A DNA stretch of 64,000 bases from Thermoanaerobaculia bacterium (GCA_963816185.1 CAWFJJ010000024.1:192001-256000), one strand, 5' to 3'; counted from the first letter of the stretch, positions 1 to 64,000 are shown. Translations and numbers: made by a program. The notes: a model not told the origin generated them from the letters alone.

Positions 1-322
1 CCCCGAGGTGCAGGACCCCGCGCGCGGCGGGCGCGACGTCGCCGAGCGCGTGCAGGTGCGCCATGACGTCATGTTTCGTTTCGCGCTCGTACCCGTCGGC
101 GGCTGCGAGCTCGGCCTCGGTCGGCACGAGGTGGGCACGAAGCGCGTCGAGCGAGGCCTCCGGGATCGGAAGCCCGAGCTCTCTCTCGGCCTCGGCCAGC
201 CAGAGCCAGAGCCTGCGCCAGGTCGTGAATTTCGAACGCGCCGAGAACAGCGCGGACATCTCGGCGGACGCGTATCGGCTCGTGAGCGGGTTCTCGTACC
301 GGTCGATGGGAGAGTCGCTCAC
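1..322 (-). CDS. purB: Adenylosuccinate lyase, N-terminal part (runs off window start)
   Basis: Manual translation from GTG at 322: MSDSPIDRYENPLTSRYASAEMSALFS...KFTTWRRLWLWLAEAERELG...KHDVMAHLH...GVLHLG, typical ADSL N-terminus; absent from the ORF track. Confidence 0.9.
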   Translation of the reverse strand, partial: MSDSPIDRYENPLTSRYASAEMSALFSARSKFTTWRRLWLWLAEAERELGLPIPEASLDALRAHLVPTEAELAAADGYERETKHDVMAHLHALGDVAPAARGVLHLG

Positions 323-327
323 CTATA

Positions 328-492
328 TCACTCCTCGACCTCGTCGTCGGTGGGAAGACGAAACTCCTTCGTCTCGTCGTTTCCGCAAATGCTGCAAAAC
401 GCGCTCGTGATGCCCCTCTTCTCGTCGTACTCGAAGAAGTAGCACGGCGTGTCGCAGTTGAGACAGACGATGAAGTCGACTTCCTCGCTCAC
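328..492 (-). CDS. Small putative zinc-ribbon protein (54 aa)
   Basis: GTG start; VSEEVDFIVCLNCDTPCYFFEYDEKRGITSAFCSICGNDETKEFRLPTDDEVEE, two CxxC pairs; ends 5 nt before purB. Confidence 0.65.
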   Translation of the reverse strand: MSEEVDFIVCLNCDTPCYFFEYDEKRGITSAFCSICGNDETKEFRLPTDDEVEE

Positions 493-561
493 GGGCGCGA
501 TCCTGCAGGCGTTCAGGTTAGCATCCCTCGGGCGGCCCGAGCCGCCCCATCGAGACCCGCC

Positions 562-1845
562 ATGACTCTCCGTGTCGACTCCGAGATCGGGCGCCTGCGC
601 TCGGTCCTCGTCCACGAGCCTGGTCGCGAGATCGACCGGATGGTGCCCTCGATGATGCAGGACCTGCTCTTCGACGACATCCTGTTCGGGGCGCGCGCGC
701 GCGAGGAGCACCGTCGGTTCCGGCAGGTTCTTCGCTTCGTGGCGGACGAGGTGCTCGACGTCCAGGAGCTCCTCGAGGAGGTTCTGCGAGATCCCGAAGA
801 TAGGAACGAGGTCCTCTCGGAGCTCGCACGGCTCCTCGCCTGGCCGCCCGCTGTCCTTCTCGCGCTGAACGAGCTGCCCACCGGCAGGCTCGCGGCGGGC
901 CTCGTGGAGGGGATCGAGCGCGCCGAGCCCGCCATCTCCGGCTCGCTGGATTCCCTTTACCTTCTGCCGCCCCTCCCGAACTGGTTCTTCCAGCGTGATC
1001 CCGCGACGGTCGTGGGCGACCGCGTCGTGAGGGGCTCGATGGCGACCCGCGCCCGCTGGCGAGAGCCTCTGCTGTCCGGCGCGGTCTTCGCCCGGCATCC
1101 CCGATTCGCCGGGCCGGGGCCGCGTTTCTGGTTCCAGGAGTTCGCCGCGGGCGAAGGGCGCGACCTCGCGTGGGCACGCATGCGTCCCACGCTCGAAGGA
1201 GGCGACGTCCTCGTGCTGTCGGACGAGGTCCTCGTCATCGGTTACTCGGAGCGCACGGAGAAGACGACCATCGAACGCCTCGCGGAAGCCCTCAGGCGGG
1301 AGGGCTCGCCGGTCAGGAAGATCCTCGTCGTGGCGATTCCGCCTCAGCGCGCGACGATGCACCTCGACACGGTGTTCACGCGCATCTCGGCCGGCGAGTG
1401 CCTTTGCTACGGGCCGATGATCCTCTCCGGCGGCGCCGAGGAGGCGGACGTGTACGAGGCCGACCTCACGGCGCGCGAGATCACGTGGACGACGAGGGAC
1501 GACCTGCTCTCGGCGCTCGCGGCGCTCGGCATCGATCTCGTTCCCATTCTCTGCGGCGGCGCCGATCCCATCGACCAGCAGCGCGAGCAGTGGACCGACG
1601 GCGCGAACGTGTTCGCGCTCGCTCCCGGCGTCATCCTCTGCTACGACCGGAACGAGCGCACCGCCGAATCCCTCGCGCGCGAGGGATATGCGGTCGTGGC
1701 GGACGACGACCTCCTCCTCGGACGGGAGACGCTCGACTTCAGGAAGAGCGGCAAGCACGCGATCCTGCTCTCGGCGCCCGAGCTGTCCCGTGCGCGCGGC
1801 GGTCCGCGCTGCATGACGATGCCGCTCGTGCGCGATCCGGTGTAA
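562..1845 (+). CDS. arcA: Arginine deiminase
   Basis: VDSEIGRLRSVLVHEPG, FFQRDP, LEGGD, MHLDTVF, EQWTDGANVFALAPG, ELSRARGGPRCMTMPL (catalytic Cys). Confidence 0.93.
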   Translation: MTLRVDSEIGRLRSVLVHEPGREIDRMVPSMMQDLLFDDILFGARAREEHRRFRQVLRFVADEVLDVQELLEEVLRDPEDRNEVLSELARLLAWPPAVLLALNELPTGRLAAGLVEGIERAEPAISGSLDSLYLLPPLPNWFFQRDPATVVGDRVVRGSMATRARWREPLLSGAVFARHPRFAGPGPRFWFQEFAAGEGRDLAWARMRPTLEGGDVLVLSDEVLVIGYSERTEKTTIERLAEALRREGSPVRKILVVAIPPQRATMHLDTVFTRISAGECLCYGPMILSGGAEEADVYEADLTAREITWTTRDDLLSALAALGIDLVPILCGGADPIDQQREQWTDGANVFALAPGVILCYDRNERTAESLAREGYAVVADDDLLLGRETLDFRKSGKHAILLSAPELSRARGGPRCMTMPLVRDPV

Positions 1846-1856
1846 AAAGGAAGACC

Positions 1857-2780
1857 ATGCTTCAGAAAGACCTCGTCTCGATCCACGAATTGACCGCGGC
1901 CGACATCGCGGCCCTCTTCGCCCTCGCCGCCCGGATGAAAGCGCGCCCCGCGGCGTTCCGGACGGCGCTGTCCGGGAAGATCCTCGCGATGATCTTCGAG
2001 AAGTCGTCCACGCGGACCCGCGTCTCGTTCGAGGCGGGGATGACGCAGCTCGGGGGGGCCGCGCAATTCCTGTCGTCGCGCGACATCCAGCTCGGGCGCG
2101 GCGAGCCGATCGCGGACACGGCCCGCGTCCTCTCGCGTTACGTGAACGGCATCATGGCCCGCACGTTCGCGCACGACACGGTCCTCCAGCTCGCCCGTCA
2201 CGCGACGATTCCCGTCGTCAACGGCCTGACGGACCTCCTCCACCCGTGCCAGGCGTTGACGGACTACTTCACGATGAGCGAGAAATTCGGGAAGCTGGCC
2301 TCCCTCAAGCTCGCGTACGTCGGCGACGGAAACAACATGGCCCACTCCCTCATGTACGGCGGGCCGAAGTGCTCCGTCCACGTGGCGATCGCGACGCCGA
2401 AAGGCTACGAGCCCGACGCGACCGTCGCTGCGAACGCGCGGGCCGACGCCGCCGCGGCGGGAACGACGCTTCTGCTCACGCATTCGAAGGAGGAGGCCGT
2501 CGAGGGGGCCCACGTCGTCTATACCGACGTGTGGGCTTCGATGGGGCAGGAGGCCGAGCAGCAGAAACGCGCGAAGGACTTCGCGGGATGGACCGTCACG
2601 AACGAGCTTCTCGTGCGCGCCCACCCCGACGCCGTCTTCATGCACTGCCTTCCCGCGCATCGCGGCGAGGAGGTGGCGGCCGAGGTGTGCGACGGGCCGC
2701 GCTCCGTCATCTTCGACGAGGCGGAGAATCGCCTCCACGTGCAGAAGGCGATCCTCGCGACTCTGATGGGCCGCCCCTGA
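1857..2780 (+). CDS. argF: Ornithine carbamoyltransferase
   Basis: STRTRVSFE, HPCQALTD, YTDVWASMGQE, FMHCLPAHRGEE, DEAENRLH; ATG 1857 after AAGGAAG. Confidence 0.95.
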   Translation: MLQKDLVSIHELTAADIAALFALAARMKARPAAFRTALSGKILAMIFEKSSTRTRVSFEAGMTQLGGAAQFLSSRDIQLGRGEPIADTARVLSRYVNGIMARTFAHDTVLQLARHATIPVVNGLTDLLHPCQALTDYFTMSEKFGKLASLKLAYVGDGNNMAHSLMYGGPKCSVHVAIATPKGYEPDATVAANARADAAAAGTTLLLTHSKEEAVEGAHVVYTDVWASMGQEAEQQKRAKDFAGWTVTNELLVRAHPDAVFMHCLPAHRGEEVAAEVCDGPRSVIFDEAENRLHVQKAILATLMGRP

Positions 2781-3808
2781 CGCGCCGCCGCGCCTTCGCC
2801 GCCGCCTGCTGCGCTCTCGCGCTCGGCGTCGCCTGCCGGAGGAGCGGCCCGGCTGCCCCGTCCCCAGCGGGCCCGCCGGACGATCGGGGTGTCGTCACCC
2901 TCGAACGGGTGACCGCGCGCGTTTCGGCGGAGCCGAGATCCCCCGTTGCCCTGACGCTGCCGCGCGGGACCGCCCTCAAAGTGCGCGAGACCAGCGGCGA
3001 CGCCGTGCACGTCGTGGCGGACGGCCGGGACGTCTGGATCCAGGCCGGCACCTTCGAGCGGATGGCCGACCGCGAGGCGCGCGAGAAGAGGGCGGCCGCC
3101 GTGGCCGGTTTTGCGCCTCAGCGGGCGCGCGCCGTCGAGTCCTGCCCGATCCTTCTCGCCCCCGACTACGGCGCCGCGCGCTGGGGAACGCTCGACGACG
3201 GCGAGGACGTCGACGTCGTGCTCGCGGATCACGATTTCTTCGGCGTGCGTCTCGAAGGGAAGGATCTCGCGTTCGTGCCGGCGCGCTCCGTTCGCCTTCT
3301 GCCGTCGTCCCTTCCGGCGATCGCCTCGGGACCCGCCGCGCGCGGGGTGGTGCCGGAGGTGCAGCCGCTCGGGCCTCCCGGCGGGGACCTCGGCTCCGCG
3401 GCCGGCCCGCAGACGCCGGCGTCGGCCCTGGCCCTCACACCCGCCCCTCCGACACCCGGTTTCGCTGCGGCCGTGCCGTTCCTCCCGCGGGCGCCGCTCG
3501 CCTCGCTTCCGGAGGGAGCCGAGCCTCCCGTCCTCGTGACGCGCGTGGATCCCCGATACCCGGAGGCGGCACGCCGGATGCGTCTGGGAGGCGAGGTCGT
3601 CCTGCGCGTCGTCGTGGAGGCGAACGGCACCGTGGGCAGGATCGACGTGCTCTCTCCGGGGCCCGCCGGCATGACGGAAGCCGCCGGGGACGCCGTGCGG
3701 CGTTGGACCTTTCGGCCGGCGCGCGTCGCGGGACAGGCGGTGGCCGTGTGGAAGGTCGTCCGTATCCGCTTCACCCGAGAGCCCGACCGCGAACCTCCGC
3801 TCGACTGA
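2777..3808 (+). CDS. TonB C-terminal domain protein, probable lipoprotein with SH3-like domains and a Pro-rich linker
   Basis: Signal-like RRRAFAAACCALALGVAC; C-terminal RVDPRYPEAARRMRLGGEVVLRVVV...AVRRWTFRPARVAGQAV is TonB_C; start uncertain (CTG overlapping the argF stop). Confidence 0.75.
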   Translation: MTRRRAFAAACCALALGVACRRSGPAAPSPAGPPDDRGVVTLERVTARVSAEPRSPVALTLPRGTALKVRETSGDAVHVVADGRDVWIQAGTFERMADREAREKRAAAVAGFAPQRARAVESCPILLAPDYGAARWGTLDDGEDVDVVLADHDFFGVRLEGKDLAFVPARSVRLLPSSLPAIASGPAARGVVPEVQPLGPPGGDLGSAAGPQTPASALALTPAPPTPGFAAAVPFLPRAPLASLPEGAEPPVLVTRVDPRYPEAARRMRLGGEVVLRVVVEANGTVGRIDVLSPGPAGMTEAAGDAVRRWTFRPARVAGQAVAVWKVVRIRFTREPDREPPLD

Positions 3809-3861
3809 GCCGGCACGGAGAAGAACCGGCTCCCCCGGTCCCTATAAACTCCGTCCTGCCG

Positions 3862-5478
3862 ATGCTGGAGATCGTCTACGAGGTCGAGGGGCAGACCCGT
3901 CGCTTCCTGCTCTCCGGCGGGGACGTGTCCATCGGCCGCTCGAGCGAGAACGGGATCGTCCTGAACGACTTCTCGGTGTCGCGCCGGCACGCGCTGTTGT
4001 CCGAGCGCGGAGGCGTCTGGACGGTCGAGGATCTTAAGTCGACGAACGGTGTCAAGGTGAACGGGGAATTCGCGGCGAAATCGCTCCTCAAGGCGAACGA
4101 CGTCGTCTCGGTCGGCACGTTCACTCTTAACGTGCGCGAGCAGCCCACGACGAGAAGCGTCGCGGCGAAGTCGATCGACTCGAGCTCGACGTTCGTCCGG
4201 TCGATCGCCGATTTCAACCGCGACTTCAATCTCGAGGCCGCGATCACGGACGTCGGGGGAACGCTCGCCGGGCGGAAGCACCCGCCCGAAAAAGCGCGCG
4301 AGAAGATCTTCGAGATCCTCGTCCAGGTCGCCCGCACGCTCATCGAGGCGCCCGACATAGACCAGATCCTTTCCAAGGTCGTGGACCTGCTCTTCGATTT
4401 CCTGCCCGCCGAGCGGGCCGTCGTCGTCCTCCGCGAGGACACCGGCCGGCTCGTCGCGACCCTCTCGCGCCAGAGGGGGCGGGCCGGCGCCGACGCCGCG
4501 GAGGCGTTTTCTCACACGATCGTCGAGACGGTCGTGCGCGAACGTGTCGCGGTGCTGACGTCCGACGCCCTCACCGACGATCGCTTCGAGGCCGGCCAGT
4601 CGATTCGCATCCAGCAGATCCGGTCGGCCATGTGCGTCCCTCTGTGGAACCGCGAAAACGTCATCGGCGCTCTTCACGTGGACACGCCGCTCAAGACCGG
4701 AACGTTCACCGCCGACGACCTCGACCTCCTGACGGCGCTCGGTAACTTCGCCGCGGTCGCGATCGAGCGCGCGCGCCTGCAGGGGCGCGTTGCGAAGGAG
4801 GAGCGAATTCGCGAACGCCTGGCGCGCTATCACTCTCCGGGCGTCGTCGAGGAGATCGTTTCCGAACTGCCCGCGGGCGTCGAAAAGGTGCGCACCCGCG
4901 ACGTGAGCGTGTTCTTCGCGGATATCGTCGGCTTCACGACCGCCGCCGAGGGCATGGCGCCCGAGGAGCTGTCGCGCTTCCTCGAGACCGTATTCACGTT
5001 CGCGGCGGACGCGATTTTCGAGCAGGGCGGCACGCTCGACAAGTTCATCGGCGACGCCGTGATGGCCTTCTTCGGCGCGCCCATCCGGCAGCCGGACCAT
5101 CCGCGCCGGGCGGTGGCGGCGGCCGCGAAGCTCATCGAGAGTCTGACGGCCTGGAACGTCGAGCGCGCCAAACGCGGCGAGGCGAAGGTTGCGGTGCGCG
5201 TAGGCGTGAACACGGGCCACGCCGTCGTGGGCGACATCGGGTCCGATCGCCGCGTCGATTACACGGTCCTCGGCAACACCGTGAACGTGGCGGCGCGGCT
5301 CGAGGACTACGTCGCCGGCCCGAACGAGATCGTCGTCGGCGAAGAGACGGCGCGGCTCGCAGGCGACTCGTTCGTGTTCGAGCCCCTCGGCGAGCAGCGG
5401 TTGAAAGGCCTCACGAAGGGCCTGAAGGCCTATCGCGTGAAGCTCGACGAGAAGGGCACGCCGGTTCGCCAGCGGTGA
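3862..5478 (+). CDS. FHA-GAF class III adenylate cyclase
   Basis: FHA (IGRS, VSRRHA, DLKSTNG), GAF (SAMCVPL), cyclase (FADIVGFT, DKFIGDAVMAFFGAP, DYTVLGNTVNVAARLE); Lys/Asp pair suggests ATP specificity. Confidence 0.9.
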   Translation: MLEIVYEVEGQTRRFLLSGGDVSIGRSSENGIVLNDFSVSRRHALLSERGGVWTVEDLKSTNGVKVNGEFAAKSLLKANDVVSVGTFTLNVREQPTTRSVAAKSIDSSSTFVRSIADFNRDFNLEAAITDVGGTLAGRKHPPEKAREKIFEILVQVARTLIEAPDIDQILSKVVDLLFDFLPAERAVVVLREDTGRLVATLSRQRGRAGADAAEAFSHTIVETVVRERVAVLTSDALTDDRFEAGQSIRIQQIRSAMCVPLWNRENVIGALHVDTPLKTGTFTADDLDLLTALGNFAAVAIERARLQGRVAKEERIRERLARYHSPGVVEEIVSELPAGVEKVRTRDVSVFFADIVGFTTAAEGMAPEELSRFLETVFTFAADAIFEQGGTLDKFIGDAVMAFFGAPIRQPDHPRRAVAAAAKLIESLTAWNVERAKRGEAKVAVRVGVNTGHAVVGDIGSDRRVDYTVLGNTVNVAARLEDYVAGPNEIVVGEETARLAGDSFVFEPLGEQRLKGLTKGLKAYRVKLDEKGTPVRQR

Positions 5479-6068
5479 CGGACGCTCTCTTCTCTCTGAC
5501 GTTCGTGACCTCGAACGCGGGCAAGGCTCGCGAGGCTTCGGACTTTCTGGGCCGCGAGGTCGCGGTGAAGGACGTCGACGTCCCCGAGATCCAGTCCCTC
5601 GACTTCGCCGAGGTGGCCCGAGCCAAGGCGATCGTCGCGGCGGGGGCCCTCGGCGTTAGAGTCCTCGTCGAGGACTCGGGCCTCGCGGTGGATGCCTGGG
5701 GCGGCTTCCCGGGGCCGTTCACGAAATGGGTCACGGCGGGGGCGGCAGGCTACGACGGCTTCGCGAAGATGCTCGACGGCTTCACCGACCGGTCCGCCGA
5801 GGCCGTCTCCGTCCTCGCCGTCGCGCGGCCGGGACAGGCCCCGCACGACGTCCTCGTGGCGGAAGGCCGCGTGAGGGGCTCGATCGCGCTTCATCCGCGC
5901 GGCGCGAACGGCTTCGGCTGGGACGTCCTCTTCATTCCCGAGGGCGCGACGCGCACGTGGGCGGAGATGAGTGAGGAAGAAAAGAACAGGGACTCGCACA
6001 GGGCGAGGGCCTTTAAGAGCCTGAGGACTCTCTTGCAGCTCGGGAGGTCCGAAGAGAGACCTGCTTAA
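5475..6068 (+). CDS. rdgB: Non-canonical purine NTP pyrophosphatase (RdgB/HAM1 family)
   Basis: TSNAGK, VEDSGL, FPGPFTK, GFGWDVLF, EKNRDSHRARA. Confidence 0.88.
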   Translation: MTDALFSLTFVTSNAGKAREASDFLGREVAVKDVDVPEIQSLDFAEVARAKAIVAAGALGVRVLVEDSGLAVDAWGGFPGPFTKWVTAGAAGYDGFAKMLDGFTDRSAEAVSVLAVARPGQAPHDVLVAEGRVRGSIALHPRGANGFGWDVLFIPEGATRTWAEMSEEEKNRDSHRARAFKSLRTLLQLGRSEERPA

Positions 6069-6078
6069 TCTTCCTTCT

Positions 6079-6693
6079 TCATTTCTTCCCGGCGAGCGTG
6101 CGCAGCTCGACCGCCAGCTCGTCGACCCTCTTCAGCAGCTCTTCCTTCGTCCCGTCCGCGTGGAGGACGATGTCGGCGACCTCCTCCCGAACGGCGTCCG
6201 AGAACTGCGCCGACATGCGGCGGACGAGCTCGTTCGGGTCCGTCTCGCCGCTTCGGCGGATGGCCCGTGCGAGGCGCACGTTCGTCGGGGCGGAGACGGT
6301 CACGAGGACGTCGAAGCGCTGTCGGCCGCCGGTCTCGACGAGGAGCGACGCCTCGACGACGCCGAGCGTCTCGCCCTTGGCCTCGAGCGCGGCGAACCAG
6401 CGAGCCTGCTCGTCGCGCACGAGCGGGTGGATGAGGCCGTTGAGGCGCGCGAGCTCTTCGGGATTGTGGAAGACATGCGCGGAAAGCTTGCGACGGTCGA
6501 CGGAGCTGTCCGGCGCGAGAAACTCGGGCCCGAATGCGTCCGCCACGGCACGCGCGCCGGCGCTGTGCGCGCGATAGAGGTCGTGCACGATGAGGTCCGC
6601 GTCGAGGACCGGGATTCCGTGCTCGCGGAGGCGCCTGGCCACGGTGCTCTTCCCCGAGGCGAGGCCGCCTGTGAGACCGACCTTGAGGATCAC
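6079..6693 (-). CDS. coaE: Dephospho-CoA kinase
   Basis: VGLTGGLASGKST, LDADLIVH, DRRKL, LNGLIHP, VEASLLVE. Confidence 0.93.
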   Translation of the reverse strand: MILKVGLTGGLASGKSTVARRLREHGIPVLDADLIVHDLYRAHSAGARAVADAFGPEFLAPDSSVDRRKLSAHVFHNPEELARLNGLIHPLVRDEQARWFAALEAKGETLGVVEASLLVETGGRQRFDVLVTVSAPTNVRLARAIRRSGETDPNELVRRMSAQFSDAVREEVADIVLHADGTKEELLKRVDELAVELRTLAGKK

Positions 6694-6711
6694 TCGCGGC
6701 GTTCCAAGGAG

Positions 6712-7672
6712 CTAGGGGGGGTCGGGGGGGCGCTGAAGGCGACCCCCCATCAAGGGCCAGTCGTCTTCCTCGGCAAAGGTCCAACGTATTTCGGAGGAGC
6801 ATGGAAATCGTGAGGGGCCCGACTCCGCCGGGGACCGGCGTGTAGCGCGAGGCCTTCGGGAACGCCGTCGCCGGATCGCAGTCGCCCACGAGAGTCGAGC
6901 CGTTCCTCCCGAACGCGGCCGCGCGCTTCGCGTCCCCCGGGAAGAATCTCTCCAGGTCCGAGCGCGAGGTCACGCGGTTGATTCCGACGTCCACGAGAAC
7001 GGCGCCTTCCTTCACGAAATCACCCGTCACGAAGCCGGGCCTTCCAATCGCTGCGACGAGGAGATCCGCCTCGCGGCAGAGGCCGGGCAGGTCGCGCGTC
7101 TTCGAGTGCGCGATCGTCACGGTCGCGTGGCTCTGGAGAAGAAGGAGCGCCGTGGGTTTTCCGACGATGTCGCTCCGGCCGACGACGACGGCCCTCGCTC
7201 CCGGGACCGGGACGCCTTCGCGCCTGAGCAGCTCGAGAATTCCGGCCGGCGTGCAGGGCACGGGCGAGGGCTTGCCCTGCAGAAGCCGGCCGGCGTTCAA
7301 CGGGTGGAGCCCGTCGGCGTCTTTTCGGGGATCGATCGCCTCGAGGGCGTGGGCGGCGTCGAGGTGCTTCGGGAGGGGAAGCTGGACGAGGATCGCATCC
7401 ACGGCGTCGTCCCGGTTCAGGTCGTCGATCGTCCGGAGGAGATTCGGCTCGGAGAGAGAATCGGGGAACCGGAGCGTGCGTTCGGCAATCCCGGCTTCGC
7501 GCGCCGCGGCGCCCTTGTTCGCGACATAGACGGCGCTCGCCGGGTGGTCGCCCACGAGAATGACGGCGAGGCCGGGCACCATGCCGCGCGCCGCGAGCTC
7601 CGCCACTCCGGCAGCCACCTCGGCGCGGATCGCGCGCGCGACCCGCGCCCCGTCGAGAATCGATGCTGTCAT
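6712..7672 (-). CDS. folD: Bifunctional methylene-THF dehydrogenase/cyclohydrolase; natural stop appears shifted out of frame in a C-run
   Basis: ILDG, LAVILVG, YVANK, ILVQLPLP, KDADG, PCTP, GRSDIVGKP, TPVPGGVGPLT; removing one C from the run near 6715-6730 puts the TAG at 6712-6714 in frame. Confidence 0.9.
6715..6748 (-). repeat. G-run/C-run palindromic element (REP-like), copy 1
   Basis: Minus strand GGGGGGtcgccttcagcgCCCCCCCgaCCCCCCC; same pattern at 14211 and 14347. Confidence 0.55.
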
Positions 7673-7709
7673 TCCTTCTATTCTGAAGGAGAAAGGACAA
7701 CGGCCTTGC

Positions 7710-7738
7710 TTGACACCGAGGGGTGGGGGGCGTATTTT
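7710..7738 (+). promoter_or_regulatory. Sigma70 promoter of the rplM operon
   Basis: TTGACA (7710-7715), 17-nt spacer, TATTTT (7733-7738). Confidence 0.75.
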
Positions 7739-7744
7739 TCACAA

Positions 7745-7902
7745 CCCTGCGGGTGGATGGTTCGCCGGAAGCCCGCTTATCGTGTGCCGTCGGGGCCTTG
7801 GTCTTTCGATGCTTCCTTGGTCCGCATCACAAGACCGACCCCGGAATCTTCCAGCCGGGGTGACGCACCCCTCAACCGCCCTGATCGGAGACCGCTTCAC
7901 CC
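7745..7902 (+). promoter_or_regulatory. Structured 5' leader of rplM-rpsI (candidate ribosomal protein leader)
   Basis: Extended hairpin CGGGG/GGTCTT/GATGC pairing with GCATC/AAGACC/CCCCG (7791-7843); alternative CCCCGG-CCGGGG stem (7839-7860). Confidence 0.45.
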
Positions 7903-8337
7903 GTGAGCACTCGCACGCCGCTTCCGAAGATCTCGGACCAGTCCCGACGCTGGATCGTCGTCGATGCCGACGGCAAGGTGCTCGGCCGTCTCGCGACGCT
8001 CGTCGCGCGCCATCTCACGGGCAAGACGAAGGCCATCTACACGCCCTTCCTCGACACGGGCGACTTCGTCGTCGTCGTGAACGCCGAGAAGGTCGCTTTC
8101 ACCGGCACGAAGCTCGGCCAGAAAATGTATCGCCACCACACCGGCTTCCCGGGAGGCCTGCGCTCCATCGAAGCCGGCAAGCTCAAGGCCATCCATCCCG
8201 AGCGCGTCATCGAAGCGGCGGTCCGCGGCATGCTGCCGAAGACGAAGCTGGGCCGGAAGATGTTCAAGAAGCTCAAGGTTTACGCCGGCCCCGCTCATCC
8301 GCACACCGCCCAGTCTCCGGCCGCCGTCGCGGTCTGA
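7903..8337 (+). CDS. rplM: 50S ribosomal protein L13
   Basis: [42 protein letters not shown]. Confidence 0.97.
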
Positions 8338-8379
8338 CCGGGACGACCAGAGACGCAAGGAAAGGGAGAAGCGAACCCC

Positions 8380-8772
8380 GTGACGAACCTCCAGTTTCAA
8401 GCCGTGGGACGCCGGAAAGAATCGGTCGCCCGCGTGTACCTCCGCCCCGGCAAGGGGACCGTGCTGGTCAACGACCGCACCTTCGAGGACTTCTTTCCGA
8501 ACGACGTGCTCAAGATGGTCATCCGCCAGCCTCTGCAGCTCACCGAGACGGTCGACAAGTTCGACGTCGTCGCCCTCGTCGAGGGCGGCGGGAGCGCGGG
8601 CCAGGCAGGCGCGATCCGCCACGGGATCGCCCGCGCGCTCTGCCTCTTCAACGGCGAGCTCCGCGGCGCGCTCAAGAAAGCCGGCCTCCTCACGCGCGAT
8701 TCGCGCATGAAGGAGCGCAAGAAATACGGACAGCGCGGCGCCCGCGCCCGGTTCCAGTTCTCGAAGAGGTAA
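8380..8772 (+). CDS. rpsI: 30S ribosomal protein S9
   Basis: [45 protein letters not shown]. Confidence 0.98.
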
Positions 8773-8782
8773 TGGGGGAGAG

Positions 8783-9610
8783 ATGAGCCAGATCACGATG
8801 AAGGAGCTGCTCGAGGCGGGCGTTCACTTCGGCCACCAGACGAAACGCTGGAACCCGAAGATGAAGAAGTACATCTTCGGCAAGCGCAACGGCATCTACA
8901 TCATCGATCTCCAGAAGACCCTCAAGTGCTTCCGCGAGGCCGCCGCTTTCATCACGGACGTCGCCTCGCAGGGCAAGAACATCCTCTTCGTCGGGACGAA
9001 GCGGCAGGCGCAGGACGCCATCTACGAGGAGGCGAACCGCTGCGGGATGTTCTACGTGAACAACCGCTGGCTCGGCGGCACGCTCACGAACTTCGTGACC
9101 ATTCGAAAGTCGATCAGCCGCCTCAAGGAGATCGAAGCGATGCTCGTGGAGGGGTCGGACGCGATCCTCACGAAGAAAGAACGCATCCAGCTCGACCGGG
9201 AAAAGGCCAAGCTCTCGAAGAACCTCATCGGGATCAAGGAGATGGAGGAGCTGCCGGACGTGCTCTTCGTGATCGACCCGAAAAAGGAGGCGATCGCGGT
9301 GCAGGAGGCCCGGAAACTCAGCATCCCCGTCGTCGCCATCGTCGACACGAACTGCGATCCCGACAGCATCTCGCACGTCATCCCCGGCAACGACGACGCG
9401 ATCCGCGCGATCAAGCTCTTCACGGGCAAGATGGCGGACGCCGTTCTCGAAGGCCTGCACGCCCAGGAAGAGCGTTTCGTGGGCAAGGTCGACCACGCGG
9501 ACGACGAGCCGATGCCCGCCAACTTCCAGGTGACCGATCCCGCTGCGGCAACCGGTGCGAGCAGCGCCGCCCAGAAGCCAGAGGTTCCCGTCGTCCCCGT
9601 CCCGGTCTGA
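8783..9610 (+). CDS. rpsB: 30S ribosomal protein S2
   Basis: [45 protein letters not shown]. Confidence 0.98.
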
Positions 9611-9631
9611 ACCTGAATATTCAGAAAGAAC

Positions 9632-9673
9632 GGGGGCCGGCAGGAGGATGCGCTTCTCCCGCCGGCCCCTTTT
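9632..9673 (+). terminator. Intrinsic terminator/attenuator-like hairpin between rpsB and tsf
   Basis: GGGGCCGGC-aGGAG...CTCC-cGCCGGCCCC followed by TTTT. Confidence 0.6.
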
Positions 9674-9690
9674 GACGTAAGAGGTACCCC

Positions 9691-10608
9691 ATGGCGATTT
9701 CCGCAGTGATGGTCAAGATGCTCCGCGAGAAGACGGGCGCCGGAATGCTCGATTGCAAGCGCGCGCTCGAGGAGTCGAACGGCAACATGGAGGAGGCCGA
9801 GAAGATCCTCCGCAAGAAGGGCCTGGCCGCCGCAGCCAAGAAGGCCGGCCGCGTGGCCGCCGAAGGTCTCATCGGCTACCACGTGGAGCCCGCCCTGACG
9901 GCCCTCGTCGAGCTGAACTGCGAGACGGACTTCGTCGCGCGGACGGACGCGTTCAAGAAGGCGCGCCACGTCCTCGCCGAGCTCGTGTTCCACACGGCGT
10001 CGCTCGGAGACACGGCCGAAGGAGACGTCGAGCTGCTGAAGGCTCTCCCGGCGCCGAAGCACCTCCCGTATGCGACGGGAACCGTCGCCGAGTCGCTCCA
10101 GGCCTTCACGGCCGAGACGGGGGAGAACACGCAGCTTCGCCGCTGGGCGCGCCTCGTGGCCGCACCGGGTTCCGCGCTCACCCTCTACGCGCATCCCGGC
10201 GACAAGACGGTGGTCGTCGTCGAGACGAAGGGCATGGACGAGACGCTCGGGAAGGACCTCGCGATGCACGTGGCCGCCCTGGCGCCGCAGTTCGCGAACC
10301 GGAACGGCGTGTCGCCCAAGGCGCTCGCCGAAGAGCGCGAAATCGCGCGCGCGAAGGCGGTCGCCGCCGGCAAGCCCGAGGCCGTCGCCGACAAGATGGT
10401 CGAGGGCATGATCGGGAAGTGGTACGGCGAGGTCGTGCTTCTCGACCAGGCCTTCGCGAAGGACGACAGCAAGAAGGTGTCCCAGGTCATCGCCGAGCGC
10501 GCGGGCAAGGACGCTTCCGTCGTCCGCTTCGTGCGCTTCAAGGTGGGCGAGGGCATCGAGAGAAAAGGCGGAGACTTCGCAGCCGAAGTCGCCGCGCTGG
10601 CCAAGTGA
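9691..10608 (+). CDS. tsf: Elongation factor Ts
   Basis: [39 protein letters not shown]. Confidence 0.97.
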
Positions 10609-10612
10609 AAAC

Positions 10613-11335
10613 GTGGAAGCCCGCTACCGCCGGGTCCTGCTGAAGCTCTCCGGGGAGGCGCTCCTCGGCAGCCAGTCCTTCGGCATCGAGCCGGCGGTCG
10701 TCGAGCGCCTCGCCGACGAGATCGCCGAGGTGGCGCGCCTGGGCGTCGAGGTGGCCATCGTCATCGGCGGCGGGAACATCATCCGCGGCGTCTCGGCGGA
10801 GACGCAGGGCATCGACCGCGTCACGGGCGACAACATGGGGATGCTCGCGACGGTCATCAACGCGCTCGCGCTGCAGGACGCGCTCGAGAAGCGCAACGTG
10901 CACACGCGTGTCATGACGGCGTTCGAGGTGCGCGCGGTCGCCGAGCCTTTCATCCGGCGCCGGGCGATCCGGCACCTCGAGAAGAAGCGCTGCGTCATCT
11001 TCGCGGGCGGAACGGGCAATCCGTACTTCACGACGGACTCGGCCGCTGCGCTGCGCGCGAACGAGATCCGGGCCGAGGTCATCCTGAAAGCGACGCGCGT
11101 AGACGGCATTTTCACCGCCGACCCGAAGAAGGATCCGAAGGCGGTTTTCCTGCCGCGGGTGACGTACCAGGACGTGCTCGAGAAGCGGCTGGGGGTCATG
11201 GACGCCACCGCGATCGCCCTCTGTCGGGACAACAAGGTGCCCATTCGCGTCTTCAGCCTCCTCGTGCCCGGGAACATCCGGAGGGTCGTCCTCGGAGAGC
11301 CGGTCGGGAGCGTGGTGGACGCCGTGAAGGCCTGA
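10613..11335 (+). CDS. pyrH: UMP kinase
   Basis: [47 protein letters not shown]. Confidence 0.97.
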
Positions 11336-11365
11336 TTCACCGGGCCGGGCGAAGGAGCCGAGAAC

Positions 11366-11929
11366 ATGCCGACGATTGCCGAGATCAAGAAGGAAACCGA
11401 ACGACGCATGCACGCCACCCTCGACGCGCTCAAGACCGAGCTGAAGCACCTGCGCACGGGCCGCGCGTCCGTCGGGATCCTCGAGGGCATTCTCGTGGAG
11501 TACTACGGCACGCCGACTCCGCTGAACCAGGTCGCGAACCTCTCGGCGCCGGACGCGACGCTGCTCCTCGCGTCTCCCTGGGAGCCTTCGCTCTGTCCGG
11601 CCATCGAGAAGGCCATCCGGACGAGCGACCTCGGCCTGAACCCGTCCTCGGACGGAAAGGTCGTGCGCATCCCCGTCCCGCAGCCGACGGAAGAGCGACG
11701 CAAGGAGATCGTCAAGAAGGCTCACGGCTTCGCCGAGCACGCGCGGGTGGAGATCCGTCATCATCGCCACGAGGGAAACGACGCGATCAAGAAAGAATCG
11801 AAGACTTCCGGGATCTCGGCCGACGACGAGAAACGCGCTCTCGACGATGTGCAGAAGATGACCGACAAGAATATCGCCGAAGTGGACCACGTTCTGAAGA
11901 CCAAGGAAGCGGAAGTCCTCGCGCGGTGA
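11366..11929 (+). CDS. frr: Ribosome recycling factor
   Basis: LRTGRAS, YYGTPTPLNQVA, SDLGLNP, TEERRKE. Confidence 0.97.
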   Translation: MPTIAEIKKETERRMHATLDALKTELKHLRTGRASVGILEGILVEYYGTPTPLNQVANLSAPDATLLLASPWEPSLCPAIEKAIRTSDLGLNPSSDGKVVRIPVPQPTEERRKEIVKKAHGFAEHARVEIRHHRHEGNDAIKKESKTSGISADDEKRALDDVQKMTDKNIAEVDHVLKTKEAEVLAR

Positions 11930-12603
11930 CTCTCGCGACGGCGTTGATCCCTGCCGCGGGCTTCGGAACCCGCTTTCACGAGGGCGGGCCGAAGGCGCTC
12001 GTCCCGCTTGCGGGGCGGCCCATGCTCCTGCACGCGCTCGAGCGCCTCGTCGCGTCGAAACGCGTGCGCGGGGCCGTGATCGCGATCTCACCGGGTCACG
12101 CAGACGTTTTCCGGAAAGTCCTCGCGAACTCACCGGTCCCCTGCACGCTCGTCGACGGTGGCGTGACGCGGCGTGAGTCCGTCGCGCGTGCTTTCGCGGC
12201 CGCGCAGTTCGAGAGCGACGACGACCTCGTCCTCGTCCACGATGCCGCCCGCCCGCTCGTCGATCCCGTCGAAGTGGCGGCCGTCGTGGACGCGGCGGCG
12301 AAGACTGGGGCCGCCATTGCGGGCTACTCGATCGTCGAGACGGTCAAGCGCGTCACCGGCGGAACCGTGGGCGGAACCGTCCCGCGGGGCGACCTCTTCG
12401 CGGCCACGACGCCGCAGGTGTTCCGCGTCGGCCTCTTCCGGTCCGCCGTGGCGAAAGAGGGCGGACCCGAAGCCACCGACGACGCCGAGCTCGTGGAGAG
12501 AACGGGCGGCACCGTGACCGTCGTCCTCACGTCGCGCTGGAACATCAAGATCACCTACCCCGAAGACCTCGCGTGGGCCGAGGCCTTTCTCGCCCGTGTC
12601 TAG
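11926..12603 (+). CDS. ispD: 2-C-methyl-D-erythritol 4-phosphate cytidylyltransferase
   Basis: PAAGFGTRF, GGVTRRESV, VLVHDAARP, TPQVF, TDDA, NIKITYPED. Confidence 0.93.
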   Translation: MTLATALIPAAGFGTRFHEGGPKALVPLAGRPMLLHALERLVASKRVRGAVIAISPGHADVFRKVLANSPVPCTLVDGGVTRRESVARAFAAAQFESDDDLVLVHDAARPLVDPVEVAAVVDAAAKTGAAIAGYSIVETVKRVTGGTVGGTVPRGDLFAATTPQVFRVGLFRSAVAKEGGPEATDDAELVERTGGTVTVVLTSRWNIKITYPEDLAWAEAFLARV

Positions 12604-12606
12604 AGC

Positions 12607-13083
12607 ATGAGGATCGGGCACGGCTTCGACGCGCATCCTTTCGCGGCCGGGCGCCCGTGCGTCCTCGGCGGCATCACGATTCCCTCGGACGCCGGGCCCG
12701 TCGGGCACTCGGACGGGGACGTCGTGCTGCATGCCCTCGCAAGCGCGCTCCTCGGTGCGGCCGCCGCAGGAGACCTCGGCTCGGTCTTCGGCACGGATCG
12801 CCCGGAGTGGAAGAGCGCGACGGGTGAGGCGTTCGTGCGCCACGTGCGCGAGCTGACGGACCATCCGGAAATCGAGAACGTGGACGTGACGATTCTCGCG
12901 GCGCGGCCCCTCATCGCGGAGCACCGCGATGCTATGCGCACGAACATCGCGGCGCTTCTCGGCACGTCCGTCGACCGCGTCTCCGTCAAGGCTTCGTCGG
13001 GCAACGGCCTCACCGACTTCGGCCGCGGCGTGGGCGTGGCGGCGACGGTCCTCGTCCTCGTCGCCGGCGACACGGCCGAGTGA
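12607..13083 (+). CDS. ispF: 2-C-methyl-D-erythritol 2,4-cyclodiphosphate synthase
   Basis: RIGHGFDAH, GHSDGDVVLHA, GDLG, NVDVTI. Confidence 0.92.
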   Translation: MRIGHGFDAHPFAAGRPCVLGGITIPSDAGPVGHSDGDVVLHALASALLGAAAAGDLGSVFGTDRPEWKSATGEAFVRHVRELTDHPEIENVDVTILAARPLIAEHRDAMRTNIAALLGTSVDRVSVKASSGNGLTDFGRGVGVAATVLVLVAGDTAE

Positions 13084-13811
13084 TCGTCTCCGGTTTCCAT
13101 CCGGTGCGCGAGGTCCTCGAGCGCCGGCCGCGCTCCGTCGAGGCTCTTCTCGTGCAGCGGGGCCGCAAGGACGCGCGTGCCGCGGAAATCGAGGAGCTGG
13201 CGCGGGGGAAGGGCGTCTCCGTCCGGATCGTCGCGAAGGAGGAGCTCGACCGTGCCGCGGGACGCGCGCACAACGGCGTCGCGGCACGCGTCGCGGAACG
13301 CGACTACGACACCGTGGAGGAGTGCCTCGCGGGGGAGAAGGGGAGCCGCTGCGTCCTGTTTCTCGACGAGGTGACCGATCCCGGCAACCTGGGATCGGTC
13401 CTCAGGACCGCAGCCGCCGCCGGAGCCGCGGTCATCCTGACCGAGCGCCATTCCGCCGGACTCAATGAGACCGTGTCGAAGGCGTCGGCCGGAGCGCTGG
13501 AGCGCGTGAAGGTCGGCAGGGTCGTCAACGCGGCCCGCTTCCTCTCGGAGACGAAGGCGGCCGGCTTCTGGGTGTTCGGGGCTGCCGCAGAGGGTGAAAA
13601 CCTTTACAGCGTAGACATTTCCGGCGACGTGGTCCTCTGCCTCGGCTCGGAGGGAACCGGTCTCAGGCGGCTCACGAAGGAATCTTGCGATCGATTGATT
13701 TCCATACCGATGCGTCCGGGAGCCGGCTCGCTCAACGTGGCGGTGGCCGCTGGGGTTCTCGCATTTGAATGGGTGAGGCGCCGGATCTCGCCGGAGCGTA
13801 GCCCGGCATGA
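13080..13811 (+). CDS. rlmB: 23S rRNA (G2251) 2'-O-methyltransferase, SpoU family
   Basis: GFHPVRE, HNGVAA, DEVTDPGNLGSVLRTA, GSEGTGLR, IPM...SLNVAVA. Confidence 0.88.
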   Translation: MIVSGFHPVREVLERRPRSVEALLVQRGRKDARAAEIEELARGKGVSVRIVAKEELDRAAGRAHNGVAARVAERDYDTVEECLAGEKGSRCVLFLDEVTDPGNLGSVLRTAAAAGAAVILTERHSAGLNETVSKASAGALERVKVGRVVNAARFLSETKAAGFWVFGAAAEGENLYSVDISGDVVLCLGSEGTGLRRLTKESCDRLISIPMRPGAGSLNVAVAAGVLAFEWVRRRISPERSPA

Positions 13812-13818
13812 AAATAGC

Positions 13819-13848
13819 TTGACGCACCTCGAATCGGGCTGGTATAAA
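13819..13848 (+). promoter_or_regulatory. Sigma70 promoter of the tRNA-secE-nusG cluster
   Basis: TTGACG (13819), 18-nt spacer, extended -10 TGgTATAAA (13840-13848). Confidence 0.7.
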
Positions 13849-13947
13849 CCGTGGTTCGCGCCTTTGCCGAGGTGCGCGAAGCCATGCCACCGCTTCAGTT
13901 ACCAGTCCGGGTCGCACGGTCGAGCCCTCTTCGGCGGGAACGAGAAT

Positions 13948-14023
13948 GCTGGCGTAGCTCAATGGGTAGAGCAGCCGATTTGTAATCGGCAGGTTGCGGG
14001 TTCGAGTCCCATCGCCAGCTCCA
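13948..14023 (+). tRNA. tRNA-Thr(TGT)
   Basis: Acceptor GCTGGCG/CGCCAGC, anticodon arm GCCGA-TTTGTAA-TCGGC, GGTTCGAGT, CCA end. Confidence 0.97.
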
Positions 14024-14072
14024 GGGTGAGCCTCCGAGGGCCGGAGATCGGGATCGACGAAGAACGGGGAGC

Positions 14073-14161
14073 GGGCAGATGGCCGAGCGGTTAATGGCAG
14101 CAGACTGTAAATCTGCCGCACCTTGCGTGCTACGGGGGTTCGAATCCCTCTCTGCCCACCA
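14073..14161 (+). tRNA. tRNA-Tyr(GTA)
   Basis: Acceptor GGGCAGA/TCTGCCC, GCAGA-CTGTAAA-TCTGC, long variable arm, GGTTCGAAT, ACCA. Confidence 0.97.
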
Positions 14162-14210
14162 TCTTTCGCGGCGCGAAAGATGGTGGACAGCTGCCGGCTA
14201 TTTTTTTCTC

Positions 14211-14237
14211 GGGGGTACTGTCCCCCCGAACCCCCCC
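14211..14237 (+). repeat. G-run/C-run palindromic element, copy 2
   Basis: GGGGGtactgtCCCCCCgaaCCCCCCC in the Tyr-Thr spacer. Confidence 0.55.
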
Positions 14238-14255
14238 ACAGGAAAAAGTACGCCG

Positions 14256-14331
14256 GCCCACGTAGCTCAGTTGGTAGAGCACGTCCTTGGTAAGGACGGG
14301 GTCAGCAGTTCAAATCTGCTCGTGGGCTCCA
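14256..14331 (+). tRNA. tRNA-Thr(GGT)
   Basis: Acceptor GCCCACG/CGTGGGC, CGTCC-TTGGTAA-GGACG, GTTCAAAT, CCA. Confidence 0.96.
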
Positions 14332-14346
14332 GCTACGTTTTCTCCA

Positions 14347-14381
14347 GGGGGAACCCGGGGGTCGGGTTCCCCCAAGCCCCC
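14347..14381 (+). repeat. G-run/C-run palindromic element, copy 3
   Basis: GGGGGAACCCG..CGGGTTCCCCCaagCCCCC in the Thr-Gly spacer. Confidence 0.55.
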
Positions 14382-14418
14382 TCCGCACCAATCGCTCACT
14401 TCTTCACGGCTTCCTTTC

Positions 14419-14493
14419 GCGGGAGTAACTCAGGGGTAGAGTCACAGCCTTCCAAGCTGTTGGTCGCGGGTTCGAATCCCGTCTCCCGCTCCA
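14419..14493 (+). tRNA. tRNA-Gly(TCC)
   Basis: Acceptor GCGGGAG/CTCCCGC, CAGC-CTTCCAA-GCTG, GGTTCGAAT, CCA. Confidence 0.96.
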
Positions 14494-14516
14494 AGAGCTT
14501 CTTTCGACCTTCTCAC

Positions 14517-14594
14517 AGGGGTGTAGCTCCAACTGGCTAGAGCGGCGGTCTCCAAAACCGTAGGTTCGGGGTTCGAATCCCCGCACCCCTGCCA
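14517..14594 (+). tRNA. tRNA-Trp(CCA)
   Basis: Acceptor AGGGGTG/CACCCCT, CGGT-CTCCAAA-ACCG, GGTTCGAAT, GCCA; precedes secE as usual. Confidence 0.96.
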
Positions 14595-14668
14595 AAGGCC
14601 GCACGGACCGCACGACGACCAACGAACGAAGTTGACGAGACCAGGAACTTGAGGACGAAGAAAAAGAC

Positions 14669-14881
14669 ATGAACCCGATCGAGCGTTGGCATCACTTTCG
14701 CGGCTTTCTCTCCGAGGTCAAGAAGGAATCGGGAAAGGTCTCGTGGCCCGGCCGTGAAGAGGTCGTCGGCACGACCACCGTCGTCATCATCTCCACGGCG
14801 ATCTTCGGGATCTTCCTGTTTCTCGTGGACGCGGCCGTGACGCCGCTCGTGAACAAGCTCTTCGCGGCTTTCGGCAGCTGA
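14669..14881 (+). CDS. secE: Preprotein translocase subunit SecE
   Basis: FLSEVKKESGKVSWPGREE plus a single TM helix; between tRNA-Trp and nusG. Confidence 0.93.
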   Translation: MNPIERWHHFRGFLSEVKKESGKVSWPGREEVVGTTTVVIISTAIFGIFLFLVDAAVTPLVNKLFAAFGS

Positions 14882-14902
14882 CGACATAAGGACAGGCACA
14901 CC

Positions 14903-15490
14903 GTGAGCACCACCGACCCGCAGGATCAGACGACCGCCGCCCCGGCTCCCGCCGCGGTGCCGATGGACTGGTTCATCGTCCACACGTATTCGGGGTTCGA
15001 GGACCGCGTCGTTCTCGAGCTGACGAACCGCATCAAGGCCCTCGGCATGGAGGCCCACTTCGGCGAGATCCGCGTGCCGAAGGAGACGGTCGTCGAGATG
15101 AAGGCCGGGAAGCGCCGCAACGTCGAGCGGAAATTCTTCCCGGGCTACGTCCTCGTCCAGATGGAGATGTCCGACGAGACCTGGCACCTCGTGCGCAACA
15201 CGCCGAAGGTGACCGGCTTCGTGGGCGGCTCCTCGAAGGCGCCCGTCCCGCTCACGCGGGAGGAGGTGGATTCGATCCTCCACCACACCGCCGAGTCGAA
15301 GGAGAAGCCGAAGCCGCGTTACGTCTACGAGCGCGGCGAGCAGGTGAAGATCACCGACGGCCCCTTCAAGGAGTTCACGGGGCTCGTCGAGGACATCAAC
15401 CTCGAGCGCTCCACGCTCCGCGTCCTCGTCACCATCTTCGGCCGGCCGACGCCGGTTGAGCTCGAATTCGTCCAGGTTCAGAAACTGTAA
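14903..15490 (+). CDS. nusG: Transcription factor NusG
   Basis: [45 protein letters not shown]. Confidence 0.97.
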
Positions 15491-15499
15491 GGAAGAGAC

Positions 15500-15925
15500 A
15501 TGGCAAAGAAAGTAACCGGTTACGTGAAGCTCCAGATCGAGGCGGGGAAGGCCACGCCCGCCCCGCCCGTGGGCACGGCGCTCGGCCCGCAGGGCGTCAA
15601 CATCATGGACTTCTGCAAGGCCTTCAACGCGAAGACCGCGAAGGACGCGGGGCTCATCATCCCCGTCGTCGTCACGGTCTTTTCGGACCGGTCTTACTCC
15701 TTCATCACGAAGACGCCCCCGGCGTCCGTGCTGCTGAAGAAGGCGGCGAAGCTCGAGAAGGGCTCGGGCGTGCCGAACAAGACGAAGGTCGGAAAAGTCA
15801 CGAAAAAACAGGTCGAGGAGATCGCGAAGCTCAAGCTCGTCGACCTGAACACCGTCGATCTCGCCGCCGCCGTCAAGTCGGTGGAGGGAACGGCCCGATC
15901 CATGGGAATCGAGGTCGTCGGCTGA
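15500..15925 (+). CDS. rplK: 50S ribosomal protein L11
   Basis: [31 protein letters not shown]. Confidence 0.98.
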
Positions 15926-16059
15926 CGCCGCGACCAAGAGGCGGAAGCCTCCCGCGCCGGGCCTCTCCCGGCGTGCGGCCCGACGGTGCCCGGGATGCCT
16001 CCCGGGGCTTCTCACCGGCGGTCCCGAAGGGGCGCGACCGACTCCGGAGTAGAAACATC

Positions 16060-16767
16060 ATGAGTGGCAAGAAATTCACCGCGGCCGCCGCGAAAGTCGA
16101 CAAGGCGAAGGTCTACGACGTGCCTCAGGCCGTCGCCCTCGTCAAGTCGGCGGCGTTCGCCAAGTTCAACGAGACGGTCGAGATCGCGCTGCGACTCGGA
16201 GTCGATCCCAAGCACGCGGACCAGATGGTGCGCGGCACGGTCGTGCTCCCGCACGGGCTCGGCAAGACGACCCGGGTCGCCGTCGTCGCCTCGGGCGAGA
16301 AGATCAAGGAAGCCGAAGCGGCCGGCGCCGATCTCGTAGGAGGCGACGACCTCGTCGCGAAGATCCAGGGCGGCATGATCGATTTCGAGGCGCTCGTCGC
16401 GACGCCGGACATGATGAAGTCGCTCGGCCGCCTCGGCAAGATCCTCGGGCCTCGCGGCCTGATGCCGAACCCGAAGGCCGGCACCGTCACATTCGACGTC
16501 GCGAAGGCCGTCACGGAGCTCAAGGCCGGCAAGATCGAGTTCCGCGTCGACAAGACCGCCATCATCCACGTGCCGGTCGGAAAGATCTCGTTCGGCGAGA
16601 AGCAGCTCGCCGAGAACACCGAGGCGCTTCTCACCGCGGTTCAGAAGGCGAAGCCGGCGACCGCCAAGGGCAAGTACATGCGCTCGGTCGTTCTCTCGTC
16701 GACGATGGGCCCCGGCGTCGCGGTCGATCCTTCCGCCGCCGAGAAGCTCGTCGGAAAGGGAGTCTGA
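16060..16767 (+). CDS. rplA: 50S ribosomal protein L1
   Basis: [36 protein letters not shown]; ATG 16060 after GGAG. Confidence 0.97.
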
Positions 16768-16768
16768 C

Positions 16769-17314
16769 GTGACCGCAACCCGCTCCGCCAAGAACGAAGA
16801 GATCCAGCAGCTCCAGGGCACGGTCGCGAAGGCCGCCCACGCTTTCCTCATCGACTACAAGGGCCTGACCGTCCCGGCCGTCACGGACCTGCGCCGCCAG
16901 ATCAAGGGAGCGAACTCGGGCTACGTCGTCGTCAAGAACACGCTCGCGCTCCGGGCTCTCGAAGGCAAGCCCCTCGGCTCCCTCAAGGAGCACTTCACCG
17001 GGATGACGGGCGTCGCGTACAGCCAGACCGACGTCGTCGCGCTCGCGAAAGTGCTGCACACGTTCGGCAAGACGAACCCCAACCTGAAGGTCAAGGCCGC
17101 CCTTCTCGACGGCAAGCCCGTCGCGGCGAAGGAGCTCGAGACCCTCGCGAACCTGCCCTCGCGCCTCGAGCTCGTCGGCAGGCTCCTCGGCCTCATGCAG
17201 TCGCCCCTGCGGCGCCTCGTGACGGTCCTGTCCGCCCCGCATCGCAACGTCGCGGCGACGCTCGCGGCGATCTCGAAACAAAAAGCCACCGCAACCAAAG
17301 AATCCGCGGCCTAA
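16769..17314 (+). CDS. rplJ: 50S ribosomal protein L10
   Basis: DYKGLTV...LR, VVKNTL, LANLPSR. Confidence 0.95.
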   Translation: MTATRSAKNEEIQQLQGTVAKAAHAFLIDYKGLTVPAVTDLRRQIKGANSGYVVVKNTLALRALEGKPLGSLKEHFTGMTGVAYSQTDVVALAKVLHTFGKTNPNLKVKAALLDGKPVAAKELETLANLPSRLELVGRLLGLMQSPLRRLVTVLSAPHRNVAATLAAISKQKATATKESAA

Positions 17315-17338
17315 CGCCGAAGAATCAGGAGAAGAACC

Positions 17339-17719
17339 ATGGCTCTCACCGTTGAAACTTTCATCAAGGAAATCGAGTCGATGTCGGTCCTCGAGCTCAA
17401 CGGGCTCGTGAAGGCCCTCGAGGAGAAGTTCGGCGTGTCCGCCGCGATGATGGCCGCCCCGGCGGCGGCTGCGGGCGCCGCCCCGGCCGCCGCCGCCGCC
17501 GAGGAGCAGACCGAGTTCACGGTCGTTCTCAAGGAAGCCGGCGCGAACAAGATCAACGTCATCAAAGCCGTTCGCGAGGTCAACAGCTCGCTCGGTCTCA
17601 AGGAAGCGAAGGATCTCGTCGAAAATCTCGGGACGGTCAAGGAGGGCATCTCCAAGGACGAGGCCGCCTCGATCAAGAAGAAGTTCGAGGACGCGGGAGC
17701 GAAGGTCACGATCAAGTAA
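17339..17719 (+). CDS. rplL: 50S ribosomal protein L7/L12
   Basis: [33 protein letters not shown]. Confidence 0.98.
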
Positions 17720-17803
17720 CCCTCCCAATCCTTCGTTCTTCGCCGCCCCCATCGCGCGCCTCATTCCCCGGCCTGCGCGCGGCCACGAGAGGGACCTGAC
17801 CCA

Positions 17804-22078
<4,275 letters not shown>

Positions 22079-22093
22079 GGAGAAGAGAGTCAC

Positions 22094-26317
<4,224 letters not shown>

Positions 26318-26354
26318 AGAGGGAGACGAGAGAAGAAGAGAGAAAGAAGAAGAC

Positions 26355-26455
26355 GAAGATTTTCTTCGAATAGGAAGAGCGCCGGATCCATAGCCGCTCG
26401 CTTCACTCGATCGCGCGGCGGTCGCCCGCAGCCCTATTGACGTCTAAGAAATCTC
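26355..26455 (+). repeat. AT-rich miniature inverted-repeat element, copy A (intergenic, after rpoC)
   Basis: Left GAAGATTTTCTTCGAATAGGAAGAGC, right GCCCTATTGACGTCTAAGAAATCTC; ends are imperfect inverted repeats and match copies at 46501, 51921, 56177 and 63370. Confidence 0.7.
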
Positions 26456-26456
26456 C

Positions 26457-26482
26457 GGGGCCGGCGAAAGCCGGCCTCTTTT
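26457..26482 (+). terminator. Intrinsic terminator after rpoC
   Basis: GGGGCCGGC-GAAA-GCCGGCCTC-TTTT. Confidence 0.8.
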
Positions 26483-26509
26483 CTCTCTAGCTCCCGCCCC
26501 GAATCGAGC

Positions 26510-26545
26510 CGTAAGGTTTTCGGACGCCGACCGATTCTCTGACAC
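26510..26545 (+). promoter_or_regulatory. Candidate upstream activating sequence (tandem site) for the sigma54 activator
   Basis: CGTAAGGTTTTCGGACGCCGACCGATTCTCTGACAC, 31/36 identical to the reverse complement of 39822-39857; 106 nt upstream of the sigma54 motif. Confidence 0.75.
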
Positions 26546-26651
26546 TTCTCGCGCGCGTCCCCGTCCGTCTTCTTTTCGAGCCTGCCCGGTAACTGCTTGG
26601 CCTGTAACCCTCGAGGCTCTCGTGTCGCCCGCGGGTCGCCGCGACGTCTCT

Positions 26652-26667
26652 TGGCAGCCCGCCTGCA
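26652..26667 (+). promoter_or_regulatory. Sigma54 (-24/-12) promoter of the cytochrome/Qrc-like operon
   Basis: TGGCAGCCCGCCTGCA with GG-N10-GC spacing; 15/16 identical to the motif at 39699-39714 on the minus strand. Confidence 0.75.
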
Positions 26668-26731
26668 TTGCTCCCTTCATCGGATGGCTTTCTCCCCTGT
26701 ATCGCGGCGCCCACCGGCGCAAGGGGTACGT

Positions 26732-27940
26732 ATGGGTTCGGCGCGGCAGCTCTTGCTCTGGGTCGTCATTGCGGCGGCTACATCGGCGCTGCTTGGGGGC
26801 GTTCTCTGGCGCGAACGAGGTCACGCTTCCGCGCGCTGGAGCACGCTTCCGATCGGGAGCGCGCGGGACGGGGCGGAGCTGTTCCAGAAGAAGGGCTGCG
26901 TTCACTGTCACGCCGTGAAGGGGCTCGGGGGCACGTCGGGCCCGGACCTCGGCTCCGCAGGCTCCTCTCGATCGCATCCCGACGAGCTCGTCGTCGCGAT
27001 GTGGAACCACGCCCCGCGCATGTGGAAGCGGATGCAGGAGGAGCGTCTCGACTATCCGACGCTCGACGACCAGGAAATGGCCGACGTCTTCGCCTACCTC
27101 TTCGTGGCGCGACATTTGGACGAGGCGGGAGACGCGGTGCGCGGCCAACAGCTCTACGAGACCAAGGGGTGCACCCGCTGCCATGCCCCCCGCGGATCCT
27201 CGGCCAGAGACACGGCTGGCGGGGGCCGAGCGCTCGGGAAGTCCTCTTCTCCCGTCGAATGGGCTCGGGCCATGTGGAACCACCCGCCTGTGACGGATGG
27301 CGGCAACGAGGCGCCTACGTTCGAGGGCCGCGAGATGAACGACCTGCTGGCATTCGTCCGGGGGGCGAGCGTCCCCGGCCCCGACCCGCTGCTTCTCGCC
27401 GCCGACCCCGAGCGCGGCTGGAAGATCTTTCGAGAGAGATCCTGCGTCGCCTGCCATTCAGTCAAGGATGAGACGGGGAAAGTCGGCCCGGAGCTGGGGC
27501 CCGGGCGCGAACTGCCCGCGACGATCGTGCAGCTCGCGGGCACCATGTGGAACCACTCGGAGGCGATGTCGCGCGCCATGAGGGAGCGGGGACTGGCACG
27601 CCCGACCTTCGACAGCCAGGAGATGGCGGACCTGGTCGCGTTCCTCTACGGCGTTCGCAACACCGAGCCGGGCGGCTCGCCCCGCCTCGGGGAGGTGCTC
27701 TACGCCGGACGAGGCTGCGACCGCTGCCACGGGGTGCGGGCGGAAGGGACCGAGCACGGCCCCGGCTTGAGAGGACGCGGAAAGCGGTTCACGTCGATCT
27801 CCTTCGCGGCGGCGCTCTGGCGACACGGCCACATCTACGGGCACGCCCGCGAGAAGGGCCAGAGCTGGCCCGAGCTCTCCGAGGGCGACGTCGGCGACCT
27901 GATCACGTTCCTGAACTCCTCGGCGACCGTGAGACCTTGA
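26732..27940 (+). CDS. Membrane-anchored tetraheme cytochrome c with four repeated monoheme domains (WNH-type)
   Basis: N-terminal hydrophobic helix; CVHCH, CTRCH, CVACH, CDRCH, each followed by MWNH or LWRH and an E-x-x-DL-type helix. Confidence 0.85.
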   Translation: MGSARQLLLWVVIAAATSALLGGVLWRERGHASARWSTLPIGSARDGAELFQKKGCVHCHAVKGLGGTSGPDLGSAGSSRSHPDELVVAMWNHAPRMWKRMQEERLDYPTLDDQEMADVFAYLFVARHLDEAGDAVRGQQLYETKGCTRCHAPRGSSARDTAGGGRALGKSSSPVEWARAMWNHPPVTDGGNEAPTFEGREMNDLLAFVRGASVPGPDPLLLAADPERGWKIFRERSCVACHSVKDETGKVGPELGPGRELPATIVQLAGTMWNHSEAMSRAMRERGLARPTFDSQEMADLVAFLYGVRNTEPGGSPRLGEVLYAGRGCDRCHGVRAEGTEHGPGLRGRGKRFTSISFAAALWRHGHIYGHAREKGQSWPELSEGDVGDLITFLNSSATVRP

Positions 27941-27941
27941 A

Positions 27942-28490
27942 GTGGGAATTCAAGCGTCCGTCCGCAGGGAGTACCGCCTCGTCGTCGCGGGCTTCGCCGC
28001 GGCCTTCGTCCTGGCTGGCGGAGCGACGACGGCCCTCAGACTCGGAGGGCGCAACTCCTACTTCAGGCCGGCCGTGCGCCAGCCCATCGCCTTCAATCAC
28101 AAAAAGCACGTCTCGGAGCTCGACCTTGGCTGTACCACGTGCCACCTCACGGTCGAGACGGAGGCGTTCTCCGGCCTGCCGGACGCCGACGTGTGCGCCG
28201 GCTGCCACCTCGAACCGCAGGGGAAGAGCGAGGAGGAGAAGAGGCTCGTGGAGATGCTGAAGAAAGGGACCGCTCTGGCCTGGAAGCCGCTGTTCCGGCA
28301 GCCGGCGCACATCTTCTACTCCCACCGCCGCCACGTGGTCGCCGCGAAGCTCCAATGCCGCGTCTGCCACGGCGCGATCGCGGATACCGTCGCGCCTCCC
28401 GTGCGCGTGAGGCGCCTCGTGATGAATGACTGCGTTTCGTGCCACCGAAAGAACAGTGTGTCGACGGACTGCACGGTGTGTCACCGGTGA
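27942..28490 (+). CDS. Pentaheme cytochrome c, QrcA/ActA-like
   Basis: N-terminal TM helix, QPIAFNHKKH, CTTCH, CAGCH, YSHRRH, CRVCH, MNDCVSCH, DCTVCH. Confidence 0.85.
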   Translation: MGIQASVRREYRLVVAGFAAAFVLAGGATTALRLGGRNSYFRPAVRQPIAFNHKKHVSELDLGCTTCHLTVETEAFSGLPDADVCAGCHLEPQGKSEEEKRLVEMLKKGTALAWKPLFRQPAHIFYSHRRHVVAAKLQCRVCHGAIADTVAPPVRVRRLVMNDCVSCHRKNSVSTDCTVCHR

Positions 28491-28531
28491 GAGAGCCGAC
28501 GGACCTCCCGACGGAACCCGAAGTGAAGGGA

Positions 28532-30928
28532 ATGGAGCGGCGCCGGTTCATCGGCCTCGCCATCGGGGCCGCTGCCGGAACCGCCCTCGGTATCCCGGCG
28601 GGGAGCGTCTTCAGCGGGATCCTCGGCTCCGCCGAAAGCCCGATCTATCCGCCGAAGGGGCCGGAGCGGTTCGCGCTCTCCGTTTGCGCTCTCTGCCCCG
28701 GCGGCTGCGGCGTGCGCGTGAGGAAGATCGGCGAGCGCGCCGTCAAGCTGGAAGGCAATCCGCTGCATCCCGTCAACGCCGGACGGCTCTGCCCGAAAGG
28801 ACAGGCGGCGCTGCAGGGCCTTTACCACCCCGACCGCGTCCCCGGTCCGCTTCGACGGGTCGGGCCTCGCGGTTCCCTCCGCTCCTTCGAGCGTACGTCG
28901 TGGGAGAGCGCGCTCGGCGTGATCACGGCACGCCTCCGCTCGCTGCGGGACCGGAGGAGCCCGGAGTCTCTCGTGCTTCTCCGAAGCGGAATGGGCGGGA
29001 TCGGCGTCCGTGTCGCCCAGCGGTTCCTTTCTTCCTTCGGCTCGCCGAACGACGTGTCGCTCGACCGCGGCGAGGCGGCGGCATCCCTCGCCCTCTTCCT
29101 CGGGCAGGGAGTACGCGCGACTCCCGCTTACGACCTGCAGTCGACCGACTACGTGATCTCTCTCGGGGCCTCGCTCCTGGAAGCATCGAGCTCGCCCGTG
29201 CACACGACGCGCGCGTACGGCGAGTTCCGCCAGGGCCGGACGGGACGGCGCGGCAAGCTGGTCCAGGTCGAGCCGCGCCTCTCGCCGACGGCCGCTTCGG
29301 CGGACGAGTGGATCGCCGTCCGGCCCGGTACGGAGGGCATCTTCGCGCTCGGCGTCGCGGGCGTGATCGTCGCCGAGGGCCTCTACGACAAGGAATTCGT
29401 CCAGGAGCGAACGGCCGGCTTCGAGGAGGCGCGTGACGGGCGGCCGTCTTTGCGATCGCTGCTCGAGAGGCATTACGGCCTCGAGCGCGTCGCCTCCGAG
29501 ACGGGCATCTCGGTCAACGTGATCCTCCGTATCGCGCGCGAATTCGCCGCCGCGCGCAGCCGGCTTGCCGTCGGTCCGCGCCGGGGGCCGCTGCTGCCGG
29601 GCCGCCTCTTCGACCATCTCGCGGCGCAGGTCCTGAATGCGCTCGCGGGGAGCATCGACACGCCGGGAGGCGTCCTCGTGCCCGAAGAGGTGCCTCTCGC
29701 GAAGTGGCCGTCGCTCCCGCACGACCCGATCGCCGCGGCGGGCCGCGCGCAAGATCGGCTCGACGGCGACGGAACCGGCTCTCCGCTGGTCGCTTCCGAT
29801 CCGGAACGCCTCGCCGAGGCGATCCTGCAGGGAGTTCCCTACGCCGCCGACGTGGTGATGCTGGCCGGCGCGGATCCCCTCTATGCCTCGGCGGCTCCCG
29901 CGCGGCTCCTCGCCGCGCTCGAGCGCGTGCCGCTCGTCGTCTCGTTCAGCTCGATCGCAGACGACTCGGCGCTCCACGCCGACTGGATCCTGCCCGACGC
30001 GCACTTCCTCGAGCGCTGGGACCTCACCACGTCACCTCCCGGCGTCCCGTTTCCTGTCGCGAGCCTCGCGCAGCCGGCGGTGACAAAGTCGCGGCACGAC
30101 GTACGCCCCGTGACGGAGATTCTCCTCGACCTCGCGGCGCGGGTCGGGCCCGAGATGGCGGCCGCACTGCCGTGGAAGGACTTGCCGACGCTGATCCGGG
30201 CCGAGATGGACGGGCTCTACGGAGCGCGCCGCGGGGCCGTGATGGGTGAACCGTTCGACGAGGCCTGGGTACGGATGATGGAGGGCGCTGGATGGTGGGC
30301 GCCAGGCTACCAGTCGGCCGACGAGCTCTGGAAGAAAGCCGGAGAGTCGGGCGGCTGGTGGGATCCCTTCTACGACCATGGCGACTGGAAGCGAGTGCTC
30401 GCGACCAAGAGCGGCAGGTTCGATTTCCGCCCCGAGCTCCTTTCGCGCGTCGCGCGCGAGACGCCTGTCAGCGCCCCGGGAGAGCGCTCCGAACCGTCGA
30501 GCTCCCTCGCGCTCTACCTCTTCGAGCCGCTCCCGATCGCGGGAGGAACAGGAGCGGAGCTTCCGTTCCTCCCGGGGATCCTTGATCCCGGCCTCGAGGA
30601 GCGCTGGGAGACTTGGGCGGAGATCAACCCGGAGAGCGCGGCGCGGCTCGACATCGAGGACCGCGCCTGGATCCGCGTCGCGTCACCTCAAGGCGCGATC
30701 GTCGCCCGTGCGCGCGTCACGTCTCGCGTCGTGCCGGGCGTCGTCGCGATCCCGCTCGGCCTCGGAAAGCGCGCTGCGGGCCGCTGGGCCAGCGGGATCG
30801 GCGCGAATCCTCTCCAGCTCCTCTCGCCCGCACGCGACCCGCTGTGCGGCCTGCCCGATTTCGACGCGACGAAAGTCCAAGTCTCCGCTTATTCACCTCA
30901 TCGTCTCGTCGGGGAGAGGAGGGCGTAG
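28532..30928 (+). CDS. Tat-exported molybdopterin oxidoreductase-fold subunit (QrcB/ActB-like), probably non-catalytic
   Basis: Tat signal ERRRFIG; CALCPGGC...GRLCPKG [4Fe-4S] motif; VEPRLSPTAASADEW; ADWILP; C-terminal EINPESAARLDI domain; alternative GTG start at 28487. Confidence 0.85.
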   Translation: MERRRFIGLAIGAAAGTALGIPAGSVFSGILGSAESPIYPPKGPERFALSVCALCPGGCGVRVRKIGERAVKLEGNPLHPVNAGRLCPKGQAALQGLYHPDRVPGPLRRVGPRGSLRSFERTSWESALGVITARLRSLRDRRSPESLVLLRSGMGGIGVRVAQRFLSSFGSPNDVSLDRGEAAASLALFLGQGVRATPAYDLQSTDYVISLGASLLEASSSPVHTTRAYGEFRQGRTGRRGKLVQVEPRLSPTAASADEWIAVRPGTEGIFALGVAGVIVAEGLYDKEFVQERTAGFEEARDGRPSLRSLLERHYGLERVASETGISVNVILRIAREFAAARSRLAVGPRRGPLLPGRLFDHLAAQVLNALAGSIDTPGGVLVPEEVPLAKWPSLPHDPIAAAGRAQDRLDGDGTGSPLVASDPERLAEAILQGVPYAADVVMLAGADPLYASAAPARLLAALERVPLVVSFSSIADDSALHADWILPDAHFLERWDLTTSPPGVPFPVASLAQPAVTKSRHDVRPVTEILLDLAARVGPEMAAALPWKDLPTLIRAEMDGLYGARRGAVMGEPFDEAWVRMMEGAGWWAPGYQSADELWKKAGESGGWWDPFYDHGDWKRVLATKSGRFDFRPELLSRVARETPVSAPGERSEPSSSLALYLFEPLPIAGGTGAELPFLPGILDPGLEERWETWAEINPESAARLDIEDRAWIRVASPQGAIVARARVTSRVVPGVVAIPLGLGKRAAGRWASGIGANPLQLLSPARDPLCGLPDFDATKVQVSAYSPHRLVGERRA

Positions 30929-30931
30929 ACG

Positions 30932-31633
30932 ATGGCGCGCTGGGGAATGGTCATCGATCTCGACCGGTGTACTGCGTGCCAGGCCTGCGTCGTCGCCTGT
31001 CAGGTGGAGAACAACGTCGCGCCTCCGAGCGCCGGGCAGGCGACGAGAGGCCGCGCCATCTCGTGGCTGCGCCTCGTCCCGTTCAAGGAAAGCGAGCACG
31101 GGACGCGCCCCGGCCTCCGGCTGGTGCCGTTGCCCTGTATGCAATGCGACCGCCCCCCGTGCACGAAGGTCTGCCCCGTGCAGGCGACCCAGATCGACCG
31201 GGAAGGGCTCGTGGCCCAGGTTTACCCGCGCTGTATCGGCTGCCGGTACTGCACGACCGCTTGCCCGTACACCGTCCGACACTTCAACTGGGAGCGACCC
31301 GAGTGGCCGGAGCCGATGGCGGAAGGTCTGAATCCAGACGTCTCCGTCCGGCCTCGCGGCGTGGTGGAGAAGTGCAGCTTCTGCCATCACCGGCTCCAGC
31401 GCGCCAAGGACAAGGCGGCCGCCGAGAGCCGGCCGCTCAGGGACGGCGATTACGTGCCGGCCTGCGTCGAGACCTGCCCCGCGGGCGCGATGGTCTTCGG
31501 GGACCTCGACGATCCGCGGAGCGCGGTGGTGCGGCTTTCCGAGAGTCCACGGGCGTTTCGGCTTCTCGAGGAGCTGGGCACTCGGCCGAAGGTGATCTAC
31601 CTGTCGAAAGGGGAATCCGGTGGAAGAGTCTGA
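30932..31633 (+). CDS. 4Fe-4S ferredoxin subunit (QrcC/NrfC/DmsB family)
   Basis: RWGMVIDLDRCTACQACVVAC, PCMQCDRPPCTKVCP, CIGCRYCTTACP, KCSFC..PACVETCP. Confidence 0.93.
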   Translation: MARWGMVIDLDRCTACQACVVACQVENNVAPPSAGQATRGRAISWLRLVPFKESEHGTRPGLRLVPLPCMQCDRPPCTKVCPVQATQIDREGLVAQVYPRCIGCRYCTTACPYTVRHFNWERPEWPEPMAEGLNPDVSVRPRGVVEKCSFCHHRLQRAKDKAAAESRPLRDGDYVPACVETCPAGAMVFGDLDDPRSAVVRLSESPRAFRLLEELGTRPKVIYLSKGESGGRV

Positions 31634-32978
31634 ACGGCGCGCCGAGGCCGGACTCGGCACGGACGCGCACCTGCTGCTCCCGATGTCGCGGACGGGGCCC
31701 CGCTTCTGGCTCCTCGTGGGAGGCCTCCTTGCGATCGCGTGCTGGGGGCTCTTCGCGTGGTCCACGCAGCTCCGCCGGGGCCTGTTCGTCACGGGCCTGA
31801 ACGTGCCTGTCTACTGGGGCCTCTACATCACGAACTTCGTCTTCTTCATCGGAATCAGCCACGCAGGGACGCTCATCTCGGCCATCCTCCGCCTGGCTCA
31901 CGCCGAATGGCGCCGGCCCATCACGCGCGCGGCCGAGGTCATCACGGTCCTGGTGCTCTTCTTCGGCCTGGGGTGCGTCATCCTGGACCTGGGCCGACCG
32001 GACCGCGCCCTCAACGTGATCCTGCACGGCAATTTCACGTCCCCGCTCCTCTGGGACGTCGCGTCCATCAGCACCTATCTGACCGCGAGCACGATCTACC
32101 TCTATCTGCCGCTCATCCCGGACATCGCGATCCTCAGGGACAACTTTCAGGGCCGCCACTGGTTCTACCGCGCCCTGGCCCTCGGCTGGACGGGGACTCC
32201 CCGACAGCACCGGCTCCTGGAAAGGGCGATCGCGGTGATGGCGGTCGTCGTGATCCCGATCGCAATCAGCGTCCACACGGTCGTCTCGTGGGTCTTCGCG
32301 ATGACCGTGCAGCCGATGTGGCACTCGACGATCTTCGGGCCCTACTTCGTCGTGGGCGCGATCTTCTCAGGCATCGCCGCGATCATCGTCGCGATGGCGG
32401 CCATCCGCCGGGCATACCACCTCGAGGCGTATTTGAAGCCGATCCACTTCAACAACCTCGGGCTCCTGCTGCTGGTCTTCACGCTCCTCTGGTTCTACTT
32501 CACGTTCGCCGAGTTCCTCACGACCTACTACGGCGCCGAGCCGACGCACATGACGGTCTTCCTCTCCAAGACCGAGGGGAAGTTCTCGCCTTACTTCTGG
32601 GTCATGGTCGTCACGTGCTTCTTCGTCCCGTTCACGCTGCTCGCGAACAACCGGACGCGGAGAACGGTCTGGGGCTGCGTGGCCGCCTCCCTTTCGGTCG
32701 AGGTCGGGATGTGGCTCGAGCGCTTCCTCATCGTCGTTCCGAGCCTCTCGAACCCACGGCTCCCGCTCACCGCGTCCTCCTACACGCCGACCTGGGTGGA
32801 GTGGTCTCTCTTCGCCGCCTTCATCTCCTGCTTCATCCTCCTGTACGCCGTCTTCACGAAGCTCTTCCCGATCGTCTCGATCTGGGAGATCCGAGAGGGC
32901 CGCGAGCATGCGGTGAGCGAGGTCACCACGCGGATCGAGAGCTACCTGCCCGACGCGCTCGAGGCGACGCATGGCTGA
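31620..32978 (+). CDS. NrfD/PsrC-family quinone-interacting membrane subunit (ActC/QrcD-like)
   Basis: WGLYITNFVFFIGISHAGTLISAIL, RAAE, DLGRP, SPLLWD, HTVVS, WHSTIFGPYFVVGAIFSG; about 10 TM helices. Confidence 0.9.
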   Translation: MEESERRAEAGLGTDAHLLLPMSRTGPRFWLLVGGLLAIACWGLFAWSTQLRRGLFVTGLNVPVYWGLYITNFVFFIGISHAGTLISAILRLAHAEWRRPITRAAEVITVLVLFFGLGCVILDLGRPDRALNVILHGNFTSPLLWDVASISTYLTASTIYLYLPLIPDIAILRDNFQGRHWFYRALALGWTGTPRQHRLLERAIAVMAVVVIPIAISVHTVVSWVFAMTVQPMWHSTIFGPYFVVGAIFSGIAAIIVAMAAIRRAYHLEAYLKPIHFNNLGLLLLVFTLLWFYFTFAEFLTTYYGAEPTHMTVFLSKTEGKFSPYFWVMVVTCFFVPFTLLANNRTRRTVWGCVAASLSVEVGMWLERFLIVVPSLSNPRLPLTASSYTPTWVEWSLFAAFISCFILLYAVFTKLFPIVSIWEIREGREHAVSEVTTRIESYLPDALEATHG

Positions 32979-34197
32979 AGGCATTCTCGGGCGGCTCGCT
33001 CTCCTCTGCGTCGTGATTCCGGCGATGCTCCGGCCGAGCCCGGCGGAAGCCGGCTTCGGCGATCCTGCGAAAGGGCAATCGCTGTTCGTCTCGAAGGGAT
33101 GCGTCGAGTGTCACGCCGTGAGAGGCGCCGGAGGCCGCATCGGGCCCGATCTGGGCCGCACGGCGGTCAAGGGCTCCTTCTACGAAATCGCCGCGGCGCT
33201 CTGGAACCACTCGCTCACGATGAGCGACAAGATGAAGGAGTTCCGGCTTGTGCGGCCGAGCTTCCGGGACGACGAGCTCGCGGACCTCCTCGCGTTCCTC
33301 TATTTCCTGAACTACTTCGACGAGCCCGGAGATCCCAAGGTCGGCAAGGTCCTCTTCGCGCAGAAGCACTGCATCCAGTGCCACCGGCTCGGAAAGGAGG
33401 GCGGGAGCGCGGGCCCTCGCCTCGACGCACTTCCCCGGGGGACGTCGCCCCTCAGGATCGCGCAGGACCTCTGGAACCATGGGCCCGCGATGGTGCCGGC
33501 GATTCGCCGCCTCGGCCTCGACATCCCGAAGTTCAACGGGAGCGAGATCATCGACCTCTTCGCCTACCTGCGAAGCCAGGGCCAGAGACAGGCCGCGCAC
33601 GAATTCCGATCGGCGGGCGACCCCAAACGCGGCGGGCGGCTCTTCCGGGAGAAGGGGTGCTCGCGCTGTCACGCCGTGCTCGGGGAAGGAGCGGACATCG
33701 GACCGGACCTCGGAAGCGCCGAGCTGCGCGGCAGCGTCACGCAGCTGGCCGGCAGGATGTGGAACCACTGGCCGGCCATGGCCGAAGCGATGGGCACCCT
33801 CGGTATGGCGCCGCCGACCTTCAAGGGAGAGGATGTCGCGGACGTCTTCGCGTTCCTCTTCATCTCACGCTACGAGTCGCGGCCCGGCGATCTCGCGCGC
33901 GGCCGGGCGATCTACCGGCAGAAGGGGTGCGTCGTCTGCCACGGGCCGGACGGCAAGGGCGGCATCGGCACCTCGCTGAGGACCAGCAGCGGGGAGACAA
34001 AGGAGCAGATCACGCAGCGGATGTGGAACCACGTTCCGCAGATGCGCGACAAGATGGGAGATCACCAGATTCCCTGGCCCCGCTTCGACGCGGAGGAGCT
34101 CGCCGCGCTGCAGGCTCTTCTCGCCGACGGGTGGAAGAGCGAGCCCGCGCCGCAGAGAGCCTTGACGAAACAACGAGGAGGAGGAGGTTCACGATGA
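32971..34197 (+). CDS. Secreted tetraheme cytochrome c with four WNH-type monoheme repeats (paralog of 26732-27940)
   Basis: Signal peptide ending PAEA; CVECH, CIQCH, CSRCH, CVVCH, each followed by (L/M)WNHxxxM. Confidence 0.87.
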   Translation: MAEGILGRLALLCVVIPAMLRPSPAEAGFGDPAKGQSLFVSKGCVECHAVRGAGGRIGPDLGRTAVKGSFYEIAAALWNHSLTMSDKMKEFRLVRPSFRDDELADLLAFLYFLNYFDEPGDPKVGKVLFAQKHCIQCHRLGKEGGSAGPRLDALPRGTSPLRIAQDLWNHGPAMVPAIRRLGLDIPKFNGSEIIDLFAYLRSQGQRQAAHEFRSAGDPKRGGRLFREKGCSRCHAVLGEGADIGPDLGSAELRGSVTQLAGRMWNHWPAMAEAMGTLGMAPPTFKGEDVADVFAFLFISRYESRPGDLARGRAIYRQKGCVVCHGPDGKGGIGTSLRTSSGETKEQITQRMWNHVPQMRDKMGDHQIPWPRFDAEELAALQALLADGWKSEPAPQRALTKQRGGGGSR

Positions 34198-34767
34198 AAT
34201 CGATCGCTCAGCGAGTCCGGTTGGGCGCCCTTGCGGCGCTCGCGGCGGCGGCCCTCGGCCAGACGGCCGGCGCCGAGCCCGCCTACGTCGGCGCGAAGAG
34301 ATGCAAAGGATGCCACCTCAAGGAGTTCACGTCCTGGTCGGAAACCAGGATGTCGAAGGCCTTCGAGCTCCTGAAGCCCGGCGTTTCCGCCGAGGCGAAG
34401 ACGAAGGCGAAGCTCGATCCGAAGAAGGACTACTCGACGGATGCGAACTGCCTCCCGTGCCACACGACCGGCTACGGGAAGCCCGGCGGCTTCGCCGACG
34501 TCGCGACCACGCCTGATCTCGTCGGCGTGCAATGCGAGATGTGCCACGGGCCGGGGGGCACGTACTCTCCAGAAGCAGTACATGAGTCTCCAAAACAAAG
34601 AGTACAAGAAAGCCGAGCTCGTGAAGGTGGGTCTGATCGGGCAGATCGGCAAAGACACGTGCGTGAGCTGCCACAACTCCAAGAGCCCGTTCTTCAAGGC
34701 TTTCAACTTCGAGGAGAGGAAGGCGAAGGGAATCCACACGAAGGTTCCGTTGAAGTACGCGCACTGA
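34194..34767 (+). CDS. Cytochrome c554-family tetraheme protein, interrupted by a +1 frameshift near 34567
   Basis: Signal peptide; YVGAKRCKGCH, AKLDPKKDYSTDANCLPCH, VGVQCEMCHGPG; second frame gives CVSCH...FNFEERKAKGIH; total length 574 nt = 3n+1. Confidence 0.8.
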
Positions 34768-34861
34768 GCGGCGCGCGCTCGAAGGGGGCAGGGGAGCGGG
34801 AGGCTGCGGCGGGAAGGCTCCCGGCGTCGTCTGCGACTATATTGGTGCAGGACCGGGGCCC

Positions 34862-36181
34862 ATGAGGAAAGCGGAGCGCGACCCGCATTGGTCAGGGTGG
34901 CAGTGGGCCACTCTGATGCTGTCGAGCGTCAGCATCGTCGCTGCGGTGTTCGCGACGTGGGAGCTGGTGGAGAACCGCCTCTTCCGGAGCGTCGACTACG
35001 TCACGCTTCACACGCTCTACATCACGCGCGGGATGACGTCCTCTCTGCTCCTGGCCTCGTGGGCGGCGTGGTACGTGCTCCGGCAGCGCCGGCAGAGCGA
35101 GGCCGAGCTCCGCCGGTCGCGCGAGCACTACCGTCATCTCCTCGAGGCTTCGCCCGGCGCCGTTGCGCTCTACGACTCTTCGCTCCGCGTCACTGAGTGG
35201 AACGAGGCCGCCGAGCGCCTTTACGGATTCAGCAAGACCGACGTGATCGGCCGCGAGCTCCCGACCGTTCCCGATGAGAAAAGGGCGGAGCTGCGGGACC
35301 TCCTGCGGAAGGTGGACGCCGGGGATCCGATCGCGGTCGTCGAGACGCTGCGACGCGACGCACGCGGGGAGCTGCTCGAGGTGCAGCTCAGCGTGCTTCC
35401 GTTCCGGGAGCGCGGGAGTCCCAGCAATTTCCTGGAGGTCACCGAGGACATCCGCGAGCGTGTGCGGCTCCGGCAGACGCTCCTGGAGGTCGAGAAGCTC
35501 ACGAGCATCGGGAAGACCGCGGCGGGGACCGCCCATCATCTCAATACTCCTCTCGCCGCCATGCTCCTGCGCGTCCAGATGATGCGGGAGCGGGTGACCG
35601 ACGGGGCGACGGCCTCCGACCTCGAGCGCCTCGAGAGCAGCCTCCAGTTCTGCCAGCAGTTCGTGCGTCGTCTCCTGGAATTCAGCAGCCGACCGGCCGC
35701 GCAGAAGCAGCCCGAAGACGTCGCTCACACGCTCGAATCCGTCGTCAGCTTCCTGGCCCCCTCGCTGAACGCCCGCCACGCACGCGTCTCGATGGACCTC
35801 GGCGCCGTGAACGGCGCAAGAGTCCTCGCCGACCGAAACCTGCTGGAGGCCCTCTTCTCGATCATCCTGAGCAACGCGCTCGACGCCATCTGCGACGGCG
35901 GCAGGATCGCGATCCGGTGCCGCCCCCCCGAGGGCCGATCGCTCGAGGTCGACATTGCCGACGACGGCTGCGGCATCGCGCCGGCTGACCACGCGCACGT
36001 GTTCGAGCCGTTCTTCTCGACGAAGGGACCCGGCAGGGGAACCGGGCTCGGGCTCGCAATCGCACGGCGCATCGTCATCGAGCACGGCGGCTCCATCCGT
36101 CTGCAGGACGCGCCCGGCGGCGGCACGATCGCGTCGATCACGCTCCCCCTCCTGCAGCCGGAAGTCGCGGGGCCGCCATGA
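34862..36181 (+). CDS. Membrane-bound PAS-domain sensor histidine kinase
   Basis: Two TM helices, PAS (WNEAAERLYGFS), H-box AHHLNTP, N-box NALDA, DDGCG, FEPFFSTK, GTGLGL. Confidence 0.92.
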   Translation: MRKAERDPHWSGWQWATLMLSSVSIVAAVFATWELVENRLFRSVDYVTLHTLYITRGMTSSLLLASWAAWYVLRQRRQSEAELRRSREHYRHLLEASPGAVALYDSSLRVTEWNEAAERLYGFSKTDVIGRELPTVPDEKRAELRDLLRKVDAGDPIAVVETLRRDARGELLEVQLSVLPFRERGSPSNFLEVTEDIRERVRLRQTLLEVEKLTSIGKTAAGTAHHLNTPLAAMLLRVQMMRERVTDGATASDLERLESSLQFCQQFVRRLLEFSSRPAAQKQPEDVAHTLESVVSFLAPSLNARHARVSMDLGAVNGARVLADRNLLEALFSIILSNALDAICDGGRIAIRCRPPEGRSLEVDIADDGCGIAPADHAHVFEPFFSTKGPGRGTGLGLAIARRIVIEHGGSIRLQDAPGGGTIASITLPLLQPEVAGPP

Positions 36182-37560
36182 CCGAACGTGACGACTCGCC
36201 CCATCCGTGCGGGATCCTGATCGTCGACGACGACGCGAGCCTCGCGACGACCCTCCAGGATTTCCTGCGACAGGAAGGATATTCAGTCGAGATCGCGCTT
36301 TCCGCCACCGAGGCGCTGGCGGTGCAAGAGCGCAACCCGTACCTCGCGGTTGCGCTCATCGACCTCATCATGCCGGGGACAGACGGCCTGGCGCTGATGG
36401 AGGAGCTCCAGCGCCGAAACCCCGACCTCGCCGTCGTGATCATGACGGGCTACGGCACGATCGAGACGGCCGTCGAGGCCGTCAAGCGCGGGGCCGAAGA
36501 CTACGTGACCAAACCATTCGAACATCAGGTCATCCGGAAAAAGATCGGGCGCCTGATGGAGGTCTTCGAGCTTCGGGAGCACGTGACGCAGCTTGAGGCG
36601 AGCCTCGAGCGCTCGCCCTGTTTCGCGTCGATGGTCACGGTCTCGCCCCTCATGCACCGCGTGATCGAGCGGGCGCGCGTGGCGGCTCGGACGGAGGCGC
36701 CGGTTCTGATTCTCGGCGAGACCGGGACGGGCAAGGAGATGCTGGCCCGCGCGATCCACGACGCCAGCCCCCGCGCCCGCGGGCCGTTCGTGCCCGTGAA
36801 TTGCGGCGCCTTGCCGCGCGAGCTCGTCGAGAGCGAGCTCTTCGGATCCCGGCGCGGGGCCTTCACTGGCGCCTATGCCGACGCGCCCGGAGTCTTCGCG
36901 GCCGCGACGCATGGGACGGTTTTCATGGACGAGATCGGCGAGATGCCGAAGGACGCCCAGGTGAAGTTGCTCCGCGTCTTCGAGGAAGGCGAGGTGCGTC
37001 CCGTGGGGAGCCCGACGGCGGTCCGGGTCGACGTGCGGGTCGTCTCGGCCTCGAACAGGCCGCTTGCGGCGCTCCGCACGGAGCGGCTGCGCGAAGACTT
37101 CTATTTTCGGATCGCGACGGTCGTCATCGAGATCCCGCCGCTCCGCTCGCGGCTGGAGGACGTCTTCGTGCTCGCCCAGCACTTCGTGGGCCGGCTGGCG
37201 CGACAGACCGGGCGGGAGATCACGCTCTCGCGCCCCGCGCTCGAGCTTCTCCTGAACCATCCGTACGCCGGGAACGTGCGGGAGCTCGAGAGCGTGCTGC
37301 TCAGCGCCACGGCCGTCTCGCTCGAAAACCCCCAGACGATCAACGACAAGGACCTCAGGCCGCTCCTGAAGGACTCGGGAAGCCCGCCGCTCCAGGCATT
37401 CACCGGGGACCAGCCGCTCTCGATGGAGCGCCTCGAACAGATGGCGATCCAGCAGGCGCTTCGTCTTTCCGAGGGGAACCGTACGAAGGCCGCGTCCCTG
37501 CTCGGCATCTCCCGCGACACTTTGTACCGGAAGCTCAAACAGGCTAAGACTGAAAGCTGA
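36178..37560 (+). CDS. Sigma54-dependent response regulator (NtrC/AtoC family)
   Basis: Receiver (IVDDD, DLIMP, TKP), AAA+ GETGTGKE, ESELFG, GAFTGA, DEIGEM, GNVREL, Fis HTH (NRTKAASLLGISRDTLYRKL). Confidence 0.95.
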   Translation: MTERDDSPHPCGILIVDDDASLATTLQDFLRQEGYSVEIALSATEALAVQERNPYLAVALIDLIMPGTDGLALMEELQRRNPDLAVVIMTGYGTIETAVEAVKRGAEDYVTKPFEHQVIRKKIGRLMEVFELREHVTQLEASLERSPCFASMVTVSPLMHRVIERARVAARTEAPVLILGETGTGKEMLARAIHDASPRARGPFVPVNCGALPRELVESELFGSRRGAFTGAYADAPGVFAAATHGTVFMDEIGEMPKDAQVKLLRVFEEGEVRPVGSPTAVRVDVRVVSASNRPLAALRTERLREDFYFRIATVVIEIPPLRSRLEDVFVLAQHFVGRLARQTGREITLSRPALELLLNHPYAGNVRELESVLLSATAVSLENPQTINDKDLRPLLKDSGSPPLQAFTGDQPLSMERLEQMAIQQALRLSEGNRTKAASLLGISRDTLYRKLKQAKTES

Positions 37561-37584
37561 ACGACGCGGTCGTTACCTCCACCC

Positions 37585-39669
37585 TCACCGGGCGTGGACC
37601 TTCTCGACGGCCCAGTCCGCTCCCCTCCCATGGCACGTGCCGCAGGCTTCCGTCGGGCCCGAGGAGCCGGGGAAGTTCACCGTGTTCAGGTACGCGTGGG
37701 CTGCCACGTCGCGGCTGTCGTGACAGCCGACGCACGCTGCCGTGCCGGGCCCCTGCGGCGAGAAGAAATCGCGCTGGGTGACGACGGGCACGGCGTCGGA
37801 CGAGACCGGGAGGGTATAGGCCGCGGCGTTCACGTGGCACTTGAGGCAGTCGCGGCGGTCCCCCGGAAACCGGACCCCGTTGAAGTTGGTCGGGCTTCCA
37901 CCCCAGATCGTGTAGTCCTGCGTCAAGTCCACACCCGTGTGAATGCGGTGGATCAGCCGCTTGAAAGCGCCCGACTCCGGCCTGCCGTCGGGATGCCTGT
38001 CCTTGTGGTTCGGGTTGTGGCAGATCACACACAGTTCGATCGCGATGCGCTGACCGCCGTGGGAGAAGAGGGTCGCGAGCCGCTCGTGGCACTTGTTGCA
38101 CTTGTCGAGCGAGACGAGCGTGCGGCGCGGCTTCGCCGTCCCGCCGGTGATCGCGACGTAAATGATCGGATTGAACGCGCCTTCCTGGTATGTCGCCGGG
38201 CCCGCGTGAGGCGCGGGATTCAGCGTCACCGTGCGTCGCACTTCGATGGAGAACGTCCACGTGCCCGAGGCGTCCGCGGGAATCGCGTTCGTGAAGGTGT
38301 ACGTTCCCAGGGTCCCGTCGAAGGTGGCGCCGTCCGCCCTCTCGCGGAAATCGGGGAAGAGGGTGTAGTCGGTCGTGGGCCCACCCAGATCGATGTTCAG
38401 GTTCGAGCCGAACGTCTTCGGGTCGAGGACCGTGCCGTCGCCGTTCGTCAGCTTGAAGGTGACGACGGGCTTCTTGCCCGGAGCGGCCTGGCTGACCGAG
38501 ATGATCTCGGCATTGAGACCCTTGAGCTGCTTCGATTTGTCGGGAACGGTGTGCGCACCTCTGACCGAGGCGTCCCACTCGGCGTCGCCCTGCGGGAGGT
38601 GGCAGGTAGCGCACGTGCCGTCGGCTTGCGGGCCGGCCGGGTGGCCTGCGCCGGTCGTGAAGTTCACGTCGTCATGGCACGAGCCGCACGCCTTCGAGCT
38701 CGGGTAGGTGTACCAGTTCGCGGCCTGCGCTGGCTTATTCGCCGGGTCCGTTCCCTCGTGGCAGTAGTAGCAATTGCGGATGTCCTGCGGAAACGCGACG
38801 GTGGAGTAGTCGTTCGTGCCGGTCAGGATGAACGGCTTGCCCGCCTTCACGCTGGGCAGGTTCTCCCCCCTGTGGATCCGGTGGATCATGACTTTCAGGT
38901 CGAACGACTCACCCGTCTCGCTGAGCGTGTGCTGTGGCTGGTGGCAAAGGACGCAGAGCCTCACGCTGCGCCGCGCGCCTCCGTGCATGGCCAGCGGGTC
39001 GTGGCAGTTGTTGCAGGCCGTGTCGGTGTTGATCGCGTTCCAGACGGGCGTTGCGGGCCCTCCGTCCGCCCTGAAGTCCTTGAACACGTTGTCCGCGTAG
39101 TACGTCTTGCCGTCGAGCACTTCGGCCGGCATCACTCTGCTTGCTTGAACGCCGAGCGTCAGCATCTTCGTGACGTCGAAGTCGGCCGGCAGAGTGGTCC
39201 CGAAGGTGTACTTGGAGTGCCCGAGGTCGAGATCCATCCACGTGCCGCTCTGGTCGGTCGAGGGATTCGTGGCGCCGCTACGGACCCGCGTGGTGTACGC
39301 GAAGTACTGGCGCTTGTCGGCGTCCCAGCTCGCGAGGACGAAGCCGGGTGTGACGGGTCCAGGCGTCAGCGCACCCAGCCGGTCGAGCGGCTGATTGAGA
39401 CTGTCGCTGATCGAAATTTCGACGACCGGTTTCTTGCCGGGCGCCACGTTTGTGACACCCAGAATGGTGACTTTCAATCCGGGCCGAGCGTAGTCGAGCT
39501 GGTCGGCCGCCAGATAGAACTCCCTTTCGAGAGGCGTGTATTTCACATGGCGCGCTACCGGCGGTCCGCCAGCGACGGGTGTCGAGACGGGAATCGGGCG
39601 GGACGAGGGAACGGAGAGCGCCCCGACCCAGAAGACCACCAGCGCGAAACCGCGAGAGAGAAGGCTCAT
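37585..39669 (-). CDS. OmcA/MtrC-family decaheme cytochrome c
   Basis: Two pentaheme blocks (CNNCH, CVLCH, CYYCH, CGSCH, CATCH / CNKCH, CVICH, CLKCH, CVGCH, CGTCH) alternating with beta-rich domains; HGG and IHRIH motifs; ATG 39669 after GGAGGA. Confidence 0.88.
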   Translation of the reverse strand: MSLLSRGFALVVFWVGALSVPSSRPIPVSTPVAGGPPVARHVKYTPLEREFYLAADQLDYARPGLKVTILGVTNVAPGKKPVVEISISDSLNQPLDRLGALTPGPVTPGFVLASWDADKRQYFAYTTRVRSGATNPSTDQSGTWMDLDLGHSKYTFGTTLPADFDVTKMLTLGVQASRVMPAEVLDGKTYYADNVFKDFRADGGPATPVWNAINTDTACNNCHDPLAMHGGARRSVRLCVLCHQPQHTLSETGESFDLKVMIHRIHRGENLPSVKAGKPFILTGTNDYSTVAFPQDIRNCYYCHEGTDPANKPAQAANWYTYPSSKACGSCHDDVNFTTGAGHPAGPQADGTCATCHLPQGDAEWDASVRGAHTVPDKSKQLKGLNAEIISVSQAAPGKKPVVTFKLTNGDGTVLDPKTFGSNLNIDLGGPTTDYTLFPDFRERADGATFDGTLGTYTFTNAIPADASGTWTFSIEVRRTVTLNPAPHAGPATYQEGAFNPIIYVAITGGTAKPRRTLVSLDKCNKCHERLATLFSHGGQRIAIELCVICHNPNHKDRHPDGRPESGAFKRLIHRIHTGVDLTQDYTIWGGSPTNFNGVRFPGDRRDCLKCHVNAAAYTLPVSSDAVPVVTQRDFFSPQGPGTAACVGCHDSRDVAAHAYLNTVNFPGSSGPTEACGTCHGRGADWAVEKVHAR

Positions 39670-39698
39670 GAAATCCTCCGGCTTGTTCGTCTGGACCT

Positions 39699-39714
39699 TG
39701 CAGTCGGGCTGCCA
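39699..39714 (-). promoter_or_regulatory. Sigma54 promoter of the decaheme cytochrome gene
   Basis: Minus strand TGGCAGCCCGACTGCA, GG-N10-GC spacing. Confidence 0.75.
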
Positions 39715-39821
39715 GGGGGCGGCGGGCGGCGGCACGCCGTCGAAGAGCCCCCACGAAAAGACAGGTCAATCAGATCCGAGTCGTTCCGCGAGGCCGGGTC
39801 CACCTGGCGCAAGGGGCGCAG

Positions 39822-39857
39822 GTGTCAGAAAATAAGTCAGCGTCAGAAAACCTTACG
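39822..39857 (-). promoter_or_regulatory. Candidate upstream activating sequence (second copy)
   Basis: Minus strand CGTAAGGTTTTCTGACGCTGACTTATTTTCTGACAC, 107 nt upstream of the sigma54 motif. Confidence 0.75.
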
Positions 39858-39917
39858 CCGCAGAGCCAGGAGACCACCACGACAAAGGAGCCGGTCTGAT
39901 CCGCTGCTCGGTGACTC

Positions 39918-40346
39918 TTAGTTCTTCTCGACCCGGAAGGTGAGCGTCTTCTTGAGCACTCCGTCCATGTACAGGCTGACGGAGTAGCTGCCGACCGGCC
40001 AGCCCTGCGGCGGTTTCGAGCAGTTGAAGGAGCCGATGAACTCGCCTTTCGACGAGAATGTCGTTTCGTTCTCCGCTAATTTGGTCTTCGCTTCGAGCCC
40101 CGCCACCTTCTCGGCGAACCACGAGGCTTTAACTTTCGTCCCCTGCCCGGCGACGACCCGGTACACGGCGAAGACCTTCGGGGTATCCGGGGCGAAAACG
40201 TCCCTCTCGTCCTGCGAGTACTTGTCGCTGGTGGTGATGGCGAGCTTGAAATGCGGCCCGGCCGATTGCGGTTTCGTTTGCTCGGCTGCGAAAACTCCGG
40301 AGCCCAGAAGCGTCGCCGCCAGCGCGACGAGAGCGATTCTTCTCAT
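39918..40346 (-). CDS. Secreted hypothetical protein (predicted beta-rich)
   Basis: AGGAGG RBS; signal peptide MRRIALVALAATLLGSGVFA; C-terminal GWPVGSYSVSLYMDG..KTLTFRV. Confidence 0.75.
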   Translation of the reverse strand: MRRIALVALAATLLGSGVFAAEQTKPQSAGPHFKLAITTSDKYSQDERDVFAPDTPKVFAVYRVVAGQGTKVKASWFAEKVAGLEAKTKLAENETTFSSKGEFIGSFNCSKPPQGWPVGSYSVSLYMDGVLKKTLTFRVEKN

Positions 40347-40574
40347 AGTTCCTCCTTCCCGCTCAGGGAAGTCCTTCCGAGGCTCTCCGGGGACAGAGCG
40401 GTGCGTCCGGGGCAGCCCTACCTAATCGTGGTCTCCTCGAAAGCAGGCGTCTCTGATGAACCTGCATGAGGAGGACACGCAGGAGGAACCGGACCTTGCG
40501 ATAGAGTTTAAACGGCGCCGAGCAGGATTGTAACTACGAGTAACCCCAGCTCTTTAGGTAGGCGCGGGCTCTGC

Positions 40575-40814
40575 TCAGATCACGTCCGGGTCCTGGACGT
40601 CGAAGGGAAGAGGGCCGAGCGGGCAGGACTCGACGGGCATGGTGAGCAGGCCGTCGGCGAGTAGCTCCGAGGTTTCGGAATGCACACAGATGCGGCCCTC
40701 GGCGGTGCGGCGCTCGACACCCGGCCGTCCGCACCGGGGGCAGAGCTCGACCACGGCCTCCAGACCGGGGAAGGAGCCGGGCGCCTGATCCGTGTAGGTC
40801 TCGAGAAGGATCAT
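40575..40814 (-). CDS. Small hypothetical Cys/His protein (79 aa), possible metal-binding
   Basis: GGAGGGAG RBS before ATG 40814; CPRCG, CVH and a late Cys. Confidence 0.6.
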   Translation of the reverse strand: MILLETYTDQAPGSFPGLEAVVELCPRCGRPGVERRTAEGRICVHSETSELLADGLLTMPVESCPLGPLPFDVQDPDVI

Positions 40815-40991
40815 GTCTCCCTCCTGGCGTGGCTTCGATACGGCCACATGCATACGTGTTTCACGTTGCGTGCCGGAAATTTCTTCAGGGCCTTCTTCCG
40901 CGTTCCACCGGGAAATGCGCATCTCGTAACATGCAGAAATGGACGATCTTCCGCGACCTTCGGCACATGCGTGCGGAGCGTGGATACTCGT

Positions 40992-41939
40992 ATGGGTCCG
41001 GGGGGGGCCTTGAGCGTGGCCCACCTTCTAGATCTTCTCGAAAAGACGAGTCGCACGTTCGCGCTCTCGATTCCGCCCCTGCCCGAGCCGACGCGCCGGG
41101 AAGTCACGGTGGCGTATCTCCTGTTCCGGATCGCGGATACGTTCGAGGACGCGGTACACATACGACCCGAGATTCGGATCCGGGCCTTGCACGACCTTAA
41201 CGTTCTCGTCGCTTCCCCTCGGAAGGACGAAGCAGTCCGGCTCTCGCGCGAGTGGACTTCGGCCGGCATCGCGACGCTTGCGGGATACCAAGAGCTTCTC
41301 GTGGAGATCCCGTTCGTCCTGGACGCGTTTTTCGCTCTCTCGCCTCATGCCGCCGATGCGATCCGGCGGCACGTGATCCGTTCGGCGGCGGGTATGGCGG
41401 ACTTCGTGGCGCGTACGCGCAACGGGCTTTTGGAGCTCGAGGACCTCGACGATCTCAAGGCCTATTGCCACGTGGTCGCCGGCCTCGTCGGGGAGATGCT
41501 GACGGAGCTTTTCCTCCTGGATCGGCCGGATCTCGCGGCAGAGGCGGGAGCGCTCATGTCACGGGCCGGCGCATTCGGGGAAGCGCTGCAACTCGTGAAT
41601 ATTCTGAAGGATGCCTCCAGCGACGCGGCTGAAGGGCGAAGCTATATGCCCGCTGCCGTGCCCCGGCACGAGGTGTTCGCCCTTGCGAGGCGGGATCTCG
41701 TGGCCGCCGGGGAGTACATCGGCGCGCTCGAACGCGCCCACGCCCCGCGCGGAATTCTGGAGTTCACGGCGTTGCCTGTCGAGCTTGCCTGGGCTTCGCT
41801 CGAGGCGATCGAGAAAGGCGGCTCGGGATCGAAAGTGACGAGACCCGAAGTCTATCTGCTGGTCCGGCGAGTCCGGCGCGCCCTGGACACGGGCGAAAGC
41901 CTTGCGCAACGTCTGTCAAACACAAGGGATCGCGCTTGA
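40992..41939 (+). CDS. Squalene/phytoene synthase family protein
   Basis: TSRTFALSI, YLLFRIADTFED, YCHVVAGLVG, LQLVNILKD..D..EGRSYMP; start uncertain (40992, 41010 or 41016). Confidence 0.88.
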   Translation: MGPGGALSVAHLLDLLEKTSRTFALSIPPLPEPTRREVTVAYLLFRIADTFEDAVHIRPEIRIRALHDLNVLVASPRKDEAVRLSREWTSAGIATLAGYQELLVEIPFVLDAFFALSPHAADAIRRHVIRSAAGMADFVARTRNGLLELEDLDDLKAYCHVVAGLVGEMLTELFLLDRPDLAAEAGALMSRAGAFGEALQLVNILKDASSDAAEGRSYMPAAVPRHEVFALARRDLVAAGEYIGALERAHAPRGILEFTALPVELAWASLEAIEKGGSGSKVTRPEVYLLVRRVRRALDTGESLAQRLSNTRDRA

Positions 41940-41964
41940 CAGCCCCCCACGGGGTCTATATTCT
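41936..41964 (+). promoter_or_regulatory. Sigma70 promoter of the str operon
   Basis: TTGACA (41936-41941), 17-nt spacer, TATTCT (41959-41964). Confidence 0.75.
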
Positions 41965-42109
41965 TCACCGGTTTCCCCGGGGACCGGCTCGGCGCCAACG
42001 TCGTGTCGCGCCCGGGGAACAGCCGTCCAACGGCTGATCTCGCCCCGTACGCTCGGTTCAACAAGTCGTCCCATCGTCTTTTCACGTCCGAAGGAGTCTC
42101 GAAACTTTC

Positions 42110-42964
<855 letters not shown>

Positions 42965-43186
42965 GACTGCACACTTCTCCGGGCGAGCGGAAACCGGTCG
43001 GGCGGCGCGGAAACGCGCGAAACCGGACAGGTCCTCTCGAAGAGCCCGGACACGCCTCACAGCGTGCGGAATCCTCGGGTATAGAGCCGGAGCCAACGCT
43101 ACGGCCCGTTTCGCGAGCGACAGCGAGCGAAATGCAGAAACCCTGGATTCGACGGCGCAGACACCCCGGGACGGGACACACTCGTT

Positions 43187-45262
43187 ATGCCGAGAACTCA
43201 TCCTCTCGATAAGTGCCGAAACATCGGCATCATGGCTCACATCGACGCGGGTAAGACCACGACGACGGAGCGTGTGCTTTATTACACCGGCGTCAGCTAC
43301 AAGCTCGGCGAGGTCCACGAAGGCACCGCGGTGATGGACTGGATGGTTCAGGAGCAGGAGCGCGGGATCACGATCACGTCGGCCGCCACCACGTGCTTCT
43401 GGAAGGACACGCGGATCAACATCATCGACACGCCCGGGCACGTGGACTTCACGGCAGAGGTCGAGCGCTCGCTGCGCGTCCTCGACGGCGCGGTGGCCGT
43501 GTTCGACGCCGTCTCCGGAGTCGAGCCCCAGTCCGAGACGGTGTGGCGCCAGGCGGACCGCTACGGCGTACCGCGCATCGCGTTCATCAACAAGATGGAC
43601 CGGGTCGGCGCGGATTTCGACCGCTGCATCGAGATGATGATCACGAAGCTCGGGGCGAAGCCCACGGCGGTCCAGATTCCGTTTGGCTCGGCCGAGACGT
43701 TCGAGGGCGTCATCGATCTCATCGAGGGCAAGGCCTACGACTTCAAGGACGACGCGCTCGGCGCGGAATTCGAGACGATCGACGTCCCGGCCGACCACAA
43801 GGCCATGTACGACAAGTACCGCGAGCGGCTCATCGAGCTTCTCGCGGAGACCGACGACGCGCTCATGCAGAAGTTCATGGACGGCCACGCGCCGACGCCG
43901 GACGAGATGCGCGCCGCCCTTCGCAAGGCGACGATCTCGGGCAAGCTCCATCCGGTCGTGTGCGGCTCGGCGTTCAAGAACAAGGGTGTCCAGCAGCTTC
44001 TCGACGCCGTCGTCGAGTACCTCCCGTCGCCGCTCGACATCCCCGCCATCACGGGCGTGGACGAGGACGGGAAGGAGGTCGCGCTCGACACGGACGACGA
44101 GGCGCCGTTCGCGGGTCTCGTCTTCAAGATCATGACCGACCCGTTCGTCGGCCAGCTCGCGTTCTTCCGCGTCTACGCGGGCCACCTCGACGCAGGCTCG
44201 GGCGTCTACAACTCGACGAAGCAGACGAACGAGCGCATCGGCCGGCTCCTGAAGATGCACGCGAACAAGCGCGAGGAGATCAAGGAAGTCTGGGCGGGCG
44301 ACATCGCCGCCGCGGTGGGCCTGAAGAACGTCACGACGGGGGACACGATCTGCGAGCGCGACCACATCGTCGTCCTCGAATCCATGAAGTTCCCCGAGCC
44401 CGTCATCACACTCTCCATCGAGCCGAAGACGAAAGTCGACCAGGAAAAGATGGGACTCGCGCTCGCGAAGCTCATGCAGGAAGACCCGACGTTTCGCGTC
44501 CACACGGACAAAGAGACGAACCAGACGATCATCGCCGGGATGGGCGAGCTCCATCTCGAGATCATCGTCGACCGCATGGTGCGCGAGTTCAACGTCAGCG
44601 CGAACGTGGGCAAGCCGCAGGTCGCGTACCGCGAGACGATCCGCAAGGACGTCGCGGGCGAGGGCAAGTTCATCCGACAGTCGGGCGGCAAGGGCCAGTA
44701 CGGGCACGCCAAGATCCGCCTGCGCCCGCACCCGGAGGGCAAGGACTACGAGTTCGTCAACGCCATCACCGGCGGCACGATTCCCAAGGAGTTCATCAAG
44801 CCGATCGATCAGGGGATTCGCGAGGCGACCCTCACTGGCGTTCTCGCCGGATATCCGACCGTCAACATCCAGGTCGAGCTCTACGACGGCTCGTATCACG
44901 ACGTCGACTCCTCGGAGATGGCCTTCAAGATCGCGGGCTCGATGGCGTTCCAGGACGCCGCGAGAAAAGCGCATCCCGTCATCCTCGAGCCCATGATGGC
45001 CGTCGAGGTCGTCACGCCCGACGAGTTCCTCGGGCCCGTGAACGGGGACTTGAACTCCCGGCGGGGCCGGATCAACCACATGGAGCCCCGCGTGAACTTC
45101 CAGGTCATCACCGCGAGCGTCCCGCTTGCGGAGATGTTCGGCTACGCCACGACGCTGCGGTCCCTCACGCAGGGCCGGGCCAACTACACGATGCAGTTCG
45201 AACGTTACGACGAGGTCCCGAAGGCGATCGCCGAAGGAATTATCGCGAAGGTTTCGGTCTAG
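43187..45262 (+). CDS. fusA: Elongation factor G
   Basis: [45 protein letters not shown]. Confidence 0.99.
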
Positions 45263-45287
45263 AGAATCCCGAGCAACGGAGGAATCG

Positions 45288-46490
<1,203 letters not shown>

Positions 46491-46500
46491 GAAGTATTTC

Positions 46501-46588
46501 GGATTTTCTTTGGAGATTGAAAGAGAGAACGCGCTGACTTGAAACGCACCGCCCGGGCCGCCGCCCTCTTCACCTTCTAAGAGAAAGC
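46501..46588 (+). repeat. AT-rich miniature inverted-repeat element, copy E (tuf-rpsJ spacer)
   Basis: Left GGATTTTCTTTGGAGATTGAAAGAG, right GCCCTCTTCACCTTCTAAGAGAAAGC. Confidence 0.65.
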
Positions 46589-46636
46589 GGCATTGCCCGG
46601 ACCGAGGCGCGACAGGCAACGCGAGGGAAGCAGAGA

Positions 46637-46954
46637 ATGGCTAACGACAGAATCCGCATCCGACTCAAGGGATACGACTACCGCATCCTCGACCAGTCGA
46701 CGACCGAGATCGTCGACACGGCGCGGCGCTCGGGCGCGAAGGTCGCGGGACCGATCCCGCTGCCGACGGCCATCGCGCGCTGGACGGTGAACCGCTCGCC
46801 GCACGTCGACAAGAAGTCGCGGGAGCAGTTCGAGATGCGGACGCACAAGCGCCTCCTCGACATCTTCGAGTGGACGCCGCAGACGGTCGACGCCCTCACG
46901 AAGCTCGAGCTTCCCGCGGGTGTCGAAGTCGAAATCCGGACGATGGGCAAGTAG
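46637..46954 (+). CDS. rpsJ: 30S ribosomal protein S10
   Basis: [28 protein letters not shown]. Confidence 0.98.
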
Positions 46955-46993
46955 ACCGTCCCGTCACACGAAGGCGGGACGAGGAAGCACACG

Positions 46994-47650
46994 ATGATCA
47001 ACGGAATTCTGGGACGCAAGATCGGGATGACCCAGGTCTTCGAGGCGGACGGCACGGTCGTGCCCGTCACCGTCGTCGAGGCGGGGCCCTGCCTGGTCGT
47101 CCAGCGCAAGACGAAGGACAACGATGGGTACGACGCGCTTCAGCTCGGCCTGGTCGGGCGCGTCTCGCCGCGGCGGCTCACGGCCCCCGCCAAGGGCCAC
47201 TTCGAGAAGGCGGGCGTGCCGCCGACGAAGACCCTCGGCGAGGTGCGTTGCGACGCGGACGAGAAGGCGGCGCCGGGCGACAAAGTGCTCTGCGACATCT
47301 TCGCCGAGAAAGAGCACGTCGACGTGGTCGGCGTCTCGAAAGGGAAGGGGTTCCAGGGCGTCATGAAGCGTCACGGCTTCGCCGGTGGCGCCGCCACGCA
47401 CGGCTCGATGTTCCACCGGGCCCCTGGCTCGATCGGACCCTCGGCCTTTCCGTCGCGGGTGTATGCCGGCACGCGGTCATCGGGTCGCATGGGCGGCAAG
47501 CAAACGACGATGAAGAACCTGGTCGTCGTGCGCGTCGACGCGGAGAACCACCTGCTCTACCTCCGGGGCGCGGTTCCGGGAGCGCGAAACACGGTCGTCA
47601 AGATCGTGAAGAAGCTCTCCGGGAGAAACGGCCGCGGGGCGGCTGCGTGA
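46994..47650 (+). CDS. rplC: 50S ribosomal protein L3
   Basis: [31 protein letters not shown]. Confidence 0.98.
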
Positions 47651-47661
47651 AGGGGACGACG

Positions 47662-48387
47662 ATGGCGACGACAAGAAAGACCCCTGCGGCGAAGGCCTCG
47701 GCGAAGAAGGCCGCGAAGAGTCCTGACGCGCCGTCGAGAGCGGTGAAGGCGGGCGAGGCCGCGTCTCTCACGCTCCCGATTCGGAACCTCGCGGCCGAGA
47801 GGGTGGGAGAGCTCACGCTCCCGGAGGAGATCTTCGGCGTTCCGTTCCGCCGCCACCTCGTCTGGGAGGTCGTGAAGCAGATCCGCGCGCGCGAGCACCG
47901 AGGCACGCACAAGACGAAGGTCCGTTCCGAAGTCTCCGGCAGCGGGAAGAAGCCGTTCAAGCAGAAGCACACGGGCCGCGCGCGGCAGGGCGGCGGGCGC
48001 CCGCCGATCCACCGGCACGGCGGCACGGCCTTCGGCCCGGTTCCGCACTCCTACGACCTGAAAGTCAATGCGAAGGCGAAGAAGGCGGCCCTGCGCTGCG
48101 TCCTCTCCGAGAAGGCGCGCGGCAACCAGGTGATCCTGCTCGACACCCTCGAGCTCGGCAGCCACAAGACGAAGGATTTCGCGGGCGTCCTCGCGAAGCT
48201 CGGCGTCGAAGGCAAGGCGCTCGTCCTCGACCGGAAGCAGAACGTCAACCTCTCGCGCGCGACCGCCAACAACCCGAAGGTTCAAGCGATGGACGTCCTC
48301 GGCATCAACGTCTACGACGCGCTGAACGCGGGCACGCTCGTCTTCTCCGAGGACGCGCTCCGCACGGCCATCGAGGTGCTGGCGTGA
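47662..48387 (+). CDS. rplD: 50S ribosomal protein L4 with Lys/Ala-rich N-terminal extension
   Basis: GTHKTKVRSEVSGSGKKPFKQKHTGRARQG. Confidence 0.96.
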   Translation: MATTRKTPAAKASAKKAAKSPDAPSRAVKAGEAASLTLPIRNLAAERVGELTLPEEIFGVPFRRHLVWEVVKQIRAREHRGTHKTKVRSEVSGSGKKPFKQKHTGRARQGGGRPPIHRHGGTAFGPVPHSYDLKVNAKAKKAALRCVLSEKARGNQVILLDTLELGSHKTKDFAGVLAKLGVEGKALVLDRKQNVNLSRATANNPKVQAMDVLGINVYDALNAGTLVFSEDALRTAIEVLA

Positions 48388-48683
48388 GCGAAAGAACCAT
48401 GCAATCCGTGCTCGTGCGCCCCGTCCTCACCGAGCGCTCCACGGCCATGAGCCAGGCGCAGAACGTCCTCACGTTCGACGTCGCGCGCGACGCGAACAAG
48501 ATCCAGATCCGCAAAGCTGTCGAGGCCCTCTTCCAGGTCAAGGTGGACGCCGTCCGCGTCGTCGCCGTGTCCGGGAAGATCAAGAAGGTCGGCAAGTCGA
48601 TCGGCCGGGGCCAGGATCGCAAGAAGGCCTACGTGAAGCTGGCGAAGGGCCAGAAGCTTCCGGCCCTCTTCGAAGGGGTGTAA
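48384..48683 (+). CDS. rplW: 50S ribosomal protein L23
   Basis: RPVLTERS, ANKIQIRKAVE, KKAYVKL. Confidence 0.96.
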   Translation: MSERTMQSVLVRPVLTERSTAMSQAQNVLTFDVARDANKIQIRKAVEALFQVKVDAVRVVAVSGKIKKVGKSIGRGQDRKKAYVKLAKGQKLPALFEGV

Positions 48684-48689
48684 CGCGCC

Positions 48690-49511
48690 ATGCCCGTCAA
48701 GTCGTACAAACCCACGTCTCCCGGGATGCGTCAGCGGACCACGTCCGACTTCTCGGAGATCACGAAGACCGGACCCGAGAAGTCGCTCACGAAGGGCAAG
48801 CTCAAGACCGGCGGCCGCGACAGCCGCGGCCATCTCACGTCGTGGTGGCGGGGCGGCGGACACAAGAAGCGCTACCGCGACATCGACTTCAAGCGCGACA
48901 AGCACGACATCCCGGCGAAGGTCGCCTCCATCGAGTACGACCCGAACCGGTCGGCGCGTATCGCTCTTCTCGCTTACGCAGACGGGGAGAAGCGCTACAT
49001 CGTGGCCCCCGCCGGCCTCAGCGTCGGGCAGACGGTCGTCTCCGGCGCCGCGGTCGACATCGTGGTCGGAAATGCCCTTCCGCTCAAGGCGATCCCGCTC
49101 GGCACGGTCGTGCACAACGTGGAGTTCAAGCCGGGCGGCGGCGGCCAGATGGCGCGGTCGGCCGGAGCGGGAGCGCAGCTCATGGCGAAGGAAGGGGCCT
49201 TCGCGCTCCTCCGCGTGCCGTCGGGCGAGCTCCGGCGCGTGGGCGTCGACTGCTACGCCACGATCGGCCAGGTCGGCAACCTCGAGCACGAGAACATCTC
49301 CATCGGCAAGGCCGGCCGCAACCGCTGGCTCGGCTGGAAGTCGCACAACCGCGGCGTCGCCATGAACCCCGTCGACCACCCGATGGGCGGCGGCGAGGGC
49401 AAGACTTCGGGAGGGCGCCATCCGACCTCGCCGTGGGGCTGGAAGACGAAAGGCATGAAGACGCGCAACAACAAGCGGACCGACGCCATGATCGTCAAGC
49501 GCCGCAAGTAG
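48690..49511 (+). CDS. rplB: 50S ribosomal protein L2
   Basis: [29 protein letters not shown]. Confidence 0.99.
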
Positions 49512-49527
49512 GGATTCGAGGAAACAC

Positions 49528-49885
49528 ATGTCTCGTTCCACGAAAAAGGGGCCGTTCGTCGACGCACCGCTCCTCGAGAAAATCACCGCGATGAACGCGG
49601 CCGGCGAGAAGCGTGTCTTGAAGACGTGGTCGCGCCGCTCGACGATCCTGCCCGACATGGTCGGCCACACGCTCGCCGTCCACAATGGCAAGAAGTTCAT
49701 TCCCGTCTACGTCTCCGAGAACATGGTCGGGCACAAGCTCGGCGAGTTCTCGCCCACCCGCATCTTCAAGGGCCACTCGGGCAAGAAGATCGAGAAGGGC
49801 GCGACGCCGGGCGCACCCGGCGCACCCGGGCGCTCCGGGCGCACCGGGCGCTCCCGCCCCGGCCGCGCCGGCGGCGAAGGCCTGA
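49528..49885 (+). CDS. rpsS: 30S ribosomal protein S19 with (PGA)n tail; +1 frameshift in the tail
   Basis: [26 protein letters not shown]; the PGA repeat resumes in the +1 frame and ends at TGA 49883-49885, just before the rplV RBS. Confidence 0.95.
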
Positions 49886-49896
49886 GGAGGAGCGCG

Positions 49897-50559
49897 ATGG
49901 AAGCAGTCGCCCGTCTCCGCCACTACCGGGGCTCCGCCCAGAAGGTGCGGCTCGTCGCCGACCTCATCCGGATGAAGCCGGTCGGAAAGGCTCTCGCGAC
50001 TCTGCGCACGACGCGCAAGAGCTGCTCGCCGGACCTCCTGAAGCTCGTGGAGTCCGCGATCGCGAACGCTCGGCAGAACGAGTCGGGCGTGGACGCGGAC
50101 GCGCTCGTCGTCTCGAAGATCCACGTCGACGAGGCCGGCAGGAAGCCCTTGCAGCGCAACTCCATGATCCGCGCGATCTCGAACTACAAAAAGCGCTTCG
50201 CCCGCCCACGCTTCATGAGCGGGCCGCAGGGCCGCATGTGGCTCATCCCGCGTCCTTTCTGCCACGTGACGGTCACTCTGTCGGACGACGCCGCCGCGCG
50301 GAAGGGTGCGGGCCTCAAGGCCGAAGCCCCGAAGCCTCTCGTGAAGAAGCGTCAGGGCCGTGTCGCGGCCGCCGTCTCCGCGGCGGCGCATCGCCCCGGC
50401 CGCGAGAATCGGGCGGTCGAGCGGGCGCACAAGAAGGTCGAGGCTGACGAGAAACGGGCCGACCGGATCGAAGCTGCGGAAGCCAAGCCCGCGGGGCCGA
50501 AGAGCGAAAAGCGCGAGAAGAAGTCGAAAAAGCCTACGAAGCCGGAATCGGCCGGGTAA
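49897..50559 (+). CDS. rplV: 50S ribosomal protein L22 with a hairpin insertion and C-terminal extension
   Basis: [23 protein letters not shown]...HVTV; AGGAGG RBS. Confidence 0.93.
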
Positions 50560-50573
50560 CGGGAGTACACACG

Positions 50574-51221
50574 ATGGGCCAGAAAGTTCACCCCTACGGT
50601 TTTCGGATCGGCTACAACCGGACCTGGCACTCGCGCTGGTACGCCGAGAAGGACTACCTCAAGTACCTGCACGACGACCTGAAGCTCCGCGACGAGCTCA
50701 AGCGCGACCTCGTCAACGCGGCGGTCTCCGAGGTGGAGATCGAGCGCGGCAACAAGCTGAAGATCAACATCATGACCGCCCGGCCCGGCGTCATCATCGG
50801 GAAGAAGGGCGCGTCCGTGGACCAGCTCCGCGACCGGCTGCAGCAGCGGCTCGGGAAGGACATCCACGTGAACATCGTCGAGATCCAGCGCCCCGAGACC
50901 GACGCACAGCTCGTCGCCGAGTCCATCGCGATGCAGCTCGAGCGCCGCGTCGCCTTCCGCCGGGCGATGAAGAAGGGGATGGAGTCTGCCTTCCGCTTCG
51001 GCGCGCAGGGCATCAAGATCCGCTGCGGCGGACGCCTCAACGGCGCCGAGATCGCGCGCTCGGAGTGGTATCAGGAAGGCCGCCTCCCGCTTCATACGCT
51101 CAAGGCCGACATCGACTACGGCTTCGCCGAGGCGCGCACGACATACGGAAAGATCGGCGTCAAGTGCTGGATCTACAAGGGCGACCTGCATCGGGCCAAG
51201 TCCCGGAGAAAGGTCGCGTAG
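50574..51221 (+). CDS. rpsC: 30S ribosomal protein S3
   Basis: [32 protein letters not shown]. Confidence 0.99.
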
Positions 51222-51230
51222 GGGTTCTCG

Positions 51231-51656
51231 ATGTTGATGCCGTCGAAGGTCAAGTACAGGAAGCAGCAGCGCGGCCGCATGTGCGGCACCGCGCGCAAGG
51301 GTTCGGAGCTCTCTTTCGGGGAGTACGGGCTGCAGGCCGTCGAGCCGGGCTGGCTCACCGCCCGCCAGATCGAGGCCGGCCGCGTCGCGGTCCAGCGCCA
51401 CGTGAAGCGCGGGGGAAAGCTCTGGATCCGCGTGTTTCCCGACAAGCCGATCACGAAGAAGCCCGCCGAGACGCGCATGGGCAAGGGCAAGGGCGCGCCC
51501 GAAGGCTGGGTCTGCGTCATCAAGCCCGCCCGAATCCTGTTCGAGATGGAGGGCGTCGACGAGAAGACGGCGCGCCAGGCCTTCGGCCTCGCGTCGGACA
51601 AGATCGGGATCAAGACCCGCTTCGTGTCGCGCTCCTTCCTCGCGGCGGTGAGGTGA
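51231..51656 (+). CDS. rplP: 50S ribosomal protein L16
   Basis: [23 protein letters not shown]. Confidence 0.99.
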
Positions 51657-51660
51657 CGAG

Positions 51661-52179
51661 ATGACGATGAAGATCCAGGCCATGCTCGACTGGTCCCCCG
51701 AGGAGAAGGCCGCCAAGGCGAAGGAGTGGGCGCAGTCCCTCTTCACGCTCCGCCTCCAGAAGGCAACGGGCCAGCTCGAGAACCCGATGAAGATCAAGGA
51801 GCTCCGCAAGGACATCGCCCGCCTGAAGACCGCGCAGCACATGAGCGCGGCCGAGGCGGCGGCCGCGGCCGCGGCCGCCGAGGCCCACGAAGCGGCGACG
51901 ATTTCGGAGGGGACCGAAGAGAAGATTTCTGCGAATGAAAAGAGCGCGGCGGGGACGGCGAAACCGAAACCCCACGCCGCCGCATCGGGCAAAGGCGCCA
52001 AGAAGCGCGCCGCGGCCCACAAGAAGAAGGCTGCTGCGACGACGGGCAAGAGGGCCGCCGGCGCCTCCGCAAAGGCACATGCACCTTCTAAGAAATCTTC
52101 TACTTCCGGCGCTCCCGGCAAGACGGCCGGCGCCCCGAAGGCCAAGTCCGCCGCCTCGAAGAAGAGCAAGAAGAAGTAG
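51661..52179 (+). CDS. rpmC: 50S ribosomal protein L29 with a ~110-aa Ala/Lys-rich C-terminal extension
   Basis: [29 protein letters not shown]; lies between rplP and rpsQ. Confidence 0.93.
51921..52100 (+). repeat. AT-rich miniature inverted-repeat element, copy B, in frame inside rpmC
   Basis: GAAGATTTCTGCGAATGAAAAGAGC...CACCTTCTAAGAAATCTTC; 12/14 terminal inverted match; 180 nt = 60 codons. Confidence 0.7.
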
Positions 52180-52195
52180 TTCGTAACAGGAAGCA

Positions 52196-52627
52196 GTGAG
52201 CACGCCCATGAGCAGCACCCCGAAATCCCAGCCGGAGACAGGCGCGGCATCCACGGCCGAACAGCCTCGTCGTAGCCGCAAGGTCGGGACCGTCGTCTCG
52301 AACAAGATGGAAAAGACCGTGGTCGTCGAGGTCTCGCGCCTCGTCAAGCACACTCGCTACGGCCGCTATCAGCGGAAGTCGGCGCGATTCCTGGCGGACG
52401 ACCGTGTCCTCAAGGCGCAGCCCGGCGACACCGTGCAGATCGAGGAGACCCGGCCCTTGTCGGCCCGTAAGCACTGGCGCGTGACGGCCATCGTGACGAA
52501 GGGCCGCGCCCTGGTCTCCGACACGGCCGAGGTGCCGGGCAGCGAGGCGAAGAGCCCGGCGAAGAGCGTTCCCGAGAGGAAGCTGCACGCGAAGGGCGCG
52601 TCCGAGCCGGCGGGGAGGGCGTCGTGA
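52196..52627 (+). CDS. rpsQ: 30S ribosomal protein S17 with N- and C-terminal extensions
   Basis: [27 protein letters not shown]. Confidence 0.95.
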
Positions 52628-52998
52628 TCCAGATGGGGACGATCCTCGAAGTCGCCGACAACTCCGGCGCCCGCCGGCTGGCGTGCATCAAGGTCCAGGG
52701 CGGCTCGACGGGCGATTTCGGCCGGATCGGCGACGTCATCACCTGCTCGGTGAAGGAGTCGAACCCGGACGCGCCCGACCCGGTCAAGAAGGGCAAGGTC
52801 GTCAGGGCCGTCATCGTGCGCACGGTGCGCGAGCAGCGGCGGCGCGACGGCAGCTACATCCGGTTCGACACGAACGCGGCGGTCCTCGTCAACAATGAAA
52901 GGGAGCCGATCGGGACCCGCGTGTTCGGGCCGGTCGCGCGCGAGCTGCGCGAGAAGAAGTTCATGAAGATCATCTCGCTCGCTCCGGAAGTCATCTGA
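52624..52998 (+). CDS. rplN: 50S ribosomal protein L14
   Basis: [28 protein letters not shown]. Confidence 0.98.
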
Positions 52999-53000
52999 CC

Positions 53001-53366
53001 ATGAAGAAAAAGCAGCCGACGTACACCGGGAAGCGCCGGATCCGCAAGGACGACGTCGTCGTCGTCCTCACGGGGAAGGACCGTGGGGCGCGCGGGAAGG
53101 TCCTCAAGGTGCTGCCCGAGAAGGGCCGCGCCGTCGTGGAGGGCGTGAACAAGATCAAGCGGGCCACGCGCGCGAATCCCCAGAAGAACATCAAGGGCGG
53201 CATCCTCGAGCGCGAGGCGCCGATCGCCCTGTCGAACCTCATGCTCGTCGACCCCGAGGGCGGCAAGCCGACGCGGGTGGGAATTCGACCCGAGGGCGGC
53301 GAGTGGGTGCGCTACGCCAAGAAGAGCGGCGCGACGATCGGCACGATCCGGCCGGCGGGCGAGTGA
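53001..53366 (+). CDS. rplX: 50S ribosomal protein L24
   Basis: [23 protein letters not shown]. Confidence 0.97.
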
Positions 53367-53373
53367 GGACGAA

Positions 53374-53919
53374 ATGAGCAGCCCACGTCTCCAGGACAAG
53401 TACAAGAAGGACGTCATCCCGGTCCTCAAGAAGGAGTTCGGGATCGAGAACCTGATGGCCGTCCCGAAGCTGGAAAAGATCGTGCTCAACATGGGGATCG
53501 GCGAGGCCATCACGAACGCGAAGCTCGTCGACGCGGCCGCCGAGGAGCTCACGAAGATCGCCGGCCAGCGTGCCGTCGTCACGCGGGCGAAGAAGTCCAT
53601 CGCCACGTTCAAGCTGCGCGCGGGGATGCCGATCGGCTGCCGCGTGACGTTGCGCGGCGAGCGGATGTACGAGTTTCTCGACCGCCTCATGAACGTCGCG
53701 CTTCCGCGCGTGCGCGACTTCCGCGGCGTTCCGACGCGCTCGTTCGACGGACGCGGCAATTTCACGCTCGGCGTCAAGGACCATCTCATCTTTCCCGAAA
53801 TCGACCCCACGAAGATCGACAAGTCCAAGGGTCTCAACGTCACCATCGTCACAACGGCAGGCTCGGACGACCGGGCCCGGGTTCTCTTGAAAGAGCTCGG
53901 CATGCCGTTCGGCCGATAG
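53374..53919 (+). CDS. rplE: 50S ribosomal protein L5
   Basis: [27 protein letters not shown]. Confidence 0.98.
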
Positions 53920-53936
53920 CAGGGCAAGGAGCAGGC

Positions 53937-54122
53937 ATGGCTCGTCGCGCCGCCATCATCAAGGCGAACTCGAAACTGAAATACGCCATCCGCAAGCGAA
54001 ACCGCTGCATGCGCTGCGGCCGTCCGCGGGCGTTCATGCGGAAGTTCGGCTTGTGCCGCATCTGCTTCCGGAACCTCGCGCTCGCGGGCTACGTGCCCGG
54101 GGTGACGAAGGCGTCGTGGTGA
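53937..54122 (+). CDS. rpsN: 30S ribosomal protein S14, zinc-binding type
   Basis: [18 protein letters not shown]...KASW. Confidence 0.97.
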
Positions 54123-54132
54123 GGAGGGGGCG

Positions 54133-54531
54133 ATGAACATCAGCGATCCCGTCTCCGATCTCCTCGCACGCCTCAGGAACGCGTTGTCGGCCCGGCACGA
54201 GAAGGCCGACATTCCGTCGTCGCGCTTCAAGGTCGAGCTCGCCCGGATCCTCAAGGACGAGGGCTACATCAAGAATTTCAAGGTGATGGACGACCGGGGC
54301 GGCAGCCTGCTCCGCCTGTACCTCAAGTACGACGACACGGGGAATCCCGTCATTCACGGCCTCGCGCGCTCGAGCAAGCCGGGCCGGCGCCTCTACGCCG
54401 GCAAGAACGCGCTTCCCGAGGTTCTCGGCGGCCTCGGCGTCGCCATCGTGTCCACCTCGCAGGGCCTCCTCACCGGTCACGACGCGAAAAAGCGCGGCGT
54501 GGGCGGCGAGGTTGTCTGCACGGTGTGGTGA
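54133..54531 (+). CDS. rpsH: 30S ribosomal protein S8
   Basis: [29 protein letters not shown]. Confidence 0.98.
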
Positions 54532-54539
54532 GGAGCGAC

Positions 54540-55097
54540 ATGTCTCGAGTCGGTCAAAAGCCCATCTCCATTCCCAAGGGCGTCGACGTCCAGGTCGCGG
54601 ATCTTTCCGTCACGGTGAAGGGTCCGAAGGGCGCCGTCACAACGCCGATCCTCGCGGGCATCACGGTCGAGAAGAAAGACGGCATCGTCCGCCTCGCGCG
54701 CGCAGGCGAGGAGAAGAAGGACAAGGCGCTCCACGGCCTGAACCGCGCTCTTCTCCAGAACGCGGTCCTCGGCGTCACCCAGGGGTTCAAGCGCGAGATC
54801 GACCTCGTGGGCATCGGCTTCAAGGCCGAGGTCAAGGGACAGGCCGTCGTGTTCAGCGTCGGTTTCTCGCACGTCGTGAGGTTCCCGATGCCCGAGGGCA
54901 TCAAGGTCGAGGTCGCGCCGGACGCGAAGGCCAAGGACATCACGCACATCATCGTCACGGGCGTCGACAAGCAGAAAGTCGGCCAGACGGCGACCGAGAT
55001 CCGCGGGATTCGTCCGCCCGACCCGTACAAGCTGAAGGGATTCCGCTTCGTCGGCGAGGTCCTCAAGAAGAAGGCCGGCAAGGCCACGGGCAAGTAA
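54540..55097 (+). CDS. rplF: 50S ribosomal protein L6
   Basis: [24 protein letters not shown]. Confidence 0.97.
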
Positions 55098-55111
55098 GGA
55101 AGCAGGCAACC

Positions 55112-55480
55112 ATGGAAAAGGCACAAGCCCGGGTCGAAGCGAGGACGCGCATCCACACGCGCATCCGCACGAAGGTGAAGGGAACGGCCGCGCGGCCGCG
55201 CCTCGCCGTCTCCAAGACCCTCCGCTGGATCTCCGTGCAGCTCATCGACGATTCCGCAGGCACGACGCTCGCGCACGCGACGTCCCGCGAGACTCTCGTG
55301 CGCGGCGAGGCGAAGAGCGCGGCCAACAAGACGGCCGCCGTCAAGGTCGGTGCGCTCATCGCCGAGCGTGCCCAGGCAAAGGGCATCTCGGCCGTCGTGT
55401 TCGACCGCGGAGGCCATCTCTACCACGGCAACGTGAAAGCGCTCGCGGAAGCCGCTCGCGAGAAGGGGTTGAAGTTTTGA
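55112..55480 (+). CDS. rplR: 50S ribosomal protein L18
   Basis: [31 protein letters not shown]. Confidence 0.97.
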
Positions 55481-56136
55481 GCAGCAACGCGCCGACCAAT
55501 CGTCCCCCGCGCCCGAACCGTCCGGGCGGCAACCGTCCCGGCGGCCCGCCGCCTCGTCCGGCCGGCGCCCTCGGTGAGGGCCGCGCCGGAGCCGACCTCA
55601 TCGACCACGTCGTGCACATCAACCGCGTGACGAAGGTCGTCAAGGGCGGCAAGAACTTCTCGTTCTCGGCCCTCGTCGTCGTGGGCGACGGGCACGGCCG
55701 CGTCGGCTACGGCGCCGGCAAGGCGAAGGAAGTCCCGATGGCCATCAAGAAGGGGATCGAGATGGCCAAGAAGAAGATGATCAGCGTCCCGCTGAAGGGC
55801 AAGACGATCCCGCACCCCATCGTCGGCCACTACGGCGCGGGCCGCGTCATGCTCAAGCCGGCGTCCGAGGGCACGGGCGTCATCGCGGGCGGAGCCGTCC
55901 GCGCCGTGCTCGAGTCGGCGGGCGTCCAGAACATCCTCACGAAGTCGCTCGGCACGACGAACCCGCACAACGTCGTCAAGGCCACGTTCGACGCGCTCCA
56001 GCACCTGCAGCTCGAGGCGACGATCGCGAAGGCCCGCGGCGTGGGCAACGGCGAAGCGAAGGCGGAGGCGGTCCCGGCAGCACCGGTCGCGCCTGCGCCG
56101 GTTGCGGTTCCGGAGACCACGGAGAAGATCGGATGA
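55477..56136 (+). CDS. rpsE: 30S ribosomal protein S5 with terminal extensions
   Basis: [20 protein letters not shown]; TTG start overlapping the rplR stop. Confidence 0.96.
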
Positions 56137-56531
56137 GCGAGACGGACAAGACCGAGAAGATCGAGACCGAGAAGAAGAGGATTTCTTCGAAGGTGAATGC
56201 CCCGGCGCAGGCCGCTGCGGCGGAGCCGCGCGGCGCAGCCGAAGCGGGCGAGCAGGCAGCGCGCGCGCTTTCTAAGAATTCTTCCCCGGCCGCGTCAGCG
56301 GCCGTGCCGAAACCCCCGGCCGCCGCGAAGGCGGCGGCTCCGAAGCAGATCCGTATTCGCCAGATCAAGTCGGGCATCTGCGCGCCCGTCGATCAGAAGC
56401 AGACGCTCCTCGGGCTCGGCCTCCAGCGCATCCGGCACGAGGTCCTTCGCCCCGACACCCCGACGGTCCGGGGCCAGGTCCACAAAGTCCGCCACCTCGT
56501 CGAAATCGTCGAGGGTGGCGCGGCGAGGTAA
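56133..56531 (+). CDS. rpmD: 50S ribosomal protein L30 with a ~70-aa N-terminal extension
   Basis: C-terminal [10 protein letters not shown]...TLLGLGL.RI...[15 protein letters not shown]; no alternative start codon near the core domain. Confidence 0.9.
56177..56284 (+). repeat. AT-rich miniature inverted-repeat element, copy C, in frame inside rpmD
   Basis: GAGGATTTCTTCGAAGGTGAAT...TTTCTAAGAATTCTTC; 108 nt = 36 codons. Confidence 0.7.
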
Positions 56532-56534
56532 CGC

Positions 56535-56988
56535 ATGTCGCACGGACTCCACAACCTCGGGCCCCGCAAGGGCGCGACGTCCTCGAAGAAGCGCATCGGC
56601 CGCGGCCCCGGGCTCCGGCCTCGGCAAGACGTCGGGCAAGGGCCATAAGGGCCAGAACTCCCGCAGCGGGTATTCGCACCTGCGCGGCCACGAAGGCGGC
56701 CAGATGCCGCTTCACCGCCGCATGCCGAAGCGCGGATTCACGAACATCTTCCGCAAGGAGTGGTCGACGGTCAGCGTCGAGGCCCTGGAGCGCATGTTCA
56801 AGGCCGGCGACGCCGTGACGCTCGAAGCTCTCAAGAACGCCGGCGTCAAGAAGACGAGCCAGGGCGTGAAGGTCCTCGGTTCGGGCGAGCTCAAGAAGGC
56901 GCTCGTCGTCTCCGCGCACCATTTCACGGAGGGGGCGAAGAAGAAGATCGAAGCCGCAGGCGGCCGTTGCGAGGTCGTGGCCCGGTAA
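56535..56988 (+). CDS. rplO: 50S ribosomal protein L15, +1 frameshift near 56610
   Basis: MSHGLHNL...KRIGRGPG then next frame [30 protein letters not shown]; 454 nt = 3n+1. Confidence 0.95.
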
Positions 56989-58394
56989 TGCAGATCTTCG
57001 AGTCGTTCCGCAACATCTTCGCGATCCCGGACCTGAGGAAGCGCTTGCTTTTCACGTTCGGGCTGCTCGGGGTCTACCGGATCGGTTCGCACATCCCGAC
57101 GCCCGGCCTGGATGCGTCCGCCCTTGAGGAGTTCTTCAAGGCGAGCGCCGGAGGCCTGCTCGGGTTCCTCGACGTCTTCTCGGGCGGCGCGCTGAGGCGC
57201 CTCTCGGTCTTCGCGCTCGGCATCACGCCCTACATCACGGCGTCGATCATCCTGCAGCTCCTGACCGTCGTCTGGCCCTACCTCGAGAAGCTCTCGAAGG
57301 AAGGGGAGATGGGCCGCCGGAAGATCACGCAGTTCACGCGCTACGGCACGGTCGTCCTGTCGATCGTCCAGGGCGCCGGAATCGCGCTTTGGCTCTGGAG
57401 CCAGACGACGCCGAGCGGCCGCAACCTCGCGCTGAGGGATCCGGGGTCCGACGCCGGCAAGCTCTCGTTCGTCCTCCTCGCGGTCCTGACCCTCACGACC
57501 GGCACGGCGTTCGTCATGTGGCTCGGCGAGCAGATCACGGATCGAGGAGTCGGCAACGGGATCTCGCTCATCATTTTCGCAGGCATCGTCGCGGGCTTCC
57601 CGACGGCCGTCATCAACTCGATCCAGCAGGTTCAGCGCGGCGGCATGTCGCTGTTCACCGGGATCATCCTCCTCGCGTTCATGATCGGCGTCGTCGCGGC
57701 GATCGTCTTCGTGGAGCGGGCCCAGCGACGGATTCCAGTGCAGTACGCGAAGCGCGTGGTCGGCCGGAAAGTCTACGGCGGGCAGAACACGTACCTGCCG
57801 CTGCGCGTGAACACCGGCGGCGTCATCCCGATCATCTTCGCGATCTCGATCATCCAGTTCCCGCAGTACATCGCCTCCGCGATCAAGAGCGATTTCATGA
57901 AGAGGATCGCCGAGCAGCTCTCCATCGGCCAGCCGCTCTACAACCTCATCTACGGGCTCGGGATCATCTTCTTCTGCTACTTCTACATCTCGATCATCTT
58001 CAACCCGAACGACACCGCCGAGAACATGCGCAAGTACGGCGGCTTCATTCCGGGCATCCGCCCGGGAAAGGCCACGTCGGATTACATCGACAACGTGCTG
58101 ACCCGCATCACGCTCATCGGCGCCGTCTACCTCGTCGTCGTCGCGCTGATTCCCGAGTTCCTCCTGATGGGCTTCAAGGTGCAGGGGCTCCCGGCCATCG
58201 GGCCCTGGCTGGACGCGCACCTCCCGGTCTTCGTGACGCAGGGCCTCGGCATCACGTTCTACTTCGGCGGCACGTCGCTCCTCATCGTCGTGGGCGTCGC
58301 GATGGACACGGTCCAGCAGGTGGAGTCGCAGCTCGTCATGCGCAACTACGACGGTTTCCTGAAGAAGGGCCGTGTTCGCGGCCGTAGGGGGTGA
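56988..58394 (+). CDS. secY: Preprotein translocase subunit SecY
   Basis: FALGITPYITASII, WLGEQIT, GNGISLII, IPGIRPG, FGGTSLLI. Confidence 0.99.
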   Translation: MQIFESFRNIFAIPDLRKRLLFTFGLLGVYRIGSHIPTPGLDASALEEFFKASAGGLLGFLDVFSGGALRRLSVFALGITPYITASIILQLLTVVWPYLEKLSKEGEMGRRKITQFTRYGTVVLSIVQGAGIALWLWSQTTPSGRNLALRDPGSDAGKLSFVLLAVLTLTTGTAFVMWLGEQITDRGVGNGISLIIFAGIVAGFPTAVINSIQQVQRGGMSLFTGIILLAFMIGVVAAIVFVERAQRRIPVQYAKRVVGRKVYGGQNTYLPLRVNTGGVIPIIFAISIIQFPQYIASAIKSDFMKRIAEQLSIGQPLYNLIYGLGIIFFCYFYISIIFNPNDTAENMRKYGGFIPGIRPGKATSDYIDNVLTRITLIGAVYLVVVALIPEFLLMGFKVQGLPAIGPWLDAHLPVFVTQGLGITFYFGGTSLLIVVGVAMDTVQQVESQLVMRNYDGFLKKGRVRGRRG

Positions 58395-58397
58395 GTC

Positions 58398-58985
58398 ATG
58401 CCTTCCGCCATCGTCTTCTTCGGCCCTCCCGGCTCGGGAAAGGGAACTCAGGCGTCGCGGCTCGCGGCCTCTGCCGGCATCCCACAGATCTCGACAGGCG
58501 ACCTCCTTCGCAGCCACGTGGCCCGGGGAACGGCGCTCGGCGCGATCGCGAAGCCCATCATGGAGTCGGGCGCGCTCGTGCCGGACGATCTCGTGACGCG
58601 CATGCTGAAGGAACGCCTCGCCGGGCCCGACGCGAAGGAGGGAGCGATCTTCGACGGATACCCGCGCACGGTCGCTCAGGCGCGTTCCCTGGAGACGCTC
58701 CTGAAGGAGACCGGGGGCCGCGTCGACGCGGTGCTCTTCATCGACGTGCCGGACGAGATCCTCGTCGACCGCCTGCTCAAACGCGCGACGCTCGAAGGCC
58801 GCGCGGACGACACGAAAGAGACGATCACCGAGCGTCTCCGCGTCTACCGCGAGAAGACCGCGCCCCTCGCCGACCTCTACGCGAAGGCCGGTGTTCTCGT
58901 TGCGATCGACGGGGACCGCCCCATCGAGGCCGTCGCCACGGACGTGGTGTCGGCCGTGGCGCGCCGCCAGAAGGTGAAACTCTGA
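58398..58985 (+). CDS. adk: Adenylate kinase (short, LID-less type)
   Basis: GPPGSGKGTQ, ISTGDLLR, GALVPD, DGYPRT, GRADD. Confidence 0.96.
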   Translation: MPSAIVFFGPPGSGKGTQASRLAASAGIPQISTGDLLRSHVARGTALGAIAKPIMESGALVPDDLVTRMLKERLAGPDAKEGAIFDGYPRTVAQARSLETLLKETGGRVDAVLFIDVPDEILVDRLLKRATLEGRADDTKETITERLRVYREKTAPLADLYAKAGVLVAIDGDRPIEAVATDVVSAVARRQKVKL

Positions 58986-59800
58986 TCACCTGCAAGGGCA
59001 AGTCCGAGATCCTCAAGATGGAGCGCGCCGCGCGCATCGTGCACGAGACGCTGTCCGAGTGCGTCGCCGCGTGCCGGCCGGGCGTCGCGACCGAGGAGAT
59101 CGACCGTGTCGCGGCGGCCGGAATCGCGTCACGGGGCGGCAAGGCCGCATTCCCCGGCTACCGCGGCTACCCGAAGACGATCTGCATCTCGCTGAACGAC
59201 GAGGTCGTCCACGGGATTCCGTCGCCCAAGAGAATCCTCAAAGCGGGCGACGTCGTGGGCCTCGACCTGGGCGCCGTCGTCGAAGGCTATTTCGCGGACG
59301 CGGCGCGGACGGTCGCGCTCGCGCCCGTGGCGGAGCCGGTCCGCGAGCTGGTCGAGACGACGCACGCGGCGCTTCTCGCCGGCATCGGGGCCGTGGTGGT
59401 CGGCGGGCGCATCGGAGACGTGGGAGCGGCGGTCGAGGCCGTCGCGAAAACCCGCAAGTACGGGGTCGTGCGCGAGTTCGTGGGGCACGGCGTCGGGACC
59501 GCGCTCCACGAAGAGCCGCAGGTGCCGAATTACGGCCCGCCGGGAAAGCGCGAGATCATCCGGGAGGGCATGACGCTCGCGATCGAGCCCATGTTCAATC
59601 TCGGAGCCGCCGCCGTCACGACCGACCCCGACGGCTGGACGGTGCGCACGAAGGACGGCCGCGTGTCGGCGCACTTCGAGCACACGGTCGTCGCGACGGC
59701 TCAGGGGCCCGTCGTCCTCGGATTCGGGCGTTTCACGGCCGGCTCGGCGCAGACGGGCGCTCCCGGCTTCCACGAGTATCCGCTTCCCGTCGCGGTCTGA
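58982..59800 (+). CDS. map: Methionine aminopeptidase type I
   Basis: ISLNDEVVHGIP, DLG...YFADAART, GHGVG..LHEEP, AIEPM, SAHFEHT; probable CTG start overlapping the adk stop. Confidence 0.95.
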   Translation: MITCKGKSEILKMERAARIVHETLSECVAACRPGVATEEIDRVAAAGIASRGGKAAFPGYRGYPKTICISLNDEVVHGIPSPKRILKAGDVVGLDLGAVVEGYFADAARTVALAPVAEPVRELVETTHAALLAGIGAVVVGGRIGDVGAAVEAVAKTRKYGVVREFVGHGVGTALHEEPQVPNYGPPGKREIIREGMTLAIEPMFNLGAAAVTTDPDGWTVRTKDGRVSAHFEHTVVATAQGPVVLGFGRFTAGSAQTGAPGFHEYPLPVAV

Positions 59801-59821
59801 CGGAGGCGAAGACAGAGGTTT

Positions 59822-60040
59822 ATGTCGAAGGAAGACGCCATCGAAGTGACCGCGACGGTCATCGAGCCGCTGCCGAACGCGATGTTCAAGGTCGAGCTGG
59901 AAAACAAGCATCAGGTGCTCGCGCACATCTCCGGGAAGATGCGGAAGCATTTCATCCGCATCCTGCCGGGGGACAAGGTCCTCGTCGAGCTTTCGCCGTA
60001 CGACCTGACGCGCGGCCGCATCATCTACCGGTACAAGTGA
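59822..60040 (+). CDS. infA: Translation initiation factor IF-1
   Basis: [27 protein letters not shown]. Confidence 0.99.
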
Positions 60041-60053
60041 ATCGAGGTCCCGC

Positions 60054-60167
60054 ATGAAAGTCCGCACGTCCGTCAAGAAGATCTGCAGCAAGTGCAAGGT
60101 GATCCGCCGCGCCGGCGTGGTGCGGGTCATCTGCGAGAACGTCAAGCACAAACAGCGTCAGGGCTGA
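60054..60167 (+). CDS. rpmJ: 50S ribosomal protein L36
   Basis: Manual translation [37 protein letters not shown]; not in the ORF track. Confidence 0.97.
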
Positions 60168-60180
60168 GAGGAAATCCAGA

Positions 60181-60564
60181 ATGGCACGTATCGCAGGCGT
60201 CGACCTTCCCCCGAACAAGCGCGTCGAGATCGGTCTGACCTACATCTTCGGGATCGGGCGTCCCAGCTCCGGCAAGATCCTGGAGACGGCGAAGATCGAC
60301 CGGAACACGCGCGTCAAGGACCTCTCCGAAGACGAAGTGTCCCGGATCCGCAAGACGATCCAGGACCAGTACGAGGTCGAGGGCGATCTTCGCAAGGAGA
60401 CCTCCCAGAACATCAAACGCCTCATGGAGATCGGCTGCTATCGCGGCGTGCGACACCGCCGGAACCTGCCGGTCCGGGGCCAGCGCACCCACACGAACGC
60501 CCGCACGCGGAAGGGTCCCCGCAAGGGCGCCGTGGCCGGGAAGAAGAAGGCGACGAAGAAGTAG
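60181..60564 (+). CDS. rpsM: 30S ribosomal protein S13
   Basis: [32 protein letters not shown]. Confidence 0.99.
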
Positions 60565-60587
60565 GGGCACCAAGAAGGAAATAAGAC

Positions 60588-61031
60588 ATGGCGACACCCA
60601 CAGAAAAGGCGGCCGCACCCACGACGACGGGCAAACCCGTCGCCGCAAAGGGCAAGAAAAAAGGCCCCAAGAAGGAAAAGAAGAACATCCCGCACGCGCT
60701 CGCGACGGTGCAGGCGTCCTTCAACAATACGATCGTCTCGATCACGGACCAGCAGGGGAACGTGCTCGCGTGGTCGTCGGCCGGGCGCATCGGCTTCAAG
60801 GGCTCGCGAAAGGGCACGCCCTTCGCCGCGCAGCTCGCCGCCGGCAATGCCGCGCAGATCGCGCAGGAGCACGGCGTGCGCTCGCTCGACGTCCGCGTGA
60901 ACGGCCCGGGAGCCGGCCGCGAGAGCGCGATTCGCGCCCTCGCGGCCGCGGGCATCGACATCCGTTCCATCCGGGATGCGACGCCCATCCCCCACAACGG
61001 CTGCCGGCCGCGTAAGCGCAGGAGGGTCTGA
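60588..61031 (+). CDS. rpsK: 30S ribosomal protein S11
   Basis: [31 protein letters not shown]. Confidence 0.99.
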
Positions 61032-61033
61032 CC

Positions 61034-61660
61034 GTGGCTCGATATCGCGAATCCGTCTGCCGGCTGTGCCGGCGCGAAGGCATGAAGCTGTTCCTGAAGG
61101 GGGACCGCTGCTTCACGAACAAATGCGCCATCGAGCGCCGCAATTTTCCGCCCGGCCAGCACGGCAAACGCCGGTCCAAGATCCTCGGCTACGGCATCCA
61201 GCTCCGCGAGAAGCAGAAGCTGAAGAGGTTCTACGGAGTCCTCGAGGGCCAGTTCCGGCTGACGTTCGAGGCCGCCGAGCGCATGCGCGGCGTCACCGGC
61301 GAGAATCTCCTCTCGCTCCTCGAGCGCCGCCTCGACAACGTCGTCCACCGCCTCGGCTTCTCCGGCTCCCGCGCGCAGGCGCGCCAGCTCGTGCGCCACG
61401 GGCACGTCCGCGTGAACGGGAAGAAAGTGAACGTCCCGAGCTACGTCGTCGGAACCGGCGCCGTCGTGTCCGTCAAGGAGAAGAGCAAGACGAACCCGCT
61501 GATCGCGGGAGCGGTCGAAACGGCGAAGGGCCGCGGGATCCCCGCGTGGCTCGAGCTGAACGCGTCCGAGTTCCAGGGCAAGGTCGTCACGCTTCCGAAG
61601 CGCGAGGACGTCGCCCTGCAGGTCAACGAGAAGCTCATCGTCGAGCTTTACAGCAAGTAA
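61034..61660 (+). CDS. rpsD: 30S ribosomal protein S4
   Basis: [31 protein letters not shown]. Confidence 0.99.
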
Positions 61661-61723
61661 CCGTTCGCAAAAGGAGCCCGCGCGCGCCGCTCAGCGGATA
61701 AGTCGCAGGGCCAGGAGTGACAC

Positions 61724-62695
61724 ATGTTGTGGAAGGGCTTTCAGCGTCCGAATCGCCTCGAGGTCGAGGAAGAGAAGGGAAACTACGGCCGGTTCACGGC
61801 GCAGCCGCTCGAGCGCGGCTGGGGCACGACGGTCGGGAACGCGCTTCGGCGCGTGCTCCTCTCGTCGATCGAAGGCGCCGCGGTGACCGGCGTGAAGATC
61901 GAGGGTGTCGAGCACGAGTTCACGGCCGTGCCGGGCGTCGTCGAAGACGTCACGGACATCATCCTCAATCTCAAGGGTCTCGCGATCCGTCTCCATGACG
62001 ACGGCCCGCGGGCGCTCACGCTCGACGTGAAGACGAAGGGCGCCGTGACCGCGGACGCCTTCGAGGATGACGCGCAGCTCGAGATTCTCAACCCCGACGC
62101 GCCGGTCGCGACGCTCGCCGACGGCGGCCGCCTGAGGCTCGAAGCCACGGTCAGCAAGGGCCGCGGCTACGTGCCTGCCGACCGCAACTTCGATCCCGAG
62201 GCCCCGATCGGCACGATCCCCCTCGACTCGGCCCACTCGCCGGTCCGCCGCGTGAACTACCACGTCGAGGCGGCTCGCGTCGGCCAGGCGACGGACTACG
62301 ACAAGCTCGTGATCGAAGTCTGGACGAACGGCACGATCTCGCCGCGCGACGCCGTGGGCGTGGCGGCGGTCCTCCTGCGCGAGCACCTCGCGATCTTCGT
62401 GAACGTAGAGACCGACGAGGCGGCCGCGACCGCCGGCGCCGAGATGCCGCAGAGCGAGCTCGACGCGCTTCTCGACACGAACGTCGAGGAGCTCGAGCTG
62501 TCCGTGCGCAGCGCGAACTGCCTGAAGAACGCCGGCATCCGCACGCTTCGCGAGCTCGTCCAGAAAACGGAGAAGGACATGCTCGAGACCAAGAACTTCG
62601 GGCGCAAGAGCCTGAACGAGATCAAGGACATCCTGCGCGACAAGGGCCTCGCCTTCGGCATGAAGCTCGAGTCCCCGGCCGGCGCGGGCCGCTGA
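61724..62695 (+). CDS. rpoA: RNA polymerase subunit alpha
   Basis: [44 protein letters not shown]. Confidence 0.99.
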
Positions 62696-62702
62696 GGGTT
62701 CC

Positions 62703-63354
62703 ATGCAGCACAATCGAGCGGGCCGGAAGCTCGGCCGGACGACGGCGCACCGAAAGTCGCTGTTCCGGAACCAGCTTTCGTCCCTCATCACCCACGAGCG
62801 CATCCAGACGACGCTGCCGAAGGCGAAGGACCTTCGGCCGCTCATCGAGAAGATGGTCACCCTCGGGAAGCGTGGAGGCCTCCACGCGCGCCGTCTCGTT
62901 CTCAAGACGATCCCCGAGGCGCCGACCGTCAAGAAGCTCTTCGACGACATCGCGCCGCGCTTCAAGGAACGGGCCGGCGGGTACACGCGGATTCTGAAGC
63001 TGGGACGGCGCCCCGGCGACGGCGCCGAGATGGCGATCCTCGAGTTCATCGACTTCGACTGGGCTCACCGGCAGGCCGAGAAGAAGGTCGCGGCGAAGGC
63101 AGCCGAGGAGAAGAAGCAGTCGCTCCTCGAGAAGGCGAAGAAGCTCGTCTCGGGCAAGGGTGGCGAGGAAAAGGGCGAAAAAGCCGAAAAGGCCGAGAAG
63201 AAGGCCGAAGGCGCCGAACCCGAGGCCGAGAAGAAGCCCATCCCGCCCACCGAGAAGAAGAAGGGTTACACCGCGCCGAAAGGACCGAAAGGCTCCGGCC
63301 CGAAAGGCGGCGGCACGCACGGCGGTACACCCGAGGAAGGTCGGCGGGGGCTGA
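62703..63354 (+). CDS. rplQ: 50S ribosomal protein L17 with Lys/Glu-rich tail; apparent +1 frameshift near 63330
   Basis: [31 protein letters not shown]; the tail most plausibly ends ...TPRKVGGG at TGA 63352-63354, just before the terminator. Confidence 0.93.
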
Positions 63355-63369
63355 GACACCAGAGATTTC

Positions 63370-63468
63370 GGATTTCTTCGAATGGTTCAGAGGGCTCCGG
63401 CGCGCCGGAGCCCTTTTCTTTTCGCGGCACCTGTCCCGGCGCGCCCTATTCACCTTCTAAGAGAATCC
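63370..63468 (+). repeat. AT-rich miniature inverted-repeat element, copy D, enclosing the operon terminator
   Basis: Left GGATTTCTTCGAATGGTTCAGAGGGC, right GCCCTATTCACCTTCTAAGAGAATCC. Confidence 0.72.
63389..63422 (+). terminator. Intrinsic terminator after rplQ
   Basis: AGGGCTCCGG-CGCG-CCGGAGCCCT followed by TTTCTTTT. Confidence 0.8.
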
Positions 63469-63488
63469 CCGATTCCCGGTCTCCGGTC

Positions 63489-63881
63489 CTAGCTCAGCGC
63501 CTTCTCGATCTCCTGGATGAGGACCTTCGTCGAGAAGGGCTTCGTGATGTAGCTCGCCGCCCCGAGGCGCAGGCCGAGGTCGCGCTCGGACGGAAGGGTG
63601 CGAGCCGTGAGCATCACGATCGGCAGGCGTGACGTCGCCGGATTCTCCTTGAGGATCCGGCAGACGTCGAAGCCCGTGAGGCCGGGTGTGAGAGAGACGT
63701 CGAGGAGGACGAGGTCCGGGGACTCCTCGCGCACGAGGCGTAAGGCCTCCTCGCCGCCCGTCGCTTCGATGGGCTGAAGTCCCGTGAGGCGCAGCTTGAA
63801 CGAGAGGATCTTCAGGATCGTGGGCTCATCGTCCACGACGAGAATCTTACGGCCCGCGAGGCCGGGCGGAAGGCTGCTCAC
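63489..63881 (-). CDS. Single-domain response regulator (CheY/DivK-like)
   Basis: [24 protein letters not shown]. Confidence 0.9.
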
Positions 63882-63893
63882 CGCGGCGTCATT

Positions 63894-64000
63894 CTAGAGC
63901 GGCGCGCCCGTGAGCACGACGACGGCGGCGGCGAGCTCCCGCGTGTGCGTGATCGTCACATGCGCTCCCGCCACGCCGAGCCGCGCACCGCAGGCGACCG
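63894..64000 (-). CDS. acpS: Probable holo-ACP synthase, C-terminal fragment
   Basis: Manual translation ...ARLGVAGAHVTITHTRELAAAVVVLTGAPL*, matching the AcpS C-terminal H-x-S/T-I-S/T-H...A-x-A-x-V pattern. Confidence 0.65.
   Translation of the reverse strand, partial: VACGARLGVAGAHVTITHTRELAAAVVVLTGAPL

Follow-up and report, generated by a model that had tools for sequence, protein, structure and literature searches.

A putative sigma-54-controlled module that may join the quinone pool to an OmcA/MtrC-family decaheme cytochrome in a soil acidobacterium

The window analyzed here, a 64-kb stretch of DNA from the 5.09-Mb genome of an uncultured soil acidobacterium, contains a block of ten genes at 26732-39669 (Table 1; all coordinates are those of the window), with rpoB and rpoC upstream; the downstream flank encodes a squalene/phytoene synthase and a small secreted protein. 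A preliminary description of this DNA had listed these genes in order, from the tetraheme cytochrome c4A to the decaheme, and all ten were located in that order, including the Tat, FeS and NrfD subunits. It had also counted 27 hemes; the five cytochrome genes do carry 4+5+4+4+10 CxxCH motifs, but the total is correct only if the c554-like gene is read across the frameshift that it contains as assembled. No mtrA, porin, NapC/NirT, ActD/E/F or oxidase gene was identified within the block, as had been stated earlier for mtrA/porin, actD/E/F and terminal oxidase genes. Sequencing runs holding the sequence are labelled as soil, wetland and freshwater sediment (labels only). Contigs from RNA libraries match the region at 93-99% identity; these stem from relatives and are no proof of transcription.

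Table 1. Genes and candidate regulatory elements of the block, in window coordinates
Feature	Position	Strand	Remarks
Upstream box, candidate enhancer for a sigma-54 activator	26510-26545	+	starts 142 nt before the operon -24/-12 element
Sigma-54-type -24/-12 element, TGGCAGCCCGCCTGCA	26652-26667	+	64 nt before the c4A start codon
c4A, four class I cytochrome c domains	26732-27940	+	4 CxxCH; N-terminal hydrophobic segment
Pentaheme, QrcA/ActA-like, membrane-anchored	27942-28490	+	5 CxxCH; one hydrophobic N-terminal segment
Mo-fold subunit, periplasmic, QrcB/ActB-B1-like	28532-30928	+	RRRF Tat motif
FeS subunit, four-cluster, QrcC/ActB-B2-like	30932-31633	+	without its own signal peptide
NrfD-family integral membrane quinone-interacting subunit, ActC-like	31620-32978	+	Pfam NrfD, E = 7e-35
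c4B, four class I cytochrome c domains	32971-34197	+	4 CxxCH, four WNH; start overlaps NrfD stop
c554-family tetraheme, candidate periplasmic shuttle	34194-34767	+	one extra base near 34566
Sensor histidine kinase	34862-36181	+	two N-terminal hydrophobic segments, PAS, HisKA, HATPase_c
Sigma-54-dependent response regulator	36178-37560	+	receiver, AAA+ with GAFTGA, HTH_8
OmcA/MtrC-family decaheme, lone paralogue, convergent	37585-39669	-	10 CxxCH
Sigma-54-type -24/-12 element, TGGCAGCCCGACTGCA	39699-39714	-	29 nt before the decaheme start codon
Upstream box, second copy	39822-39857	-	starts 143 nt before the decaheme -24/-12 element

Judged by family assignments, the core of the block is a four-subunit complex of the Qrc/ACIII type, with a pentaheme cytochrome, a Mo-fold subunit, an FeS subunit and a single NrfD. 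The top NCBIfam models for the first three are QrcA (98.8 bits, cut-off 180), QrcB (279 bits, cut-off 440) and QrcC (305 bits, cut-off 400), and the NrfD subunit reaches only 47 bits against the QrcD model (cut-off 570). Among solved structures, the pentaheme is closest to ActA chains of ACIII (E = 6e-20 to 1e-12), the FeS subunit to the C-terminal domain of ActB (E = 3e-64), and the NrfD subunit to ActC chains (E = 7e-66 to 4e-60 over residues 27-425, with ActF at only 5e-13). Because none of the four subunits reaches its Qrc cut-off and three of them have their nearest solved structures in ACIII, the label "Qrc/ACIII-like", which the locus already carried, is apt, and "Qrc" would not be. The single CxxCH of the FeS subunit is part of an FeS motif, and a crude hydropathy scan of the NrfD subunit gave 11 partly overlapping windows, corresponding to about nine distinct hydrophobic segments. 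The Mo-fold subunit has all three molybdopterin-oxidoreductase domains (Pfam Molybdop_Fe4S4, Molybdopterin and Molydop_binding) and is probably non-catalytic, carrying no catalytic molybdenum: in the 12 sequences compared, no invariant Cys, Ser or Asp was found at or around the position that aligns with the molybdenum ligand.

The two class I tetrahemes share 41% identity, and Cytochrom_C matches c4A in 4 stretches (Pfam, E = 1.6e-32). Both had been labelled as WNH-type cytochromes, which holds fully for c4B; c4A has three WNH and one WRH. c4A is confined to a subset of the related clusters, a monoheme class I cytochrome taking its position in other lineages. Among the 80 loci fetched, c4B directly follows NrfD in 21, most of them from Acidobacteriota, and it does so in the genomes G003 and G013 as well; it is read as the conserved, constant fifth gene of the core. 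Its relatives have generic names only, and among solved structures it shows weak similarity to CcoP and NorC. The c554-like gene matches Cytochrome_C554 in its N-terminal part (Pfam, E = 2.9e-24), and as assembled its four CxxCH are split three to one between two frames, with one surplus base near 34566 relative to two orthologues. Seven orthologues are single open reading frames with four CxxCH (about 190 aa in the three printed from a start codon), and a DNA contig of depth 2.47 from run X1 is one letter short at 34565 while matching everywhere else over 357 bases; the one-base insertion is probably an assembly error. The succession of c4B and a c554-family cytochrome after the core also occurs in MAGs labelled as NC10, Thermodesulfobacteriota and other phyla.

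The convergent decaheme belongs to the OmcA/MtrC family by TIGR03507 (405 bits, cut-off 209), contains two MtrC/MtrF II-IV domains in Pfam, and has MtrF as its best match among solved structures (E = 1.5e-38). Neither a lipobox cysteine nor a lipoprotein signal was found in its sequence. In a tree of MtrC proteins it falls in one clade with the decahemes that lie beside the Qrc-like cluster in G003, G013 and the locus L025, and decahemes adjacent to such clusters occupy at least three places in the tree: this lone-paralogue clade with L025 (support 100/99), L015 with G033, and L018 with G040.

The operon and the decaheme gene have the same sigma-54 promoter and the same upstream box. The -24/-12 elements, with correct GG-N10-GC spacing in the one before the operon, are identical in 15/16 bases, and the two boxes match in 31/36; a search of the 5.09-Mb genome with an 18-mer of the box, tolerating as many as 3 mismatches, found these two sites and no others. 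Upstream boxes are retained before c4A in G003, G007 and G009, and the decaheme gene is preceded by the -24/-12 element in G003, G007 and G013. G003 and G007 keep the architecture of box and promoter at both sites. In G013 a -24/-12 element was found at the decaheme gene but not at the operon, and each of the two sites has a box-like match; G009 keeps the architecture before the operon, and the decaheme-side box lies within a 2.36-kb segment (37564-39923) that is absent from G009. The regulator encoded in the block, a sigma-54 activator (Sigma54_activat, E = 2.5e-60) in a genome that has rpoN, would bind the upstream box. Orthologues of its neighboring kinase, 61-89% identical, lie beside the cluster, on one side or the other, in L013-L016, L018, L028, L093 and L094.

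The preliminary description had asked for the co-occurrence of decaheme and cluster in other genomes, and mtrC, or a full set of mtrC, mtrA and porin genes, does adjoin the cluster in other lineages. L015 and L018 carry, on one strand, the histidine kinase, response regulator, c4A, pentaheme, Mo-fold, FeS, NrfD, c4B, c554, mtrC, a 10-heme mtrA-like gene and a gene for a porin-like protein of ~640 aa. The decaheme gene comes directly after c4B in L025 (by its coordinates probably the same contig as G147:C57) and in L051, lies 8.6 kb from the cluster in G116, and is adjacent to it in 4/5 cluster-holding genomes of the window's genus. In a sample of the class, an MtrC-family gene is also present in each of the 9 genomes whose QrcB-like gene has at least 58% identity, against a background of 89/201 genomes; the related genomes are non-independent, and such counts therefore overstate the case. 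G009 has the whole cluster between the same flanks without the decaheme, no decaheme lies within 6 kb of the cluster in the long-flank loci L017, L023, L024, L028 and L029, and one was found in only 5 of the 21 loci with c4B after NrfD (L014, L015, L018, L025 and L051). In its stead, the core of L017 and L030 is accompanied by genes for cytochrome b and other multihemes. The linkage of the cluster to mtrC or mtrCAB is thus recurrent, not obligatory.

Elsewhere in the genome, at C1:529-538 kb, there is a separate mtrCAB-like locus. In this genome and in its relatives the order is mtrC, a 10-heme mtrA-like gene and the porin-like gene. The porin-like protein matched no Pfam or NCBIfam family, and it is likened to MtrB/PioB for where it lies, for its size and on a language-model lead. 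The same locus encodes a NapC/NirT-family pentaheme and a CbcL-like pair made up of an 11-heme cytochrome and a cytochrome b. These genes already provide candidate quinol dehydrogenases, a point against the reading given below, and with them the earlier view that the complex stands in for CymA goes too far for this genome. A canonical ACIII lies beside an oxidase at C30:533-546 kb, and three COX1-family oxidases are encoded.

We read the block as one sigma-54-controlled respiratory module that links an Mtr-type multiheme cytochrome with the quinone pool of the membrane, and would put the probability of this reading at roughly 0.55. In such a module, the ActC-like NrfD subunit would bind quinol or quinone, with the four-cluster FeS subunit seated on it; the Tat signal of the Mo-fold subunit probably carries the FeS subunit across the membrane, and the membrane-anchored pentaheme would act as a heme wire in a complex facing the periplasm. 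c4B, translationally coupled to NrfD, may belong to the complex as its exit or entry point, in place of the monoheme ActE of ACIII, and c4A and the c554-family tetraheme would be soluble or anchored periplasmic carriers. The decaheme, an extra MtrC paralogue, would most likely sit at the outer membrane with an MtrA-porin pair encoded elsewhere. Electrons would then most likely flow outward, from quinol through the complex and the c4 and c554 cytochromes to MtrA-porin and MtrC, and on to Fe(III), Mn(IV) or humic substances, the complex taking the role of quinol dehydrogenase as another option beside the NapC/NirT-like and CbcL-like proteins of the mtrCAB locus and the PAS kinase and sigma-54 activator switching the module on. 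The module would probably be a route for respiratory electrons between the cell membrane and extracellular iron or humic material. A quinone-to-decaheme conduit built on a CISM-type complex and periplasmic cytochromes had been proposed before; the shared promoter and box and the linkage in other genomes strengthen that proposal. Gene content, family assignments, promoter and box, and the recurrent linkage are observations; subunit assembly, the membership of c4B, the location of the decaheme, the binding of the box by the regulator and the direction of flow are inferred.

Class I cytochromes c often have high potentials, which would be a poor fit to downhill transfer into the low-potential hemes of MtrC; the missing lipoprotein signal of the decaheme and the lack of a family match for the porin-like protein also count against this reading. 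The same module might instead run inward, with Fe(II) outside the cell, reduced humics or a partner cell as donor and the electrons passing through MtrAB/MtrC to the c554 and c4 cytochromes and then either to the quinone pool via the complex or, through the class I cytochromes, to heme-copper oxidases. Class I cytochromes with His/Met ligation are typical of high-potential aerobic chains, which counts for this direction, as do the three COX1-family oxidases and the run labels, soils, wetlands and freshwater sediments being habitats in which redox interfaces are common. Qrc is itself described as a quinone reductase fed by periplasmic cytochromes (PMC6303296, PMC13059093), and the Mtr relatives MtoAB and PioAB are reported to run inward in iron oxidizers (PMC8805035). 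However, the three subunits other than the Mo-fold protein are nearer to ACIII, a quinol oxidase, than the Qrc scores suggest, and the block has no context of carbon fixation or other lithotrophy; we regard inward flow as unlikely. It is somewhat less likely again that the complex and c4B, as a streamlined ACIII next to the canonical one, pass electrons from quinol to cytochrome c for general use by periplasmic or membrane reductases such as oxidases and N-oxide reductases, the decaheme being one of several possible neighbors without a dedicated partnership. The 5 in 21 loci that have a decaheme, the other multihemes and cytochrome b beside the core in L017 and L030, and the missing decaheme of G009 would all suit a general role, as would the report that ACIII clusters adjoin different reductases in other MAGs (PMC10732223). 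Against a general role, box and promoter are duplicated before the decaheme gene and nowhere else in the genome, mtrC or mtrCAB is joined to the cluster on the same strand in several lineages, and the canonical ACIII already stands beside an oxidase.

The Mo-fold subunit could, finally, be catalytically active, as a molybdenum or tungsten enzyme of the Psr/Arr/Phs group that acts on a periplasmic substrate, the cytochromes, including the decaheme, being its donors or acceptors. Its full-length similarity to ArrA (1e-78) and PsrA (4e-65) far exceeds that to ActB (1e-16 to 1e-23), and the three domains, the Tat signal and the four FS0 cysteines are all in place. Two positions next to the aligned ligand site are often acidic in the 12 sequences, Asp or Glu being present in 8/12 at position 178 (D/E/H/Y/N overall) and in 10/12 at position 181 (E/D/G overall), and a 45%-identical relative in an NC10-labelled MAG retains Cys at the ligand site. 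Yet the ligand loop, besides its want of an invariant residue, is 4-5 residues shorter than in a Cys-bearing Psr-like paralogue, the best NCBIfam model is the cofactor-less QrcB, and ActB-type sequences keep the FS0 cysteines as well. Moreover, domain B1 of the solved ACIII is described as having no visible cofactor (PMC5928083), and partners of the ActA/ActC type are described as going with non-catalytic Mo-fold proteins (PMC6303296). We consider a working enzyme improbable, and continue to favor a module that connects the quinone pool with the decaheme.

Among known systems, QrcABCD, the menaquinone reductase of sulfate-reducing Desulfobacterota, resembles the core in having a multiheme cytochrome, a separate Tat Mo-fold subunit, a separate four-cluster FeS subunit and one NrfD-type protein, in supplying the top NCBIfam models for three window subunits, and in that no conserved molybdenum ligand was found. 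The window subunits all fall below the Qrc equivalog cut-offs, however; the cytochrome has five hemes where that of Qrc has six; in place of a cytochrome c3 with hydrogenase or formate dehydrogenase, the cluster is accompanied by cytochromes of the class I, c554 and MtrC kinds; and its host, an acidobacterium, has oxidases, whereas QrcD is reported from Deltaproteobacteria only in a survey (PMC8076601). ACIII (ActABCDEF) supplies the closest solved structures for three subunits, with ActA for the pentaheme, the C-terminal domain of ActB for the FeS subunit and ActC for NrfD, and has a class I-fold c-type cytochrome encoded right after a membrane subunit, ActE being described as the exit heme (PMC5928083). 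In the window, by contrast, the Mo-fold and FeS parts are encoded by one gene each, NrfD has no ActF-like second copy beside it and no block gene was identified as ActD, and a four-domain tetraheme replaces monoheme ActE; a canonical ACIII-oxidase locus exists elsewhere in the same genome.

The MtrCAB systems of Acidobacteriia (Group 5, Baker et al. 2022) likewise place an MtrC-family decaheme in Acidobacteriota, with no inner-membrane quinone oxidoreductase reported near them (PMC8805035); here, a quinone-handling complex is adjacent or co-regulated, and the decaheme stands alone, without mtrAB. By analogy with published descriptions, NetBCD-PdsA-MtrCAB would be the nearest functional precedent for a module from the quinone pool to Mtr. 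NetBCD of Aeromonas hydrophila is described as feeding MtrCAB through PdsA, and SirCD as substituting for CymA in Shewanella, so that NrfCD-type modules are able to feed Mtr (PMC8805035, PMC9012536). By description, the shared features are an inner-membrane quinol dehydrogenase formed by a pentaheme, an NrfC-type FeS protein and an NrfD-type membrane protein, and the transfer of its electrons by way of a small periplasmic cytochrome to a conduit of MtrC, MtrA and a porin. On the same basis, the window cluster differs in its additional Mo-fold Tat subunit, in an NrfD and a pentaheme of the ActC and ActA types, in the one or two four-domain class I cytochromes and the c554-family tetraheme that replace the diheme PdsA, in its sigma-54 control, and in having a lone MtrC paralogue, not mtrCAB, as its neighbor. 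The suggestion that this combination was not a described system is thereby narrowed: the NrfBCD-like route from NetBCD through PdsA to MtrCAB in Aeromonas is a precedent in kind, and the Mo-fold subunit, the class I tetrahemes and the sigma-54 control set the cluster apart from it.

The multiheme block is best read as a regulated route for electrons between the quinone pool and Mtr-type cytochromes. The block follows rpoB and rpoC (17804-26317) and consists of nine genes on the forward strand and one convergent gene, carried on contig C24 of the source MAG (G000; 5.09 Mb in 30 contigs, 94.9% complete, 3.4% contamination), of which the window covers positions 192001-256000. Among named public genomes, the closest to G000 are MAGs that bear the label Acidobacteria or Thermoanaerobaculia bacterium. 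The window DNA has a G+C content of approximately 67%, and genes were therefore called by third-position G+C and heme motifs, after which the calls were cross-checked against Pfam and NCBIfam. Heme motifs and both family collections confirmed the gene order and subunits given in the preliminary description, and its total of 27 CxxCH motifs (4 + 5 + 4 + 4 + 10) was right, with the fourth motif of the c554-like gene lying out of frame in the sequence as assembled. QrcABCD takes its electrons from type I cytochrome c3 to reduce menaquinone; a Pfam/NCBIfam check of the block returned no cytochrome c3, hydrogenase or formate dehydrogenase gene.

Genes of the multiheme block, in window positions
Feature	Position	Strand	Basis
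c4A, four class I cytochrome c domains, 4 CxxCH	26732-27940	+	heme motifs, Pfam
Pentaheme cytochrome	27942-28490	+	heme motifs
Mo-bisPGD-fold protein, RRRF Tat motif	28532-30928	+	motif, Pfam
Four-cluster FeS protein, without signal peptide	30932-31633	+	motifs, Pfam
NrfD-family membrane protein	31620-32978	+	Pfam
c4B, second four-domain cytochrome	32971-34197	+	heme motifs, Pfam
c554-family cytochrome	34194-34767	+	Pfam
PAS histidine kinase	34862-36181	+	Pfam
Sigma-54 activator with GAFTGA	36178-37560	+	motif, Pfam
OmcA/MtrC-family decaheme	37585-39669	-	TIGR03507, 405 bits (cut-off 209)

Besides its ten heme motifs and its TIGR03507 score, the decaheme contains two Mtrc-MtrF_II-IV stretches, and it matches the solved structures of MtrF, MtrC, OmcA and UndA. 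Shewanella OmcA/MtrC decahemes have a lipoprotein signal with a lipobox cysteine, whereas the window decaheme has no cysteine between its start codon and its first heme motif at approximately residue 219; its mtrCAB-linked paralogue on contig C1 likewise has none in the approximately 227 residues preceding the first heme motif. Searches with Pfam and NCBIfam models found no mtrC with clustered mtrA and MtrB/PioB porin in the window. The earlier statement that mtrAB and cymA are missing stands for the block but not for the genome, which encodes an mtrCAB-like set and a NapC/NirT-family pentaheme at C1:529128-538147. The first gene of this locus (L095) encodes a paralogous MtrC that is 59% identical to the window decaheme, the second an mtrA-like decaheme (188.6 bits for the intact orthologue against a TIGR03508 cut-off of 192.2), and the third a 660-aa porin-like protein with a signal peptide and no family match. 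The porin-like proteins matched no Pfam or NCBIfam family, and PF11854 matched nothing in the genome at E-values up to 1; the Atlas language-model look-alikes of the C1 protein include MtrB/PioB clusters at 0.98. A monoheme cytochrome comes fourth, followed by an 11-heme cytochrome with a cytochrome b561 partner, a pair that we take to be a split form of CbcL, and the NapC/NirT-family pentaheme is last. By gene order, mtrC-mtrA-porin is present at C1:529-534 kb and in the fetched loci L015 and L018. The genome also encodes three COX1-family oxidases, as well as seven NrfD-family genes above the Pfam cut-off and one weaker match. Outside the window, a single 1953-aa ORF with 61 CxxCH motifs (C30:335789-341650, forward strand) would be a giant multiheme cytochrome.

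Two of the cytochrome genes are interrupted in G000. The c554-like gene loses its frame after the third heme motif, while its orthologues are single ORFs with four motifs in seven other loci (approximately 190 aa in the three displayed from the start codon). Relative to the related genomes G009 and G003, the window carries a single additional base near 34566, and a 357-base DNA contig from sequencing run X1 (depth 2.47), otherwise identical, has one letter missing at 34565. The mtrA-like gene on C1 (approximately 531.6 kb) is split over two frames with four and six motifs, and its orthologue in the relative G011 is whole, a 303-aa ORF with ten motifs. Judged by these comparisons, the frame breaks in both genes are probable assembly indels; one or both may instead mark real pseudogenes.

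The decaheme and the cluster, joined in the preliminary description on the strength of one stretch, do co-occur elsewhere: in the relatives G003, G007, G013 and G116 and in loci L015, L018, L025 and L051. The decaheme gene is adjacent in the first three (upstream and in the same orientation in G013), is found in G116 at a distance of 8.6 kb on the opposite strand, and directly follows c4B in L025 and L051. In L015 and L018, mtrC, a 10-heme mtrA-like gene and a porin-like gene of approximately 640 aa come after the entire cluster in the same orientation. At L070, the core (pentaheme, Mo-fold, FeS and NrfD genes) converges on a 10-heme gene, a 619-aa gene without a family match and another 10-heme gene. 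There (L070:1459-21947) the core is accompanied by a c554-family pentaheme, the convergent 10-heme genes encode 296 and 713 aa, and a 17-heme ORF lies upstream; the label of this locus, Eubacteriales, seems out of place for genes that include a porin and suggests an oddity of binning or labelling. In a tree of MtrC proteins, the decahemes of G000, G003, G013 and L025 form one clade (support 100/99), whose sister group is made up of the genus's mtrCAB-linked MtrC proteins, and those of L015 and L018 fall with mtrCAB-linked proteins of other genera. These placements of G000/L025, L015 and L018 therefore put the association of cluster and decaheme at no fewer than three points of the tree. In G009 (locus L013), the cluster sits between the same flanks without the 2.36-kb decaheme segment, window positions 37564-39923 being represented there by approximately 50 nt (L013:17847-17895). 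The decaheme gene, its own promoter and an upstream box form a discrete presence/absence segment, present in G000, G003 and G007 and absent from G009. Several other loci with long flanks have no decaheme, which counts against obligatory linkage. Just upstream of the decaheme's box lies a gene for a 142-aa signal-peptide protein without a Pfam match (39918-40346, reverse strand), which is kept at 80% DNA identity in G009.

The operon and the decaheme gene are preceded by the same combination of elements. A -24/-12 element with GG-N10-GC spacing is located 64 nt before the c4A start (TGGCAGCCCGCCTGCA) and another 29 nt before the decaheme start (TGGCAGCCCGACTGCA), and a 36-bp box begins 142 nt (operon) and 143 nt (decaheme) upstream of these elements. 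The two box copies match at 31 of 36 bases, and the first 18 bases of the box, at three mismatches or fewer, occur at only two sites genome-wide. Promoter and box are kept at both sites in G003 and G007 and before the operon in G009; in G013, a -24/-12 element was found only before the decaheme gene, with a box-like match at both sites. Together with the AAA+ GAFTGA activator and an rpoN gene in G000, the GG-N10-GC promoters would constitute a sigma-54 regulon, in which the shared box is a candidate activator site. The sigma-54 evidence consists of two mutually near-identical sites preceding start codons; matches to TGGCAC-N5-TTGC with up to two mismatches are not enriched in the window (22 against 39.5 expected). 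Scans of 34600-40000 yielded nothing resembling a sigma-70 promoter; the single terminator-like site, within the decaheme gene, is fewer than chance would give. A genome search found no box copy before the mtrCAB-like locus, where the sole near match to the -24/-12 element falls within a different gene, on the opposite strand. RNA-library contigs from two soil metatranscriptome runs are 93-99% identical to parts of the Mo-fold, FeS, NrfD and decaheme genes; as these contigs come from relatives, they demonstrate neither transcription in this organism nor co-expression. Overall, the quinone-to-decaheme conduit proposed earlier gains partial support, and firmer ground, from the shared promoter and box and from the recurrent linkage to mtrC, but not as an obligatory pairing.

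A profile search with the Mo-fold protein over contigs from one genome per species gave at least 580 confirmed stretches, and 80 loci were listed and examined. In 21 of the 80 listed, c4B directly follows NrfD (L013-L015, L017-L026, L028-L031, L040, L047, L051 and L070), as it also does in G003 and G013. These 21 are mostly labelled Acidobacteriota or Thermoanaerobaculia, with a few labelled Planctomycetota, NC10, Thermodesulfobacteriota, Chlorobiota, Anaeromyxobacter or Eubacteriales. The remaining 59 comprise ACIII-type loci with two NrfD hits, Psr-like loci and truncated ones. In lineages that lack c4A, its position is occupied by a monoheme class I cytochrome, a c554-family pentaheme adjoins c4B in distant cluster members, and a two-component pair with a sigma-54 activator stands beside most c4B-type clusters. 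In a sample of the class, 12 of 201 genomes contain a QrcB-like gene (E ≤ 1e-100), nine of them at 58% identity or higher, and the cluster is found in 5 of the 25 genomes of the window's genus. In metagenomes, relatives of c4B comprise 567 cluster representatives with E ≤ 1e-20 among the candidates scored, all with generic names only. MtrC-family genes are present in 35 of 41 close relatives and (E ≤ 1e-100) in 89 of 201 species-level class genomes from 36 of 80 genera, far more than the five MtrCAB-bearing Acidobacteriia reported in the relevant passages of an earlier survey (PMC8805035); both tallies include the unpublished genome G030 and the 89 of 201 also G196, neither of which enters any other claim. 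On these counts, electron transfer of the Mtr type may be widespread among Acidobacteriota of soil and peat.

Alternative complex III (ACIII) provides the closest solved structures for three core subunits: the pentaheme matches ActA chains (6e-20 to 1e-12), the FeS protein the C-terminal domain of ActB (3e-64), and the NrfD protein ActC chains over residues 27-425 (7e-66 to 4e-60), with ActF at only 5e-13. The Mo-fold protein matches the catalytic ArrA (1e-78) and PsrA (4e-65), and ActB far more weakly (1e-16 to 1e-23). Among 12 family members, the loop after the GSPN motif contains no conserved Cys, Sec, Ser or Asp as Mo ligand; near the ligand site, position 178 is D/E/H/Y/N, position 180 G/W and position 181 E/D/G, and a Cys-bearing Psr-like paralogue of the same genome (C1:585 kb) has four to five more residues in the loop. 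The subunit is probably non-catalytic. Solved ACIII is described as having no cofactor in its Mo-fold domain (PMC5928083), and QrcB is referred to as cofactor-less (PMC13059093, PMC6303296). The four FS0 cysteines are invariant in the family, and we considered their retention as a trait separating the family from ACIII and Qrc; this was rejected, since nearly all fetched ActB-type sequences keep the same four and the feature does not set the family apart. Across loci L032-L092, they are retained by nearly all ActB-type and related Mo-fold sequences, although the corresponding domain of solved ACIII shows no cofactor (PMC5928083); some ActB proteins may bind a cluster at this motif. A 45%-identical Mo-fold relative in a MAG labelled NC10 (L047:10001-17198) has a cysteine aligned to the Mo ligand. 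Its flanking genes encode QrcA-like and c4B-like proteins and a c554-family pentaheme, and the locus may represent a catalytic relative of the complex.

ACIII serves as the model for the mechanism (PMC5928083): quinol would exchange electrons with the FeS cluster closest to the NrfD subunit, and the pentaheme would act as a wire. In the ACIII structure paper, a class I cytochrome atop the pentaheme wire is described as the exit (PMC5928083), a place that could be taken here by c4B, whose gene overlaps the end of NrfD and is always present. From there, c4A and c554 would ferry electrons across the periplasm, and the decaheme, which comes without a porin, would rely on the MtrA-porin pair encoded on C1. 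Shewanella uses extra OmcA/MtrF-type decahemes in a comparable way. The likeliest direction is outward, to Fe(III), Mn(IV) or humics; inward flow is a serious rival, because Qrc itself reduces quinone and the potentials of the class I cytochromes may be high. We tentatively propose, at a probability of roughly 0.4, that the cluster represents an undescribed and environmentally widespread family of complexes intermediate between Qrc and ACIII, marked by separate B and C subunits, a single ActC-like NrfD, an obligatory four-domain class I cytochrome and, in many cases, a c554-type tetraheme. This family would supply the inner-membrane quinone oxidoreductase that has been missing from Mtr-type extracellular electron transfer in acidobacteria, and the lone MtrC paralogue would serve it as a dedicated, co-regulated terminal module. 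The complex may conserve energy as Qrc and ACIII do, and may run in either direction depending on its redox partner.

The connection between Mtr and the quinone pool in acidobacteria was left open in the one survey to cover them, which reported the MtrCAB genes of five Acidobacteriia with no inner-membrane quinone oxidoreductase near them (PMC8805035). The cluster is a concrete and testable candidate for this link, with a defined regulator and DNA box; if true, the link would matter for models of how iron and humics are respired, and hence of wetland carbon turnover. The complex would also be a natural Qrc-ACIII intermediate for studying how NrfD-type modules are rewired. A full-text literature search returned no account of the gene set or its Mtr link, although supplementary tables might contain such neighbourhoods, and in one paper an ACIII-like cluster beside a porin-cytochrome set in a single MAG receives passing mention (PMC10732223). 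The combination appears undescribed in the literature found, as had been suggested from the sequence; the concept of an NrfCD-type complex feeding Mtr, on the other hand, is known. In Aeromonas NetBCD-PdsA, an NrfCD-type quinol dehydrogenase and a pentaheme are described as feeding MtrCAB via a small periplasmic cytochrome, and SirCD is reported to be able to stand in for CymA in Shewanella (PMC8805035, PMC9012536).

The complex resembles QrcABCD in combining a multiheme cytochrome c, a Tat-signal Mo-fold protein, a separate four-cluster FeS protein and one NrfD-type subunit, and three of its subunits have QrcA, QrcB and QrcC as their best NCBIfam models. None of the four nevertheless reaches its NCBIfam Qrc equivalog cut-off (QrcA, 98.8 bits against 180; QrcB, 279.3 against 440; QrcC, 305.1 against 400; QrcD, 47.3 against 570). 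A survey of NrfD-type complexes found QrcD in Deltaproteobacteria alone, and none of the types set out there has the composition of this cluster (PMC8076601). With ACIII the complex shares an ActA-like pentaheme and an ActC-like ten-helix quinol subunit. In ACIII, however, the Mo-fold (B1) and FeS (B2) parts are fused in ActB, whereas they are two genes here; ACIII-type loci have two NrfD hits (ActC and ActF) where the cluster has one; and ActE, which ACIII carries alongside ActD, is a monoheme, whereas the gene after NrfD here encodes a four-domain tetraheme. A canonical ACIII-type set (5-heme ORF and NrfD hit) beside a COX1-family oxidase is present at C30:533721-545092, and the cluster therefore encodes a second, distinct NrfD-type complex of this genome. 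On sequence grounds, the complex combines the architecture of Qrc (B and C as distinct subunits, a single NrfD) with ACIII-like sequences; by defining features it belongs to neither Qrc nor ACIII, and it most likely works like them.
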